Assembly (NCBI GenBank): GCA_045594785.1
Contig: JAZNZE010000001.1
Location: 264 to 64,263, forward strand
Length of the DNA stretch: 64,000 nucleotides
Origin: Eubacteriales bacterium
Lineage (GTDB): Bacteria; Bacillota; Clostridia; Oscillospirales; CAG-272
Reading direction: 5' to 3'
The notes beneath the pieces were generated by a model that saw only the letters and a list, made by a program, of their open reading frames with translations, had not been told where the DNA came from and searched no databases. Within the stretch, counting starts at the first letter, position 1. Each line of letters opens with the position of its first letter. Positions 1 to 64,000 of the stretch are shown here, in pieces. The position numbers and the translations under genes were made by a program.

Positions 1-618
1 TGACGGTGAAACGCCGGCTTCGGCTTTAAAAAGCTTCCTAAAATACACCTCACTCATACCAACAAGCTCCGCAAGTGCCGGAATACCCAGAGATACATCA
101 GAATAATGTGCATTAATATAATCCCTCACGTCAATCATTTTATCCTTATTTGTCTTTCTGATATACGTTTCGCTTTTTGTTGCTATTATAGCAGAATATA
201 TCGCGTATATAAGGGATAATGATTCTGTAAAATAGGTTTTGCTTTGAGCGTTGTACAAATTTAACAGCTTTAAAAAAAGTTTTTCTGCAGAGTGGTCGTG
301 CTTTGGTGTGAAAAACGCGCTTTTTTTAGGTATATCATCGCTAAATTCAAAATCACAAAATATAAACCTGTAATCTTCGTTTATACACAGGGTATACCTC
401 TCGCCGCGCGAAAGATACATTATATCCCCTGCCTTAACCGTAAAGCTCGTTCCATCTTCACAATCGTAATTGCAGCTGCCCGAAAGAATATAAACAAAAA
501 CGTCTGAGGGTCTGCCGTCAATAAAAAAACGCTTATGACAGTTTTTATTTTCAGCATTAATAACTCTAAGTACATTTTTTATTAAAAAATTGTTTTGCAA
601 AATATCTGATTTTTCCAC
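1..618 (-). CDS. AraC/XylS-family transcriptional regulator (cupin sensor + HTH), C-terminus cut by window edge
   Basis: Not in the ORF track because it runs off the edge. Reverse-strand reading from GTG 618-616 (RBS GAGGTG = 625-630, 6-nt spacer) gives VEKSDILQNNF...AGDIMYLSRGERY (cupin-like). It stays open to position 1, ending ...GMSEVYFRKLFKAEAGVSPS, a typical AraC HTH. Divergent from the GRE operon. Confidence 0.75.
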   Translation of the reverse strand, partial: MEKSDILQNNFLIKNVLRVINAENKNCHKRFFIDGRPSDVFVYILSGSCNYDCEDGTSFTVKAGDIMYLSRGERYTLCINEDYRFIFCDFEFSDDIPKKSAFFTPKHDHSAEKLFLKLLNLYNAQSKTYFTESLSLIYAIYSAIIATKSETYIRKTNKDKMIDVRDYINAHYSDVSLGIPALAELVGMSEVYFRKLFKAEAGVSPS

Positions 619-768
619 AAAAATCACCTCTCTGTTTTTAATTATACAAGTTTCTAAGGCTAATTTCAAGCAGTTAAGCTGTTTTTGTTTCGAAAAATGT
701 AAAAATACTGTTTTTTACCATTTACAATTATAATACCGAGGTATATAATTAAAACGGAGGTAACGATT

Positions 769-2838
769 ATGAATAACCAAACCGATATTATTGATAAGAT
801 AAGGAGCTTTATTCCTATCGATGGAAAAGATGCTATATATACCGATTCAAAGCTAACAGAATATATTTTTGACCATTGTGATATTTTCTTTACGGACAGC
901 TCTCGCTTTTTCTGTCAAACGAGAGTTGGCGGTCAAATGTACGCTACTTACACCGAGGTTCTGCTTAAAAGATTTGATATCGAATATAAGCCTTATAATG
1001 ACGAGACGATAAAAAGACTTCTTGAAACTAATGCACTTGAGTGGCGCTTTGATTTCGGTCACACAAGCCCTAACTGGAAAGAAATTATCTCTCTGGGATT
1101 TGTTGGACTTAAAAAAAGAGCCGAGGAATATGAAAAGCATTGTTCTGATCCGGAAAAACTCCGTTTTTATTCCGCGCTTGTAAGAGTTTACAATGCAGCT
1201 GAGCGTTTTATTTACAGAATCATATCCAAAGCAACTGCCGAAGGCAGAACCGAAATAGCAAACGGACTTAAAAATCTGCTCGTTTCCGCTCCAAAGAATT
1301 TATTTGAAGCTTTCCAAATGTTGCTTTTATATCATAATATGCAGCATTTTGCCGAGCACACCTGGATAAGAACCTTTGGAAGAGTCGATTCCCTTCTCTA
1401 CCCCTTTTATTCTCTTGAAAATACCGATGTGGCAAGAGAGATGGTAAGCGACTTTATAAACGAAATTAACGGTCACGGAATGTCTGAAAATCAACCGTTT
1501 GCACTTGGCGGAACAGACGACAACGGAAACGACCTTATTAACGAGCTGTCATACGTATTTATTAATGAATACAGAAAGCTTAACCCGCCTTATGTTAAAA
1601 TTCACGTTATATGCACCGATAAAACGCCTAAGGATTTCTTACTTCTCGCTCTTGATTCCATAAGAAACGGAGCTAACAGCATATGCTTTTTCGGTGATAA
1701 TGCTCTAAAAAAGGCACTTTTAAAGCTTGGCGCTGAGGAAAAGGACGTATCAGACTATCACATAGACGGCTGTTATGAGGCAGGAGCATATGGAGAGCTT
1801 ACCTCCCCCGCTACCGCAAGAATGTCGATAGGAAAAGCTTTTGAATATACCTTACATAACGGAACTGACGTATTTACGGGCTACGATTTAGGGCTTCCAA
1901 TTACCGAAAAGCTTGATACCTTTGAAAAATTCTATAATGAATTTTTGCGTCAGCTAAAGAATTTATCCGAGCTTGTAAAAAAATACGTAGGTCTTATGGA
2001 AAAGCTGTATCCAAGGCTGCACGCAGGTCTTTTGTTCACATCAACGTTTAAGGAATATATGGAAAACGGCAGAGACGTTTTTGCCGGATTCGGTGCGAAA
2101 TATAATAACACCTCTATTTGCGGCATAGGTCTTGCTACGGTTGTCGATTCGTTGATGGCGGTCAAAAAGCTGGTTTACGATGATAAAACAATGTCTCTTG
2201 GAGAGCTATCCGAGCTTATGAAAAACAACTGGCGCGGTAACGAAAAGCTAAGACTTATGGCTAAAAATAGGTTTCCCAAATACGGAATGGCGAACAAAGC
2301 GGTAGATTTCTATGCGGCAGACCTTGCTAACCGGCTCGCTGATATGATAAACAAGGTACCAAATGAAAAAGGCGGATATTACCGCCTCGGACTTCATTCG
2401 ATAACTGTTCGTTGGCTTATGGGCTCTACCCTTGCCGCAACTCCTGACGGAAGACTTGCAGGAGAAAGCACCTCGCTTAACACAGGCGCTTCGTTTGGTG
2501 CGGACAGAGAAGGCATAACCGCACACATTCTCTCTGTTACCGAAATTGATTCCTCAAATTCTCCAAACTCGGTTACGCTAGACCTTGATATGCACTCCTC
2601 TATGGTTATGGGCGAAAACGGACTAAACGCTATGTACGCAACCTTAAAAACCTACCTCGAAAGAGGCGGATTTTCTATTCACTACAACGTTCTTAATGCC
2701 GATGTTTTACGTGCGGCACAGAAAAAGCCTGAGGACTACCCTAATCTTCAGGTTCGCCTATGCGGTTGGAATGCTCTTTTCAACAATCTTCCAAAAAATC
2801 AACAAGACGAGTATATAGCTCGTTTCAACGGTATATAA
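769..2838 (+). CDS. glycyl radical enzyme (PFL2 / dehydratase-lyase type), short form, substrate unknown
   Basis: 689 aa. The C-terminal fingerprint VRLCG666WNALFNNLPKNQQDEYIARF fits RVxG[FWY]x6-8[IL]x4Qx2[IVY]x2R (Gly codon 2764-2766). Cys loop is DGC335-Y-E337-AG (Cys codon 1771-1773). RBS GGAGG at 756-760. The activase gene starts 3 nt after the stop. Confidence 0.85.
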   Translation: MNNQTDIIDKIRSFIPIDGKDAIYTDSKLTEYIFDHCDIFFTDSSRFFCQTRVGGQMYATYTEVLLKRFDIEYKPYNDETIKRLLETNALEWRFDFGHTSPNWKEIISLGFVGLKKRAEEYEKHCSDPEKLRFYSALVRVYNAAERFIYRIISKATAEGRTEIANGLKNLLVSAPKNLFEAFQMLLLYHNMQHFAEHTWIRTFGRVDSLLYPFYSLENTDVAREMVSDFINEINGHGMSENQPFALGGTDDNGNDLINELSYVFINEYRKLNPPYVKIHVICTDKTPKDFLLLALDSIRNGANSICFFGDNALKKALLKLGAEEKDVSDYHIDGCYEAGAYGELTSPATARMSIGKAFEYTLHNGTDVFTGYDLGLPITEKLDTFEKFYNEFLRQLKNLSELVKKYVGLMEKLYPRLHAGLLFTSTFKEYMENGRDVFAGFGAKYNNTSICGIGLATVVDSLMAVKKLVYDDKTMSLGELSELMKNNWRGNEKLRLMAKNRFPKYGMANKAVDFYAADLANRLADMINKVPNEKGGYYRLGLHSITVRWLMGSTLAATPDGRLAGESTSLNTGASFGADREGITAHILSVTEIDSSNSPNSVTLDLDMHSSMVMGENGLNAMYATLKTYLERGGFSIHYNVLNADVLRAAQKKPEDYPNLQVRLCGWNALFNNLPKNQQDEYIARFNGI

Positions 2839-2841
2839 ACT

Positions 2842-3732
2842 ATGAAAGGTATTATAAGCGGATTTAAACGCCTTGCGGTTCATGACGGTGACGGTCTTAG
2901 AACTACGGTATTCTTTAAGGGGTGTCCTCTTCATTGTATCTGGTGCCATAACCCCGAAACCTTTTCCTTTCAGAAGGAGATAGCTTTATTTAAGCATAAG
3001 TGCATAGATTGCGGCTCTTGCGTAGAGGAATGTAAGCTCGGAGCTCTTACCAAAGAGGGATTTGATAAAAGCAAGTGCATCGGGTGCGGAAAATGCACCG
3101 AGGCTTGTCCTACAGAGGCTCGAATTCTTTACGGTACAGAATACGAGGCAGCCGAGCTTGTAGAAAAGCTGCTGCTTGACAGGGAGTTTTTCGAAAACGG
3201 AAACGGAGGCGTTACTTTTTCAGGCGGTGAATGTCTTATGCAAATCGATTTTGCTATCGAAGCCGCAAAACTACTCACAGAAAAAGGTATTAGTGTAAAT
3301 ATTGATACCTGCGGATACGTCACACCGCAAAACCTGGAAAAAATTATCCCCTATACCGACACTTTTCTCTACGATTTGAAGGCGATTGACAAGGACGTGC
3401 ATATAAAATGCACAGGAAAAGACAACGAAATTATTCTGCACAATTTACAGCTTTTATCCGAAAAAAACTGCAAAATCGAAATACGATACCCACTGGTTAA
3501 AGGATATAACGATAGCGAATGTGAAAAAATAGGAAGTTTCCTTCAGGGATTTAAAAACATTTCAAAAATTAAGGTGCTTAAATATCACGCTTTTGCAAAA
3601 TCAAAATATGACGCTCTGAATTTTGAAAATACCCTTCCCGATACGGTTACTACAGACGAGGATATGGAAAAGGCTGTAAAAATACTTCGCTCCTTTGGAC
3701 TCAACGCATTAAACGGTGATAAAGAGGACTAA
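2842..3732 (+). CDS. glycyl-radical enzyme activating protein (radical SAM)
   Basis: 296 aa. Radical-SAM cluster motif C28PLHC32IWC35. Two ferredoxin-like motifs, CIDCGSCVEEC and CIGCGKCTEACP. Also has the GGE motif (FSGGECL). Adjacent to the GRE. Confidence 0.9.
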   Translation: MKGIISGFKRLAVHDGDGLRTTVFFKGCPLHCIWCHNPETFSFQKEIALFKHKCIDCGSCVEECKLGALTKEGFDKSKCIGCGKCTEACPTEARILYGTEYEAAELVEKLLLDREFFENGNGGVTFSGGECLMQIDFAIEAAKLLTEKGISVNIDTCGYVTPQNLEKIIPYTDTFLYDLKAIDKDVHIKCTGKDNEIILHNLQLLSEKNCKIEIRYPLVKGYNDSECEKIGSFLQGFKNISKIKVLKYHAFAKSKYDALNFENTLPDTVTTDEDMEKAVKILRSFGLNALNGDKED

Positions 3733-3788
3733 TAAAAATGCTATTTAAAGCGATAATTTTTCAAATCGCGATAAATAGCATTTTCTTT

Positions 3789-5078
3789 TTATTTCACGTA
3801 GTAAGCCTTGATATCCTTGATTTTATGCTCACCGTCAGACGAATTAATTACAATCTCAAATTTCGATGCTCTGATAGCGGCAAACTTGCAGAATATCTTA
3901 TGACCTACGGTTTTACCTTCAAACACCTGAATTTTGACTTTTCTATAATTAGGAAGATATGCAAATACAGAGAAGGAAGTAATCTTTTGTCCTTCGGTAA
4001 TGTCTTCGCTTATCACAAGAGTATTTGAAAGCTTTTCTGCACTTGGATGCTGCCAGTCGGAATTTTCTACCTCATTATGCGTTACTGTATACGTATTTCC
4101 CTCTTTGACGGGCTTTGAATAACCAAGAGGCTTTCCGTAAGCCGCGCGGATTTTTTCACCGAGCTCAAGTACTCTTTTTGTATCCGCCTCCGGAAGAAGA
4201 CCTCTGTTGTCTGGTCCTATGTTAAGAAGAAAATTAGAGCCTCTGCCAACCGAGGATTCATACATTCCAAAAAGCTCATCAACGGTTTTCAGACTATCCT
4301 CGTTATTATCCCAGAACCAGAGGCTTCTTATCTTACAGTCACACTCTGCAGGTAGAAACATAGCCTCGGAAAGTATTTGTTCTTCCTTAGCAAGCTCGGA
4401 AAAATGAGTTCTGTATACTACGAGAGGATTATTAAGCGAAGCATAACCGTCCTCGTTTCCTACCCAGTGCACGCCTTGTGTCCACTCTGGATTGCAGAAA
4501 GTCAGGATATCGGGCTGAATTTCGCCTATAGCTTTGACAATACGTGGCTTATCGAATTCGTGCTCCTCAGAGCCGCAACCATCAAACCAAAGATAATCTA
4601 TCTTGCCATATCCGGTCAGAAGCTCTCCTATCTGATTAATAAAATAGTCGTCATAAGCCTTTGCGTTTTCAAAGCTTATAGCGTATTTGCCCCACTGCGC
4701 AGGCGAGTAATAAAGACCTACCTTAAGTCCTACCTTGCGGCAAGCATCGGTAAACTCACGCACAACGTCTCCCTTTCCGTTTTTCCAAGGAGTACCTGCA
4801 ACACTATACTCGGAATATTTAGTAGGCCACAGAGCAAAGCCGTCATGATGCTTACAGGTCAAAATTGCGTAAGTAGCGCCTGCCTCCTTTATGGTGCGAA
4901 GCCAGCTCTCGCAATTAAGCTCTCTGGGATTAAATGCCTCCATAGACATTTCCTTGCCGTCCCAGTCATCATGACCGGGATAAAAGGAGCGAATTCCAAA
5001 ATGAAAAAATGCGCCAAATTCCCAATCCAAAAATTCAAGTTTCTTCTCAAAGCTATTCATTTCGTTCTCCTTACTCAC
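3789..5078 (-). CDS. alpha-L-fucosidase, GH29 family
   Basis: 429 aa with WEFGAFFHFG and CKHHDGFALWPTKYSEY motifs typical of GH29. No signal peptide. Overlaps the upstream SDR gene by 8 nt. Confidence 0.8.
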   Translation of the reverse strand: MSKENEMNSFEKKLEFLDWEFGAFFHFGIRSFYPGHDDWDGKEMSMEAFNPRELNCESWLRTIKEAGATYAILTCKHHDGFALWPTKYSEYSVAGTPWKNGKGDVVREFTDACRKVGLKVGLYYSPAQWGKYAISFENAKAYDDYFINQIGELLTGYGKIDYLWFDGCGSEEHEFDKPRIVKAIGEIQPDILTFCNPEWTQGVHWVGNEDGYASLNNPLVVYRTHFSELAKEEQILSEAMFLPAECDCKIRSLWFWDNNEDSLKTVDELFGMYESSVGRGSNFLLNIGPDNRGLLPEADTKRVLELGEKIRAAYGKPLGYSKPVKEGNTYTVTHNEVENSDWQHPSAEKLSNTLVISEDITEGQKITSFSVFAYLPNYRKVKIQVFEGKTVGHKIFCKFAAIRASKFEIVINSSDGEHKIKDIKAYYVK

Positions 5079-5856
5079 TCTTAGGTATTATTGGATAAAG
5101 CTGTATAGTGTTTCCGCCGTCTATAACAAGCTCAGCGCCCGTGGTGTTTCTCGAAGCGGTAGCAAAATACCAAACAGCATCAGCAACGTCACTTCCTACC
5201 GCAACGTCACCAAGGGGTGTAAATCTTGAAGGAACGTCCTTATAAAAATCGGGATTTTTCTCCCATCGGTCTGTTTTTATCATACCCGGAAGAACCGCAT
5301 TTACTCTTATGTTATACTTTCCCAAGTCAAGCGCCATTGCTCGCATCATTCCGAGCTGACCTCCCTTTGATGCGGAATAAGCTATTCTATTTGGAATTGC
5401 TCTGTAAGCGGTATTTGAATTTATAAATATAATATTTCCGCCGCCCATTTTAATCATTCTTTTTGCCGCATACTCGGAAAGACAGTAATTCCATACCATA
5501 TTTGTATTTATTACCTTCATAAAATCGGTGAGAGGATTTTTAAAAATCTCTATACCAAGCCCCTGATCAGCAGCGTTAAGAACGAGCGTATCAACAAAAA
5601 TGCCCTTCGCGTCAAGGTCGGAAAACATAGCGTTAACCGCATCTTCATCAACTGTTCTTTCGTCAATCAGAGAGTCAATAGCATATCCGATTATCTTTAC
5701 GGCAGGAAATTTTTTGGTATATTCTGCCTGGGATTTTTCTACGGTTTCGAGTTTTCTCCCCGTAAACACAACGTCCCACCCCTCCGAAGCAAACTTCTCG
5801 ACTATGGCAACTCCCGTATTAATACACGCGCCCGTTATCAAAACCGTTTTCTTCAT
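5071..5856 (-). CDS. short-chain dehydrogenase/reductase (SDR)
   Basis: 261 aa. N-terminal Rossmann motif VLITGACINTGVA. Catalytic Y-x3-K (YSASKGG). 4-nt overlap with the upstream gene. Confidence 0.8.
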   Translation of the reverse strand: MKKTVLITGACINTGVAIVEKFASEGWDVVFTGRKLETVEKSQAEYTKKFPAVKIIGYAIDSLIDERTVDEDAVNAMFSDLDAKGIFVDTLVLNAADQGLGIEIFKNPLTDFMKVINTNMVWNYCLSEYAAKRMIKMGGGNIIFINSNTAYRAIPNRIAYSASKGGQLGMMRAMALDLGKYNIRVNAVLPGMIKTDRWEKNPDFYKDVPSRFTPLGDVAVGSDVADAVWYFATASRNTTGAELVIDGGNTIQLYPIIPKSE

Positions 5857-6728
5857 ATCGCGTCTTCCTCTCTATCAAAAACTCGCACATAGTCAACAAC
5901 GAACTCATCTCCGACTTTTGCAGCAATTTTTGCTTCTTCAGTAGGAGCGTGCTCTGCCGTTCTGTATCCGTTTACTTCCGTAGAGATAAGGATAAACTGG
6001 GGAATATGTGATACGGGACTTTCTGCTTTTTCTCCGTCCTGAACCCCGTCCACAAAAAACGTATATCCGTCAGACTCCCATAGAACACCAAACCTATGGT
6101 ATTCATCAAGCGACATTCCGCTTTTTTGTTCCCCTATGATCCGCCTCTTATGATCTTCTCCGTATCCGTCATAATGCAAAACGTGAACGCTGACCTCTCC
6201 GGGACTAAAGCTTTCCATAATGTCGACTTCTATTCCCGAAAGTCCAGGATCAAGGCTTGAACCAATAATTTGAGACTGAAGCCAAAAAGCCGACCACCAT
6301 CCCGCATGCTTCTGCAGCTTACAACGGCATTCGTAGTATCCGTAACGATGTGTAAATTTGGATTCTGTAAGCTTACCGATAGGCCATTGCAGACCCGAAT
6401 TATCTTCGTGCTTCACTTTATTGGCTACCTCGTCATTTGTGCGAGGTGAATCTACCCAATTTGCGCCGGTCTGAAGATGCGGAGAGCATATTTCCCCGTC
6501 TTTTTCAAATATTTTAAAAACTGCGTTTGAATTACCTTCAAGTATAACTCCATCATCAGAAAAGCAAAGGTGTCTTTTTCCCCAAATATGAGTTCTGTAT
6601 TCCCATTTTGTAGTATCAAGCTCTTTTCCGTCAAATTCGTCAGACCATGCAAGCTTCCAGTTGCCCTCAGGCAAAAGACTCGGCTCGTGTCCATCTATTT
6701 CAAATATTTTCATACCGTTTATCCTCAA
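5853..6728 (-). CDS. glycoside hydrolase family 16 protein (cytoplasmic)
   Basis: 291 aa. N-terminal WKLAWSDEFDGKELDTTKW. GWWSAFWL motif. Catalytic E-x-D-x-x-E (GIEVDIMES). No signal peptide. Confidence 0.75.
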   Translation of the reverse strand: MRINGMKIFEIDGHEPSLLPEGNWKLAWSDEFDGKELDTTKWEYRTHIWGKRHLCFSDDGVILEGNSNAVFKIFEKDGEICSPHLQTGANWVDSPRTNDEVANKVKHEDNSGLQWPIGKLTESKFTHRYGYYECRCKLQKHAGWWSAFWLQSQIIGSSLDPGLSGIEVDIMESFSPGEVSVHVLHYDGYGEDHKRRIIGEQKSGMSLDEYHRFGVLWESDGYTFFVDGVQDGEKAESPVSHIPQFILISTEVNGYRTAEHAPTEEAKIAAKVGDEFVVDYVRVFDREEDAI

Positions 6729-7885
6729 AAATAAAACTCAGTTTTAGCAGGTCTTATATCTGTAAGCGCCCCCGTGTAGTGCCTTAACGTATGCACCTGA
6801 TAAGGATGCTTTAAGCATTCTTGCTCGTTAATTTCAATACCAAGTCCCGCCTTGTCGGGAATTTTGATATATCCATCGTTATATTCGAGCGCTTCATTTG
6901 TAACGCCCCCTCGCCACTCAACGTCAGAATACATAATCTCAAGTATTTCAAAATTCGGGCAGGTTGCGGCAAGCTGAAGCGTTGCAGCGTTAGCTATCGG
7001 GCCCGAGGGATTGTGCGGGGCAAAAGGAATATATCTGCTTTCTGCCTCGGCGGCAATTTTCTTAAGCTCCATAATTCCGCCTGCGTGAGAAATATCAGGC
7101 TGTATGTAATCTGCCGCCATTTTATCAAACATAGGACGGTAGTCCCATCTTGTATAAAGTCTTTCTCCTGCCGAAATAGCAACCGGAGACTTGTCCTTAA
7201 CTGCTTTGAGAGCATCGAGATTATCAGGCGGTACAGGCTCCTCAAAGAACATAGGCTTAAACTGTTCCAGCTCCTTTGCGATTTTTATAGAAGTAGGAAT
7301 ATTGAATCTTCCGTGGCCTTCGATAAGAAGGTCTACTTTATCGCCAACCGCTTCGCGAACGGCTGCAACGCACCTGAGTGCTTTATCGAGCTCTGCGTTT
7401 GAAATATTCAGATAATTCTTTCCGAAAGGATCCCATTTCATAGCCGTTACGCCACGCTTTACGGCAATTTTAGCCTTCTCTCCAAACTCCTCCGGCTCCT
7501 TTGCACCGGCGAACCAACCGTTTACGTATATTCTCACCTTATCGTTTACCTTTCCGCCGAGAAGCTGATAAACCGGAACACCAAGACTTTTACCAAGAAT
7601 ATCCCAGAGCGCCATTTCAATCGCAGAAAGTGCAGACATAAGCACAGCTCCGCCTCTCCAATAAGCATCTCTGTATATATCGTGCCAATGCTTTTCTATC
7701 TCAAATGGATTTTTACCAACGAGATATTCCTTTATATGCTCAATAGCACCAAAAAGAGCCTTTTCTTTATATTCAAGAGTTGCCTCTCCTACACCTGATA
7801 TTCCTTCATCGGTATAAACCTTAACGAACACCCAATTTGTGCGGAAGCAATCTACGGCGAACGTTTTTATATCGGTAACCTTCAT
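6725..7885 (-). CDS. enolase-superfamily acid-sugar dehydratase/cycloisomerase (mandelate racemase/muconate lactonizing family; galactonate/mannonate dehydratase-like)
   Basis: 386 aa. The N-terminal capping domain is VFVKVYTDEGISGVGEAT...ALSAIEMALWDILGK. The barrel-domain acidic ligands lie in LLIEGHGRF / FFEEP / ISAGE contexts. 4-nt overlaps on both sides. Confidence 0.8.
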   Translation of the reverse strand: MKVTDIKTFAVDCFRTNWVFVKVYTDEGISGVGEATLEYKEKALFGAIEHIKEYLVGKNPFEIEKHWHDIYRDAYWRGGAVLMSALSAIEMALWDILGKSLGVPVYQLLGGKVNDKVRIYVNGWFAGAKEPEEFGEKAKIAVKRGVTAMKWDPFGKNYLNISNAELDKALRCVAAVREAVGDKVDLLIEGHGRFNIPTSIKIAKELEQFKPMFFEEPVPPDNLDALKAVKDKSPVAISAGERLYTRWDYRPMFDKMAADYIQPDISHAGGIMELKKIAAEAESRYIPFAPHNPSGPIANAATLQLAATCPNFEILEIMYSDVEWRGGVTNEALEYNDGYIKIPDKAGLGIEINEQECLKHPYQVHTLRHYTGALTDIRPAKTEFYF

Positions 7886-8559
7886 ACAAATTTTATCTCC
7901 TTATAAATTTCGGGTACGATTTTATTTTTATACTCAAATAAACTTGCATCTAACTCATCAAACATACCAAAATGAATCGGAACTGCAATTTCGGGATTAA
8001 TTCTTTCGCAAAAACGATTTGCATCAACAGTATTCATATTGTTTCCAACTCCGTTTATTGGGAGAAACAAGGCATAAATATCGTTTGGAATATGTTCGAA
8101 GTTTTTTTCGTTATAAAGAGTATCACCCGTGACGTAATACTTTTTATTTCCGTCATCAATTATAACGCCAATCGGAGTTGGGTCACTATGCTCTGCCCTG
8201 ACCGCAGTAACCCTTATTCCCTTTTCTGTCCAAGAAGTCCCATCATTAAAGAGAACGAAATTATTATTTCCACCAAGGCTTCGCACCACGGCAAAAACAG
8301 ATGCGGGAGATAGCACCGTAATAGCAGAATCCTCGTTAATAAATCTCTCTGCCGTTTCAGGATCGTAATGATCCAGGTGATTATGGGTAAAAATCATTAT
8401 ATCCGGCTTTATATCAAAAATCTCTTCGCAAACAGGCTGACGCCTGTAATTCTTCGGATTGACCTTTTCCACGCTATCCGATAGATACGGATCTATCATA
8501 ATTTTTACTTTTTCATTTTCAAAAAGAAGTCCTGCCTGACCAAGCCACGTAATCTTCAT
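7882..8559 (-). CDS. MBL-fold metallo-hydrolase (possible sugar-lactonase role)
   Basis: 225 aa with the HxHxDH motif (THNHLDHYD). First gene of the five-gene overlapping operon. Confidence 0.7.
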   Translation of the reverse strand: MKITWLGQAGLLFENEKVKIMIDPYLSDSVEKVNPKNYRRQPVCEEIFDIKPDIMIFTHNHLDHYDPETAERFINEDSAITVLSPASVFAVVRSLGGNNNFVLFNDGTSWTEKGIRVTAVRAEHSDPTPIGVIIDDGNKKYYVTGDTLYNEKNFEHIPNDIYALFLPINGVGNNMNTVDANRFCERINPEIAVPIHFGMFDELDASLFEYKNKIVPEIYKEIKFV

Positions 8560-8671
8560 TTTTTCTCTCCGGTATTGACTTTTTTCTTTTTTTAGTATAT
8601 TATATTTTCTATGATAATTATATAGTAATCTTATCTGTTTTGTTAGAAATCTTATTAACTTAGAGGTTAAA

Positions 8672-9484
8672 ATGAAATTTAAACTTCCCGAAATACTGTC
8701 AATAGGAATTTACGACTCAAATATTGCGCTCAGAAGCGAAACCATTACCCAAAACAGAAGAACTACAAGGTTCGAAATAGAACTTCCGATTGAAAAAGGC
8801 GGTACTTCTTATATTAACGGTGAAGAAATGCAGATTGAAGAAAATATGGTTATATGCGCAAAGCCATCGCAAATCCGCCATACAAGGCTTCCATATAAAT
8901 GCTACTTTCTGTATTTGATATTGGAAGACGGATATCTTTACGATAATCTTATTAAATTACCTGCTTTTATAAAAACCGAAAAATACGAAATTTATCAAAG
9001 GATATTTGAGAGCCTATACAGTCACTTTACTTACGGTATAGAAAATGACGAGATAATTCTTCAAAGTCTTGTTTTGGAGCTTATACATAACCTAAATAAA
9101 GACTCAAAAACCTCTGCCGCGCGTGAGAATATAAATGAAAACAACTACAAGGCAGTCTCAAAAGCCATAAGTTATATAAAAAACAATCTAAGTGCTGACC
9201 TTTCCCTTGAGGCTATCTCAAGATTGGTTGGCTTCAGCCCGATACATTTTCATAACGTATTCAAGGCATCAACCGAAAGAACTTTACGCGAATACGTTGA
9301 GGAAAAAAGAATAAGAAAAGCCGAGAACATGCTTTTGACCACAGATTTCACCTTAGCCGAAATTGCATACGAATGCGGCTTTTCCTCGCAAAGCTATTTT
9401 AATTACGCATTCAAAAGAAAAAACGGTAAAACGCCACGCGCATACGCAAAAGAAGCGTTTGAGCGCTACGAGCAGCCGATATAA
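8672..9484 (+). CDS. AraC-family transcriptional regulator
   Basis: 270 aa. C-terminal double HTH (LSLEAISRLVGFSPIHFHNVFK ... LAEIAYECGFSSQSYFNYAFKRKNGKTPRAY). Divergent from the 8559-3789 operon. Confidence 0.85.
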   Translation: MKFKLPEILSIGIYDSNIALRSETITQNRRTTRFEIELPIEKGGTSYINGEEMQIEENMVICAKPSQIRHTRLPYKCYFLYLILEDGYLYDNLIKLPAFIKTEKYEIYQRIFESLYSHFTYGIENDEIILQSLVLELIHNLNKDSKTSAARENINENNYKAVSKAISYIKNNLSADLSLEAISRLVGFSPIHFHNVFKASTERTLREYVEEKRIRKAENMLLTTDFTLAEIAYECGFSSQSYFNYAFKRKNGKTPRAYAKEAFERYEQPI

Positions 9485-9502
9485 AGTAAGATTAACGCAA
9501 AA

Positions 9503-9538
9503 AACGGCATAGGACAAGTAAGCCTATACCGTTTTTTT
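9503..9538. terminator. bidirectional rho-independent terminator between the AraC gene (+) and the GDPD gene (-)
   Basis: Stem AAAACGGCATAGG (9501-9513) / CCTATACCGTTTT (9523-9535) with one mismatch. Flanked by an A-run upstream and a T-run downstream. Confidence 0.65.
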
Positions 9539-9539
9539 A

Positions 9540-10331
9540 TTATCTCACGCCGAGCTTTTTTAGAATTTCATCACATTTATAAATATCGTTAGAGGTAAAC
9601 ATTTTACAGCCGTATTCTATTGCCTTTTTATAATTTTCGAAATCATCTGCAATACAGATACACGGCAAAATTCCCTTTGAAAAACAAAAATCAAAGTTTT
9701 CTTTATTGTCAATAGCAAGTCCGCCCGCTTTTTCGGGATAAAGACAGCACCAATCAAAGAAATCCTCCTCCGGCATTTTGGGTTTGTCTTTTGATCGGCG
9801 GCAATTATATATTCCTTGTCCGTGCAAAATGAATTTTTTTCCATACCTTTTGCGGATATATTCAAGCAGACGCGAGCTGAATGAATTTATCATAGAACGC
9901 TCTGAAAGTCGGTTTTCCAAAATAAGCTCAATAAGCTTATCCGCCACGCAAAAGGCGATATCGTCTCCAAAATCAGAGGGATAAACCTTAAGCTCCCAGT
10001 TTACAAGTACCTTTTCGTTCTTTATCAGTGCGATAAACTCTTTTAGCGTAGGAATTTTTTCGATACCATATCCAGAAGAAAAGGGTTCTCCGATGTCCAA
10101 TTTCTTTATCTCGCTAATACTCATTTCATCTATATTTTTATCTACACCTGAAGTTCTTAAGGCACTACGATCGTGAATTAAGACAAGTTCTCCATCACGA
10201 GAAGCTCTTATATCGGTTTCTATCATATCAACGCCGAAATCAATGGCGGATTTAAATGCTGAGATGCTATTTTCGGGATGATTTACCCTATCTCCTCTGT
10301 GTGCTGCTAAAATTACCCTGCTTCCGTTCAT
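9540..10331 (-). CDS. glycerophosphodiester phosphodiesterase family protein
   Basis: Start trimmed to ATG 10331 (MNGSRVILAAHRGD...). The tracked 300-aa ORF extends into the upstream gene. Motifs AHRG...ENS...IETDIR are typical of GDPD. Confidence 0.8.
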   Translation of the reverse strand: MNGSRVILAAHRGDRVNHPENSISAFKSAIDFGVDMIETDIRASRDGELVLIHDRSALRTSGVDKNIDEMSISEIKKLDIGEPFSSGYGIEKIPTLKEFIALIKNEKVLVNWELKVYPSDFGDDIAFCVADKLIELILENRLSERSMINSFSSRLLEYIRKRYGKKFILHGQGIYNCRRSKDKPKMPEEDFFDWCCLYPEKAGGLAIDNKENFDFCFSKGILPCICIADDFENYKKAIEYGCKMFTSNDIYKCDEILKKLGVR

Positions 10332-10338
10332 ATTATTC

Positions 10339-11679
10339 TTAAAGCGAAACAACGCATCCTTCCTTAACAAGCTCACCTCTGAGCTCTTTTGTATCAACTT
10401 TCGAAAGAGGAATATTTTTGTCAATAGACATACAAGCCGCAATTCCTGCAGCTTGGCTCACCGCCATACAGGTTGCCATAACGCGCGTCATAGCAAAGAC
10501 AGTTTGGTCTACGGAAATTGTTCTTCCGCTCGCAATAAATCCTTCCATTTTCTCCGGTATCATACAACCGTAAGGGATACCTATAGCATGAGAAATCGGA
10601 ACGTAAGTCATACTTCCGCTGTCCTGACCGTGAATATCAACGTTATATCCCGCAAGTGCTATGGTATCATCGGGAATATCAAGTGTTTCAAGCGATTTTT
10701 CGGTTAAGGTCTTTATGCATACAGTCCGCCTGCTTTCTCGAGTTCCGAGAAACGGTATTATTGATTCAAGTCTGCAGTTCTCAAATCCGGGAGCGTACTT
10801 TTTAAGAAAATCTATAAGCTCGACAATTTGCATCTCACAATCAAATATAGCCTTAATAAGACTTTCGGGAACGGTTACGTCTGCATTTATTGCCCTTGTA
10901 ACGTTGAGAAAGGCCCTATCGGAGTTTGGAATACGGCAAAAATCAATCATATTTCTGGGAATGGTAAAATCACCGTTTTTGCGTGCCTCAAAAATCAGCT
11001 CGGGAAATCCCATAAATGAGAAAACTTTATCGTCATTGTACATTTCCTCGCATTGCGATACGTCACTAAATGTTTCGGGAAGCTTATAAGATTCGGGGTG
11101 GCTTTTAATATAAGAGTAAAACTCTTCCATATTAATGCAGCTTACCTCAAAGGTTAAAGTAGGCGGCTGAAGCTTCTCACCCTTTTCAAAAGGTATTCCC
11201 GCCATTGCCGCAGCCCATCCGTCACCTGTAGCGTCAATTAGCACTCTTGTGGCAAATTCAAACACTTCATTACGGCATCTAACCTTAACTCCCTTGATTT
11301 TTCCGTCACTATGCATAACCTCGCAAAGCTCCGAGCAAAGCATACACTCAACTCCTGCTTCAAGGCACATTTGAGTTATGATAAGACGCGTCCAGGGAGC
11401 GTGGATCATTGTCAGAGAATTATGTACCGGCACTCTCGCGTGACCGGGTGTTCCGCCTCTCTCTGCAAGTCTATCAATTAATTCTTGAGCTATTCCCTTT
11501 ACAACGTGATTTCCCTGTCTGTCAAGAAATCCTATAATCGGTACACCCGAAACGAGCATACCGCCGAGAAAGTTTTCTCTTTCAACCAAAAGAACCTTTT
11601 TACCTCGTCTTGCCGCACTGATTGCCGCTGGTATTCCTCCCGGACCGGCACCGACTACTATTATATCGTATTCTTTCAT
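10339..11679 (-). CDS. FAD-dependent oxidoreductase
   Basis: Dinucleotide fold YDIIVVGAGPGGIPAAISAARRGKKVLLVE. Start chosen at the second ATG (11679) because AGGAGA lies 5 nt upstream. The alternative start is 11697. Confidence 0.75.
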   Translation of the reverse strand: MKEYDIIVVGAGPGGIPAAISAARRGKKVLLVERENFLGGMLVSGVPIIGFLDRQGNHVVKGIAQELIDRLAERGGTPGHARVPVHNSLTMIHAPWTRLIITQMCLEAGVECMLCSELCEVMHSDGKIKGVKVRCRNEVFEFATRVLIDATGDGWAAAMAGIPFEKGEKLQPPTLTFEVSCINMEEFYSYIKSHPESYKLPETFSDVSQCEEMYNDDKVFSFMGFPELIFEARKNGDFTIPRNMIDFCRIPNSDRAFLNVTRAINADVTVPESLIKAIFDCEMQIVELIDFLKKYAPGFENCRLESIIPFLGTRESRRTVCIKTLTEKSLETLDIPDDTIALAGYNVDIHGQDSGSMTYVPISHAIGIPYGCMIPEKMEGFIASGRTISVDQTVFAMTRVMATCMAVSQAAGIAACMSIDKNIPLSKVDTKELRGELVKEGCVVSL

Positions 11680-11697
11680 TTTGTCTCCTTGTTTCAT

Positions 11698-12936
11698 TTA
11701 ATGAATTGCTCTTCTTAATCTCATAAGAGTTAAACGGTTGCGGACTAAAGGGGAATATTCCAAAATCAAATCAAGCTTTTCATTAGGTACACCGATATCT
11801 GAAAGCCTCTCTTTTAAGCCGAGCTTTTTATAGGTTCTTAAAAGCTCTTCCCCTGTTGGAATTTCTTCTAGCAAAGCCTGAATTTCGGGAAATTTTGCCT
11901 CCAGCAGCTCAGAGCTTACCTTTTCTGCTGCATCGTTTTTGTTTTCTTCAATTATAGAAGCCGAGAGCCTTTTGCCGAAAGCTCCTTCCACGTAGAAATC
12001 TTCTATTTTGGGATAGTCCTTAAACAAGACGTCTGATTCCGCAATTCTGTGATATTCCTCTGCAGCAATAAGCGTTCCGACACCAACCTTCTCTCCGTGA
12101 AGAGCATCGGATTTAATTCCAAGCGGCTCAGGCTGCATTTCTATAAGATGCGAGATATGATGCTCCGCACCGGAAGCGCACCTTGAATTTCCGAGAAGCT
12201 GCATGGCAAGTCCGGATATCAGAAGTCCGTATATCAGCTTTTCATAAGCATCCGAACTTTCTTCTTTTAAGCCGTCAGCACAGCTAAGCACCGCTTTCGT
12301 TGCATCAAGGGTCATTTCATATATTTTTTCGCAAAAATATTCACCGCATAAAAGCTTTCCCAGTCTCCATTCAAAAAGTGAAATAAATTTACCTATCATA
12401 TCCCCAACACCTGAACGGGTAAGATAGGCGGGCGCTTTTGAAATAACGTCAATATCAGCTATTACAAGCCTTGGAGACACCGCTGTAAAAGTCTTCTTAC
12501 ATCCCCGCCAAGTCATAGCTGCAACAGAAGAGCAAAATCCGTCTACACTTGCCGCAGTAGGACAGGAAACAAACGGAATTTTCCTTTCGTACGCACAGTA
12601 TCTCGTAATATCGTGCACCGTACCGGAGCCTATTGCTATCATATAATCGCAGCATTCGGGTAGCCTTTCAAGCAAAAGCGCTACTCCTTTTTCATTTGCG
12701 TGAAGATTTTCGCTCGGAAGAATAATTTCCATATCACAAACCGGACGAACAAGTCCCTCCGCATTATAGGTGTTTTCGTCATATACGGCAACGCTATAAC
12801 CGAAAAGACCGCACTTTTTCAGATACTTTTCAATTTTTGGCATACAGCCCTTTTCGATTACACATAGCTCGGTGGTCATAAAATGTTCCCTACCGCAGAC
12901 ACATTTTCCATTATAAATCCGACTGTCAATAATCAT
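11698..12936 (-). CDS. iron-containing alcohol dehydrogenase family protein, AraM / sn-glycerol-1-phosphate dehydrogenase-like
   Basis: About 413 aa from ATG 12936, 1 nt after the araD stop. Motifs GSGTVHDITRY, GAEHHISH and LHGEKVGVGT. The family call is by motif resemblance only; specificity is not established. Confidence 0.6.
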   Translation of the reverse strand: MIIDSRIYNGKCVCGREHFMTTELCVIEKGCMPKIEKYLKKCGLFGYSVAVYDENTYNAEGLVRPVCDMEIILPSENLHANEKGVALLLERLPECCDYMIAIGSGTVHDITRYCAYERKIPFVSCPTAASVDGFCSSVAAMTWRGCKKTFTAVSPRLVIADIDVISKAPAYLTRSGVGDMIGKFISLFEWRLGKLLCGEYFCEKIYEMTLDATKAVLSCADGLKEESSDAYEKLIYGLLISGLAMQLLGNSRCASGAEHHISHLIEMQPEPLGIKSDALHGEKVGVGTLIAAEEYHRIAESDVLFKDYPKIEDFYVEGAFGKRLSASIIEENKNDAAEKVSSELLEAKFPEIQALLEEIPTGEELLRTYKKLGLKERLSDIGVPNEKLDLILEYSPLVRNRLTLMRLRRAIH

Positions 12937-12937
12937 T

Positions 12938-13630
12938 TTATTGCTCCTTTTGACCGTAATAAGCATTTTCACCGTGTTTTCTGAGATAATGCTTATCAAG
13001 AAGCTCTTTTTGAATTCTTATATCGGGATTCATTTTTATTGTATGCCAAGCCATCATAGCTACCTCTTCGAGAATTATAGCGTTCTCGACAGATTTAGAA
13101 GAATCCTTGCCCCAGGTGAACGGACCGTGTGAATAGACTAATGCTGCCGGCATCTCTATTATGCTTTTTTCGTCAAAAAGCTCAGCTATAACCTTTCCTG
13201 TTTCAAGTTCGTATTCTCCGAAAATTTCCTTTTCGGTCATCTTGCGGGTACAAGGTACGTCTCCGTAAAAAGCGTCGGCATGTGTTGTTCCGAGTGCGGG
13301 AATAGGAGCGCCGCATTGTGAAAAAATGGTTGCCCACCGAGAATGAGTATGAGCTATTCCTCCTATAGAAGAAAATCTTCTGTAAAGCTCAAGATGCGTA
13401 GGAGTATCTGAGGAAGGATTGAGTTTCCCTTCAATCTTATTACCGAAAAGATCAACGACAACCATATCGGAGGGCTGCATTTCCTCATATCTTACCCCCG
13501 AAGGCTTTATAACGACCAGTCCGTTTTCTCTGTCAATTTCCGAAACGTTGCCCCAGGTTAACGTTATAAGTCCGTTTTCCTTCAGAGCAAGATTTGCACG
13601 GTAGACCTTTTCCTTTAATTTTTCAAGCAT
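12938..13630 (-). CDS. araD: L-ribulose-5-phosphate 4-epimerase (class II aldolase/adducin fold)
   Basis: Near-collinear resemblance to AraD: LTWGNVS...VIKPSGV...PSSDTPTH...GGIAHTHS...[10 protein letters not shown]...[10 protein letters not shown]. Start at ATG 13630 behind AGAGAGG. Confidence 0.85.
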
Positions 13631-13641
13631 AAAAACCTCTC

Positions 13642-13670
13642 TTGACATATATTGATCATTTATGTATAAT
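13642..13670 (+). promoter_or_regulatory. consensus sigma-A promoter (TTGACA-17-TATAAT with TG extension), probably for the DeoR regulator
   Basis: TTGACA at 13642-13647 and TATAAT at 13665-13670, 17-nt spacer, TG at -15/-14. It overlaps the araD leader on the other strand. Confidence 0.45.
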
Positions 13671-13762
13671 TATATCAGATGATTAATTCAAGAGCAATAT
13701 GTGGCGATATATTAGGCAAATGAGCAAATTTGTAGTATAAAATACGCAAAAAGAGGCAATTT

Positions 13763-14497
13763 ATGAGCATAACAAAAAGACAAGAAAGAATACTTGAGCT
13801 TCTTCGTTCGGAAGGCTTTTTATCCGTACTTTCCATTTCGGAAATTACTTATACCTCACCCTCGAGCATAAGACGCGACCTTGCAAGACTTGAGAATATG
13901 AATCTCATAAAGCGAACGCACGGTGGGGCAAGCGTGCTTAACGAAATAAACCAAAGCGTTCCGCTTAATAGGAGAATGACTAAAAACACCGTTGGAAAAA
14001 GAAAGATTGCCAAAAAAGCCGAACTGCTTCTCAAAGACGGACAAACAATAATGCTTGACGGGTCAAGCACAGCCTCGTTTCTTATTCCGTACATCGCAAA
14101 ATTCAAAAACACGGTTCTTTTTACAAACAATATGATGACAGCAATAAACGCTATAAATTACGGTATAAAAACCCATTGTATAGGCGGGGCTTCGGTAAAT
14201 GGCTCTGCCGTGCTTTCCGGAACGGAAAGCTATGAAGCCGTGGCAAAAATACATCCTGACCTTCTATTCTTTTCTTCCAAAGCTCTCAGCGATGACGGAG
14301 TTATTTCAGACCCAACCTCTGAGGAAAATTATCTTAGAAGCCTTATGATAAAAAACGCAAAAATCAAGGTGTTTTTGTGTGATAGCGAAAAGTTTTCCGA
14401 CACCTCAATATATACCCTAACAACCCTTGATGAAATTGACTATGCTATATTTGACGAGCCGTACGATAATTTAAAAACAAGCTGTAAAATTATATAA
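13763..14497 (+). CDS. DeoR-family transcriptional regulator
   Basis: 244 aa. N-terminal HTH (RQERILELLRSEGFLSVLSISEITYTSPSSIRRDL) plus a DeoR C-terminal sugar-phosphate sensor domain. Confidence 0.85.
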   Translation: MSITKRQERILELLRSEGFLSVLSISEITYTSPSSIRRDLARLENMNLIKRTHGGASVLNEINQSVPLNRRMTKNTVGKRKIAKKAELLLKDGQTIMLDGSSTASFLIPYIAKFKNTVLFTNNMMTAINAINYGIKTHCIGGASVNGSAVLSGTESYEAVAKIHPDLLFFSSKALSDDGVISDPTSEENYLRSLMIKNAKIKVFLCDSEKFSDTSIYTLTTLDEIDYAIFDEPYDNLKTSCKII

Positions 14498-14502
14498 AAA
14501 TC

Positions 14503-14541
14503 AGGCACTCCCAGCAAAATCAGGAGTGCCTTTAGTTGTTT
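14503..14541. terminator. terminator hairpin between convergent genes
   Basis: AGGCACTCC (14503-14511) / GGAGTGCCT (14523-14531), followed by a T-rich tract. Confidence 0.6.
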
Positions 14542-14574
14542 TAAAATGTAATTCTGCTCTGTTTTATATTGCCA

Positions 14575-16530
14575 TTAATCAAGTTCTTTTAATCCTGTGT
14601 AGAGCTCGTAATATCGTCCTTTCATTTTGAGAAGATCGTCATGGTCACCTCGCTCGATTATCTCGCCCTTTTCAAGAACCATAATCGCATTAGCGTTTCT
14701 TACCGTGGAAAGTCTGTGAGCTATAACGAAGGTTGTGCGATTTTTCATAAGTCTGTCCATTCCGTGCTCTATGTGTCTTTCGGTTCTGGTATCAACCGAA
14801 GAGGTAGCCTCGTCTAGAACAAGAATAGGAGCTTTGGAAAGTGCTGCTCTGGCAATATTCAGAAGCTGACGCTGACCTTGCGAAAGATTTGCCCCGTCAC
14901 CCGTAAGAACCGTATCATAACCGTTTTCAAGTCGCATTATAAAGCTATGTGCGCTGGCGGTTTTGGCTGCGGCAACAACCTCTTCATCGGTTGCGTCAAG
15001 TCTGCCGTAACGGATATTTTCCATTACACTTCCGGTAAACAAATGCGTATCCTGCAAAACCATAGCAATATTTTTTCTTAAATGCTCTCTGGAATATGAC
15101 TTAAGCGGCTTACCGTCAATTAATATTTCGCCCGCTTCTATGTCGTAAAATCTATTAAGAAGATTGGTTATAGTCGTTTTTCCTGCGCCGGTAGAACCTA
15201 CGAAAGCAATCTTCTGTCCGGGATGTGCATAAAGAGAAATGTTTTTAAGAACAGTACGCCCCGGAAGATATCCAAACGTTACGTCTTTAAGAACTACGTC
15301 ACCCACTATCTCATCATATATAGCATCAATAGCGTCAGGCTCTTCAGGATCGGCATCCATTACCTTAAATACCCTCTCTGCACCCGCAAGCGCCGCGAAA
15401 ATCGTAGATACCTGCATAGATATCTGATTTATCGGCATCGAAAAATGCCTAGAATATCCGGCAAAAACAGTCAGCGCACCCGGTGTGAATCCGCTGGTAC
15501 ACATAAGAACGCCGCCAATACCTACTGTAAGTGCATAGCTTATTTGTCCTGTATTACCCATTATAGGACCCATAATTCCGCCCCAGAATTGAGCGTTCAT
15601 CTGCTTATTTCTGAGGTCTTCGTTTATGAGATTAAACTCCTCAACGCATTCGTCCTCGTGGTTAAATACTTTTATAACCTTCTGACCGCTTATCGTTTCC
15701 TCAATATATCCGTTAACGGCACCAAGTGCACTCTGCTGCGCACCGTAGAATTTAGAAGAACGCTTACCGATAATTTTTCCGCCGAAAATAAAGACAGGAA
15801 CAAATACTACGGTGATTAGCGTAAGCCAGATATTTGTTGTAAGCATAAAAATAAACGTGCCTACAATACTTATCATACCGCTTACTATAGACGTAAGTGA
15901 ATTGTTAAGCATAACGTCTATGTTATCAACGTCATTTGTAAATCGGCTCATTATTTCACCGGTTGGATTAGAATCAAAATATCTGACGGGAAGCTTTTGA
16001 AGCTTTTCAAAGAGGTCGTTTCTGATATTTTGAACCGAGCTTTGCGAAATTCCCACCATTATCCTTGCTTGGAGATAAGAAGACGCTGCCGAAACAAAAT
16101 ATATAAGAGCAAGAATTATCAAAGCACAAGCGATATATACGGTTATCGCGCCCACACCGCCCATAAGCTTCTGTATTAATGACGTTTCGGTAAAGGCTTC
16201 TATTATACCGTTTGCAAATCTCTCTATAGGACTGTATTCAAGATTTGCACTAGGATTAATTTCCAAAGTTATCTTATTTATTATAGGCGCAATAAGATAT
16301 CCGCCGCAAAGAGAGAAAACCGTAGAAAAAATCATACACAAAAATACGAAAACCAGCCTTAACTTATATTTGCCTACGTAAGTCAAAAGTCTTTTAATCG
16401 TGTTTTTGAGATTTTTGGGCTTTCCGCCCAATCTTGCACCTCTGGGCCCACCCGGGCCGCCACCTCTCAGCGAATGATGACCGGAGGCTTTGTTATACTG
16501 CTTCTGAAGCTGTTCCAGGGTTCTAGCCAT
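14575..16530 (-). CDS. ABC transporter ATP-binding/permease protein (exporter half, heterodimer partner B)
   Basis: Start trimmed to MARTLEQ (ATG 16530, AGGAGG upstream). Walker A GSTGAGKTT, signature LSQGQRQ, Walker B ILVLDEATS. 8-nt overlap with the upstream partner. Confidence 0.85.
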   Translation of the reverse strand: MARTLEQLQKQYNKASGHHSLRGGGPGGPRGARLGGKPKNLKNTIKRLLTYVGKYKLRLVFVFLCMIFSTVFSLCGGYLIAPIINKITLEINPSANLEYSPIERFANGIIEAFTETSLIQKLMGGVGAITVYIACALIILALIYFVSAASSYLQARIMVGISQSSVQNIRNDLFEKLQKLPVRYFDSNPTGEIMSRFTNDVDNIDVMLNNSLTSIVSGMISIVGTFIFMLTTNIWLTLITVVFVPVFIFGGKIIGKRSSKFYGAQQSALGAVNGYIEETISGQKVIKVFNHEDECVEEFNLINEDLRNKQMNAQFWGGIMGPIMGNTGQISYALTVGIGGVLMCTSGFTPGALTVFAGYSRHFSMPINQISMQVSTIFAALAGAERVFKVMDADPEEPDAIDAIYDEIVGDVVLKDVTFGYLPGRTVLKNISLYAHPGQKIAFVGSTGAGKTTITNLLNRFYDIEAGEILIDGKPLKSYSREHLRKNIAMVLQDTHLFTGSVMENIRYGRLDATDEEVVAAAKTASAHSFIMRLENGYDTVLTGDGANLSQGQRQLLNIARAALSKAPILVLDEATSSVDTRTERHIEHGMDRLMKNRTTFVIAHRLSTVRNANAIMVLEKGEIIERGDHDDLLKMKGRYYELYTGLKELD

Positions 16531-18298
16531 TTTTTGCCTCCTTATCCATTTGAGAGTAATAAATTTCGCTGTATTCGGTGTTGCTTTCAAGGAGCTCCTC
16601 GTGAGTTCCTATACCCGTTATCACACCGTCATTCATAACTATAATTTTTTCAGCATCCTTGACCGAGCTTATACGCTGAGCAATTATAATCTTTGTGGTA
16701 TCGGAAAGCGCCGTTCTAAGAGCCTCTCTGATCTGGCGCTCGGTTGCCGTATCAACCGCACTTGTAGAATCATCAAGAATAAGTATTTTAGGTTTTTTGA
16801 CCATAGCTCTTGCTATACACAGTCTTTGCTTCTGACCGCCGGAAACGTTTGCACCGCCCTTATCAAGCAGCTTTTCATATCCTTCCGCAAATGAAGATAC
16901 AAATTTATCGGCAGCAGCATACTTTGAAGCCGCGATAATCTCATCTTCGGTTGCATTCTGATCTCCCCAGCGCAAATTTTCGGCAATCGTACCCGAGAAC
17001 AAAAGATTTTTTTGTAGCACCATACCTACACCGTCACGCAAATTCTTAAGCGAGTAGTCCTTTACGTTAACGCCGTCTATAAGAACCTCGCCCTCGTCTA
17101 CGTCATATAGCCTTGGTATCATCGAAACAAGTGTTGTTTTTCCGCATCCCGTAGAACCGATTATTCCTACCGTGCTACCCGGTTCTATAGTAAGGTTAAC
17201 AGTATCAAGCACCTTTTCCTGACTGTTTTTAAAATATCGGAAGCTTACGTTTTTAAACTCTATTCTTCCCTCGCTTACCTTTTTTTCGGTACATGCCGCA
17301 TCGCTATCATCTAAATCCAGCTCTTCATCAAGAAGCTCGCAAATTCTTCGGCCTGATGCGAGAGCTCTCGACGTAGTCATAAGCAGCATCGTAATCATCA
17401 TAAGCGATGAAAGTATCTGAGTTACGTAGGTTATAAATGCGGAAAGGTCACCGACCTTCATATCACCGCTTATAACTATTCCATGTCCGAACCAAATTAC
17501 CGCAATAGTAGTTGCATACATAAAGACGTTCATTACAGGCATCATAAAAATCATAATTTTTATAGCCTTCATTCCCGACTCTTTAAGATCGCTGTTCGAC
17601 TTCTCGAACTTTTTGATTTCTTCTTTTTCTCTTACGAATGATTTTACAACGCGAACGTTAGTTACATTTTCTCTTACCGTAGAATTGAGCGCGTCTATCT
17701 TTTTCTGCATTTTACTGAATCTCGGAAAGCTCATAAAAATAAGCGCAAATATAGTAATTAGCATAAGAGGGATAGTCACGGCAAAAACGATTGATAGCTT
17801 AGGCTTAAGCGTTATAGCCATTATAAGTCCGCCAATCATCATTCCGGGCGAACGAAGAGCCATACGCAAAAGCATGTTGACGAAATTCTGAAGCTGAGTT
17901 ACGTCATTTGTAACTCTGGTAACTATCGAACCGGTAGAAAATTTGTCAATATTGGAAAAAGAATACTGCTGCACCTTAGAATAAATGTCTTTTCGAAGGT
18001 CGGTAGCAAAATTAACCGAAGCTTTAGCACCAAAATAAGCACCGCCAACACCTCCGAGCATCATAAGCAATGCAGTTAAAATCATAAGTCCCGCAATACC
18101 TATACTTCCCCATACCGTGAGAGGCGTCCCTTCATATGGCAGCCCTGCATCTGCGTTTATTCTCGCTTGACCGCCGTTGATTACCACCGAAAGAAGCTTT
18201 GGCATTAAAACTTCCCCGATAACCTCGATTATCATGCAAAGCGGACCAAGGATAAAAAACGGGAGGTAAGGCTTGATATATTTATACCATCTTTTCAC
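16523..18298 (-). CDS. ABC transporter ATP-binding/permease protein (exporter half, heterodimer partner A)
   Basis: 591 aa. Walker A GSTGCGKTT, signature VSGGQKQR, Walker B ILILDDSTS. Six-TM N-terminal domain. Confidence 0.85.
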   Translation of the reverse strand: MKRWYKYIKPYLPFFILGPLCMIIEVIGEVLMPKLLSVVINGGQARINADAGLPYEGTPLTVWGSIGIAGLMILTALLMMLGGVGGAYFGAKASVNFATDLRKDIYSKVQQYSFSNIDKFSTGSIVTRVTNDVTQLQNFVNMLLRMALRSPGMMIGGLIMAITLKPKLSIVFAVTIPLMLITIFALIFMSFPRFSKMQKKIDALNSTVRENVTNVRVVKSFVREKEEIKKFEKSNSDLKESGMKAIKIMIFMMPVMNVFMYATTIAVIWFGHGIVISGDMKVGDLSAFITYVTQILSSLMMITMLLMTTSRALASGRRICELLDEELDLDDSDAACTEKKVSEGRIEFKNVSFRYFKNSQEKVLDTVNLTIEPGSTVGIIGSTGCGKTTLVSMIPRLYDVDEGEVLIDGVNVKDYSLKNLRDGVGMVLQKNLLFSGTIAENLRWGDQNATEDEIIAASKYAAADKFVSSFAEGYEKLLDKGGANVSGGQKQRLCIARAMVKKPKILILDDSTSAVDTATERQIREALRTALSDTTKIIIAQRISSVKDAEKIIVMNDGVITGIGTHEELLESNTEYSEIYYSQMDKEAKNG

Positions 18299-18759
18299 TT
18301 AAAATCTGCCTCCTTAAATCCAAAATCAGAATTTTTCTTTATGTTTTGTTGTATTTTCTCGAGATAACTTATATATCCGTCCAGCTCTGAATCCGAAAAA
18401 CCTTCAAAAAGTGAGGTATCAAGCTTTGTAAATATTTTGAAAGAATCTTCAACAATATTTTTTCCCAGCTCCGTAACCTGAACCTCGTTATAACGGTTGT
18501 CGTCCCCTTGAACTCTTTCGATATAGCCGTCCTTTTCGAGCTTTTTCAAAACCCCCGTAATAGCTGCGGGAGTAATTCCTATGTGTTCGGCAAGAGATTT
18601 CTGCGAAAGCAGCTTTCCGTGCCTTGCTATATGCATAAGAACTCTATGCTGCGTTCTGTGCAGTCCAATCTTTGAAACGTTAGTATCCAAAAGATGCTTA
18701 TGCATTCTATCGGTCTGAATCATTATATTTACAGCACTCGAAATTTTTTCTTCGTTCAT
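18295..18759 (-). CDS. MarR-family transcriptional regulator
   Basis: Winged-helix core LHRTQHRVLMHIARHGKLLSQKSLAEHIGITPAAITGVLKKLEKDGYIER. Start at ATG 18759 behind AGGAGA; the tracked start at 18774 is a TTG. 4-nt overlap with the ABC gene. Confidence 0.85.
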   Translation of the reverse strand: MNEEKISSAVNIMIQTDRMHKHLLDTNVSKIGLHRTQHRVLMHIARHGKLLSQKSLAEHIGITPAAITGVLKKLEKDGYIERVQGDDNRYNEVQVTELGKNIVEDSFKIFTKLDTSLFEGFSDSELDGYISYLEKIQQNIKKNSDFGFKEADFK

Positions 18760-18917
18760 TTTTTCTCCTTTCAAACAAAAAATTAAGAGGTTAATAATTA
18801 ACTACTTAACTATTATAATCGTAAGAGTATACTTTGTCAATAGAAAACGCAGAGAATATATTGATTTTTTGTAAATATTATGCTATTATTTAACTATCAA
18901 TAAACGAGGATTTTAAA

Positions 18918-19376
18918 ATGAAAAACACAACTCTTTGTTATATAGAAAACAACGGTTGCTATTTAATGCTTCACAGAACCAAAAAGGAAAATGATGAAAA
19001 CAAAGACAAGTGGGTTGGAATAGGCGGAAAGCTGGAAGCCGGTGAGAGCCCTTTCGACTGTGTCAGACGCGAAATTAAGGAAGAAACCTCCCTGACTGCA
19101 GAAAAACTATCATACAGAGGAATCATTACATTTGTCTCGGATATTTACGGAACAGAATATATGCATCTTTTCACCTGCTCAAAATTTTCAGGAACACTTT
19201 CGGAAAAGTGTGACGAAGGATATCCGGAATGGATAAAAATAGAGGACGTTCAAAGACTTCCGATATGGGAAGGCGATAAAATATTTTTCGAGCTTTTAAA
19301 AAAGCCTACATCCTTCTTTTCACTGAAGCTTGTTTACAGCGGTGACCGTTTGATTTCCCACAAACTTGAATTTTAA
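18918..19376 (+). CDS. Nudix hydrolase (MutT/8-oxo-dGTP diphosphatase-like)
   Basis: Nudix box GGKLEAGESPFDCVRREIKEETSL. Confidence 0.8.
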   Translation: MKNTTLCYIENNGCYLMLHRTKKENDENKDKWVGIGGKLEAGESPFDCVRREIKEETSLTAEKLSYRGIITFVSDIYGTEYMHLFTCSKFSGTLSEKCDEGYPEWIKIEDVQRLPIWEGDKIFFELLKKPTSFFSLKLVYSGDRLISHKLEF

Positions 19377-19397
19377 ACAATCAGAAAAAACGGCGGT

Positions 19398-19913
19398 TTA
19401 ACCGCCGTTTTTCAATAGTCTTCTTCGCTCCTTATAGTCGGGAAGATATCTTTCTATTATAGCATAAAATCGTTTTGAATGATTCATTTCAACAAGATGT
19501 GCCAGCTCATGAACAACAACGTATTCGCGAGCAGCCTCGGGATATAGCATCAACCTATACGAAAATGATATATTGCGCTTTGATGAGCAAGAGCCGAATC
19601 TGGTCTTAGCACCCGTTATTGTAATTCTGCCGTATTTTAAATTCATAATTTTAGAAAAATATTCAGCTTTATCTTTAAAATACTTCTTTGCTTGTACTCT
19701 TAGCTCCGCTATTTGTTCATCGCTCAAATTCTCATCAACAGCTTTTCTGTTTTTGTGTTTTTCAAGCTTTTCAAGTATCCACTTTTCGTGTGAAAGTATT
19801 ATCTTTTCGGCATCCTTATCACTAAGCCTCATAGGTCCGCGTAAAATTACCCGCCCCTCTTTTATACTTATAGTTACAGTACGTCTGTCACTTCTTATTA
19901 TTTCATATTTCAT
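19398..19913 (-). CDS. YgjP/DUF45-type metal-dependent hydrolase (M48-like HExxH)
   Basis: HELAHLVEMNHSKRF motif. Start at ATG 19913 (MKYEIIRSD) behind GGAGGAAG. Confidence 0.75.
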   Translation of the reverse strand: MKYEIIRSDRRTVTISIKEGRVILRGPMRLSDKDAEKIILSHEKWILEKLEKHKNRKAVDENLSDEQIAELRVQAKKYFKDKAEYFSKIMNLKYGRITITGAKTRFGSCSSKRNISFSYRLMLYPEAAREYVVVHELAHLVEMNHSKRFYAIIERYLPDYKERRRLLKNGG

Positions 19914-19966
19914 AGGGTCTTCCTCCAAAGATATTCTACCACCAAAGAAAGCTTTTGTAAATAGCA

Positions 19967-22222
19967 TTAATAAAGAATTTTTCTGTTCTTTCCTTGCTTT
20001 TCTCTATACGCATATTTTTCATCAGATACAGCAATTTCCTTTGGAAAAATTCTTTCTTCGATTTTTACAAGAGCTATTTTAGATAAAAACGGAAACAGAT
20101 TTTCGTAAAATATTACGTGCCTATCACACTCTCGGCTCGGTTCAGTCCCTCTTATAAAGTAGCCATAACCAAGTCTGTTTCCCCTGGGGTCATAGCTGCA
20201 GTTTTTAGAAAAAAGCTCTCCGGAATCCTTGCAAAAGGATTCATATACAAGATTTTCCGTAGAAAAAAACCTTTCCTGCTCCTCGTATCCTATAGTTTTC
20301 TCGTGAATTATTCTCATAACGTCATTCCAAACGCTAAAATGATTTTTAGCGTGGTTTCCGACAGAATTTGACTTATCAGGATATCCGCACCATATTCCTG
20401 CAATATAGTACGGCGTATATCCTATAAAAATTCTATCTCGGTCGCTTCCCGATGTTCCTGTCTTTCCTGCTGTATCGTAAATATTTTTCAAATCGATTTT
20501 CGAAGCTGTTCCGCTCTCAACCACTTCTTTAAGCAGTTGTGTCATTACTCTCGCGGATTCAGCGCTTGAAACTTGTCTTTCTTCTCTTTTATTCTCAATT
20601 ATAATTTTGCCTTCGGAATCGAAAACCGCTATATAACTTCTGCCGATATTAAGCTTCCCTTCGTTGGAAAATACGTTGTATGCTTCCGTAAGCTTTCTTA
20701 ACGAAATCCCCTTTGATAGCTGCCCGAGAGCCAGAGGTGAGGGCGCTAAATCGGTTACTCTTCCATTTATGCCTTTTTCCGAATAAACTAAGCTTTGGAA
20801 TTCAAAATTATCGCTCAGATACTTATATATTTTTTCCGCTCCGAGCATATTGTAAAGTCTCACCGCAACCGTGTTTTTTGAAACACGTAAAGCCTCTGAT
20901 GCCGTAATAAGACCGTCATATTTTGCAGGATAGTTTTTTGGATATTCAACCGTTTTTCCGTTTGCATCCTTATAAAAGCTGACAGGTACGTCATCAAAAA
21001 CCGTTGACCATCTTATTTTTTCTTCGTCTATTAACGGAAGGTAAAGCGCCAAAGGCTTCAGTGCCGATCCCGGTGTATTCAACGTCAAAGCATAATTACA
21101 TTCCCCGTTGCTCCTTTTTTTCCCAACCGCTCCAACAATGCCTCTTAGTAGATTTTTTTCAGCATCGCTTATTACCATTGAATATTCTAAGCCGTTACTG
21201 CATTCGTCAGGAAAATTATCCGTATTTTCAAAATATTTTTCAAGCTCACCCTGAATAGTAGGGTCAACGGTGGTATAAATATCTGCCCCTCTTTTATATA
21301 GCAAAAATCTGGCAGCCTCGTAAGAATAGCCATACCTTTTCATAAGGTCGCGTGTAACGTCCTCGGTTACGGTTTCTATAAACCAGGATTTTACGCTATC
21401 GTCATTACGTTCTCCGTCAAGAACAGATATTGGCTTTGCGCGAGCGCTATTGTAAAGCTCGTAATCTATCACGCCCTCTTGGTACATAACGTAAAGAACC
21501 TTGTCTCTTTTTTCTTTACATTCTGCATTGTGGCGATAAGGATTATATCTTGTAGGAGCATTAGCAATAGCGATAAGAGTTGCAGCCTCATCGGCGCTTA
21601 AATCCGAAGGAGCTTTCCCGAAAAAGCTTTTTGAAGCAAGTCCTATACCTGTAATATTATTACTCATAGGAATAACGTTCAGATAAAGCTCAAAAATCTC
21701 CTCTTTTGAATGGCTATATTCAATATGATATGCCCTGATTATTTCGTCAAGCTTTCTCTTTACGGTTTTCTCACTGTTTCCTGATATGTTTTTAATTACC
21801 TGCTGAGTAATCGTAGAGCCGCCAAAGTCTTTTCCTCTGTTAAAAACGAAATTTGCGGTAGCTGCAAGAGTTCTCTTTACGTCAATACCGTGATGTGAAA
21901 AGAACCCCCTGTCCTCCATAGCGATAAAGCCGTTTATAAGATATGGAGAAAAGTCCTCGTACGGATACCACTCCCGCTTTTCATTCGAACATTTTATTTC
22001 TTTAAAGAGCACGGGGCTGTAGCTATCAAGGCTGTCGCTTTTATTTTCATCATAATAAAATCGAATACTTTCATCAGCCTGCGCACTTCTGAAAAGTGCT
22101 TCGTCAGCCTCAAAATCAACTCCTGCATTAACATAAACAGCAAGCGCTCCGACTGCAAGAAGAATGCATAAAACCAATGCACAAATAATTATAAAAAATA
22201 CCTTTACTACTCTTGATTTCAT
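19967..22222 (-). CDS. class A penicillin-binding protein (PBP1A-type transglycosylase/transpeptidase)
   Basis: 751 aa. N-terminal TM segment. GT51 motifs EDRGFFSHHGID and GGSTITQQ. Transpeptidase motifs SALKP and KTGTS. Confidence 0.9.
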   Translation of the reverse strand: MKSRVVKVFFIIICALVLCILLAVGALAVYVNAGVDFEADEALFRSAQADESIRFYYDENKSDSLDSYSPVLFKEIKCSNEKREWYPYEDFSPYLINGFIAMEDRGFFSHHGIDVKRTLAATANFVFNRGKDFGGSTITQQVIKNISGNSEKTVKRKLDEIIRAYHIEYSHSKEEIFELYLNVIPMSNNITGIGLASKSFFGKAPSDLSADEAATLIAIANAPTRYNPYRHNAECKEKRDKVLYVMYQEGVIDYELYNSARAKPISVLDGERNDDSVKSWFIETVTEDVTRDLMKRYGYSYEAARFLLYKRGADIYTTVDPTIQGELEKYFENTDNFPDECSNGLEYSMVISDAEKNLLRGIVGAVGKKRSNGECNYALTLNTPGSALKPLALYLPLIDEEKIRWSTVFDDVPVSFYKDANGKTVEYPKNYPAKYDGLITASEALRVSKNTVAVRLYNMLGAEKIYKYLSDNFEFQSLVYSEKGINGRVTDLAPSPLALGQLSKGISLRKLTEAYNVFSNEGKLNIGRSYIAVFDSEGKIIIENKREERQVSSAESARVMTQLLKEVVESGTASKIDLKNIYDTAGKTGTSGSDRDRIFIGYTPYYIAGIWCGYPDKSNSVGNHAKNHFSVWNDVMRIIHEKTIGYEEQERFFSTENLVYESFCKDSGELFSKNCSYDPRGNRLGYGYFIRGTEPSRECDRHVIFYENLFPFLSKIALVKIEERIFPKEIAVSDEKYAYREKQGKNRKILY

Positions 22223-22224
22223 AA

Positions 22225-22269
22225 AAAAGCTCCCGTGAGTTTTTTAAATCTTTCCTCACGAGAGCTTTT
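22225..22269 (-). terminator. truA terminator-like hairpin that also contains the PBP1A Shine-Dalgarno sequence
   Basis: On the minus strand, GCUCUCGUGAG (22265-22255) pairs with CUCACGGGAGC (22239-22229). This is followed by UUUUUU and then the ATG at 22222. GGGAG (22234-22230) lies in the 3' arm. Confidence 0.55.
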
Positions 22270-22301
22270 TTATTTTGAAAAATTATACTAGTTTTGGAAA
22301 A

Positions 22302-23045
22302 TCAATAACTTACGCGGTTTAGATATAGTCCCGCGGCAGGCGCGGTCATACCGGCATTTTTACGATTTCCCGATTTTATTATCTCTTCCAGCTCTTCCGG
22401 CAAAATTCTTCCGAAAGCAACCTCTGTAAGAGTTCCCACGATTATCCTAACCATATTATAGAGAAAACCGTCCGCGCAGATTCTGATTTCAATATAATCC
22501 CCGCATCTTTCTATTTTAAGATAAAAAACCTCTCTCACGGTATCCGTAACGTCCGAGCCCTCTGCCATAAATGCCGAAAAGTCCTTTTTACCGACAATGT
22601 ATTCGGCTGCTGCTTTCATTTTTTGAAGAGCCAAGTCCGAAATAGGCGGATTGAGAAGCCAAACTCTTCCGTAATCAAAAGGATCGCTTATCCGTGTATT
22701 TCTTATTCTGTAAAGATATTCCTTGGATTTTACCGAATACCTCGGATGAAACGAAGCATCAGCTTCCTCTGCATAGTAAAGAGACAAATCGGGCGGCAAA
22801 AACCTCGCTACCGCAAGCGGCAGCTTTTCAGGCGGTACTGTAGCGTTTTCATTTTCCACGGTTATACAGAAGGTATTTGCGTGAACACCAGCATCGGTTC
22901 TGCTGCATCCGGTTATTTTACACTCCGAGCCTATAGCTTGTTCTAAAGCAGAAGAAAGCTCGCCTTGAACAGTTCTGCATCCGGGCTGAACCTGAAAGCC
23001 GTGAAAATCCGTTCCGATATATTTTATTTTTGCAAAATATTTCAT
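22302..23045 (-). CDS. truA: tRNA pseudouridine(38-40) synthase
   Basis: KYIGTDFHGFQVQ and catalytic RTDAGVHA motifs. ATG at 23045; the tracked GTG at 23054 is an alternative start. Confidence 0.9.
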   Translation of the reverse strand: MKYFAKIKYIGTDFHGFQVQPGCRTVQGELSSALEQAIGSECKITGCSRTDAGVHANTFCITVENENATVPPEKLPLAVARFLPPDLSLYYAEEADASFHPRYSVKSKEYLYRIRNTRISDPFDYGRVWLLNPPISDLALQKMKAAAEYIVGKKDFSAFMAEGSDVTDTVREVFYLKIERCGDYIEIRICADGFLYNMVRIIVGTLTEVAFGRILPEELEEIIKSGNRKNAGMTAPAAGLYLNRVSY

Positions 23046-23072
23046 AATACTCACTTAATCACCGCGCACGCA

Positions 23073-23933
23073 TTATATAACGTAGAACAGTATTTTCAGA
23101 ATATCAATCTCCGTCTGAACGTGAGACGGAATAATCCGAAGCGTTATTATAGCTCCAAGAAATACGACAGTTCCCAAAAACCAAGCTAAATCTCTCAGCT
23201 TATAAGAAAGCTTCACAAGCTTAGTTCTGTTCTTATCTCCGCGATAGCAACGGCATTCCATAGCAGTAGCAAGCTCTTCCGCTCTCTTGAACGAAGAAAC
23301 GAACAGGGGTATTATTATCGGTATAAGAGCTTTTGCTCTCTTTATAAGCCCTCCGCTTGAAAAATCTGCTCCTCTTGATTTTTGCGCATTCATTATCTTC
23401 TCGGTTTCTTCAACTAAGGTGGGAATAAAACGCAAAGCTATCGTCATCATCATTGCAAAGAGATGAACGGGAACTTTAATCTTTTTCAGTGGTGAAAGAA
23501 GTGATTCGATTCCGTCAGTCAAAGCAATCGGAGAGGTTGTATAGGTAAGAAGCGTGCTAGTGCCGATAATAAGGATTATAACGCGAAGCGCCATAAATAC
23601 AGCTCTTATTATTCCCTCTTTATAAATCTCTATAATCCAAAAGGATACTAGAGGCTCAGAGCTTCCTTTTGTAAGAAAAACGTTAATTACAGCAGTAAAA
23701 ATAAGAACTATAATTATCGGCTTTATTCCCTTTAGAATAATTTTGAAAGAAATCCCGCTTGCAAGAGTCATAAGAACAGTAAACAGAATCAGCGCGATAA
23801 AAGCCATCAGTGTAGAGGCAAGAAATACCGCTACTATAAAAATTATTGCAAGAATAATTTTCGTTCTTGGGTCAAGACGGTGAATTACCGACTCGCCCGG
23901 AAAAAATTGACCTAACGTTATATCGGAAATCAT
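23073..23933 (-). CDS. ecfT: energy-coupling factor transporter transmembrane component
   Basis: 286-aa polytopic membrane protein. Third gene of the ecfA1-ecfA2-ecfT-truA arrangement that is conserved in Firmicutes. Confidence 0.85.
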   Translation of the reverse strand: MISDITLGQFFPGESVIHRLDPRTKIILAIIFIVAVFLASTLMAFIALILFTVLMTLASGISFKIILKGIKPIIIVLIFTAVINVFLTKGSSEPLVSFWIIEIYKEGIIRAVFMALRVIILIIGTSTLLTYTTSPIALTDGIESLLSPLKKIKVPVHLFAMMMTIALRFIPTLVEETEKIMNAQKSRGADFSSGGLIKRAKALIPIIIPLFVSSFKRAEELATAMECRCYRGDKNRTKLVKLSYKLRDLAWFLGTVVFLGAIITLRIIPSHVQTEIDILKILFYVI

Positions 23934-24796
23934 TTCGTATCCCTCCCAATATAACTTAATATAGCATCTTTGACACCGTCAACGGTATACAGCTTTCCCG
24001 TAAGCGCTATGCCCTCTTTGCGAAGTCTTGCTGCTATTTTTGAAACCACGGGAACGTCAAGTCCGATATCTACAAGGGCTTCGGAATCAGAGAATATTTC
24101 ATCCACCGTTCCTGTCTTATAAACCTTTGCATCGCTCATTACCACAACGTCATCACAATAGTAAGCCATATCCTCCATAGAATGACTTACGAGAATAACG
24201 GTAGCGTCATACCTTTTTACGTATTCCGCAAGTCCGCCGAGAATTTCCCGTCTGCCTCTGGGGTCAAGCCCTGCTGCAGGCTCATCGAGCACCAGAACCT
24301 CCGGGCGCATAGCTATAATTCCTGCTATTGCAACTCTTCTCTTCTGTCCGCCTGAGAGCTCAAAGGGAGATTTATCCAAAATATCCTGCGGTACTCCTAC
24401 GAATTCAGCGGCTTCGATTACTCTTTCCTCGATTTCAGCCGCAGAAAGACCTTGGTTTTTAGGACCAAATCCGATATCAGCTCTTACAGTTTCTTCAAAA
24501 AGCTGATATTCGGGGTACTGCATTACAAGACCGACACGATATCTTATCTTTGATATAGCCTTAGGCTTTTCCCAGATATCAACACCGTCAAGCAGAACCT
24601 TGCCCGCTGTAGGTCTATATAAACCGTTGAGAAGATTAACAAGTGTCGATTTTCCCGATCCCGTATGCCCTATCAAACCGGTTATTTTTCCTTTTTCAAA
24701 TTTTACGCTGACGTTATCAAGGGCAACCATTTCAAACGGAGTTCCCTTGCTATAAAGAAATGATACGTCAACAAGTTCGATTTTGCTCATTTTCAA
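23930..24796 (-). CDS. ecfA2: energy-coupling factor transporter ATPase
   Basis: Walker A GHTGSGKST, signature LSGGQKRR, Walker B VLVLDEPAAGLD. Confidence 0.85.
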   Translation of the reverse strand: MKMSKIELVDVSFLYSKGTPFEMVALDNVSVKFEKGKITGLIGHTGSGKSTLVNLLNGLYRPTAGKVLLDGVDIWEKPKAISKIRYRVGLVMQYPEYQLFEETVRADIGFGPKNQGLSAAEIEERVIEAAEFVGVPQDILDKSPFELSGGQKRRVAIAGIIAMRPEVLVLDEPAAGLDPRGRREILGGLAEYVKRYDATVILVSHSMEDMAYYCDDVVVMSDAKVYKTGTVDEIFSDSEALVDIGLDVPVVSKIAARLRKEGIALTGKLYTVDGVKDAILSYIGRDTK

Positions 24797-25698
24797 ACCG
24801 TTTCTCTTTTTTCTTTTAAATAATTTATAAGCGTATCAGCGCATTCCTGCTCGCTGAGCGCTTTTTGATCAAGCTCAATACCCATTTCGGCAAGGGCAAA
24901 AATCAGCTCTTTTCCTTGGGGGGCTTCAAGTCCTATTTCGTGAAGCGTATTTACGTTTGCAAACACTTCCTTTGCCGTTCCGTCAAGCAAAAGCCTTCCG
25001 TCATTTATAACTACAACTCTGTCCGCTCTTGCGGCTTCGTCCATATAATGCGTAATGTTAATCACGGTTATTTTTTCTTCGCGATTAAGCTTTTCCATAA
25101 TCCGGACTACCTCTTGCCTGCCCAGAGGATCAAGCATAGCTGTTGATTCGTCAAAAATTATTACCTTCGGCTTCATTGCGATAATTCCTGCAATTGCAAC
25201 CCTCTGCTTCTGACCGCCGGAAAGCTTATGAGGCGCGTGACGCTTATATGCAGTCATATCTACAAGCTCAAGCGCTTCATCTACTCTTTTGCGGATTTCT
25301 TCACGAGGAAGACCTAGGTTTTCCGGACCGAACGCAACGTCCTCCTCCACAACCGTAGCTACAAGCTGGTTATCGGGGTTTTGAAAAACCATACCAATGT
25401 TTCGGCGCACGTCAAAAACGTCATCCTCCGTAAAATCCGGAGAGGTTATTTCAACACCGTCTATAAAAACCTTACCTACGGTAGGCACTAAAATCATATT
25501 TAAAAGCTTTGCAAGTGTAGATTTACCCGAGCCGTTATGCCCGAGTACCGCCACGTATTCGCCCTCATAAACCTCAAGGTTTACGTCCGATAACGCCGGT
25601 ATTTCTTTTTCCTCGGAAACAAGCGGAAGCTCTTCTTCATAATCCTCGTATGTGAATCCGAGATTTTCTGTTTTTATAATTACCCTTTTTTCTGTCAT
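24793..25698 (-). CDS. ecfA1: energy-coupling factor transporter ATPase
   Basis: Walker A GHNGSGKST, signature LSGGQKQR, Walker B VIIFDESTAMLD. Confidence 0.85.
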   Translation of the reverse strand: MTEKRVIIKTENLGFTYEDYEEELPLVSEEKEIPALSDVNLEVYEGEYVAVLGHNGSGKSTLAKLLNMILVPTVGKVFIDGVEITSPDFTEDDVFDVRRNIGMVFQNPDNQLVATVVEEDVAFGPENLGLPREEIRKRVDEALELVDMTAYKRHAPHKLSGGQKQRVAIAGIIAMKPKVIIFDESTAMLDPLGRQEVVRIMEKLNREEKITVINITHYMDEAARADRVVVINDGRLLLDGTAKEVFANVNTLHEIGLEAPQGKELIFALAEMGIELDQKALSEQECADTLINYLKEKRETV

Positions 25699-25709
25699 TT
25701 GTAAATTCC

Positions 25710-26573
25710 TTATTTAAATACAACGCGAACACTTGAACCGCACGGTAAAGCGAGACCGCTGTCCTTAACCGGAAGACCAAGCTCGTCAGCTTCGGATACA
25801 CCGTTTCGGCTTTTTAAAAGTCGTGTGTCGGTTATGTATTTCATTGTGGATGCGGAAAGACCTGTAGTATATGAATTAAGCAAGAAGAACAATGGGGTTT
25901 CTGACAAAACACCGTTGCAAAGATCAACGAATGAATCTATGCTTTCCTCGATTTTCCATACCTCACCCGTAGGTCCTCTTCCGTACGATGGCGGGTCCAT
26001 AATAATAGCATCATACTTTCTGCCGCGCCTTATCTCACGTTCTATGAACTTTTTGCAATCATCTACAATATATCTGATAGGCGCATCCGAAAGTCCTGAA
26101 AGCTCTGCGTTTTCTTTTGCCGATGCAACCATTCCGCGAGAAGCATCGACGTGACAGACCGAAGCACCGGCCTTTGCGGCGGCAACGGTAGCTCCTCCGG
26201 TGTAGGCAAAAAGATTCAGAACGCTTATGCTTCTTCCTGCGTTTTTAATAAGCTCACGCATCCAGTCCCAGTTTGCAGCCTGCTCAGGAAAAAGCCCGGT
26301 GTGCTTAAATCCCATAGGCTTAATTCTGAATTTTAAATCACCGTAGCCTATAATCCAGCTCTCAGGAAGTCTGTTTTCACTCCAAGCGCCTCCACCTGAT
26401 TTGCTTCTTTTATAGCTGGCGTCTGCCTTCTTCCACAATGGATTTTTCTTTTCGGTTTTCCATATTACCTGAGGGTCGGGACGGATAAGACTGTATTTTC
26501 CCCAGTATTCAAGCTTTTCTCCGTCTGACGTATCTATAACCGTATAATCCTTCCAATTTTCAGCTATCCACAT
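25710..26573 (-). CDS. class I SAM-dependent (rRNA large-subunit type, RlmI/RlmK-like) methyltransferase
   Basis: Start trimmed to MWIAENWKDY (ATG 26573); the longer tracked ORF overlaps ruvC. SAM motif VLNLFAYTGG and catalytic-region IIMDPPSYG. Confidence 0.65.
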   Translation of the reverse strand: MWIAENWKDYTVIDTSDGEKLEYWGKYSLIRPDPQVIWKTEKKNPLWKKADASYKRSKSGGGAWSENRLPESWIIGYGDLKFRIKPMGFKHTGLFPEQAANWDWMRELIKNAGRSISVLNLFAYTGGATVAAAKAGASVCHVDASRGMVASAKENAELSGLSDAPIRYIVDDCKKFIEREIRRGRKYDAIIMDPPSYGRGPTGEVWKIEESIDSFVDLCNGVLSETPLFFLLNSYTTGLSASTMKYITDTRLLKSRNGVSEADELGLPVKDSGLALPCGSSVRVVFK

Positions 26574-26577
26574 ATCA

Positions 26578-27081
26578 TTACCTTCTCTGATTGAAATAAG
26601 TTCCAAGCGCTGAGCCACTGCAATTTGCGTGACAGATGGCTATCGCGATTGCATCAGCGGTATCATCCGGCTTCGGAGGCTTTGGGAGCTTGAGAAGAGA
26701 GGTTACCATGCTTATCACCTGATGCTTTTCCGCTTTTCCGTATCCGACAACAGCCTGCTTTACCTGAAGAGGTGTGTACTCGCTTATTCTCACACCGAGC
26801 TTGTGAGCAGTACAAAGAATTACGCCTCTTGCCTCCGCAACCACGATTCCTGTTGTCGTATTGGTATTAAAAAACAGCTCTTCTATTGCCATTTCATCGG
26901 GCTTATACTTATTTATTAAAGCTTCTATATCCTCAGATATCATAAGGAGACGCTTTTCAACATCGGTATGCGCGGGCGTAGTTATAGCGCCGTAAGCAAT
27001 AGGTCGCATTTGTCCTCTGACAGACTCAATTATGCCCCAGCCCACAATGGCAAGCCCCGGATCTATTCCAAGAATTATCAT
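26578..27081 (-). CDS. ruvC: crossover junction endodeoxyribonuclease RuvC
   Basis: 167 aa with MIILGIDPGLAIVGWG...DAADAIAIAICH, typical of RuvC. Confidence 0.9.
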   Translation of the reverse strand: MIILGIDPGLAIVGWGIIESVRGQMRPIAYGAITTPAHTDVEKRLLMISEDIEALINKYKPDEMAIEELFFNTNTTTGIVVAEARGVILCTAHKLGVRISEYTPLQVKQAVVGYGKAEKHQVISMVTSLLKLPKPPKPDDTADAIAIAICHANCSGSALGTYFNQRR

Positions 27082-27183
27082 AATTCACCTAAATAACAAT
27101 ATTTTTCCTATTATACCGATATTATAACACAATAAACCGACATAGTCAATCAAAGTTTTTTAAAAATATTATAATTCTTTTAC

Positions 27184-27212
27184 TTTACAAATCTCGGTTG
27201 ATATGGTATACT
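27184..27212 (+). promoter_or_regulatory. putative sigma-A promoter for DUF951-ruvA-ruvB
   Basis: TTTACA at 27184-27189, 17-nt spacer, TGG-TATACT at 27207-27212. Confidence 0.4.
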
Positions 27213-27242
27213 GTAATAGTAAAACATTTTTGAGGAGTTTTT

Positions 27243-27431
27243 ATGCAAGTAATTCCTTTAAAAGTCGGTGACAAGCTGCTTCTTAAAAAAAAGCACCCCT
27301 GCTCTTCGGACGTATTCAAGGTTCTGAGGGTTGGCAGCGATATAAAAATCCTTTGTGACGGCTGCGGCAGGGATCTGATGCTTCCGCGCGAGAAGCTCGA
27401 AAAAATGATAAAGAGGGTTATCGAGCAATAA
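27243..27431 (+). CDS. DUF951-family small protein
   Basis: 62 aa. KKKHPCSSDVFKVLRVGSDIKILCDGCGRDLMLPREKLEK resembles the conserved DUF951 pattern. GAGGAG RBS. Confidence 0.7.
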   Translation: MQVIPLKVGDKLLLKKKHPCSSDVFKVLRVGSDIKILCDGCGRDLMLPREKLEKMIKRVIEQ

Positions 27432-27454
27432 CCAATCAACGAAACGGAGAAAAT

Positions 27455-28066
27455 ATGTATTACTATCTTTACGGTACTCTTGTAATAAACGAAGCCGGCA
27501 CTGCGGTTATAGATTGCAACGGTGTTGCCTATAAGCTCACGACAAGTCTCATAACTTCCGAGCTGCTTGGCGATAAAAAAGGCGAAAAAGTTAAATTATA
27601 CACCCATCTAGCAGTCAGAGAGGACGGAATTGAGCTTTTTGGCTTTGAGAGCAACGAAGAGCGCGAATGCTTCAATAAGCTTATAACGGTAAGCGGAGTA
27701 GGTCCTAAAGCCGCTATGAGCATTCTTTCTATTATGACACCTGACAATTTTGCGTTTTCGGTATGCACGGAGGATATAAAAGCTATATCCAAGGCTTCCG
27801 GAATCGGTGCAAAAACAGCGGCAAGAATAGTTCTCGAATTAAAGGACAAGCTATCTGCCGAGCTCTCGGCTTACAGCGGAAAACCAACAGCTTCAAAGAA
27901 AACAGCCTCTCCTATAATGATTTCCGGAAATCTTGCCGAGGCAACCGAAGCTCTTATGGTGCTTGGATACGATAAAAATGCGGTTTCCAATGCCATCACA
28001 GGTCTTGACCCCAAGGCAGACACCGGAGAAATAATAAGACTTGCCCTTAAAAAGCTTGCAAAATAA
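27455..28066 (+). CDS. ruvA: Holliday junction branch migration complex subunit RuvA
   Basis: 203 aa. OB fold followed by HhH motifs (LITVSGVGPKAAMSILS, ASGIGAKTAARIVLELK). Confidence 0.9.
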   Translation: MYYYLYGTLVINEAGTAVIDCNGVAYKLTTSLITSELLGDKKGEKVKLYTHLAVREDGIELFGFESNEERECFNKLITVSGVGPKAAMSILSIMTPDNFAFSVCTEDIKAISKASGIGAKTAARIVLELKDKLSAELSAYSGKPTASKKTASPIMISGNLAEATEALMVLGYDKNAVSNAITGLDPKADTGEIIRLALKKLAK

Positions 28067-28087
28067 ACGAGAGGACAAAAAGACGTT

Positions 28088-29167
28088 ATGATGGAAGAAA
28101 TCAACGAATTCGATTACGAAAATCGAATCGTTTCAAACGAATATGATGCCAACGAGGACGCTGAGGTAGAAAATTCACTCAGACCTAAAACATTAACCGA
28201 ATACGTTGGACAGGTAAAGGCCAAGGAAAATCTTAAGGTTTACATAGAAAGCGCAAAGCTTCGCTCAGAATCACTTGACCACGTGCTGCTTTACGGTCCT
28301 CCCGGCCTCGGAAAAACAACCCTTTCCACAATTATAGCAAACGAAATGGGTGTGAAAATACGCACCACCTCAGGCCCTGCAATAGAAAAACAGGGTGACC
28401 TTGCCGCTATACTTACAAACCTTAATGACGGAGACGTGCTTTTTATAGATGAAATACACCGTCTTTCAAGAGCGGTAGAAGAAATTCTTTATCCTGCAAT
28501 GGAGGATTATTCCATTGATATAATTATCGGAAAAGGCCCGAGCGCGCGTTCAATAAGGCTTCCCCTTCCGAAATTTACTCTTATAGGTGCAACAACTCGT
28601 GCGGGACAGCTCACAACGCCCCTCAGAGACCGCTTCGGCGTTCTTTTAAAGCTTGAACTTTACACGCCTGAGGAGCTTGCAACTATAGTTAAGCGCTCTG
28701 CTAATATCCTTGAAATTCCAATTACTGATGACGGTGCACTGAGTATAGCATCGCGCTCAAGAGGAACTCCGCGTATAGCAAACAGACTTCTTAAGCGTGT
28801 AAGAGATTTCGCGCTCGTTAAGGGAGACGGTACTATAACCACGGAAATTGCAAAGTTTTCACTTGATGCGCTTGAAATTGACGAGCTTGGACTTGATAAT
28901 ATCGACAGGCGTATGCTTGAAGCAATAATCAAGTTTTACGGCGGCGGACCTGTAGGTCTTGAAACGCTCGCCGCAACGATAGGAGAGGAAGCTATAACAA
29001 TTGAGGACGTATATGAGCCGTATCTTATGCAGATAGGCTTTTTAGCAAGAACCCCGAGAGGAAGATGCGCTACAAGGCTTGCCTACAATCACTTAAACAT
29101 TGCGTTTACCGAAGGCGAGTCGAAAAATCAGCTCCCCGGACAAACAACCATCAATATTGACACTTAA
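28088..29167 (+). CDS. ruvB: Holliday junction DNA helicase RuvB
   Basis: [12 protein letters not shown], Walker [10 protein letters not shown], Walker [10 protein letters not shown] and the [11 protein letters not shown] sensor motif. Confidence 0.95.
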
Positions 29168-29183
29168 TTTTAAAAAGCTCAAT

Positions 29184-29227
29184 AAAGAAAGAGTGGAGAT
29201 GCCATTTTTAGCATCTCCACTTTTTTC
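29184..29227. terminator. bidirectional rho-independent terminator (ruvB / rpe)
   Basis: Perfect 10-bp stem GTGGAGATGC (29193-29202) / GCATCTCCAC (29211-29220). A-rich 5' flank and TTTTTT 3' flank. Confidence 0.7.
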
Positions 29228-29249
29228 ACTTGTTCTGTAACTTTACTTT

Positions 29250-29891
29250 TTATCTGAGTGCATCTATAGCTGCTTTTCTGTCCTCGTAATTAAATACAGC
29301 GCTGCCGGCAACAAGTACGTTCGCGCCCGCTTTTACGGCATCTGCTGCGGTTTTTCCGTTAATTCCGCCGTCCACCTGGATATCAACGTCAAGTCCGCGT
29401 TTGGTAATTTCCTCACGCAAGGTCTTCACTTTATCAAGACAGAACGGAATGAGAGACTGTCCTCCGTATCCGGGTTCAACGGTCATAACGAGAATCATAT
29501 CGCATCTGTCAAGGTAAGGATACACCTCTTCAATCGGAGTGTTTGGCTTAACCGATACGGCTACCTTTATACCTCTCTTTTTTATCATCTCAATGCAACC
29601 GTCAACGTCATCTGTAGCTTCAAGATGGAAGGTTATAAGATCAGCTCCGCTGTCAATAAAACGGTCTATGTACCTTTCGGGTTTTTCAATCATAAGATGA
29701 ACGTCAAGAAAAATATCCGTTACCTTTTTTAGAGAAGCAATAATAGGAAACGCAAAAGACATATTCGGAACGAACATTCCGTCCATAACGTCAATATGTG
29801 CCATTTCTGCACCGGCATTTTTTATATCCTCGACCTCTTTGCCGAGAATCGCAAAATCTGCCGAAAGTATAGAAGGTGAAATTTTTACCAT
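29250..29891 (-). CDS. rpe: ribulose-phosphate 3-epimerase
   Basis: ISPSILSADF...HIDVMDGMFVPN...VDGGIN motifs. Confidence 0.9.
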   Translation of the reverse strand: MVKISPSILSADFAILGKEVEDIKNAGAEMAHIDVMDGMFVPNMSFAFPIIASLKKVTDIFLDVHLMIEKPERYIDRFIDSGADLITFHLEATDDVDGCIEMIKKRGIKVAVSVKPNTPIEEVYPYLDRCDMILVMTVEPGYGGQSLIPFCLDKVKTLREEITKRGLDVDIQVDGGINGKTAADAVKAGANVLVAGSAVFNYEDRKAAIDALR

Positions 29892-30081
29892 AATAAAGCC
29901 TTTCTTTATATAAAAATTTTAGTGACGATATAAATTATTAAGCATAGAATTATATAGAGGCAAAACCGATTATTGCCTACAATAATATGGCAAAGCTTCG
30001 GTGTAGACATCAAAGAAAAGGACGTGTGAAAGAAAACCGCCGTAGCACCTGCCGTTTGATTGGCGCCTGTAAAACGGCGCC

Positions 30082-30564
30082 TTATTTCTTTTCTATAAGC
30101 GCAACCGCATGCGCGCTTACGCCCTCTTCTCTTCCGGTAAATCCTAGCTTTTCTTCCGTGGTAGCCTTAACGTTAACAGAGGATACGTCAACGTTAAGCG
30201 CAAAAGCAATATTTTCTCTCATTTTGTCGATATACGGCAAAAGCTTAGGCTTTTGCAAAACTACCGTAGCATCAACGTTAACTACCGAGTAACCGTTTTC
30301 ATTAAGCAACTGATAGACCTGCGAAAGAAGCGCCATGCTTGAGATACCCTTGTACTTTTCATCGGAATCGGGAAAATGCCTTCCGATATCACCAAGTGCC
30401 ATCGCGCCTATTAATGCATCCATCACAGCGTGTAAAAGAACGTCTGCATCAGAATGCCCAAGAAGTCCGAATTCGTATTCTATTTCCACACCGCCTATTA
30501 TTAAGCGGCGCTCACGCACCAGTCTATGTACGTCATAGCCGTGGCCTATTCTGAAATTAACCAT
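30082..30564 (-). CDS. ispF: 2-C-methyl-D-erythritol 2,4-cyclodiphosphate synthase
   Basis: [10 protein letters not shown]...[11 protein letters not shown] motifs. 8-nt overlap with ispD. Confidence 0.9.
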
Positions 30565-31249
30565 TTATTTTCTCCAAAAGATACCCTGCCAAATCTAAAT
30601 CCTCCGCATGAGTAATCTTTATATTTCCCTTGCCTATATCCGTCATATATACCCGAACGCCTATTTTTTCCACGAGCATATTATCATCGGTTACGGACAA
30701 GTCGTCAATATCCGCCTCCGAAATTGCTTTACGGTAAATGTCATATCTGAATATTTGAGGCGTACCCGCAAGTCTTAATTCTTCACGGTTTTCGGTAGAT
30801 ACGGAAAAGCCGTCAAAGCTTATACGCTTAACCGTATCAACAACAAGCGAAGAAGCGCTGGCAGCGCCGTATAAAAACGCATCTTCGACAACTTTTGTTA
30901 TCATATCAGGACGTATAAGGCATCTTGCCGCATCATGAACGGCAACGTATTCTACAGGAAAATCTATAGCAGAAAAACCGTTTTTAGCAGATATTACCCT
31001 GCTGCTTCCGCCCTCAACGATTTTTCTGAGTTTTGAAATGCCTTTGGCTTCAGATGCAGCAAAGCTCAGCTCGTCTCGCCTTACAACCAAAATGATATCG
31101 GTTATATCTTCGCAGGATTCAAATGCTTCAAGAGAACGCAAAAGTATGCTTTTGCCTTTAAGAATCAGCTTTTGCTTAGTAACGTCAACATTCATTCTGC
31201 TACCGCTTCCTGCAGCAAGCAAAATTGCACAAACACGATTCCGATTCAC
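30557..31249 (-). CDS. ispD: 2-C-methyl-D-erythritol 4-phosphate cytidylyltransferase
   Basis: [13 protein letters not shown]-terminal motif and VAVHDAARC. Confidence 0.9.
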
Positions 31250-31260
31250 TCTATCACCGC

Positions 31261-31599
31261 CTATTTTCTGTAATAAACAAAATGAACGGTTATAACTCTC
31301 AGCCTTCCGTTTTCAAGAGAATTCGGTCCTTTAATAACCACGCCGTCACCGCTCATGAGATTACTCGCCTCAAGGTCTTTGACCTTGCAGGAAAAAAGTC
31401 GGTCTCCCGATGAATCCACAATAAAGTCATCACCGTGTAAAGCAAGAGCACCGCCTTTGCCTATTACGTCTTCGTTTCCGTCTATATGCTCGGTTACATA
31501 TTTTATAGCCTGTCCGTGAAGCGATTTAGCTCGTTCAAGACGGAAAGCATAACTGTTTGGATTTTTGTTTTTACCGAAAATTTTGGAAAATATGCCCAC
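31261..31599 (-). CDS. hypothetical 112-aa protein
   Basis: GTG start with GAGGTGGAG RBS. No motif I can assign. Soluble and beta-rich in appearance. Confidence 0.5.
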   Translation of the reverse strand: MGIFSKIFGKNKNPNSYAFRLERAKSLHGQAIKYVTEHIDGNEDVIGKGGALALHGDDFIVDSSGDRLFSCKVKDLEASNLMSGDGVVIKGPNSLENGRLRVITVHFVYYRK

Positions 31600-31738
31600 T
31601 TTGCTCCACCTCTTCGTTTTTTCAATGATATTTTACCATATTTTTTTCGAAAATGGAATACTTTTTTCCCAATTTTATATTGATTTTACTAATTAAATAA
31701 AAAAATAGAAATTTTTTCAACTTTTTTTCAAAAACCTA

Positions 31739-31767
31739 TTGATTTTTTATAAAAAGTGTATTATAAT
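31739..31767 (+). promoter_or_regulatory. dcw-cluster promoter (Pmra-like)
   Basis: TTGATT at 31739-31744, 17-nt spacer, TATAAT at 31762-31767, about 80 nt upstream of mraZ. Confidence 0.55.
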
Positions 31768-31793
31768 AGTAGCAAAGTGGAGCGAAGTGGAGC
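31753..31793 (+). promoter_or_regulatory. putative MraZ operator: direct (A/G)AAGTG(G/T) repeats
   Basis: AAAGTGT at 31753-31759, AAAGTGGAGC at 31774-31783 and GAAGTGGAGC at 31784-31793. The last two form a 10-bp tandem repeat. The array overlaps and follows the -10 element. Confidence 0.5.
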
Positions 31794-31843
31794 ATTTTTC
31801 CATTAAAAGCCACAGAAGATTAAGAAAAAAGGAGGTAGCAAAA

Positions 31844-32266
31844 ATGTCGTTTGTAGGATCTTATACACACTCAATGGATACAAAAAAGAGAGTCTTCATT
31901 CCCTCTAAGTTTCGTGAAGAGCTCGGCGAAGAATTTTACATAACGAGAAAGTTCGCTGCCTACCTCTCGATATATACTGCTGAAGAATGGGAAATATTTG
32001 TTGACAAAATTTCAAAGCTTCCCGAAGCAGACGCAGAAGACATTCAGGATTTCTTCCTCGGTGCAGCTCAGAAATGCACCCCGGATGCTAACGGAAGAAT
32101 AATTCTTGACGAAGGTCTTCTGAAATATGCCGGCATAAATAAGAACATAGTCTTCGTTGGTGCCGGAAGACAAATAAGAATATGGTCCGAAGAAAAATGG
32201 ATCGAGCGCGAGCAGAACAGAAACTACGAAGAAATGCGCAATAAGATGCGTAGCTACGGACTGTAA
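31844..32266 (+). CDS. mraZ: transcriptional regulator MraZ
   Basis: Start trimmed to MSFVGSYTHSMDTKKRVFIPSKFRE (ATG 31844, AAGGAGG upstream). Two SpoVT/AbrB-like halves, each carrying a DxxGR-type motif (MDTKKRVFIP in the N-terminal half, DANGRIIL in the C-terminal half). Confidence 0.9.
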   Translation: MSFVGSYTHSMDTKKRVFIPSKFREELGEEFYITRKFAAYLSIYTAEEWEIFVDKISKLPEADAEDIQDFFLGAAQKCTPDANGRIILDEGLLKYAGINKNIVFVGAGRQIRIWSEEKWIEREQNRNYEEMRNKMRSYGL

Positions 32267-32283
32267 ACCGAAAGGAACAAAAA

Positions 32284-33225
32284 ATGGATATCCCCTTCTC
32301 TCACACCTCTGTGCTTCTTTACGAATGCATTGAGGCATTGAATATCAGAGACGGATACACATATATAGATTGCACTGCGGGCGGAGGCGGCCATTCTCTT
32401 GAAATTGCAAAGAGGCTCGGCAAGAACTCAAGGCTTATTTGCTTTGACAGAGACAAGGCGGCAATCGCAGCGGCTACAGAAAGACTAAAGGATTATCTTG
32501 ATAAGGTTACCTTTATAAACGAAAACTTCTCTTCTCTATCTGAAGTAATAAAGGAATTAAAAATAGAAAATCTTGGCGGAGTGCTTGCCGATCTCGGCTG
32601 CAGCTCTCACCAATTCGATAATGCGGAGCGCGGTTTCAGCTATATGCATAATGCAAGGCTTGATATGCGAATGGATACCGATTCCCCGCTATCAGCTTAC
32701 AATGTTGTAAACGAATATTCCGAAGAACTTCTGAGAAAGATATTTTTCGAATACGGAGAAGAAAGATTTTCTTCACGGATAGCCGCATCTATTATAAAGC
32801 GCAGAGCCACCGGACCGATAGAAACCACCGGTGAGCTTGCAGAAATAATCAAATCGGCAATCCCGGCTCACAACCGAGCAGACGGACCGCACCCGGCAAA
32901 AAGAACCTTCCAAGCAATAAGAATTGAGGTAAACGGTGAGCTGGATGCGATAAAGCCGCTAATAAATGCAGCTGCAAATGCGCTTGTACCCACGGGAAGA
33001 ATAGCAATTATCTCTTTCCACTCACTAGAAGACAGAATTGTAAAACAGGAATATAAATCACTTTCAAGCGGCTGTACTTGCCCCAGGGACTTCCCTGTTT
33101 GCGTATGCGGCAAGAAGCCAACCATTAAAGAGACTACAAAAAAGCCTATTTTACCATCAGAGGACGAGCTTACGAACAATCCGCGTTCGCGAAGCGCAAA
33201 ATTAAGGATAGCGGAAAGAATTTAA
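32284..33225 (+). CDS. rsmH: 16S rRNA (cytosine1402-N4)-methyltransferase
   Basis: HTSVLLYECI...DCTAGGGGHS...SFHSLEDRIVK motifs. Confidence 0.9.
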   Translation: MDIPFSHTSVLLYECIEALNIRDGYTYIDCTAGGGGHSLEIAKRLGKNSRLICFDRDKAAIAAATERLKDYLDKVTFINENFSSLSEVIKELKIENLGGVLADLGCSSHQFDNAERGFSYMHNARLDMRMDTDSPLSAYNVVNEYSEELLRKIFFEYGEERFSSRIAASIIKRRATGPIETTGELAEIIKSAIPAHNRADGPHPAKRTFQAIRIEVNGELDAIKPLINAAANALVPTGRIAIISFHSLEDRIVKQEYKSLSSGCTCPRDFPVCVCGKKPTIKETTKKPILPSEDELTNNPRSRSAKLRIAERI

Positions 33226-33240
33226 AGGAGAACAACAAAA

Positions 33241-33657
33241 ATGACTGCGAACGTATACGAAACCTTATATAATAATATGAAAAACAAATTCACTGTAGTA
33301 AGTGAAAACAGCGAATATACCCTTGGCGAATATATGTCAATGAAGGCTAATGCAAAAACAGAAAAATCAAATCTCCCCATTGCCAGAACCGCTAATCAAA
33401 ATCACTCTATCGCAGCCATTTTCACATACGTTAACGATAAGCTTGCGGTAAAGAATCCTCCCGTACGCGAAAAGGTAATGAGGAAGTTCCCTTTCCGCAC
33501 CTCAGCTGCGGCATTTCTCTCCGCAATAGTTGCTTGCGCTCTTATGTTCTCATACGGTATTTTCTCTCTCAATTCAAGCTATACCGTTCCCACTGCTGAA
33601 ACCGAAGACAGCGTGGTTGAGGAAATAGAGGAAACAAACGAAATTCCGGAATCATAA
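33241..33657 (+). CDS. membrane protein at the ftsL position of the dcw cluster (not a canonical FtsL)
   Basis: 138 aa with a single TM segment (AAAFLSAIVACALMFSYGIFSL) near the C-terminus and a short acidic tail. Assignment is by synteny only. Confidence 0.55.
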   Translation: MTANVYETLYNNMKNKFTVVSENSEYTLGEYMSMKANAKTEKSNLPIARTANQNHSIAAIFTYVNDKLAVKNPPVREKVMRKFPFRTSAAAFLSAIVACALMFSYGIFSLNSSYTVPTAETEDSVVEEIEETNEIPES

Positions 33658-33729
33658 AAATCATTTTCTTTAAATATAATATAGCGATAGCTTTACTGCT
33701 GTCGCTATATTTTTTATTTTGGAGCAAAA

Positions 33730-35970
33730 ATGAAAAAAACACTTCTTCCGGGACGGAATACTATAGTCAAAACAAGAAAGCGAATGATAATTATTTTTAC
33801 CGGTTTTCTTCTCTTTCTCGTTTTTCTTATTACAAACCTTGTAAAGCTTCAAATTATTTCTCATTCTTATTATATAGACAAGGTAAACGACCAAATAACG
33901 ACAACTTCAAGGCTCAAGGCGGAACGCGGAAAAATATACGACAGTAATATGAACGTTTTAGCTACTGCAAAAACCGTGTGGCGCGTTTTTATATCTACTC
34001 GCGACATCAAAAAAGCAGAAAAAGAACAAAAGATTAACTTTACCGAAAAAATATCATACGGACTGGCAGAAATACTCGCAATCTCTTCCGAGAATTTGCG
34101 AGAAAAAATCAAGAATACCAACGTTCTTGACGTAACCGTAAAAAAAGAAATAGACGCCGAGGAATATGAGAAGGTCTGCAGCTTTATACACGAAAACGCT
34201 CTTGAAGAGCTTGTATTTTTAGAAGCTCAATCTTCGCGCTACTATCCGGAAGGCACTCTTCTCGCACACGTGCTTGGCTTTACGGGAAGCGATAATCAGG
34301 GTCTTTACGGACTTGAATATTATTATGATAGTTATCTTTCGGGCACAGACGGATATTATCTTTACGCGAAGGATGCAAACGGAAACGCTCTTGACACCGA
34401 ATACGCAACCTACGTTGAGCCTGTTGCAGGCTCAAGCATTGTAACGACTATAGATTCTTACGTACAGAAGCTTCTTGAAAATCAGCTGAATGCGGCCGTA
34501 AAAAATCATTCGGTTCAGAACAGAGCTACCGGTATAGTAATGGATATAGAAAGCGGAGCAATTCTTGCTATGGCAACCTCTTCTCCGTTTGACCCGAACA
34601 ATCCCTACGTTCTTGATGAAATTTCTTATAAAAAGCTATCCGATTCAGGCTATCCTGCCGATAGTGACGAATACAAGGCTTATAAAAAAGAGCTTATGGA
34701 AACAATGTGGTCAAACAAGGCGGTAAGCGAAACATATGAGCCGGGCTCTACCTTTAAAATAATAACGGTTTCAAGTGCCTTGGATATTGGCTGCGCAAAG
34801 GAGAGCGACCTATTTACCTGCGTGGGATACCACAATGTAGGCGGATACCGAATACGCTGCCATAAAGCCACAGGTCACGGCTCAGGATTTACACTCGCAT
34901 ACGGACTTCAGATGTCCTGCAATCCAACTATGATGCAGGTTGCCGAGCGTATAGGAAGCGAACGCTTTTACGATTATATAGAGAGCTTTGGATATTTTGA
35001 AAAAAGCGGAATAGATTTGCCAAGCGAGGCGTCCACAATTTTCCACAAACCCGAAAATATAGGCTCTACCGAGCTTGCAACGATATCGTTCGGGCAGCGC
35101 TTCAAGGTGTCAATAATAAACCATCTGACAGCGATAGCAACAGTAGCTAACGGCGGAAAGGCTATTACTCCGTACCTGGTAGAAAAGATTATAAACAATA
35201 GCGGTGATGTTATTTATGAGCACGAAAAGGAAGAAGAACGGCAGATAATCTCCGAGGAAATTGCAAAAACCGTAAACAGAATTCTTGAAGAAGGCGTTTC
35301 GGGTGACGGGGGTGCAAAAAATGCAGGAGTGAACGGATACAAAATAGCTGCAAAAACAGGAACCTCTCAGAAATTTGACATACTTGATGAAAACGGCAAC
35401 TCTTACCTGAGAATCGGCTCGACAGTTGGCTACAACATTTCGGAAAACGGAGGAATAGCCGTAATTATTGTAGTGGACGAACCAATGTCTGCCGTGAAAT
35501 ACGGAAGCGTCGTTGCCGCGCCTTACGTTTCTGCATTTTTCGAAGAAGCTCTTCCCTACCTCGGCTATCGTTCAGAGCTTTACAATGAAGAAATTAAAGT
35601 TCCCTCACTTACAGGAATGGCTCTGGCAGATGCAAAGAAAAATCTCGATACTCTCGGAATTGCATATGAAATTATCGGCAACGGCGATACCGTAATATCT
35701 CAAACTCCAAGCAAAGAGGACTTTCTTTATCCTTCACTTACAAAAATTATTCTTTATACCGATGAAAAAAGTGAGTACGTAACTGTTCCTATTTTGGTAG
35801 GTAAAGAATTATCCGCTGCCGTCAAAGAAGCAACAGACTGCGGACTTAACATAAAAATAAGCGGTGTCGCAGGCGGAAACGTGGTTTATCAATCCTTGCC
35901 GAACGGAGCAAACGTAAAAAAAGGCACGGTTATAGAGCTTCAAGCCCTTGTTATAGATTATGAAGACTGA
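33730..35970 (+). CDS. class B penicillin-binding protein with two C-terminal PASTA domains (FtsI/SpoVD/PBP2B-type)
   Basis: 746 aa. N-terminal TM segment. Transpeptidase motifs STFK, SCN and KTGTSQ. PASTA-like repeats at the C-terminus. Confidence 0.9.
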   Translation: MKKTLLPGRNTIVKTRKRMIIIFTGFLLFLVFLITNLVKLQIISHSYYIDKVNDQITTTSRLKAERGKIYDSNMNVLATAKTVWRVFISTRDIKKAEKEQKINFTEKISYGLAEILAISSENLREKIKNTNVLDVTVKKEIDAEEYEKVCSFIHENALEELVFLEAQSSRYYPEGTLLAHVLGFTGSDNQGLYGLEYYYDSYLSGTDGYYLYAKDANGNALDTEYATYVEPVAGSSIVTTIDSYVQKLLENQLNAAVKNHSVQNRATGIVMDIESGAILAMATSSPFDPNNPYVLDEISYKKLSDSGYPADSDEYKAYKKELMETMWSNKAVSETYEPGSTFKIITVSSALDIGCAKESDLFTCVGYHNVGGYRIRCHKATGHGSGFTLAYGLQMSCNPTMMQVAERIGSERFYDYIESFGYFEKSGIDLPSEASTIFHKPENIGSTELATISFGQRFKVSIINHLTAIATVANGGKAITPYLVEKIINNSGDVIYEHEKEEERQIISEEIAKTVNRILEEGVSGDGGAKNAGVNGYKIAAKTGTSQKFDILDENGNSYLRIGSTVGYNISENGGIAVIIVVDEPMSAVKYGSVVAAPYVSAFFEEALPYLGYRSELYNEEIKVPSLTGMALADAKKNLDTLGIAYEIIGNGDTVISQTPSKEDFLYPSLTKIILYTDEKSEYVTVPILVGKELSAAVKEATDCGLNIKISGVAGGNVVYQSLPNGANVKKGTVIELQALVIDYED

Positions 35971-35982
35971 CGGAGGTAAATT

Positions 35983-37518
35983 ATGCTGCTTAAAGAAGTG
36001 CTTCGCGGTATAGAATATAAAGGAAACGAGATTCCTTCCATAGATATTAAAAACGTAACCGCAAACCTAAATCTAATTAATGAAAACACATTATTCGTTT
36101 TTATAGAAGGGATAAACTTTGATACCAAAAGGATATTAAAGGATATCGTATCAAAAAAGCCCGGGATAATTATTTCCGAAACCCCGCTATATGAAACTAA
36201 AAGCATTCCTATTATATACGTAAATAACATACGAAAAGCATATTCATATTCTTTATATAATTTAAACGGCATAGATAAAAACAGACTGAAATTTTACGCG
36301 GTAACGGGAACAAACGGAAAAACTACTACGGCAACGATGCTGTACGATATTTTTTCTGCCGCAGATATAAAATGCGGATTTATCGGAACGGGAAAAATTC
36401 TGATTGGAAAAGAGTCCGTTTCGGATAGCTTTTATTCTATGACTACACCTGACCCGGAGCTTCTATATCCGACAATAAAAAGAATGGAATCCGAGGGCTG
36501 TGAAAAAATAGTTATGGAGGTATCCAGCCACGCGCTGTCTTTGTTTAAGGTTGCTCCTCTGGAATTCGAATGCTCAATATTTACAAATCTATCGGAGGAG
36601 CATATAGATTTTCACAAAGATATCGAAGAATATTATCACGCTAAACTATCTCTGTTTATGCAAAGCAAATGCGGAATTTTTAATCTCGATGACGAGTATT
36701 CAAAAAGAGCGTTTCACTATTTGAGCCCTACTATGAATACGCATTGCATATCAGTCAAAAGCGATGCTGATGCCGTTGCCAAGGATATAATCTTCAACGG
36801 ATTAGAAAGTACTGAGTACATATACAGAGAGTCTAGGCGCATATTTAAAATTCGCCTTAACACCGTAGGAGAGTATAACGTTTCAAACTCGCTTCTTGCA
36901 ATAAAATGCGCTTTAAATTCAGGAGTAGATACAGAAGCTATAAAAATCGGTTTGGGAAGGAAAAAATCTATTGAAGGAAGATTTGAAATCGTATCCCGCT
37001 CTCCTATGGTAATAATCGATTATGCTCATACGCATTCTGCATTAAAAAACGTATTCAAATTCGTAAAAACAGCAAAAAATACAGAGCAGAATATAATTAC
37101 AGTTTTCGGTTGCGGCGGAGAGCGCGATACTCTGAAGCGTCCGAAAATGGCGGCAATTTCCGAAGAATTTTCAGATTTTTCAGTAGTTACATCAGACAAT
37201 TCGAGAAGCGAAAACACAAGCAAAATAATAGCCGATATTGTTAAAGGATTTACAACCAAAGAAAAATATACGGTAATTGAAAATCGGGCAAATGCAATAA
37301 AATACGCACTCAGTAAAGCAAGAGCTAACGACATTGTTCTTATTATAGGAAAAGGACACGAGCGATACAATATAGATGCCGAGGGCTATCACCGCTTTGA
37401 CGAAAGAGAAATTATCTTCGAAGCACTAAAGGAGAGAAAAGCACGCGAAAATGAGAATAAAAACCGAACTTCCGTTAACACTTTCTATGATAGCAAGGAT
37501 ACTGGAAATTCCATCTGA
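35983..37518 (+). CDS. murE: UDP-N-acetylmuramoyl-L-alanyl-D-glutamate--2,6-diaminopimelate ligase
   Basis: Mur ligase P-loop VTGTNGKTTT and central/C-terminal Mur domains with a DNSRSE-type motif (TSDNSRSE). The amino-acid specificity (DAP vs Lys) was not determined. The tail overlaps murF by 68 nt. Confidence 0.85.
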   Translation: MLLKEVLRGIEYKGNEIPSIDIKNVTANLNLINENTLFVFIEGINFDTKRILKDIVSKKPGIIISETPLYETKSIPIIYVNNIRKAYSYSLYNLNGIDKNRLKFYAVTGTNGKTTTATMLYDIFSAADIKCGFIGTGKILIGKESVSDSFYSMTTPDPELLYPTIKRMESEGCEKIVMEVSSHALSLFKVAPLEFECSIFTNLSEEHIDFHKDIEEYYHAKLSLFMQSKCGIFNLDDEYSKRAFHYLSPTMNTHCISVKSDADAVAKDIIFNGLESTEYIYRESRRIFKIRLNTVGEYNVSNSLLAIKCALNSGVDTEAIKIGLGRKKSIEGRFEIVSRSPMVIIDYAHTHSALKNVFKFVKTAKNTEQNIITVFGCGGERDTLKRPKMAAISEEFSDFSVVTSDNSRSENTSKIIADIVKGFTTKEKYTVIENRANAIKYALSKARANDIVLIIGKGHERYNIDAEGYHRFDEREIIFEALKERKARENENKNRTSVNTFYDSKDTGNSI

Positions 37519-38809
37519 GCTTCAAGGAGAAATAAGCGCCATTACAACGCATTCCGCTATGTGCGAAAAAGGTGATTTATTCGTAGCTCTTCCGGGTGAA
37601 AACTTTAATGGAGCTTCGTTTATAAAAGAAGCAAGAGAAAAAGGTGCTTTTATACTTTCTGAAGCGGACGGCGCTGATTTTCGGGTAAAATGCGCCTACG
37701 AGGCTCTGCTTAAGATTGCCTGCTCTTATAAAGAAATCATAAACCCAAAACATACCATTGCAGTTACTGGAAGCATAGGCAAAACAACCGTAAAGGATTT
37801 TATTTATACCCTTCTCTCTCCCGCTATGCATACTCACAAAACCGAAGAAAATTATAATAACATACTCGGTGTTTCCTACACCCTGCTTTCGATGCCCAAA
37901 AATACCGAAGCTCTGGTTATAGAAATAGGAATGAACCATAAAGGCGAAATAGATACTATTTCCCGCGCTCTAAAGCCAACGCTTTCAGTTATAACAAATG
38001 TAGGAAGCGCGCATATAGGAAACCTGGGTTCAAGAGATGCAATAGCAGAAGCAAAGCTGGAAATACAAAACGGAATGACGGGCGGAAAAACGGTAATCTT
38101 TAAAGAAGAGGCTTTGCTATCAAAAGCAAAGAACATATATTCAATTTCATATACGGACGTAAATGCCGATTTATTCGCTGACATTATTTCAAGGGACAGA
38201 AAAGAAAGCAGAATTTATATAAAAACAAAAGAATATGCTGCCACTTTTAATACTACGCTATATTCGAAGCACTCTATAAACTCTTTGCTTATGGCAATCG
38301 CGGTATGTGATGTTATCGGGATTCGCTATCAAACAATCGCCGATGCAATAAATAATATAACACCCGATACGATGAGACAAAAATTCATTTACGCTAACGG
38401 GTATACCTTTTATGATGACAGCTATAATTCCTCGCCCGAGGCAGTCGTTGCCGATTTGAGCATGCTCTCCGAGCTTGGAGGTGAGAGGAGCGCGCTTATA
38501 GGAGATATGCTGGAGCTTGGAGAAAGTAGCAGTAATCTGCACCGATATATAGGAATTGAGTGCGCAAGGCATTCCTTAAAAAAGCTATATGCCCTAGGAC
38601 AATATGCAGGCGACATAGCCTGCGGAGCTATTCTTGGCGGAATGAAGGAAAGCGATATTTTTATAAACACGGATATTAACAATCCGGGACTTACAGCAAA
38701 GCAAATATCAGAAAACTACGCAGGAGAGGTATTGCTTGTAAAAGCATCTCATTCAGTAAACGCAAAAAGAATTATCGAAATATTAAGCGGACAAAAGGAG
38801 GATTTATAG
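37451..38809 (+). CDS. murF: UDP-N-acetylmuramoyl-tripeptide--D-alanyl-D-alanine ligase
   Basis: P-loop VTGSIGKTT and Mur ligase domains. The exact start is uncertain because there is no strong RBS at 37451. Confidence 0.8.
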   Translation: MRIKTELPLTLSMIARILEIPSELQGEISAITTHSAMCEKGDLFVALPGENFNGASFIKEAREKGAFILSEADGADFRVKCAYEALLKIACSYKEIINPKHTIAVTGSIGKTTVKDFIYTLLSPAMHTHKTEENYNNILGVSYTLLSMPKNTEALVIEIGMNHKGEIDTISRALKPTLSVITNVGSAHIGNLGSRDAIAEAKLEIQNGMTGGKTVIFKEEALLSKAKNIYSISYTDVNADLFADIISRDRKESRIYIKTKEYAATFNTTLYSKHSINSLLMAIAVCDVIGIRYQTIADAINNITPDTMRQKFIYANGYTFYDDSYNSSPEAVVADLSMLSELGGERSALIGDMLELGESSSNLHRYIGIECARHSLKKLYALGQYAGDIACGAILGGMKESDIFINTDINNPGLTAKQISENYAGEVLLVKASHSVNAKRIIEILSGQKEDL

Positions 38810-39798
38810 TGCTTGATGATTTTTTTCCTCTTTACGTAATAATTTTTCTTCTTTCTTTTTCGGTCACCGTCTTTATGGAAAAACAACTTATTCCGGCACT
38901 GAAAAAGAGGGCGCGCCAACCGATATACAGCGAAGGTCCTAAATGGCACGAAAAGAAAAGCGGTACTCCTACGCTTGGCGGAGTAGGCTTTTTGAGCGGT
39001 ATACTTCTTGCGATTGCCGTGTCAATACCTTTGCTTATAAAAATCAAAGGGATAAAATCCTTTTACTCATTGCTTATAACTTTGATTTATGCATTCGGAA
39101 ATGCTTTGGTAGGAATATTTGACGACCTTAAAAAATTGCATAGAAAGAAAAATCAGGGGCTTTCCCCAATAGAAAAGCTGATACTGCAATTTATACTCGC
39201 TGCTCTGTTTCTTTACTTCAGGCGCATTGTCGTAGGCGACAGCAGCAAAATATCCTTTGCGTTTGGCGAAATAGAGCTCGGATTTTGGTACTATTTATTA
39301 TCGCTGATAGTTCTTGTGGGAATCGTGAATTGCGCCAATCTTACTGACGGAATAGACGGGCTCGCAACCTCGGTTGCCTTTTCTATCGGCGTAAGCCTGC
39401 TATATATTGCCGCTTCTCTGTTTGAAGACGTGGCAATTACAGCTTCGGCTCTGGTAGGCGCAACGGTGGGATTCTTGATTTTCAATCTTCACCCCGCAAA
39501 AATTTTTATGGGAGATACCGGTTCTCTCTTTTTCGGTGCGCTTGTAGCTGCCTCTGCAGTTGCTCTGGGAAATCCGCTCATAGCTATTCTTGTCGGCGGT
39601 GTCTACGTAATCGAAGGTGTTTCTGTAATACTGCAAGTTTTATTCTTTAAGATAACCCACGGAAAACGCTTATTTAAGATGGCACCTATACACCACCACC
39701 TTGAACAATGCGGTTGGAGTGAAAATAAAATCTGCATCGTTGCTATTCTGATAACCTTTATTTTCTCAATACCGGCATATATATTCTATTTACCGTAA
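38809..39798 (+). CDS. mraY: phospho-N-acetylmuramoyl-pentapeptide-transferase
   Basis: GTG start at 38809. Polytopic membrane protein with NLTDGIDGLA and MGDTGSL motifs. Confidence 0.9.
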   Translation: MLDDFFPLYVIIFLLSFSVTVFMEKQLIPALKKRARQPIYSEGPKWHEKKSGTPTLGGVGFLSGILLAIAVSIPLLIKIKGIKSFYSLLITLIYAFGNALVGIFDDLKKLHRKKNQGLSPIEKLILQFILAALFLYFRRIVVGDSSKISFAFGEIELGFWYYLLSLIVLVGIVNCANLTDGIDGLATSVAFSIGVSLLYIAASLFEDVAITASALVGATVGFLIFNLHPAKIFMGDTGSLFFGALVAASAVALGNPLIAILVGGVYVIEGVSVILQVLFFKITHGKRLFKMAPIHHHLEQCGWSENKICIVAILITFIFSIPAYIFYLP

Positions 39799-39799
39799 A

Positions 39800-40936
39800 A
39801 TGAAAAAGCTTATAAAAACAGGTAACGAACAAAAACCGGACCTCTCCCTATTCATACTTACAACGGTTTTGGCTATTTGGGGAACTGTAATGATTTTCAG
39901 CGCAGGAAGCGCCTACGCTTACGCGCGGTACGGTGACGGTGCATATTTCATAAAGAAACAGATTGTTTGGCTTATTATTGGATTTACCGTACTGCTCGCA
40001 GCATCGAAAATTCCGGTAAAAATTTATAAAAAAGCAACGCCACTTCTTTATTTGATAACGCTTCTTCTGTTAGTCCTGGTATTAGTCGTAGGATTTGTAG
40101 GAAACGGTGCCAAACGCTGGATTTCAATCGGACCTATTACAATTCAGCCGTCAGAAATAGCAAAAATAACCATTATTATGATGCTGGCATATTACTTTTC
40201 GAAATACGAGCACCTCGCTCTATCCGAAAAGAAAAAGAAGGAAATATTCAAATACGGAACGCTTTTCCCCGCACTTATATTTTTGATTCCAATAATTCTC
40301 GTTATGCTTCAGAAGCATCTATCGTGCATAATAATTCTCGGACTTATAGGACTGTGTATGACCGTCTGTGCAGGGGTAAATTTAAAATACATATCGTTTT
40401 TTTGCGGTATTGGTGGCTGCGGTGTAGCAGCACTTGCTCTATTCACCGATTACACGAAAGAAAGAATTATGGTTTGGAGAAATCCGGAAGCGTATAAGCT
40501 CACAGGAGGCTGGCAAACGCTCCAAGGCCTTATGGCAATCGGCTCGGGCGGTGTATTTGGTGTGGGGCTCGGAAAAAGTGTTATGAAGCATTGCTACGTT
40601 TCCGAGCCGGCAAATGATATGATTTTCGCCATTCTATGCGAGGAAACGGGCTTAATCGGCGCTGTATGCACGCTACTACTCTTCTTTTTACTGATTTTTC
40701 GGGGAATTATAATCTCACTTAAAGCCGAATCGGTATACGAAAGGCTGGTTGCATTCGGAATAAGTGCAAAGATGGCAATTCAAGTCCTTCTGAACGTAGC
40801 GGTAGTAACGAACAGCATTCCAAACACGGGTATTTCCCTGCCTTTTTTCAGCTATGGAGGTTCTTCTCTGCTTATGATTTTTTTTGAAATGGGGCTTCTT
40901 CTCTCGATTTCAAGAAACGCAAAAATTGTAAAGTAA
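39800..40936 (+). CDS. ftsW: SEDS-family peptidoglycan glycosyltransferase FtsW/SpoVE
   Basis: 378-aa polytopic protein. C-terminal NTGISLPFFSYGGSS motif. Starts 1 nt after the mraY stop, with no murD in between. Confidence 0.85.
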   Translation: MKKLIKTGNEQKPDLSLFILTTVLAIWGTVMIFSAGSAYAYARYGDGAYFIKKQIVWLIIGFTVLLAASKIPVKIYKKATPLLYLITLLLLVLVLVVGFVGNGAKRWISIGPITIQPSEIAKITIIMMLAYYFSKYEHLALSEKKKKEIFKYGTLFPALIFLIPIILVMLQKHLSCIIILGLIGLCMTVCAGVNLKYISFFCGIGGCGVAALALFTDYTKERIMVWRNPEAYKLTGGWQTLQGLMAIGSGGVFGVGLGKSVMKHCYVSEPANDMIFAILCEETGLIGAVCTLLLFFLLIFRGIIISLKAESVYERLVAFGISAKMAIQVLLNVAVVTNSIPNTGISLPFFSYGGSSLLMIFFEMGLLLSISRNAKIVK

Positions 40937-40973
40937 AAATTTGTAAAAGCCGTTATAGGCAGAATGGAGAAAA

Positions 40974-42080
40974 ATGAAAGTAATAATTTGCGGCGGCGGT
41001 ACGGTAGGTCATCTAACACCGGGTATTTCGATTGCGGAAATAATTACAAGAAAAGAAAAGGACAGCAAAATTCTTTTTATAGGAAGAGAAAACGGAGAGG
41101 AAAACGAAGTTATAACAAAAAAAGGCTTCAATCTCAAAACGTTAAGAATTGCTTATTTTCAAAGACGGATTACCGGCAAAAACTTAAGGACAATAGCTAT
41201 CTTATCAAAAGCCGTCAGAGAAGCAAAGGCTATCATAAAATCCGAATCTCCGGACGCCGTAATAGGAACGGGCGGATACGTATGCTGGCCGGTTATAAAG
41301 GCTGCGCAAAGACTTAAAATTCCAACGATTCTGCACGAATCGAATTTTTCTCCCGGACTTGCCACAAAAATGCTTGCTTCACGCTGCGATAAGGTAATGC
41401 TTCATTTTTCACAAAGCGAAGTCAATTTCAAGCGTAAAGACAATCTCGTGACAGTGGGAAATCCCTTGCCGGAATCCTTTTCCAAAATTACAAGGGAGGA
41501 AGCGCGAAAAAAGCTGAAGCTTTTAAAAAACGATTTCTTTATCCTTTCTTTCGGAGGCAGCGGAGGAGCGGAAAAAATAAACGAAAACGTAATATCGCTT
41601 ATGAAAAGCTACTCTACAAAAAAAGCCGAAGTAAAACACCTTCATGCCTGCGGAAAAAAATATTTAGCAAAAATAAAAAATGAAAACGAACAGCTGGTAA
41701 GAGGAGTAAACGGTTGTAAGATAGTTCCGTTTATAGATGAAATGCCGCTATATATGAAGGCGGCGGATGCCGTTATATCAAGATGCGGTGCGATGACGCT
41801 ATCTGAAATAGTAGAATGCGGAAGTATATCTATTCTTATCCCATCGCCAAACGTTACGAACAACCATCAGTATAAGAATGCAAAAATTTTTACAGACAGC
41901 GGTGCTGCACTTATGATAGAAGAAAGCGAGCTTAACGAAAGAACTCTTTTGGACGCTGTAAGATATCTAAAAAACAACAGGGGTATACGCGAAAATATGA
42001 AAAAACAGCTCTCATCTTTCAAAGCGCCGGATACTAAAGAAATAATTTACGATGTAATAAAAAACGCGGCAAAATCTTAA
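40974..42080 (+). CDS. murG: undecaprenyldiphospho-muramoylpentapeptide beta-N-acetylglucosaminyltransferase
   Basis: GGGTVGHLTPGISIAE N-terminal motif and GT28 architecture. Confidence 0.9.
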   Translation: MKVIICGGGTVGHLTPGISIAEIITRKEKDSKILFIGRENGEENEVITKKGFNLKTLRIAYFQRRITGKNLRTIAILSKAVREAKAIIKSESPDAVIGTGGYVCWPVIKAAQRLKIPTILHESNFSPGLATKMLASRCDKVMLHFSQSEVNFKRKDNLVTVGNPLPESFSKITREEARKKLKLLKNDFFILSFGGSGGAEKINENVISLMKSYSTKKAEVKHLHACGKKYLAKIKNENEQLVRGVNGCKIVPFIDEMPLYMKAADAVISRCGAMTLSEIVECGSISILIPSPNVTNNHQYKNAKIFTDSGAALMIEESELNERTLLDAVRYLKNNRGIRENMKKQLSSFKAPDTKEIIYDVIKNAAKS

Positions 42081-42209
42081 CAAAAAAACGGTTTCTGCCA
42101 CAATATATCTAAAAATATCTAAAAAAATATTTTTATTGCATTTTCTGCCTGCAAATAAAGTCGAAATCGGCGAAAAAATGTGAACATTGGTTCATAATTT
42201 AAAAATATC

Positions 42210-42238
42210 TTGAAAATATTTATATTTCCCTTTATAAT
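42210..42238 (+). promoter_or_regulatory. putative ftsZ promoter
   Basis: TTGAAA at 42210-42215, 17-nt spacer, TATAAT at 42233-42238. RBS GGAGG lies 8 nt before ATG 42286. Confidence 0.45.
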
Positions 42239-42285
42239 ATATACTAGAATAAGTATAATATTTTAAAATATTTGGAGGTATAATA

Positions 42286-43557
42286 ATGGAATTCGATTTC
42301 GAACCCACATATGATAGCGGTGTAAATATAAAAGTTATTGGCGTAGGCGGAGGCGGAAACAATGCGGTAAACCGTATGATTTCCACAAACATAAGAGGCG
42401 TTGAGTTTATTTCTATAAATACCGACAGCCAGGTTCTTAATTCCTCTTGCGCGGCAAAAAAGCTCATAATCGGTGATAAAATAACGAGAGGAAAAGGCGC
42501 AGGCTCTAATCCCGAGGTAGGTAAGCGCAGCGCAGAAGAATCAATCGAAGAAGTAAAAGCACTCCTCGAAGGCGCTGATATGGTGTTTATTACTGCCGGA
42601 ATGGGAGGCGGAACAGGCACCGGAGCAGCTCCCGTAATCGCAAAAGCGGCACGTGAGCTTGGAATACTCACGGTAGGCATTGTAACCAAGCCCTTTGCAT
42701 TTGAAGGTCAGAGACGAGCAAAGCAAGCCGAGCTTGGTATAGCTGAGCTTTCAAAGTTTGTTGACTCTCTTATCGTTATCCCTAACGAGAGACTGAAGCA
42801 GGTGGAAGACAGACATATCACTCTTGCGAACGCGTTTGAAATAGCGGACGATGTTCTCCGCCGCGGAGTATACTCTGTATCAACCCTTATAAACGTGCCC
42901 GGTTTTATTAACCTTGACTTTGCGGACGTTACCACGATCATGAAGAACGCAGGCTACGCGCACATGGGCGTAGGTTCTGCTAAAGGTGAGGACAAGGCTC
43001 AGCTTGCGGCAATGGCAGCAATCTCCTCTCCCCTTCTCGAGACCAGCATAACCGGTGCAATGGGTGTGCTTGTAAGCATTACCGCATCCGAAAATATTCA
43101 GCTTGATGAAATCGAAGCAGCGTCTCAGATGATATATGACGAAGCTCATCCCGATGCAAACATCATATGGGGAGCTGCATTCGACCCCAACCTCGATGAC
43201 GAGATGAGAGTTACCATAATAGCTACGGGATTTGACCAGGTCAGAACTACCGAAGCTACAGAAAACAAGGTTGTGACAACAATGGCTAAGCCTGAAGCTG
43301 TATCCCCTGCAGCAGAAAATCTTACCAATGAAAAAAATGAAGAAGAAATCGCTGTAGCCGAAGAAAAAACTACGGAGACCCCTGCACCCGCAGTTGTTAA
43401 TAAAGCATACGAAGAGCCCTCATACCAGGAGCCTGTTTATACGGCACCCGCTACTCCCACGATCGTCAACACTATTCCTTCAAGAGATTCTGCAGAAGAA
43501 GATATTAAGGGATATGAAGAAATAATTTTCAATTGCATTAAGAAAACCAAGAAATAA
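42286..43557 (+). CDS. ftsZ: cell division protein FtsZ
   Basis: GVGGGGNNAVNRM and AGMGGGTGTGAAP tubulin signature. Long Pro/Ala/Glu-rich linker and a C-terminal peptide. Confidence 0.95.
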   Translation: MEFDFEPTYDSGVNIKVIGVGGGGNNAVNRMISTNIRGVEFISINTDSQVLNSSCAAKKLIIGDKITRGKGAGSNPEVGKRSAEESIEEVKALLEGADMVFITAGMGGGTGTGAAPVIAKAARELGILTVGIVTKPFAFEGQRRAKQAELGIAELSKFVDSLIVIPNERLKQVEDRHITLANAFEIADDVLRRGVYSVSTLINVPGFINLDFADVTTIMKNAGYAHMGVGSAKGEDKAQLAAMAAISSPLLETSITGAMGVLVSITASENIQLDEIEAASQMIYDEAHPDANIIWGAAFDPNLDDEMRVTIIATGFDQVRTTEATENKVVTTMAKPEAVSPAAENLTNEKNEEEIAVAEEKTTETPAPAVVNKAYEEPSYQEPVYTAPATPTIVNTIPSRDSAEEDIKGYEEIIFNCIKKTKK

Positions 43558-43562
43558 TTTTT

Positions 43563-43600
43563 AACCGCTATACGTGAAAAGTATGTATAGCGGTTTTCTA
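43563..43600 (+). terminator. ftsZ rho-independent terminator
   Basis: Perfect 11-bp stem AACCGCTATAC (43563-43573) / GTATAGCGGTT (43585-43595), followed by a T-rich tract. Confidence 0.7.
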
Positions 43601-43759
43601 TTCTTTCAAAAATACATTTTTCCGTTCTATCTTTTCAACGTCCATTTTTACGCATTATATTTTTCCGCTTATTCATTTTTCACGCAAAACAGAGCTTTTT
43701 GGGCACTTTTAAGGCTTTTTTTAGCAAAACAACGGAATTATGTAGATTTTTCAAAAAAG

Positions 43760-43920
43760 TTTTCCATATGCTTTTTTTCGTTTTCCACACATTTTCCACA
43801 TCTATCAACATTGAAATTGGAAGTTTTCCACCGATTTCAATACGAAATATATTGCCTCTCGGAAAAATATATTTTGTAAAAACCAATAAAAAAGGATTGC
43901 ATCATTCGGAGATTTCCACA
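43760..43920 (+). promoter_or_regulatory. cluster of five same-orientation DnaA-box-like 9-mers in non-coding DNA
   Basis: TTTTCCATA at 43760-43768. TTTTCCACA at 43781-43789. TTTTCCACA at 43792-43800. TTTTCCACC at 43824-43832. ATTTCCACA at 43912-43920. The consensus is TTATCCACA. The two best boxes are 11 bp apart. Confidence 0.4.
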
Positions 43921-43949
43921 TCGGTCATCTGCCATAATGCAATCCTTTT
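43890..43949 (-). terminator. long-loop hairpin terminator after the mreB-like/small-ORF unit
   Basis: 13-bp perfect inverted repeat AAAAGGATTGCAT (43890-43902) / ATGCAATCCTTTT (43937-43949) with a 34-nt loop. A U-run follows on the minus strand. Confidence 0.5.
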
Positions 43950-43962
43950 AATTCGTCTTAGT

Positions 43963-44061
43963 TTACTGAAGATAAGCCATTACCATAAAAACAACACTCG
44001 CAATCATCAGAAGTGCAAGCAGTAATGCCATACCCTTCGCAAACATACCGTTCTTCTTCAT
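43963..44061 (-). CDS. possible 32-aa single-TM peptide (MKKNGMFAKGMALLLALLMIASVVFMVMAYLQ)
   Basis: Not in the ORF track because it is too short. ATG at 44061 with a weak AAAGGA RBS, 45 nt downstream of the mreB-like gene. A hydrophobic core follows a basic N-terminus, and a terminator follows the ORF. No homology evidence is available. Confidence 0.3.
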   Translation of the reverse strand: MKKNGMFAKGMALLLALLMIASVVFMVMAYLQ

Positions 44062-44106
44062 AAAATATCCTTTCCGCCTGAATTGTTGCTTTTCAAAGCT
44101 ATCTTT

Positions 44107-45141
44107 TTATTTCTGACTTTTTTTAGTTTCGTAAAACTTAGCTAATTGTGACGTTATATTCTTACTCGCGGATTTTTTCTTAACCGGCAAAAAGGTATGT
44201 ATCCTTGAAAGCCCCTTAGCCACCGAATCTATCGCGCCGTTCGGCTTAGTGACCGTAATTCCAAGCACCTTTTCAATCATCGTATCAAATCCGTAAAGCT
44301 CTGAAGCACCGCCGGTTAAAACTATACCGTTATCAAAAATATCATTGACGTATTCCATCGGGATACGCTTTATAGCATTCGCAAGAGCTACGAGAAATTG
44401 CTGCAACGGTTTTTCAAATACGCCTACCACGTCTTCCGTTGATATCGACATTTTAACCTTGCTTCCCGTAAGTGAAAGCGTTCCTTCGATATCTATGCTT
44501 TCTGATTCCCTTCCCTGCCATACAGCGCCAAGACGCTCCTTTATGGTTCTTGCAACAAGAAGCGAGATATTCATATCACCCTGTTCAAGAATATACTGCT
44601 TTATGGCTTTATCAAAATCCTCGCCGCCAACCTGAGCGCGTTCCGCTATGATAATATCACCCTTGTGGATAACCGCAATCTCAGTTGAAGCCGCACCTAT
44701 ATTAACCGATATGGCGCTTATAGTCGGCGCGTATCCTGCGCCTATAAGAGCCGCTATCGAACGGTTTACGGAAAAGGATTCGTTTACGCCCGCAGCCTCC
44801 AGCATAGCAAAGATTTCCGATTCCTGCCTTGCAAGCATGTCCGAGGGTAATCCGATAATGCATCTTAATTTTTCAGCAGGCTTTACTGCGCTGACAACGT
44901 TTTCGATAATTTCTCTTGTAAGCTCTGAAGAATAAAGTAAACCGTTTTTAAATGGTCTTACAAGTATTCCAAGGTCTCGAGCTTCGCCTTCATCACCCAA
45001 AGCTGCTTTTGCACCGACAGCGAGAACGCGACGTGTACTCTTATCCACCAAAACCACGGATGGCTCGCGGTATATATCAGCTATTGCGTTTGATAATGTT
45101 ATATTTGCGTAACCAAGGTCAATTCCGATTTTTGTAACCAT
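44107..45141 (-). CDS. divergent MreB-like actin-fold protein
   Basis: 344 aa. IGIDLGYANITL, EPSVVLV, RPFKNGLL, NRSIAALIGAG, NIGAASTEIAVI, VGGEDFDKAI and LTGGASELYGFD are collinear with the MreB motifs. The phosphate-binding motifs are degenerate. Basic C-terminal tail. Confidence 0.75.
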   Translation of the reverse strand: MVTKIGIDLGYANITLSNAIADIYREPSVVLVDKSTRRVLAVGAKAALGDEGEARDLGILVRPFKNGLLYSSELTREIIENVVSAVKPAEKLRCIIGLPSDMLARQESEIFAMLEAAGVNESFSVNRSIAALIGAGYAPTISAISVNIGAASTEIAVIHKGDIIIAERAQVGGEDFDKAIKQYILEQGDMNISLLVARTIKERLGAVWQGRESESIDIEGTLSLTGSKVKMSISTEDVVGVFEKPLQQFLVALANAIKRIPMEYVNDIFDNGIVLTGGASELYGFDTMIEKVLGITVTKPNGAIDSVAKGLSRIHTFLPVKKKSASKNITSQLAKFYETKKSQK

Positions 45142-45236
45142 ACGCCGCTCCTTTCTGTCATATTATCTAATTGTATCATATTTTTACAGGAAATTCAAGT
45201 ATATTTTTAAAATGCAATAATATTTTACATAATTTT

Positions 45237-47450
45237 TCAGCTGCATAAATCAATTATTCGATAGGAAAGTGTTGTGTATCTCATTATCTCTCGGTTATTT
45301 TGAACCATTTTATGAGGGATATCGGTTCTTCCTACGAGAATTACCATTTTTTTAGCTCTCGTCACCGCCGTATAAAATAGATTTCTGGTCATAAGCATCG
45401 GCGCGCAATAATACATAGGAATGATAACAACGGGATATTCACTTCCCTGACTTTTATGTACGGTAATTGCGTACGCGAGATCAAGCTCATCGCAAAGCTC
45501 GAACGAATACCTGGCAATACGGTCGTCAAACCTTATGCGCATTTCTTCCTTGGATAAATCGATTTCCTCGATAAAGCCAATATCACCGTTAAAAATCCCC
45601 ATTCCAACGGCTCCGTTTTTTTCCCATTCTATCTCATAATTATTTGACGTCTGCATAACCTTGTCCCCCTCTCGGAAAACAAGATCACCTTTTTTGATTT
45701 CCTTTTTAAACTTTTGTGGAGGATTTATACGGAGCTGAAGCTCTGCGTTAAGCACAGCTACCCCTCCGTAACCTTTTTTGGAAGGTGTTATTATCTGAAT
45801 TTCGTCACGAATATTTTTGCCGTAGGTTTTTGGAAGACGCTCCATTATGAGATCCGCAACGGTTTTTGCTATTTCGGTTTCCATCTCTCGCCGCACAAAA
45901 AAGAAATCGTTTTTGGTGTCGTTGAGTATCGGATCGTCACCTGCATTTATCTTGTGAGCGTTTGTAACTATAAGGCTTTCTCTTGACTGACGGAAAATTT
46001 CGGTCAAAGCAACCGTTTTAATGCTTTTTGAGGCTATTAAATCCGCGAGCACGTTTCCTGCTCCAACGCTTGGCAGCTGGTCGGCGTCTCCTATTATAAT
46101 CAGCCGCGCTCCCCGCTTAATTGCTCTGAAAAGAGCTGCCATAAGCGCAAGATCTATCATAGAAGCCTCGTCAACTATTATCACAGCTTCGTCAATCGGA
46201 TTTCTTACATTTCTGCCGAACTTCATTTCCCCATCCATTCCACGCTCCATTTCGAGCATACGGTGAATGGTTTTTGCTTCCTTACCGGTCGCCTCGCTAA
46301 GTCGCTTTGCCGCTCTGCCGGTAGGTGCTGAAAGCACGCACTTAAGCCCCAGGCTTGCATAAACCGAAAGAAGCCCTTTTACGACTGTTGTTTTACCGGT
46401 ACCGGGGCCACCGGTAAGTATAAGTAAGCTTCCGCTTATTGCCTCAAAAAGCGCTTCCCTCTGAAGCGCTGCGTATCTTACTCCGAATTTAGCCTCAACT
46501 CCGGCTATAAGCGAATATACGTCATCGGTTCCTATATAGCTCATCGAAGACTGCATTTCAAATATTCTTTTAGCTATATATTTCTCATCATCAGATACCG
46601 AGTTTTTCATTACGTATAGCTCTGAATCCCTGAGAAAAGAGGAAAACTCATCCCTCTCCAAAAACAGCGTAAGAAAATCACCTGCAACGCTCTCGGCTAT
46701 TCCCAAAATTTGAGAAGCAGCTCCTATCAGCTTGTCCATTGGCAAGCAGGTATGGCCGTTCGCTTGCGCATTATAAGAAAGAGCGTATTCTATACCTGCA
46801 CGTACCCTATTCTCATTTTCAGGCTCAATATCAAGCGACTTGGCAATTTCATCAGCAATTTCAAAAGAAATCGCAAGCTCCTCCGAGCAAAGCACGTACG
46901 GATTTTCTTTAATAATTCCGATTGCTCCCGCACCGAACCTTTTATATACCTTCGTAACGTCACCTTTACCCATATAGTCTTTGCAGAACATCATAACTCC
47001 GCGAATTTCGGACTGCTCCCTGAACGATTCGGAAATAGCGGCTGCTTTTTTCATTGTGATGCCGGGAATATCCGCAAGCCATTCCGGATGGTTTTCCATA
47101 ACGTCAAAGGTTTCACTGCCAAATCTGTTTACTATCTTCAAGGCAGTTACAGGCCCTACACCCTTTACTGTTTTCGAAGATAAATACTGCAATATGCCGT
47201 CCACGTCATCAGGCATCGTTTTTTCAAAGGTTTCAAAGGCGAACTGCCTGCCGAATTCCTTGTGAAACGTGTAGCTTCCGACAAGAGTTACCTTCTCACC
47301 TTCAAAAGCCATTGGCATAATTCCGACAGCGGTAATGAGCGTACTGTCGTCTACTACAATCTCAAGAACGGTATAATCATTATTATCGTTATGATAGACT
47401 ACGTTTTCTATAACGCCGTTTACTTTAATACTTTCGTTACTACCGTTCAT
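45237..47450 (-). CDS. recD2: SF1B ATP-dependent RecD-like DNA helicase
   Basis: 737 aa. N-terminal OB/HhH region. Walker A GGPGTGKTT, Walker B IIVDEASM. The C-terminal AITVHKSQGSEYP motif is typical of RecD2. Confidence 0.9.
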   Translation of the reverse strand: MNGSNESIKVNGVIENVVYHNDNNDYTVLEIVVDDSTLITAVGIMPMAFEGEKVTLVGSYTFHKEFGRQFAFETFEKTMPDDVDGILQYLSSKTVKGVGPVTALKIVNRFGSETFDVMENHPEWLADIPGITMKKAAAISESFREQSEIRGVMMFCKDYMGKGDVTKVYKRFGAGAIGIIKENPYVLCSEELAISFEIADEIAKSLDIEPENENRVRAGIEYALSYNAQANGHTCLPMDKLIGAASQILGIAESVAGDFLTLFLERDEFSSFLRDSELYVMKNSVSDDEKYIAKRIFEMQSSMSYIGTDDVYSLIAGVEAKFGVRYAALQREALFEAISGSLLILTGGPGTGKTTVVKGLLSVYASLGLKCVLSAPTGRAAKRLSEATGKEAKTIHRMLEMERGMDGEMKFGRNVRNPIDEAVIIVDEASMIDLALMAALFRAIKRGARLIIIGDADQLPSVGAGNVLADLIASKSIKTVALTEIFRQSRESLIVTNAHKINAGDDPILNDTKNDFFFVRREMETEIAKTVADLIMERLPKTYGKNIRDEIQIITPSKKGYGGVAVLNAELQLRINPPQKFKKEIKKGDLVFREGDKVMQTSNNYEIEWEKNGAVGMGIFNGDIGFIEEIDLSKEEMRIRFDDRIARYSFELCDELDLAYAITVHKSQGSEYPVVIIPMYYCAPMLMTRNLFYTAVTRAKKMVILVGRTDIPHKMVQNNREIMRYTTLSYRIIDLCS

Positions 47451-47525
47451 AAGACCTCTCCTTTATTTTTTCGCTTATATTATAACAAATTTTATTTTCT
47501 TTGGCAATAGAAAAATCCGTCTAAT

Positions 47526-48413
47526 TTATTGAATTATCGAATTTTTATATTCCGTTGGCGTCATATTGGTTATGTTTTTAAAGAATTTTGAAAAATACTG
47601 CGGATTATCAAATCCAAGCTTATCTGCAATTTGCGAAAAGCTGTATTCTCCCTTTCGGATAAGCTTTTTCGCCTCTTCCGCCTTTCTCTTATTGTAGTAA
47701 TTTATTATACCGCCGCTATAGTAAATCGAAAATTCCTTTTTCAGAAGACTTTCGCTTATACCGAAACGAAGCGATATATCCGATATCGTTATTTTCCCGT
47801 ATATATTCTCGTTAAGATAATCGACTACCGATTTTATTCTTATGGGGATATTAACTCCGTCAACAGTGAACTGCCTTCGGCTCTCTTTAGAGAAAATGTC
47901 GGTATTTCTGCGAAGCTTTATAAGAAATATTTCAAGCAAATTCTTTATCATCTGCTCATATCCAAACGGAGCTGAAGGCTTTACCTTCATGCTCTGCACG
48001 AGAGGGTCTGTTTCGTTTTCTTTTGCAAGTGAGACAAGACCCTCGGAAAAAAGCATAGATAAAAGCCCCTTCTCTTCCGCATTTAAACGAAATATTTTTC
48101 CTTCAAAGTAATCCATCTCGTCTCCAAAGCAATCAAACGTAAGGACGCTTATATTAGAGCTGTTTCTTCCGTTTCCGGAAAGATTATGATATTCGTCAGG
48201 CTTATGAAAGGTCAGCTCACCGCTTTTTAATATGAACTGCTTTTTTCCGGCAGTACATATCATTTCCCCTTTATCAATATAAACCATTTCCCAAAAATTA
48301 TGGCTTTCTCCCCCGTAAGAAAAATCCTTGGGAATCTCCATATAAAAAAGCGTTATAAGGTCTTTAGCCGAAAAGGAATTGTGAAATTCAATTCTTGTAA
48401 ATTTATCACTCAT
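47526..48413 (-). CDS. AraC-family transcriptional regulator
   Basis: Start at ATG 48413 (MSDKFTRIEF) behind GAGG; the tracked start is a TTG. Cupin N-domain and C-terminal HTH (FSQIADKLGFDNPQYFSKFFKNITNMTPTEY). Divergent from the 48521-52044 operon. Confidence 0.85.
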   Translation of the reverse strand: MSDKFTRIEFHNSFSAKDLITLFYMEIPKDFSYGGESHNFWEMVYIDKGEMICTAGKKQFILKSGELTFHKPDEYHNLSGNGRNSSNISVLTFDCFGDEMDYFEGKIFRLNAEEKGLLSMLFSEGLVSLAKENETDPLVQSMKVKPSAPFGYEQMIKNLLEIFLIKLRRNTDIFSKESRRQFTVDGVNIPIRIKSVVDYLNENIYGKITISDISLRFGISESLLKKEFSIYYSGGIINYYNKRKAEEAKKLIRKGEYSFSQIADKLGFDNPQYFSKFFKNITNMTPTEYKNSIIQ

Positions 48414-48520
48414 AGAAATTACCTCGTGACCGATTTTATAAATATTATATCCGATTTTACACTCCAATGCAAGAATTATATGATAAAATATTTTTAGAAA
48501 TATTTTTATGGAGGTTTTTT

Positions 48521-49228
48521 ATGTATACCGTTCTTTGTATTTCCTGCCATCCTGACGATATGGAAATCGCCTGTGCAGGAACCTTGCTTAAATGTAAAAA
48601 AAGAGGCGACAGAGTTGTCGTTTGCCATCTTTCAAGCGGAAATCTCGGCCATGAGATTATTCCTCCGGATGAGCTTATAGAAATTCGCAAAAAGGAAGCC
48701 GAAACCAGTGCCGAAATGGCAGGATTTGAGGTAATGTGGGGAGGATTCCATGACCTCGATATATACGATGGAAACAAAGAGGCTCGCGATAAGGTTGTAG
48801 AGGTTATAAAGGAGGTTAATCCCGACTTTATAATAACTCATTCGCCTGACGACTATATGCCGGACCACACCGCAACAGCAAAGCTCGTATTCGATGCCTG
48901 CTTTGCAGCAACTCTTCCTAACTATAAGTCTAAGAGCCTTGGCAGAGCGCGTCTTGTTCCCGTTTACTATATGGATACCCTTTGCGGCGTAAACTTCAAT
49001 CCTACCGAATACGTTGACGTTACGGAAGAGATTGACAAGAAGCTTGAAATGCTCAATTGCCACGCCTCTCAGATCGTATGGATGCGTGACCACGACCACA
49101 TAGATTTTCCCGATATGGTAAAGACCTGCTCCAGATACCGCGGTTTCCAATGCGGTGCTGATTTTGCAGAGGGCTACAGACAGTGCCAGGTTTATCTTAA
49201 GGGCACCACGAAGAGACTTCTTCCCTGA
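48521..49228 (+). CDS. PIG-L/LmbE-family N-acetyl-sugar deacetylase
   Basis: Start at ATG 48521 behind TGGAGG. Motifs [14 protein letters not shown] and [11 protein letters not shown] (zinc-binding pattern of the PIG-L family). Confidence 0.8.
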
Positions 49229-49290
49229 TAAAGTTAAAACTACGGAATTTTATTGATTTCACTAAACTAAATTTCAAAGGAGATATTACA

Positions 49291-50238
49291 ATGGATTTTA
49301 ATTCAACAGTAAAAGGCAGCGCACTTGAAGGCTTCTATCCTGCAGGATGGGATTTTGACAAAATTGACGCTTGCATAGATTCACCTGAAAAAATAACCGA
49401 AAGACAGGCTTTCTGGAACAAGGATTTCACTCCCGTTCTCTGCACCGGTCTTGCCGAGTTTGAAACTTATATGGGACACGAGATTGCTATGCAGATAAAG
49501 CTCGCTAAGGAAAGAGGAGAAAAGATTGCGTTCATTCTCCCTGTAGGTCCTATGGGTATGTACAAATGGGTGGTTTACTTTATCCGCGAGTGGAAGGTAG
49601 ATTGCAGCCACGTTTACACCTTTAATATGGATGAGTGGGCAGATTCTGAGGGTAATACTCTCGCTTCCGACAACACCGGTTCATTCCAGTACGCTATGGA
49701 AAACGCGCTCTTTAATCCTCTCGGTGAATACACCGTTCCTAAGAATCAGAGAAACTTCGCGACCAAGGAAAATCTCCCCACGTACCCCGAAAAGATTGCA
49801 GCGCTTAAGGCAGAGGGCGCAAAGCTTATCCTCGTTTACGGTATAGGCAGAATGTGCCACATCGCATTCTGGGAGCCCACCTTCGCAGCTGATTACGATA
49901 ATGTTGCCGACTGGGAAAAGGCACCTTACAGAATCGCGGCTAAAATTCATCCCCTTACCGTTGAGCAGAATGCTCTTACCAGCTTCAAATCAAGAACCAC
50001 GCTCGTTCCTTGCCGCGCCAACACTATAGGCCCCGGCCTCTTCCTTCAGGCAGATTACGCTATAGGCGGAGCTGACGGAACTCTCGGAAGAGGAATGCAG
50101 TGGCAGGGCATGTCGCTTTGGATGACCCTCAGACACGGAAAATCCACCTGGATAACCTCTTCTTATATCCCCACGCTTCCCGGAAGGCTCTTCTTCCTTT
50201 CCGAGCTTGCAGGTCCTCTCACCGCAGAGTGCAACTGA
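49291..50238 (+). CDS. glucosamine-6-phosphate deaminase/isomerase (NagB)-family protein, long form
   Basis: 315 aa with [11 protein letters not shown] and FNMDEW motifs resembling the NagB/6-phosphogluconolactonase fold. About 50 aa of extra N-terminus. Confidence 0.65.
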
Positions 50239-50239
50239 T

Positions 50240-51217
50240 ATGAACAAAAGAAACGGAATTTCGGTAGCAGGTACCGTCCTCATTGATAAAATCAACGAAA
50301 TTTCCGCATACCCCGAAAGCGGAGAGCTTACCAAAATAAGTTCAATCAAGCTCGGGGTTGGCGGATGCGTTCCAAACGTTGCCTGCGATCTTAAAAAAAT
50401 CCGTCCCTCTCTTTCCGTTTACGCTATCGGTAAAATAGGTAATGATGCAGACGGAAAATACATAGCTGACTATCTTGGCTCCGCCGGTGTTGACACCTCA
50501 AAAATAATAACCGACTGCAGCGATAATACCAGTATGACCCAGGTAATGAGCGTTATGGGAGGTCAACGAACCTTCTTTACCTATCCCGGAACAAGCTCTG
50601 ACTTCGGTTATTCGGATATTGATTTTGAAAGTCTGGAAACCAAAATACTTCACCTCGGATATTTCCTGCTGCTTGATAAGGTAGATAACGGTGACGGATT
50701 GAAAATACTCAAGGAAGCGAAGGCTCGCGGTATTGAAACTTCAATAGACCTTGTCAGCGAAAACTCGGACAGATACTCTGTGGTTCTGCCCTGTCTCCCT
50801 TACACCGATTACCTCATAATCAACGAGCTAGAGGCATCAAAGCTAACCGGAATAGAGCCTACTGACGAAAATCTTGAAAAAATTTCAAAAAAACTTATGG
50901 AGCTCGGTGTAAAGAAGAAGGTTATTATACATAAGCCGGACCTTGCAACAGCTCTTTCCGAGGAGGGCTTTACCGCCGTTCCCTCATATGAGATTTCAAG
51001 TGACGAAATAGCAGGAACTACTGGCGCGGGAGACGCCTTCTGCGCAGGCGCGCTTATAGGAATTTATGACGGACGCTCGGATAAGGAAATTCTTGAATTT
51101 GCTTCTTCCGTTGCCCTTGTTTCGCTTTTTGCTCCCGATGCGACAAGCGGCATAGTTACAGAAGAAAAAATCAAAAAAATTTGCGAAAATAAGGATAGAA
51201 AAAAGATATGCTTGTAA
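50240..51217 (+). CDS. PfkB-family carbohydrate kinase
   Basis: Start trimmed to MNKRNGISVAG (ATG 50240, 1 nt after the upstream stop). GGCVPNVA N-terminal motif and C-terminal TTGAGDAFCAG. Confidence 0.8.
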   Translation: MNKRNGISVAGTVLIDKINEISAYPESGELTKISSIKLGVGGCVPNVACDLKKIRPSLSVYAIGKIGNDADGKYIADYLGSAGVDTSKIITDCSDNTSMTQVMSVMGGQRTFFTYPGTSSDFGYSDIDFESLETKILHLGYFLLLDKVDNGDGLKILKEAKARGIETSIDLVSENSDRYSVVLPCLPYTDYLIINELEASKLTGIEPTDENLEKISKKLMELGVKKKVIIHKPDLATALSEEGFTAVPSYEISSDEIAGTTGAGDAFCAGALIGIYDGRSDKEILEFASSVALVSLFAPDATSGIVTEEKIKKICENKDRKKICL

Positions 51218-52044
51218 ACTTAAATGAAGTGCTTAAAAAGGCTCAGGAGGGTCACTTTGGAGTAGGACTTTTCAACACAACCGACTCTGATATGCTTGAA
51301 GCAGTTATTGCCGCTGCCGAAGAGCTTAATTCACCTGTAGTTATCGGTACTGCCGAGATACTTCTTCCCTACGGAGAGCTTCAGCTTATAGGCCCGGGAA
51401 TGATAGCTGCTGCAAAAAGAGCAAAGGTTCCGGTTGTAGTTCATTACGACCACGGTCTCACCTTTGACAGATGTATGGAGGCTCTTAAGCTCGGATTCTC
51501 TTCTCTTATGTTTGACGGCTCTACCAAAAGCTATGAGGAAAATATTAAGGAAACCCAGGAAATCGTAAAAATCGCACATTCCTTTGGAGCTACCGTTGAA
51601 GGAGAAATCGGTCACGTAGGAAACGCTGACAATGAAGCCGACCTTGGAACAGATATGTACACTACCCCCGAGGAAGCAAAGGCTTATATAGATGCAACCG
51701 GAGTTGACGCTCTCGCAATAGCTATAGGAACTGCTCACGGCGTTTATAAGAGCAAGCCCCAGCTCAATATCGATAGACTTAAGGAAATACGAAACACGGT
51801 TGATACTCCCCTTGTCCTTCACGGCGGAAGCGGCCTTTCCGATGATGACTTTAAAAACACGGTTAAGGAAGGCATCGCCAAGGTAAATATCTTTACCGAC
51901 CTCTGCCTTGCAGGTGCAGAAGGATTTAAGGCAGGTCTTGAACAAGGTATGGGATATCTCGAAGCAAGAAACCTTAAGGTTCAGTACATAAAGGAAGCCG
52001 TTAAGAAAAAGATGATTCTTTTCGGCTCGGTTAACAAAGCGTAA
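51208..52044 (+). CDS. class II ketose-bisphosphate aldolase (tagatose/fructose-1,6-bisphosphate aldolase family)
   Basis: 278 aa with HYDHG, GTAHGVYK and LVLHGGSG motifs. 10-nt overlap with the kinase gene. Confidence 0.85.
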   Translation: MLVNLNEVLKKAQEGHFGVGLFNTTDSDMLEAVIAAAEELNSPVVIGTAEILLPYGELQLIGPGMIAAAKRAKVPVVVHYDHGLTFDRCMEALKLGFSSLMFDGSTKSYEENIKETQEIVKIAHSFGATVEGEIGHVGNADNEADLGTDMYTTPEEAKAYIDATGVDALAIAIGTAHGVYKSKPQLNIDRLKEIRNTVDTPLVLHGGSGLSDDDFKNTVKEGIAKVNIFTDLCLAGAEGFKAGLEQGMGYLEARNLKVQYIKEAVKKKMILFGSVNKA

Positions 52045-52050
52045 ATTAAA

Positions 52051-52098
52051 AAAACGTTGTCCGATACCGATTAGGTAAAGGGCAACGTTTTTTATTTT
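52051..52098 (+). terminator. rho-independent terminator of the deacetylase-aldolase operon
   Basis: AAAACGTTGTCC (52051-52062) / GGGCAACGTTTT (52080-52091) with one G-U pair, followed by TTTATTTT. Confidence 0.65.
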
Positions 52099-52162
52099 AC
52101 GGTTGGCAAATTCAAATTCTGCTCTATATTTTGCTCAGAATAATCATTTTTTGTGCAATCGC

Positions 52163-53020
52163 TCAATGCTTTTTAATTGGCAACAGCATTCGGGTTTGTT
52201 TCTTGTATTCTGAAAATCCCTCTTTACGAGATTGCCTTCCGTCTGCCATAGGAATGCTTACGGCAAAAAACAAAACGGTATTCAAGATTGCGCCCAAAAT
52301 AAGGTACCAGGCACTCGGAGCTGCACAAACCAGACTTAACCCGACTCCCCACCACATAAAAATTTCACAGAGATAATTAGGATGTCTTGAGTACTTCCAA
52401 AGTCCTATGCGGATAAAAGGAGAGGTTCTGTTTTTACGGAACTTATGCATCTGAATATCGGCAATTCCCTGCATTACGGCAGCAAGAAGCGACAGACACA
52501 GAAAAACAACGCTTGCCGCATTCAGGCTAACCTCGTTTACTATTGCGTATACTGCGGGAAGCGTGCAAAAATAAACGACAAGAGTTGGCACCATATGTAT
52601 TCCGATAAAATTTATTATAGGATAAAACACTCCCGTTTTTTCGCGGAGCATAGTATATCGCCAGTCCTGATGAGTGAGGTTAGTGAAGGTATACGCCCAG
52701 TTTGCAGTTAATCTTATTGCCCAAAATCCAACACATATAAGCAAAAGAAGCGCAAAAGGCGTCATCTGCCCACCTATAAGAAATGCAACAAGAATAACGG
52801 GTGGTTGAACGCTCCAATACGGGTCGTAAACCGATGCATTTCCAAAAATCGCGCTGAATATAAAGACTATAACCGTTGCAGCGACATCAGCAAGCAGCAG
52901 AGAAAGCCAATACGAAAGATTAATCTCGCGAAAAATTATAACACCGATAAAAGCAGCAATCGCATAAATCATAAAAATAAGCAAGAAGCTTATTGTTCGA
53001 TTTTCTTTTAGTTTATTCAC
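52163..53020 (-). CDS. DUF1295 / steroid 5-alpha-reductase-like membrane protein
   Basis: 285-aa polytopic protein. The C-terminal WKYSRHPNYLCEIFMWWG motif is typical of this family. Confidence 0.7.
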   Translation of the reverse strand: MNKLKENRTISFLLIFMIYAIAAFIGVIIFREINLSYWLSLLLADVAATVIVFIFSAIFGNASVYDPYWSVQPPVILVAFLIGGQMTPFALLLLICVGFWAIRLTANWAYTFTNLTHQDWRYTMLREKTGVFYPIINFIGIHMVPTLVVYFCTLPAVYAIVNEVSLNAASVVFLCLSLLAAVMQGIADIQMHKFRKNRTSPFIRIGLWKYSRHPNYLCEIFMWWGVGLSLVCAAPSAWYLILGAILNTVLFFAVSIPMADGRQSRKEGFSEYKKQTRMLLPIKKH

Positions 53021-53057
53021 TTTTTTCTCCTTTTCCTCTAATGAAAAAAGATAGAAT

Positions 53058-53097
53058 TAAAGGGTACTTAAGCCGAGTAAGGCAGCAGTACCCTTTT
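53058..53097 (-). terminator. metK terminator hairpin
   Basis: AAGGGTAC (53060-53067) / GTACCCTT (53088-53095), with a T-rich tract on the minus strand. Confidence 0.5.
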
Positions 53098-53106
53098 CTT
53101 TAGTTT

Positions 53107-54291
53107 TTATGCATTACAAAGCTTTTTAAGCTCGTCCGCAATATCACAGATTTCCCACTTTACACCGAGCTCTTCTCTTCCCATATGTCCGTAAGCTGCA
53201 AGCTCCTTGTAAATAGGCTTTCTGAGGTCGAATTTTTCAATTATAGCTGCGGGGCGAAGGTCAACGAGTGAATTAACTGCCTCGGAAATCTTCTCCTCCG
53301 AAACGGTTGCCGTGCCAAAGGTATCAATCATTACCGAAACAGGCTTTGCAATTCCGATAGCATACGCAATCTGAACCTCACATTTCTTTGCAAGTCCTGC
53401 CTTTACGATGTTCTTAGCAACGTATCTTGCCGCATAAGAAGCACTTCTGTCAACCTTCGTAGGATCCTTTCCGGAAAAAGCACCGCCACCGTGACGCGCG
53501 TATCCACCGTATGTATCCACGATAATCTTTCTTCCCGTAAGACCCGTATCTCCCTGAGGACCGCCGATAACAAATCTGCCGGTGGGATTAACGTAAATAT
53601 TTACTTTCCCGTCAAGAAGCTCCTTGGGAATTATCGGGAAAATAACGTTCTCGATTATATCCTTACGAATCGTCTTGTTATCTATTTCAGCACTGTGCTG
53701 AGAAGAAATAACTATAGTATCAACCCTCTTCGGAACACCGTCAACGTATTCAACGGTAACCTGAGTTTTTCCGTCAGGACGGAGATAGGAGAGCTTGCCC
53801 GACTTTCTCACCTCTGTAAGACGCTTTGCAAGCTTATGAGCAAGAGAAATAGGAAGCGGCATAAGCTCTTCCGTTTCATCGCAGGCATATCCGAACATAA
53901 GTCCCTGGTCACCCGCTCCGGTATCAAGCGTATCGGAAAGCTCACCGTCCTTTGCTTCAAGGCATTTATCAACTCCGAGCGCAATATCCTCGCTCTGCTC
54001 GTGAATCGAGCTGATAACCGCGCAGGTGTTGGCATCAAAGCCGAACTTTGCTCTGTTATATCCGATTTCATTAACGGTATCTCTTACAATTTTCTGAACG
54101 TCAATCTTAGCCTTTGTGGTTATTTCACCCATAACGGTTATTATACCCGTTGTAGCAAAGGTTTCACAAGCAACGCGGCTCATAGGGTCTTCCTTCAGTA
54201 TTGCATCAAGAATAGCGTCTGAAACCTTATCGCAAATTTTGTCAGGATGTCCCTCTGTAACGGATTCAGAGGTAAAAAGCATTTTTTTCAT
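53107..54291 (-). CDS. metK: S-adenosylmethionine synthase
   Basis: [28 protein letters not shown] and [16 protein letters not shown] motifs. Confidence 0.95.
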
Positions 54292-54310
54292 TATAATCCC
54301 TTTCCGCTTA

Positions 54311-54445
54311 TCAAATAAAAAATCGAAAATTGCCTAAGCAATTCCCGACCGCTGATTTAACTCATCTGTCAGGATTTAGCACCTTACGCTATATGCATAG
54401 GTTGCCGGGCTTCACAGGGCCAGTCCCTCCGCCACTCTTGATAAG
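54311..54445 (-). promoter_or_regulatory. SAM-I (S-box) riboswitch with terminator-type expression platform, in the metK leader
   Basis: Minus strand reads CTTATCAAGAGTGGCGGAGGGACTGGCCCTGTGAAGCCCGGCAACC...GGTGCTAAATCCTGACAGATGAG, with P1 CUUAUC/GAUGAG and the aptamer at 54361-54445. It is followed by the hairpin CGGGAAUUGC/GCAAUUUUCG (54347-54324) and a U-run. Confidence 0.9.
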
Positions 54446-54465
54446 CATTTTATTTAGTTTTCTAT

Positions 54466-54494
54466 ATTCTAACATAAAAAGACAAAAAAATCAA
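54466..54494 (-). promoter_or_regulatory. metK promoter
   Basis: Minus strand TTGATT (54494-54489), 17-nt spacer, TGT-TAGAAT (54471-54466). It lies about 20 nt upstream of the riboswitch. Confidence 0.55.
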
Positions 54495-54504
54495 GTAGGT
54501 AACA

Positions 54505-54544
54505 CAAAAAATAAGTGTCGGCTCAGAGTTTTTTCCGAGCCGAC
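54505..54544 (-). terminator. phosphofructokinase gene terminator
   Basis: GTCGGCTC (54517-54524) / GAGCCGAC (54537-54544). ACUUAUUUUUU follows on the minus strand. Confidence 0.7.
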
Positions 54545-54558
54545 CTAAAACTTAAAAA

Positions 54559-55797
54559 TTAAAGCACGATATGCTTGGGAAGACCGCCCTCATACTCAAC
54601 TGCAACCTCACCGATAATAAGCGGTGCGAGGTAGTTGATACCCGCTTCGGTAATGCCGTCACAGGTCTCGTTTATGTATTCATCGGGAACGCCCCTTACC
54701 GCGTTTGCAATAGAAGATATTTCAGCGCAATCAATGTAGGAGGAATACTCTTCTCCGCTATTGCGGTTAATGGTCATCATAACACCGGTTCTGCCCTCTG
54801 CGGCAACCTTAACGGCAGTTTTACCAACCGCAACCGATTCCGAAATGTCCGTAGCGGAAAGAAGATGACCTGCGCAGCGCTGAGGAAGGTTAAGCTCTAT
54901 AGAACGAACCTTACAGCCTATTCTGTCCTTAACGATATATTCGAGCGCCTTTCCCGCGCCGGAAAGCTTTGCGTGACCGAAAGCATCAAGCGCACCCGGA
55001 GCGGTAGATGCTCCTACGTAGCTGCCGTCAGCAAGGCGGATACCCTCGGAAACGGCAACGAGCACCGCAGGCTTGGTTTCCTGAATCTTTTTGACGGATT
55101 CTACGAACTTATCGATGTCAAACGGCTTTTCGGGAAGATAAATAAGGTCGGGCGCAAGACCGCCGCTCACCTTAGGAAGAACGGCAGATGCGGTAAGCCA
55201 GCCGGCATCTCTGCCCATTACCTCAACTATCGTAACCGCCTTAAGCGTATAAACCGAAACGTCACGGAGAACTTCCTTCATAGTGGTTGCAACAAACTTA
55301 GCAGCCGAACCGAATCCGGGAGTATGGTCCGTAGCCATAAGGTCGTTATCTATGGTTTTCGGCACTCCTACAACGCGAATTTCATAATCGTTTTCCTTCG
55401 CGTAAGCGGAGAGCTTTGAAACGGTATCCATAGAATCGTTACCGCCTATATAGAAAAAGTACCTGATATTATACTTTGCGAATATTTCGAAAAGCTTTTT
55501 ATAGGTATCGGGGTCAGCCTCGGGAGACTTCATTTTTTTACGGCAGGAGCCAAGCGCTGCCGCAGGAGTAGCCTCAAGAGTTTTGAGATTCTTCTCGTCT
55601 TCGAATATATCGAAAAGATTTACCATCTTCTCATCGAGAAAGCCCTCTATTCCGTATCTCATTCCGTAAAGATTTTCTATTATTCCCTCTCCTCTCGCAG
55701 TAAAAGCACCTCTGATAACGCCTGCAAGAGTTGCATTTATCGCCGCAGTAGGACCGCCTGACTGACCTACAACAGCATTTCCTTTAAGAATATTCAT
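54559..55797 (-). CDS. 6-phosphofructokinase, PfkA family (long, PPi-dependent-like clade)
   Basis: 412 aa with GQSGGPTAAINA, YIGGNDSMDT, PKTIDNDL and MGRDAGW motifs. GGNDS (not GGDGS) and the length suggest the PPi-type clade. The phosphoryl donor cannot be proven from sequence. Confidence 0.85.
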   Translation of the reverse strand: MNILKGNAVVGQSGGPTAAINATLAGVIRGAFTARGEGIIENLYGMRYGIEGFLDEKMVNLFDIFEDEKNLKTLEATPAAALGSCRKKMKSPEADPDTYKKLFEIFAKYNIRYFFYIGGNDSMDTVSKLSAYAKENDYEIRVVGVPKTIDNDLMATDHTPGFGSAAKFVATTMKEVLRDVSVYTLKAVTIVEVMGRDAGWLTASAVLPKVSGGLAPDLIYLPEKPFDIDKFVESVKKIQETKPAVLVAVSEGIRLADGSYVGASTAPGALDAFGHAKLSGAGKALEYIVKDRIGCKVRSIELNLPQRCAGHLLSATDISESVAVGKTAVKVAAEGRTGVMMTINRNSGEEYSSYIDCAEISSIANAVRGVPDEYINETCDGITEAGINYLAPLIIGEVAVEYEGGLPKHIVL

Positions 55798-55862
55798 GTC
55801 TAATACTCCTTTATTTTCTTTTACGCTCTATAGTATAACACAGAAACAAAATATTTTCAACA

Positions 55863-56384
55863 CTAATTGTGACTTTTTTCTATCTTGGAAAAATCAAAAT
55901 GAGAAATTGCGTTAATCACGTAATCCTCCTTTTTGAATCCATAGTCGTAAAAGTATGCGTGCTCACATAAATCAAGCGCCAATACCACGTTTTTAGAGCT
56001 GAGTATTTTTTCGTAGTCTCTGCCGCAATATGCAAAAATTCTTCCCCGGTCATCGTAAATAAGTAAAAATCCCCCGTCACACTCTCTGCACTTTTCTTTT
56101 ATGACGTATAAAAATCCCGCAACCGAACCGTATTCCCGTTTTATGCGCTCACAAGGAGAGTTATGCTCGGTAAAGGAAGAAAAATAGATTTTGTGTGCCA
56201 AAATTTCAGAATAAAGCTTTGCTGCCGCCGCTCGCTCGCTTCTTTGTATTCTTGATTTGTAAATTCCGTTAATATCGGAATTCTTAAGCTCCGGATAGCT
56301 TTTTTCAAATATTCTGTACTTAAGAATTAAATCATTCTGATATTCCTTGTGCATCTCTAAGCTTCTATCCGATAAAAAATTCAT
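55863..56384 (-). CDS. short Fe/Mn superoxide dismutase-like protein
   Basis: 173 aa. The C-terminal LDLCEHAYFYDYGFKKEDYV resembles the SOD DxWEHAYY(L)xY motif. The N-domain is shortened (LEMHKEY, AHKIYF). Confidence 0.55.
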   Translation of the reverse strand: MNFLSDRSLEMHKEYQNDLILKYRIFEKSYPELKNSDINGIYKSRIQRSERAAAAKLYSEILAHKIYFSSFTEHNSPCERIKREYGSVAGFLYVIKEKCRECDGGFLLIYDDRGRIFAYCGRDYEKILSSKNVVLALDLCEHAYFYDYGFKKEDYVINAISHFDFSKIEKSHN

Positions 56385-56399
56385 ATTTCCTCCTAAATG

Positions 56400-56434
56400 A
56401 AATCCTCACTTTACTTTATGCAAAGTGAGGATTT
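56400..56434 (-). terminator. hairpin after hslO (weak terminator)
   Basis: Perfect 13-bp inverted repeat AAATCCTCACTTT (56400-56412) / AAAGTGAGGATTT (56422-56434). The U-tract is only moderate. Confidence 0.45.
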
Positions 56435-56447
56435 TGGGTTTCAATTA

Positions 56448-57344
56448 TCATTTAGAAAAGAAATCACTTTCCACAAACGTATATTCGCTGTTACAGAATC
56501 TGCACACCGCCGTAAGCTCTCTGGGCTTGCCCTCGGCCTCCTGCTCGTTATACATATTCATTATTTCTTCTTTTCCGAGTGAAAGTATTTTTTCTCTCAT
56601 ACGCTTACGCGAGCAGTCGCATTTGTATCCGACCTCAAGCGTATCGAAGGTATCGTAAGGAATATCGCGCATAGCAATATCCATAATAGCCTTATTATCA
56701 AGTCCCTCGGCAAATTTAGCGGAAATATTAAAAAGGTCCTGTGCGTTGCGCTCAATCAAATCAACGGTTTTATCATCCGGAAAAGGAAGGAGCTGAATGA
56801 GAATTCCGCCCGCCGCAAGACAGGTATAGTCCTTATCAACCAGAACACCAAGAGAAAGAACCGTAGGAATCTGCTCGCTTTTTGCAAAATAAGTTGCAAT
56901 ATCCTCGGCAATTTCACCGCTTACTATCTCGCTCATACCGGTTTGAGGCTCTCCCTCTCCTATCTGCTTAATAAAGCTCAGCGTTCCTTTACCTACGGCG
57001 CGGCCAACGTCAAGCTTTCCGTTTGCTTTTTTAGGCGGATTTACCAGAGGATTCTGTATATATCCCTTTACGTTTCCGAAATAATCCGCAACCGCAAGAA
57101 TTTTACCTGCTTCACCGTCACCGAAAAAGCCTATCGTCAGCGAATCCTTATCCTCGGGAAGCATCGTTCCTATCATAGAAGCAGCGGTAATCGTTCTTCC
57201 CAGCGCTGCGGTTGCCGTAGGCGAGGTTTTATGTGCAGCCGCCATATCGTTTACCATTTTACGTGAATTGATTACCAAAACGCGCGCAGAACCGTCCCTC
57301 GTCATAGCTCGCAGTATTGTAGACCCATTTGTTTTCTTTTCCAT
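56448..57344 (-). CDS. hslO: redox-regulated chaperone Hsp33
   Basis: 298 aa. The C-terminal zinc switch is CDCSRKRM...CRFCNSEY. Confidence 0.9.
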   Translation of the reverse strand: MEKKTNGSTILRAMTRDGSARVLVINSRKMVNDMAAAHKTSPTATAALGRTITAASMIGTMLPEDKDSLTIGFFGDGEAGKILAVADYFGNVKGYIQNPLVNPPKKANGKLDVGRAVGKGTLSFIKQIGEGEPQTGMSEIVSGEIAEDIATYFAKSEQIPTVLSLGVLVDKDYTCLAAGGILIQLLPFPDDKTVDLIERNAQDLFNISAKFAEGLDNKAIMDIAMRDIPYDTFDTLEVGYKCDCSRKRMREKILSLGKEEIMNMYNEQEAEGKPRELTAVCRFCNSEYTFVESDFFSK

Positions 57345-57348
57345 TTCA

Positions 57349-58107
57349 TTATTCCTTTACACATTTTGCAACTATATAAATTCTGTCGTTTTCGTCAGAA
57401 GCTTTTGAAAAATCAAAATCAGAGTAAGCTCCTATAAACTCAAATCCCGTCTCTGAAAGCATATTTTTCAGGCTTCTTAAAGTATACATCTTTTCCTTCT
57501 GGAGTTCATCGTATCTGTCATAGCTTCCGTCACTGTTCTGCGAAAAAAGAGTTATGTAGAAATTGCATATGCCGCTTTTATCGTTATAATAATTCTGCCA
57601 GATACACATAGAAGATTCGTTTTCCATAACGTAGCTGTTATCCGCATATACCGTTCGAAACTTTTTTCTGCCGTTTATATCAAAAATGAAAAGTCCGCTG
57701 GGTGTGAGATAGTTATGAACGAGAGAAAGGCACTTTTTAAAATCCGAGGCACTGATAAGATGATTCATACAGTCAAGGCAGGAGACCGTTACGCCAACCG
57801 TACCGTATAGCTCAAAGCTGCGCATATCCTGCTTTAGCCAGAGTATATTATCAAGCCCCTCACGCTCTGCTCCGTCCCTTGCGATATCAAGCATTTCCGC
57901 TGAGCTGTCAACTCCTGTCATATCGTATCCTCTTCTCGCAAGCTCAAGCGTCATTTTTCCTGTTCCGCAGCCTAAATCAAGCACTAAATTCTTTTCTTCA
58001 AAGCCGGGATTGTGTTCAATTATCTTCTCGATAAAGTCAGCCCAACTCGAATAATCAACGTCTTTATTTATTTCATCGTATATTGGCGCTAAAAGATCGT
58101 ACATCAT
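57349..58107 (-). CDS. class I SAM-dependent methyltransferase (small-molecule type)
   Basis: Start trimmed to MMYDLLAPIYDE (ATG 58107); the tracked extension overlaps the helicase. SAM motif VLDLGCGTGKMT. No DPPY/NPPY-type DNA-methyltransferase motif was seen. Confidence 0.8.
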   Translation of the reverse strand: MMYDLLAPIYDEINKDVDYSSWADFIEKIIEHNPGFEEKNLVLDLGCGTGKMTLELARRGYDMTGVDSSAEMLDIARDGAEREGLDNILWLKQDMRSFELYGTVGVTVSCLDCMNHLISASDFKKCLSLVHNYLTPSGLFIFDINGRKKFRTVYADNSYVMENESSMCIWQNYYNDKSGICNFYITLFSQNSDGSYDRYDELQKEKMYTLRSLKNMLSETGFEFIGAYSDFDFSKASDENDRIYIVAKCVKE

Positions 58108-58108
58108 A

Positions 58109-60340
58109 CTATATCTCCGATTTTTCAATCCTTTCCTCAATTTCCTCAGAAAGCAGTCTATCCTTTGCGTAAGCGATGCGCAAAAGCTCGGGCGGTACAA
58201 AGTCGTCATATTTATCAAAAATAGGACATTCTCCCTCTTCGATAAGAGCCTCTGTATCTATTCCGTCACGTGCTATTATCGATGTAAGGTTCTTTATAAA
58301 AAGCTTGCCTGCACCGTCCTTCGCCTTAAAGGTTATATAACAGCACCCCTCGCTTTGTATATCGGATATTCCAAGCTCGCCTGCGTATTTTCGCATTATA
58401 CGGCGCATAGTGCGGAAGGAGCGCGTTCCTAACCACGGAAAGAATACATAGCTCTGCCCGCCGATAAAAATAACGTTGTTTTTATCCATTCCCGCATTTT
58501 TTGCAACTACTCTTGCGTTTTTCAGTCTTTCTCTTGCATTGTCTCCAAGATAAGCATATTCCTTATCACCGAGAAGAACCGCACGCATAGCAAGAAGAAG
58601 CTTGGTGTGTATTTCACCGCTGTCACCCGGCCAGGATATCTCCATTTTCCCGTCAACACGCTTTACGAAAATAAGTCTTCTCGGAATATCTACGTCAATA
58701 ACCTCCCATACTCTGCCGGCAAGCGCAAATCTGTCTCCCTTGGGTATCGGATTCGTAATAGTTCCTATTTCCTCGCTGTCACATCTGACGGTATAGTCCT
58801 CGCTATCCTTAAATACTGCGTAAAATTTAAATGAATTAACTATTCTCTCGCCAGCAAGTCCGACTATAAGACCGCGAGATTCGGTCATTTCAAGATAATC
58901 CGAATTTATCATAGAAACAAGAAGCTCTCTGTAATGCTCCTTAGAAAGACTTGAAAGAGGAGGAAGAGTGAGAACTCTTTGTGCAAGAGCCTTGGGCGTA
59001 AGCTCACCCGAGGACATCAAGGTGCTGAGTGTCTGGTGAAAAGCAAGGCTCAGGGGCATTTTTCGGATTTTGGGCGGCTCTATGAAGCGCTCGGTTGAAT
59101 AAAGGTCAATAATCGCTATTCCGCGGAGCAGCTCCCACGGAATTATTTCGGGAAGCGGTGCATTCGGCAAGGGATTTTCCTCCCTGTAAACCATTATCAT
59201 TTCCGGCGGCGCGCCCCGTCTTCCCGAGCGGCCAAGTCTTTGCAAAAATCCGGAAACGGTCGTGGGAGAACCGACCTGACAAACTCTTTCAAGCTTTCCT
59301 ATGTCAATTCCAAGCTCCATAGTAACCGTTGCGCAGGTCACAGCAGGTCCGCTTGTGTCCTCTTTCATTTTCAACTCCGCATCCTCTCTGAGAGATGCGG
59401 AAAGATTACCATGATGAATCAAAAATATATCCTCATCAGCCCGTTTTTTTGCTATCTGACGAAGCGTTGCGGTTACGTATTCGGTTTCTTCTCTTGAATT
59501 CGAGAAAACGAGAGCCTTTTTTCCGTATACCGCGTCATAAAGAAATTCATATCCCGCATCAAGAGACGCCCCGGAGCCTGTCTCCGCGCTGCCTTCCGCA
59601 CTATTTTGCGTTTCATTTGGATTCTGAACGTAAAAATGCTCAAGTCCAAGCCTCCATTTTAACGGTGTTTTCGGTGGAATTGGAGCAGAGGTATCTCTTC
59701 CGCTTCCTGCCCCAAGCCACTCAGATGCCATGTTAAGGTCGCCAAGGGTTGCGCTGAGCCCCACACGCCTCGGATTGTGTCCTATCAGGCGAGCAAGTCT
59801 TGTGAGCTGACAAAGAACCTGATTGCCTCTGTCCTGCCCGATAAGCGCGTGTATTTCATCTATTACAACGTATCTGAGCCCTCCAAAAAGCCTTGGAATG
59901 TCATTAGAGCGGTTTATTAGCATCGATTCAAGGGATTCGGGGGTTATTTGAAGAATACCCTCGGGAGACTTGAGAAGCCTGCTCTTGTGAGATGCCCCAA
60001 CGTCTCCGTGCCAATGAGTAAGCGGTATTCCGGTGCTCAAAAGCAAATCGTCAAGCCTGTAAAACTGGTCATTAATAAGCGATTTTAAGGGGGCTACGTA
60101 AAGAACCGAAACCGACTTTTTTTCAGGCGGATTTTCAACTATATCCGAAATTATGGGAAAGAATGCCGCCTCTGTTTTTCCCGAGGCTGTCGAGGAAGAA
60201 AGAAGAAGATTATTTTCCGTATTAAAGATAACGTCTGCCGCAACAAGCTGTATTTCTCTAAGCTCAGTCCAGCCCTGCGAATATATATATTCCTTTATGA
60301 AATCAGGAAATCTCGCGTATATCCTATCTGCATCAGTCAC
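58109..60340 (-). CDS. SF2 DEAH-box helicase, Lhr/BrxHI-like (SngC-like)
   Basis: 743 aa. GTG start behind AGGAG. Motif I TASGKTEA (GKT = aa 54-56), motif II VVIDEIHAL, motif III LSATL, motif VI QRLGRSGRRG. About 300 aa of C-terminal extension. Confidence 0.85.
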   Translation of the reverse strand: MTDADRIYARFPDFIKEYIYSQGWTELREIQLVAADVIFNTENNLLLSSSTASGKTEAAFFPIISDIVENPPEKKSVSVLYVAPLKSLINDQFYRLDDLLLSTGIPLTHWHGDVGASHKSRLLKSPEGILQITPESLESMLINRSNDIPRLFGGLRYVVIDEIHALIGQDRGNQVLCQLTRLARLIGHNPRRVGLSATLGDLNMASEWLGAGSGRDTSAPIPPKTPLKWRLGLEHFYVQNPNETQNSAEGSAETGSGASLDAGYEFLYDAVYGKKALVFSNSREETEYVTATLRQIAKKRADEDIFLIHHGNLSASLREDAELKMKEDTSGPAVTCATVTMELGIDIGKLERVCQVGSPTTVSGFLQRLGRSGRRGAPPEMIMVYREENPLPNAPLPEIIPWELLRGIAIIDLYSTERFIEPPKIRKMPLSLAFHQTLSTLMSSGELTPKALAQRVLTLPPLSSLSKEHYRELLVSMINSDYLEMTESRGLIVGLAGERIVNSFKFYAVFKDSEDYTVRCDSEEIGTITNPIPKGDRFALAGRVWEVIDVDIPRRLIFVKRVDGKMEISWPGDSGEIHTKLLLAMRAVLLGDKEYAYLGDNARERLKNARVVAKNAGMDKNNVIFIGGQSYVFFPWLGTRSFRTMRRIMRKYAGELGISDIQSEGCCYITFKAKDGAGKLFIKNLTSIIARDGIDTEALIEEGECPIFDKYDDFVPPELLRIAYAKDRLLSEEIEERIEKSEI

Positions 60341-60364
60341 GGCAATTCTCCTTTCTGCCCTATT

Positions 60365-61735
60365 TTATATATCGATATCAAACAAGCTAACCTTGTTTTT
60401 GATTTTTTCTTGCTCTAGCGGCGCGCCATCGTACGCAGCTCTTTGCGGCTCTGCTTCAAATCCGGTATTCTTGATAAGCTCATCAAATGTCGCCCCCTTG
60501 TTATCTCTGAGAATATTGAGAAGCGTAAGAAAATCGCGTATTATCTCTCTGGGGGTTATAAGCTCCTCTGCTCCTGCCTTTGCGGTAGCGTGTCGAATAA
60601 AGGCTTCTATCTCGGAATCACTGACAAGCGGAGCGTCACTCTCCTCCTTTTGCATATGGAGCTTCGCAAGTCTTTTGGCAAGAGCCAACAGCTCGTTATC
60701 CGAAAGTCTTCTGAGCCTTATTACAGGAGAGGAGAGGTTTTGATATCCCAGCTCGGAATATCTCGAATCGGTAAGACGGCTTTTAAGCGCATCGTATGAA
60801 AACAGACCTCTTCTCGTATCTTCAAGGAACTGAGGCGTTCCTCCGAAAATCACACCGAGACTTTTAGCCTTTCCCTGCAAGGTATCGTTAAATATCGCAA
60901 GAAGCTTTTCGTAGTTAGCCTCTCTTGATATTCTGTTGGAAATCTTGTATAGATTAACGCATTCGTCCACGAAAAGCACAAGCCCCTTGTAGCCGAGCTT
61001 AACCGAAAGAAGCGCGAAAAGCTTTATAAAGTTATACCAGTTATCATCGTCTATTATGACGCTTACCTGAAAGCCAAGAGCCGATTTTGCCTCTGTTTTG
61101 GTTGAGAATTCGCCTCTGAGCCAACGAAGGCAGGCGCTTTTTTTATCCGAATTATCAACAATAGATGCGCTGTAATACTCGCCGAGAACTCTTGCGAAAT
61201 CAAAGCCACCAACGTCACCTTCAAGCTCGGAGAGCGAAAGATAAACCTTCTTTTTAAGCTCTGATTCAAAAAGCTCGCTTTCGGGCAGCACTCCTTCGCT
61301 TACAAGTTCGGTTTTAAGCTTTGTAAAATGCCTTGAAAGCACGCTTGAAAGCGCATTTCCGTCAGGTGAAGCCTTCGTTGCAATATTAGTCATCAGCTCG
61401 CGGTAGGTGGCTAGACCTGCTCCGCTGCCGCCCGTAAGTCTGCGCTCCGGCGAAAGGTCGGCATCCGCGGTTATGAAGCCGCGGTCAAGCGCGTGACCTC
61501 TTATCAGCTGAATAAGAAAGCTTTTTCCGCTTCCGTATCTGCCTATAAGGAATCTCGAAAACGAGCCGCCCTCGGCAACGGTATCGAGATTATCAAGAAG
61601 ACTGCCTATCTCTTCTTTTCTTCCTATTGCAACGTAAGGCGCTCCGCTGCGCGGAACAACGCCTGCACTCAAAGACGAAAGAAGATTTGCAAGTATTCTC
61701 TTCGGAACTTTTATTTCATTATTTTCGTAAGCCAC
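60365..61735 (-). CDS. P-loop ATPase, DUF2791/BrxD-like (SngB-like)
   Basis: 456 aa. Walker A G65RYGSGKS72 and Walker B GLVLFVDE. The N-terminal ILANLLSSLSAGVVPRSGAPYVAIGRKEE resembles the BREX BrxC/BrxD ATP-binding family. 25-nt overlap with the upstream gene. Confidence 0.75.
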   Translation of the reverse strand: MAYENNEIKVPKRILANLLSSLSAGVVPRSGAPYVAIGRKEEIGSLLDNLDTVAEGGSFSRFLIGRYGSGKSFLIQLIRGHALDRGFITADADLSPERRLTGGSGAGLATYRELMTNIATKASPDGNALSSVLSRHFTKLKTELVSEGVLPESELFESELKKKVYLSLSELEGDVGGFDFARVLGEYYSASIVDNSDKKSACLRWLRGEFSTKTEAKSALGFQVSVIIDDDNWYNFIKLFALLSVKLGYKGLVLFVDECVNLYKISNRISREANYEKLLAIFNDTLQGKAKSLGVIFGGTPQFLEDTRRGLFSYDALKSRLTDSRYSELGYQNLSSPVIRLRRLSDNELLALAKRLAKLHMQKEESDAPLVSDSEIEAFIRHATAKAGAEELITPREIIRDFLTLLNILRDNKGATFDELIKNTGFEAEPQRAAYDGAPLEQEKIKNKVSLFDIDI

Positions 61736-63291
61736 TTTTCAACATCCTCTCTGTAATCTGAAATCACAGCGTAGCCTTCGCCAACGTCTTCAAGTATAAC
61801 GTCACCGAAATTATCGCTGAACACCTCGTTAATTTTATCTGCAATAGCATCAGGAAAGCTTCCCTGCGAGGAAGAAAGCTCACGCATTTTTTCAAAATTT
61901 TCACCGTATGCGAGAGAAATAAAGAGTATCTCTTCTCTCGAAAGCCCGTACGCGTCTGAATCGGTATTTTCAGCCTCAGCTTTCGGTTCTTGCGGTATCG
62001 GAAGCTCTTCCTCGCACTCTTCTTCTACTATAAGTCTCGCCGTTGTTTGCCACGAAGCGCGCTCTATTTCATCAGCACCGTCAATAGAAAGCTCCTCGCT
62101 TTCCGCTTCGTAAAGCTTTTCGTATTCAGGTCGGCTTGCTTTGATTCTCTCTCTGTTAACCTTTTCAAAAAGCTCCTCAAAATAACTGTCGATTATGTGC
62201 GTATATTCACTTGAAAGCGCCTTTACGGCGAGTCTGCTTTTCACTCCGAGAAGCGCGCGCAGCTTATTTTCCGTATATTTAAGCGCTGAGGTAACCGTTT
62301 CACGAATAAAAGGCTCTTCTGCGATTTTACGGTACTCAACGGTGATATGATATTTCACACACGAGGTAGTGAGCGCCATTCTGAACGCGCTGTCCTTTCG
62401 TTCCATAACCGATTCGCCCTCTATGCCGTATACGCCTGCTATAAGGAAGCTCTTCATAAAGAGCCCCATAGCACCCATAAGATGCTTTGTATAAGCCTCT
62501 TTACTGTCTCCGCCCGCATATTTTCCCTTCCTCCAGTCGTAATCTGAAAGATATGCAATCAACGCACCAACCCCGGCAGAGCCGTAATCCTCGTATGAAG
62601 AAAAATAAAATTCCTTAAACCTCGCAACCGACATTATATCAAAAATAAAATCGGAAATTTCAGCCATAGGTGCTTTTAGATTATAAACAAGACAAAAGTC
62701 CTGAACCCAAAGCGCCATATTTGAATCAATACCAGGCAAATCCTTGCGATAGTTTTTCCAAAGGTTAACAAGAAGCCGAAGTCCTTCTTCAGCAGGGATA
62801 CGCTCAGGAAGATTCAGTATTTCGTAAACGTAAAGGTAGAGATAAGAATAGTCGGTTTTAATATATTTGCCGCTTCTGAGCATAGTGCGCCAGTAAAAGT
62901 AATAATTCTTCTGCGGCTGTGTCAGCTGAGTATATTGCGGCATAAAGGAATAAAACGGTACAAACTGACATTCATAACCTTGAAAATCAAAGTAAAGCTC
63001 TGCTGCCTTTTTGAAGTTTGCGTGAAAATCAAATTTATCGGGACAGTGAGTGACCTTTACCTTCTTTATGAGCGCTCCGCTTGGATAATATACGACATCG
63101 GGTTTAGCGTTTTCCGCAGCTATTTGATTCAGAGTAAGCTTTCTTCGTTCTTTATCCGAAAAATCCTCACCGCTTATGCTTACGGTTACTGTTTTTTCCT
63201 TGGTCGAAAAGGAGGAGAGCGTTGACTTTTTTTTGCTCGGAACAAGCTTTTCTATATCCCAAAACGCGTCATAATCTTTTTTATCAGACAT
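61711..63291 (-). CDS. TerB-N and TerB-C domain protein (SngA-like)
   Basis: 526 aa. Residues ~105-160, QFVPFYSFMPQYTQLTQPQKNYYFYWRTMLRSGKYIKTDYSYLYLYVYEILN, match the TerB-N hallmark. An acidic linker follows. The C-terminal ~70 aa (DAIADKINEVFSDNFGDVILED...) is TerB-C-like. AGGAG RBS. Confidence 0.7.
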   Translation of the reverse strand: MSDKKDYDAFWDIEKLVPSKKKSTLSSFSTKEKTVTVSISGEDFSDKERRKLTLNQIAAENAKPDVVYYPSGALIKKVKVTHCPDKFDFHANFKKAAELYFDFQGYECQFVPFYSFMPQYTQLTQPQKNYYFYWRTMLRSGKYIKTDYSYLYLYVYEILNLPERIPAEEGLRLLVNLWKNYRKDLPGIDSNMALWVQDFCLVYNLKAPMAEISDFIFDIMSVARFKEFYFSSYEDYGSAGVGALIAYLSDYDWRKGKYAGGDSKEAYTKHLMGAMGLFMKSFLIAGVYGIEGESVMERKDSAFRMALTTSCVKYHITVEYRKIAEEPFIRETVTSALKYTENKLRALLGVKSRLAVKALSSEYTHIIDSYFEELFEKVNRERIKASRPEYEKLYEAESEELSIDGADEIERASWQTTARLIVEEECEEELPIPQEPKAEAENTDSDAYGLSREEILFISLAYGENFEKMRELSSSQGSFPDAIADKINEVFSDNFGDVILEDVGEGYAVISDYREDVEKWLTKIMK

Positions 63292-63332
63292 ATTTCTCTC
63301 TCCTTTCGTGATTTAAAATCTCTTAATATGAT

Positions 63333-63361
63333 ATTTTACCATATCAATCGTAAAATGTCAA
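63333..63361 (-). promoter_or_regulatory. dedicated sigma-A promoter of the TerB-N/ATPase/helicase operon
   Basis: Minus strand TTGACA (63361-63356), 17-nt spacer, TGG-TAAAAT (63338-63333). It sits immediately downstream of the ispE terminator. Confidence 0.55.
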
Positions 63362-63392
63362 TAAAAAAGGCCGGCTAATTTTCAGCCGACCA
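63362..63392 (-). terminator. ispE rho-independent terminator
   Basis: Minus strand GGUCGGCU (63391-63384) / AGCCGGCC (63376-63369), followed by UUUUUU (63368-63363). Confidence 0.65.
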
Positions 63393-63397
63393 AAAAT

Positions 63398-64000
63398 TTA
63401 TACAGAGCCTGCATAATATGCTCTGAATTTCATTTGCCTCAGCGCATAGCAAGCAGCTTTAGCTTCCTCGATATTGTCAAAAACCCCAAAAACAGAAGGT
63501 CCGCTTCCGCTCATCAGAGCTCCCTTTGCTCCAAGCCTTATAAGCTCTCCCTTTATTTTCGCAGCTCCCTCACAATGCGGAAGAACGGCTTTTTCAAAAA
63601 CGTTAAAAAGTCCGTTCGGGTCTATTTTTCCTTCTTTAATCGAATCTATTAACAGATTGTATCTCTCTTCCACTGCGGATTTGTCAACGCTTGAAAAATC
63701 AGAATAAACGGAATCCAGCTCCTTATAAGCGGCAGGCGTAGAAACTCGCTCGTTGGCTATAGCTATAACGAAAGCCGAGCTTACAGTCACGGGTAATCTG
63801 GTGATTTTCTCTCCTCTGCCCTCACATAGCGCGGTTTTTCCATAAAGGCAGTACGCAACGTCACTTCCAAGCTCAGCAGCAAGCGCTGAAAGTGCCGGTA
63901 TCGAAAAAAGCTTTGAATGAATTTTATTCATAGCTCTCAGGACAGCCGCAGCGTCAGAAGAACCGCCGGCAAGCCCTGCCGCTATGGGAATACGCTTTAA
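63398..64000 (-). CDS. ispE: 4-diphosphocytidyl-2-C-methyl-D-erythritol kinase, N-terminus outside the window
   Basis: The frame stays open to position 64000, reading LKRIPIAAGLAGGSSDAAAVLRAMNK... (GHMP kinase motif). C-terminal SGSGPSVFGVF motif. Confidence 0.85.
   Translation of the reverse strand, partial: LKRIPIAAGLAGGSSDAAAVLRAMNKIHSKLFSIPALSALAAELGSDVAYCLYGKTALCEGRGEKITRLPVTVSSAFVIAIANERVSTPAAYKELDSVYSDFSSVDKSAVEERYNLLIDSIKEGKIDPNGLFNVFEKAVLPHCEGAAKIKGELIRLGAKGALMSGSGPSVFGVFDNIEEAKAACYALRQMKFRAYYAGSV

Follow-up and report, generated by a model that had tools for sequence, protein, structure and literature searches.

The glycyl radical enzyme (GRE) encoded near the start of the stretch of DNA analyzed here (64,000 nucleotides, hereafter the window) is an intact protein that, by its signature residues and its position in a tree, is a member of a large, widespread and uncharacterized family. 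Several independent lines of evidence connect this family with the degradation of complex sugars in anoxic environments, the gut among them. On balance we favor the view that the gene forms part of a functional, substrate-inducible three-gene cassette, in which a divergent cupin-AraC protein would act as sensor and regulator of a two-gene GRE-activase operon, and that the enzyme is a C-O-cleaving eliminase or isomerase working on a glycan-derived substrate. The most likely substrate would be a cytoplasmic sugar or sugar derivative of glycan origin that is sensed by the AraC protein; a new GRE chemistry is a possibility. The features on which the argument draws are collected in Table 1.

Table 1. 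Features of the GRE cassette and its surroundings (positions in the window).
Feature	Position	Strand	Remarks
AraC-family regulator, divergent	1-618	-	GTG start at 618-616; cut by window edge; Cupin_3 and HTH_AraC
Divergent control region	619-768		150 bp, AT-rich; promoter-like hexamers and RBS, sequence read directly
Promoter-like site TTGAAA-17-TATAAT	669-641	-	11 of 12 positions matched
Promoter-like site TTTACA-17-TATAAT	721-749	+	11 of 12 positions matched
RBS GGAGG	756-760	+	8 nt ahead of ATG 769
GRE	769-2838	+	689 aa, 78.2 kDa; Pfam PFL-like and Gly_radical
D95-F-G-H98	1051-1062	+	by alignment; His98 at the position of GDH His164 and HypD His160
Cys loop G334-C335-Y336-E337	1768-1779	+	thiyl-radical Cys and catalytic Glu, by alignment
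Gly loop Q661-V-R-L-C665-G666-W-N668	2749-2772	+	Gly666, predicted radical site
Intergenic gap	2839-2841		3 nt between GRE stop codon and activase
Radical-SAM GRE-activating enzyme	2842-3732	+	296 aa; TIGR02494, 287.9 bits (cut-off 174)
Activase CX3CX2C	2923-2946	+	residues 28-35
Activase CX2CX2CX3C, two ferredoxin-type motifs	3001-3033, 3076-3108	+	residues 54-64 and 79-89
Convergent operon	3789-8559		GH29 fucosidase, SDR, GH16-like, galactonate dehydratase, MBL-fold hydrolase

Its barrel, catalytic Cys and cognate activase place the window GRE in the PFL-like superfamily. The protein matches Pfam PF02901 (PFL-like) with 295.6 bits over profile positions 139-645 of 647 and PF01228 (Gly_radical) with 66 bits over residues 576-672, and the structure prediction that had been called for yields a confident AF2 model of residues 1-689 (pLDDT 94.8, pTM 0.93) with a complete GRE barrel, superposed by Foldseek on eliminase and isomerase GREs at TM 0.88-0.90; identity to these and to solved GREs overall is 19-25%. 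As the original prediction remarked, the enzyme is unusually short, standing 75-200 aa below the characterized GREs with structures (759-897 aa in the PDB table), a class that one review describes as typically 80-100 kDa. The short length does not reflect truncation. About 200 homologues from many phyla measure 680-760 aa, relatives from 88% down to about 41% identity stay at 680-705 aa with no longer N-terminus, and the closest homologue (L095, 88% identical, of equal length and in a syntenic locus) keeps the N-terminal sequence together with the upstream RBS and promoter, so that the start call, which had been judged sound from the GGAGG ahead of the ATG, holds. On the strength of these homologue lengths, the fold model and the L095 synteny, and with the activase gene intact, we rejected a truncated or decaying gene or a miscalled start, a reading that the deficit against solved GREs might have invited and that has next to no chance of being correct. 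By alignment, the missing residues would lie in three places: some 30-60 fewer at the N-terminus, where classical GREs have their dimer interface; a stretch of about 37 aa found in E. coli PflD; and trimmed loops, including the one that bears Tyr339 in glycerol dehydratase (GDH).

The family, defined in this analysis by its signature residues and as a monophyletic clade, is named here after its G-C-Y-E and Q-V-R-x-C-G-W-N loops; a paper describing it was not found in the literature searched. The window GRE is no one-off, its family being spread over at least 597 species genomes, among them Clostridia, Verrucomicrobiota, Lentisphaeria, Planctomycetota and others. In a neighbor-joining tree with four characterized GREs (GDH, HypD, AfPFL2 and E. 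coli PflD, the last the sole isomerase among them) the family is monophyletic in 29 of 30 bootstraps and separate from all four. The window GRE thus falls outside the characterized clades, and it stays far below every curated equivalog cut-off: TIGR01774 gives 310 (cut-off 678), HypD 273 (1100), HpfG 226 (1000), the NCBIfam sulfonate enzymes 219-226 (1000), PRK09983 (PflD) 217 (1109), the GRE decarboxylases 188 (1150) and 160 (1100), and TIGR01255 68 (994).

Across 82 aligned members the signature D95, H98, R201, K277, C335-Y336-E337, S569, N571, D605, Q661, R663 and C665-G666-W667-N668 is invariant; the window GRE carries every one of these residues, and six fusion proteins keep them as well, except for a Thr at position 665 in P0250. 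Specific to the family are D95, R201, K277, Y336, C665, W667 and N668 (AfPFL2 also has G-W), with Tyr336 standing where the other GREs compared have Val or Leu and Cys665 directly preceding Gly666. Alignment suggests that the invariant D95, R201, K277, H279 and D605 may line the pocket. C335 aligns with GDH Cys433 and with the HypD catalytic Cys (chain residue 454, native 434), and E337 with GDH Glu435; the roles of Glu and His in GRE eliminases have been described, GDH His164 being the general acid (PMC13450708). Two motif claims of the original prediction stand in part. Around Gly666 the glycyl motif is present; it is close rather than clean, because two positions (RL for RV, and Y682 for I/V) deviate from the strict fingerprint RVxG[FWY]x6-8[FL]x4Qx2[IV]x2R (PMC13450708) while the others match. 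The Cys-x-Glu loop is likewise there, reading G-C-Y-E-A without the Cys-Cys pair of the formate lyases PFL and TdcE, but dehydratases are not alone in having it: it also occurs in GRE isomerases and in the decarboxylase HPAD (Cys503/Glu505; PMC13450708).

Taken together, the conserved Cys-x-Glu and His98 suggest C-O-cleaving eliminase or isomerase chemistry, comparable to that of the glycerol, propanediol and hydroxyproline dehydratases and of YbiW/PflD. By homology, the radical-SAM cluster of the activase would take a hydrogen atom from Gly666, and the resulting glycyl radical would generate a thiyl radical at Cys335, which would then abstract a hydrogen from the substrate at a carbon carrying a hydroxyl group; deprotonation of that hydroxyl by Glu337 would give a ketyl radical, the oxygen leaving group (OH or OR) on the adjacent carbon would depart upon protonation by His98, and Cys335 would finally return the hydrogen to the product radical.

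The C-O eliminases (GDH of C. butyricum, PDB 1R8W/1R9D; propanediol dehydratase; HypD; HpyG/HpzG) share with the window GRE the 10-stranded barrel (TM about 0.89), the Cys-x-Glu loop, the general-acid His and the long two-ferredoxin activase, yet identity is only 22-23%, the window GRE is about 100 aa shorter, and their Gly loop reads [IV]-V-R-V-A-G-Y-S with Val in the Cys loop, as opposed to Q-V-R-x-C-G-W-N and Tyr here. Moreover, the alignment to GRE structures, besides the shorter N-terminus, finds the substrate-contacting residues replaced or deleted: Trp199 stands at the position of GDH His281 and HypD Asp278, Ala348 at that of GDH Asp447 and His543 at that of GDH Tyr640, Ser282 is not retained and the Tyr339 loop is lost. 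A substrate is therefore not transferable from the known eliminases. With these residues altered and the scores below all curated cut-offs, assignment to the 1,2-eliminase equivalogs (GD, PD, HypD, HpyG, HpzG, HpfG) was rejected even though Cys-x-Glu and His are present; a microcompartment or aldehyde-processing context is also lacking. YbiW and PflD, the C-O lyases of 1,5-anhydroglucitol-6-P and 1,5-anhydromannitol-6-P, are the only characterized GREs that act on sugars; they have Cys-x-Glu and cleave the C-O bond beside a ketyl radical (PMC13450708). Foldseek places E. coli PflD first, and the GH motif is conserved, but identity is 21-23%, PflD lies outside the family clade, and no PTS or aldolase context of the YbiW/PflD kind was seen; equivalog-level similarity to the isomerases (YbiW, PflD, HplG) is lacking. 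The best single-sequence PDB match is PFL2 of Archaeoglobus fulgidus (2F3O, of debated function; E=4e-71, 25% identity), which has Trp after the radical Gly and a His at the His279 position but is 776 aa long, has G-C-V-E and R-V-A-G-W-S loops and lacks D95, R201, K277 and C665. E. coli YjjI/YjjW (DUF3029) resembles the window pair in being a short putative GRE with its own activase and a Tyr after the Cys (S-C-Y-N), but YjjI has 516 aa and belongs to a different family (PF11230/TIGR04040): hhalign gives 87% probability over only about 200 columns, BLASTP is not significant (E=0.12), PF11230 matches a few members of the GRE family weakly, and full-length similarity is absent. Formate lyases were set aside for want of adjacent Cys residues as well as for their score, and the X-succinate synthases, whose Cys loop has no Glu and which carry beta and gamma subunits, because Glu337 is present and small-subunit genes are absent; apart from PFL they are also the most distant PFL-like matches.

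Among 71 homologous loci from several phyla, the only recurrent neighbors are the activase, found somewhere in 45 and directly downstream on the same strand in 36, and the divergent AraC gene (36); the next family reaches 5. The locus is unlike those of characterized GREs, as had been noticed, and the dedicated long two-ferredoxin activase named at the time passes TIGR02494 with both ferredoxin motifs in place, its top NCBIfam match being the HypD activase. Next to the window GRE there are neither microcompartment, aldehyde dehydrogenase nor transporter genes, and the convergent fucosidase/GH16/sugar-acid operon lies where it had been described. The proposed link to glycans gains from two observations, which together suggest a glycan-derived substrate. 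In distant members, the family's GRE domain is fused to GH78-like, GH2-like, SASA, AXE1 and 3-keto-disaccharide-hydrolase domains; all four fusions checked on their contigs are continuous ORFs, and three of these have genes for glycan degradation next to them (e.g., GH92, GH2, GH127 and a GH42-like protein). At an identity to the window GRE of only 29-33%, the fusions bear on the substrate class of the family rather than on that of the window subclade. Nearer relatives, at 66-72% identity (L010 and L020, with L014 showing only the downstream part of its locus), flank GRE and activase with two GLMA/GH42M-like proteins, inside a polysaccharide lyase/galacturonate operon; in L010 the upstream genes encode a surface polysaccharide lyase together with a solute-binding protein, and those downstream tagaturonate reductase and a member of the altronate dehydratase family, while L020 has a GDSL esterase downstream. 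A census of 105 neighbors, to be read without a proper background rate, is headed by SASA, GH106, GH78, GH2, apiosidase-like, GH39 and GDSL proteins. The convergent GH29/GH16/galactonate dehydratase operon of the window fits the carbohydrate link as well.

As neighbors beyond the cassette are variable, many may be coincidental in glycan-rich genomes. An eliminase-type GRE acting on a small non-carbohydrate polar metabolite (an amino alcohol, hydroxy acid, sulfonate, phosphonate or the like) amid such coincidental genes is unlikely. It would fit the restriction of conserved neighbors to regulator and activase, the contexts devoid of CAZymes (e.g., L008 with G3P dehydrogenase/GDPD, L003 with pyruvate kinase), the GDPD/aldolase/DeoR cluster at 9.5-14.5 kb of the window and the invariant charged R201 and K277, which could bind an anion; on the other hand, carbohydrate-active domains have been joined to the family in five independent fusions, the closest named-genome relatives are co-directional within a polysaccharide/galacturonate operon, and the sulfonate-enzyme scores are low. 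We regard as improbable a different radical reaction, be it decarboxylation of the Kolbe type (on a sugar acid or arylacetate), cleavage of a C-C bond or a GRE chemistry not seen before, with Tyr336 and Cys665 directly involved. These two invariant residues adjoin the catalytic ones and are absent from the characterized GREs compared, HPAD likewise has Cys-x-Glu, and a stand-alone cassette without downstream enzymes recalls the decarboxylases that make terminal products; HPAD is, however, more distant (E=4e-38, as against 4e-71 to 5e-58 for PFL2, GDH and HypD), the eliminase His is conserved, and both the G-G-C-L-E loop and the small Fe-S subunit of decarboxylases are missing. HPAD, IAD, PAD and AAD were rejected as a class on loop, scores and the GRE-activase gap, which has no room for a small ORF.

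The retained His and Cys-x-Glu, the matches to GDH (1r8w, E=2e-64) and diol dehydratases among the best and the adjacent GH29 fucosidase operon might also point to a compact version of a glycerol or 1,2-propanediol dehydratase with the same function, e.g., for fucose-derived propanediol. This we consider very improbable in view of the altered GDH contact residues, the TIGR01774 score and the position of GDH in the tree; furthermore, genes for a microcompartment shell, aldehyde dehydrogenase and 1,3-propanediol dehydrogenase are absent from the window and the homologous loci. In L003 the family member lies beside a second, canonical GRE of 842 aa that comes with an activase and BMC genes of its own, an arrangement that argues for distinct roles of the two GREs.

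The cupin-AraC assignment made originally for the divergent gene is borne out: the 206 N-terminal residues inside the window (the syntenic full-length copy in L095 has 266 aa) contain a Cupin_3 sensor domain above its cut-off (24.2 bits, cut-off 23.5), followed by the start of HTH_AraC at residues 182-206, at the window edge. Identity of this domain to the sensor domains of AraC proteins beside GRE homologues elsewhere is 25-39%, and by this measure the sensor domains are homologous across loci. Between the two divergent genes, the spacer has 84% mean column identity to that of L095, in an alignment that takes in the ends of both flanking genes, and the hexamers and RBS are conserved.

The glycyl radical enzyme (GRE) of the window is genuinely short, and on sequence grounds it is no singleton but one member of a large, coherent and uncharacterised GRE family. 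In a search of 5.8 billion clusters, about 95 homologues were retrieved, sharing 28-88% identity; those more than about 41% identical are 680-705 aa long, and all carry the loops G-C-Y-E and Q-V-R-[LV]-C-G-W-N. The nearest, P0001 (88% identity), likewise has 689 residues and lies in a locus of the same layout (an AraC of 266 aa, GRE, activase, and convergent fucosidase, SDR, GH16 and MR_MLE genes). A truncated gene or a wrong start is ruled out by these lengths, by the synteny and by the conserved spacer upstream of the gene. The unusual shortness claimed in the original prediction therefore stands, since the relatives have no longer N-terminus, as does its start call, with GGAGG 8 nt before the ATG and the control spacer kept in the closest relative. 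The structural alignment and the structure prediction that it had called for gave the following results: the AF2 model, built with 82 family sequences, is confident along the entire chain (pLDDT 94.8, pTM 0.93), and in the profile alignment against solved GREs the N-terminus lacks about 30-60 residues, a stretch of about 37 aa present in E. coli PflD is absent, and several loops are trimmed, including the one of about 13 aa that bears Tyr339 in glycerol dehydratase (GDH). In Pfam, the glycyl-radical domain scores 66 bits and the PFL-like domain 296 bits, the match of the latter beginning with residue 82 on profile position 139, so that the protein has less N-terminal sequence than the model. 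The region reduced in this family comprises the N-terminal helices, which form the conserved GRE dimer interface (2026 review, PMC13450708).

Features of the window and of homologous loci, with their coordinates
Feature	Source	Position	Strand	Remark
Cupin-AraC regulator, first 206 aa	window	1..618	-	cut by window edge
GRE ORF	window	769..2838	+	689 aa, 78.2 kDa
Cys loop G334-C335-Y336-E337	window GRE	1768-1779	+	codons of Cys335-Tyr336, 1771-1776
Gly loop Q661-V-R-L-C-G666-W-N668	window GRE	2749-2772	+	codons of Cys665-Gly666, 2761-2766
Activase ORF	window	2842..3732	+	296 aa; begins 3 nt past GRE stop codon
GH29 alpha-L-fucosidase	window	3789-5078	-	convergent operon
SDR	window	5071-5856	-	convergent operon
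GH16-like protein	window	5853-6728	-	convergent operon; no obvious signal peptide
Galactonate dehydratase	window	6725-7885	-	NF010624, 364 bits vs 311
MBL-fold hydrolase	window	7882-8559	-	convergent operon
AraC of fucosidase operon	window	8672-9484		divergent
GDPD phosphodiesterase, FAD-dependent oxidoreductase, Fe-ADH_2, class II aldolase, DeoR	window	9543-14497		DeoR divergent
SAM riboswitch (RF00162, 76 bits)	window	54359-54447	-	upstream of 394-aa ORF, 53107-54291
P0058 (family member) and its AraC	L003	9062-12459		no adjacent activase
Canonical 842-aa GRE (G-C-V-E-P), activase, BMC shell gene	L003	16647-20336		4.5 kb downstream of P0058
Four family paralogues	L074	2555-5023, 9509-11782, about 15575-17916, 19742-21749
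Radical-SAM activase	L074	18879-19673

Apart from the activase subfamily, every NCBIfam model was missed by the window cassette by a wide margin; for the GRE, bits against cut-off were 310 vs 678 (TIGR01774), 273 vs 1100 (HypD), 217 vs 1109 (PflD-type), 186 vs 1050 (CutC) and 68 vs 994 (PFL). Its best PDB matches are PFL2 of Archaeoglobus fulgidus (AfPFL2), glycerol dehydratase, HypD and PflD, and in Foldseek it resembles all eliminase/isomerase GREs at TM 0.88-0.90 and 19-25% identity, none being ahead. Among 1.84 billion cluster representatives, 1343 match at E<=1e-30; both motifs occur in 105 of the best 150 of these, most of them 680-760 aa long. A motif scan of one genome per species, run with an alignment-based family query (a single-protein query gave no matches), confirmed relatives in at least 597 species genomes, from which 80 loci were kept, nearly all in metagenome-derived assemblies. 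The hosts among the matches listed include Clostridia/Eubacteriales, Oscillospiraceae, Christensenellaceae, Lachnospiraceae, Victivallales/Lentisphaeria, Kiritimatiellae, Verrucomicrobiota, Planctomycetota, Chloroflexota, Bacteroidota and others. In a neighbour-joining rather than maximum-likelihood tree (Kimura distances, 71 sequences, 598 columns, 30 bootstraps), the motif-bearing sequences form a single clade in 29 of the 30 bootstraps, which leaves out GDH, HypD, AfPFL2 and the PflD of E. coli as well as the representatives included for other GRE types; tree and NCBIfam scores alike thus put the enzyme outside the characterised clades, as had been proposed. A relationship to E. coli YjjI, a short GRE-like protein too, was tested and rejected, the kinship with the family being only remote. 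The review mentioned lists no characterised GRE of the G-C-Y-E type and notes entire clades without validation (PMC13450708), and our literature search on the family, on GRE-CAZyme fusions and on GREs in PVC bacteria found nothing relevant. In two 867-aa GRE homologues outside the family, P0097 and P0098, AraC HTH domains (PF12833/PF00165) at the N-terminus precede the PFL-like domain in one chain; to find regulator and enzyme joined in this way is odd for a radical enzyme.

The family has an active-site signature of its own. Across the 82 aligned members D95, H98, R201, K277, S304, C335, E337, S569, N571, D605 and N640 are invariant, as are Q661, R663, C665, G666, W667 and N668 in the C-terminal part, while H279, Y336, E343, D436, Y445 and H609 are conserved in at least 90%. 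When the four characterised enzymes GDH, HypD, AfPFL2 and PflD are compared, D95, R201, K277, Y336, N571, D605, Q661, C665 and N668 are found in none of them, and W667 is shared with AfPFL2 alone. Tyr336, right after the catalytic Cys, is kept in 81 of the 82 members and Cys665, right before the radical Gly, in all 82; both are absent from the characterised PFL-like GREs compared. In class III ribonucleotide reductases, too, the radical Gly is preceded by a Cys. The fingerprint around Gly666 comes close to the strict published motif (PMC13450708) but departs from it twice, with Leu664 in place of Val and Tyr682 in place of Ile/Val, so that the adjective clean in the original prediction was slightly generous.

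In the alignments, the counterparts of His98 are His164 of GDH and His160 of HypD, and those of C335/E337 are Cys433/Glu435. Once hydrogen has been abstracted, this Glu takes the proton from the hydroxyl of the substrate in eliminases and isomerases, and the His of glycerol dehydratase gives a proton to the hydroxyl that leaves (PMC13450708). These alignments, read with the known roles of Glu and His, lead us to propose that the enzyme would form its glycyl radical and carry out C-O-cleaving chemistry of the eliminase/isomerase kind on a hydroxylated, probably sugar-derived substrate. The positions that touch substrate in GDH and HypD vary between the subclades of the family and the core signature is constant, which fits one common chemistry on substrates that differ from paralogue to paralogue.

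Around the enzyme, the long activase and the divergent cupin-AraC regulator are both present as originally described. The activase has one CX3CX2C and two CX2CX2CX3C motifs and scores above the cut-off of the GRE-activase subfamily, its best equivalog being the HypD activase, under that cut-off. The 150-bp spacer between regulator and GRE, conserved in the closest relative, contains two divergent promoter-like sites with 11 of 12 matches each; repeats sought in this control region amounted to short matches alone, easily due to chance. After ORF calling and clustering of the neighbours in 71 non-redundant homologous loci, 45 had an activase, usually the next gene (+1) in the same orientation, and 36 a divergent AraC of about 270 aa, usually at -1. 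These were the only recurrent neighbour families, the next commonest occurring in 5 loci, and the cassette is thus a self-contained, presumably substrate-inducible unit; among the 71 loci it is accompanied by no transporter, shell protein or downstream enzyme of its own. The cupin sensor domain of the window AraC is 25-39% identical to those of the other loci, and the regulator has therefore been inherited together with the GRE. Two cassettes adjoin in several genomes. In L003, P0058 has a pyruvate kinase gene on one side and, on the other, 76 aa of a pyruvate kinase C-terminus, an arrangement that looks like an insertion of the cassette.

Two kinds of evidence point to glycan-derived sugars as a concrete and testable substrate class, and so give independent footing to what had been a guess. 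The one is gene fusion: 6 of the best 150 representatives are long proteins (941-1563 aa) with a C-terminal GRE domain, preceded by a GH78-like rhamnosidase (P0222), a GH2 beta-mannosidase-like domain (P0248), a SASA carbohydrate esterase (P0255), an AXE1 acetyl-xylan esterase (P0267), a 3-keto-disaccharide hydrolase (P0250) or a region without assignment (P0259). All six lie inside the clade and keep its catalytic signature (with Thr at 665 in P0250), and the four examined on their contigs (L090-L093) are continuous ORFs, with no activase within the available flanks. Three of these four have glycan-degrading genes around them (three GH92; GH2 and GH127; an esterase, a GFO/IDH/MocA oxidoreductase and a GH42-like protein). 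The remaining one, P0248, is on a short contig with unannotated neighbours only. The other is operon context: in L010 and L020, whose GREs are 66-67% identical to that of the window, GRE and activase belong to a co-directional operon in which GLMA/GH42M-like proteins of 622 and 620 aa stand before and after the pair. Upstream of the 622-aa protein, L010 has a 2111-aa SLH-anchored heparinase II/III-like polysaccharide lyase, found in that locus only, and a solute-binding protein; after the 620-aa protein come a tagaturonate reductase (617 bits, cut-off 359) and an altronate dehydratase-family protein in L010 and a GDSL esterase in L020. The 620-aa proteins flanking these GREs gave no informative match in PDB or NCBIfam. 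L014 (72% identity over a truncated copy) has the downstream part of the operon alone in view, and GDSL esterases also adjoin GRE copies in L001 and L008. In raw counts, the commonest Pfam families among 105 non-cassette neighbours, SASA and EamA (4 each) and GH106, GH78, GH2, apiosidase-like, GH39, GFO/IDH/MocA and GDSL (2 each), are no more than suggestive of the same link. The window itself offers a further clue in its convergent operon of fucosidase, SDR, GH16-like, galactonate dehydratase and MBL-fold hydrolase genes, which are conserved around P0001 to the extent of that contig.

Other identities for the window enzyme have to be weighed against a sugar-eliminating one. It is unlikely to be a compact glycerol or propanediol dehydratase, an identity that we reject on binding residues and context: the positions with which GDH and HypD contact their substrates are different here (Trp199, Ile200, Asn241, Ala348, Arg351, His543, Ile545), the GDH binding residues being lost; there is no microcompartment or aldehyde-handling context; and L003 has a canonical GRE with BMC genes alongside its family member. 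The Cys-x-Glu loop, taken in the original prediction as a pointer to dehydratases, is present but less narrow in meaning than claimed, for the decarboxylase HPAD shares it (PMC13450708), and the same likeness lends room to a possible different chemistry involving the invariant Tyr336 and Cys665. A polar substrate other than a carbohydrate is likewise possible because the neighbours beyond the cassette vary. Elimination or isomerisation of a glycan-derived sugar is the reading that we retain, and on the whole the observation from which it started is confirmed and its interpretation supported with three refinements: the enzyme belongs to a large family, Cys-x-Glu says less about the chemistry than was assumed, and the glycan link has gained footing in fusions and operons.

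Some members may act outside the cytoplasm. Five of the six fusion proteins have signal-peptide-like N-termini, two with a lipobox-like A-C-G. L074, from a Verrucomicrobia bacterium UBA3624 MAG (DFLH01000041.1), has four family paralogues and one radical-SAM activase in 20 kb, and two of the paralogues start with near-identical twin-arginine signals (MKATRRKFLGGMAAVGSMGWRAFGAPA). To judge by these N-termini, such signals would be hard to reconcile with activation in the cytoplasm, unless export takes place after the enzyme has folded and been activated. To our knowledge, export of a glycyl radical enzyme has not been reported, and it may be unprecedented. A broader reading, which we hold to be rather improbable, would make the whole family a class of radical C-O lyases for carbohydrates that has so far gone unrecognised, and some PVC members of which are apparently exported. 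Beta-elimination through a ketyl radical would here break C-O bonds of sugars poorly handled by hydrolases in the absence of oxygen, whether glycosidic or ether bonds (e.g. O-methyl groups, anhydro bridges) or those of a vicinal diol, giving a keto-deoxy sugar that then falls apart. Individual paralogues would be specialised for different sugars and would each have a separate AraC sensor, and in some Verrucomicrobiota/PVC the enzymes fused to GH or esterase domains would be exported, in at least one case by a twin-arginine signal. If true, a pre-activated radical enzyme would be at work outside the cytoplasm.

Among the key anaerobic reactions that GREs perform in gut microbes is the formation of trimethylamine, p-cresol, skatole and H2S. 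Whole GRE clades are still without a function (PMC13450708), and the window locus is a clean and compact representative of such a clade, with its regulator, enzyme and activase gathered in 3.7 kb. Widespread among Clostridia of gut and rumen and among PVC bacteria, the clade combines its own active-site signature with a trimmed architecture. Should the glycan-derived substrate hold, radical chemistry would become one more tool for degrading polysaccharides anaerobically, with the short form as a convenient model enzyme. Beyond the fucosidase operon, the window carries a GDPD gene and a divergent DeoR gene; in L008 a GDPD and DeoR pair lies just downstream of the GRE-activase pair, and this may reflect an ancestral synteny broken in the window by the fucosidase operon.
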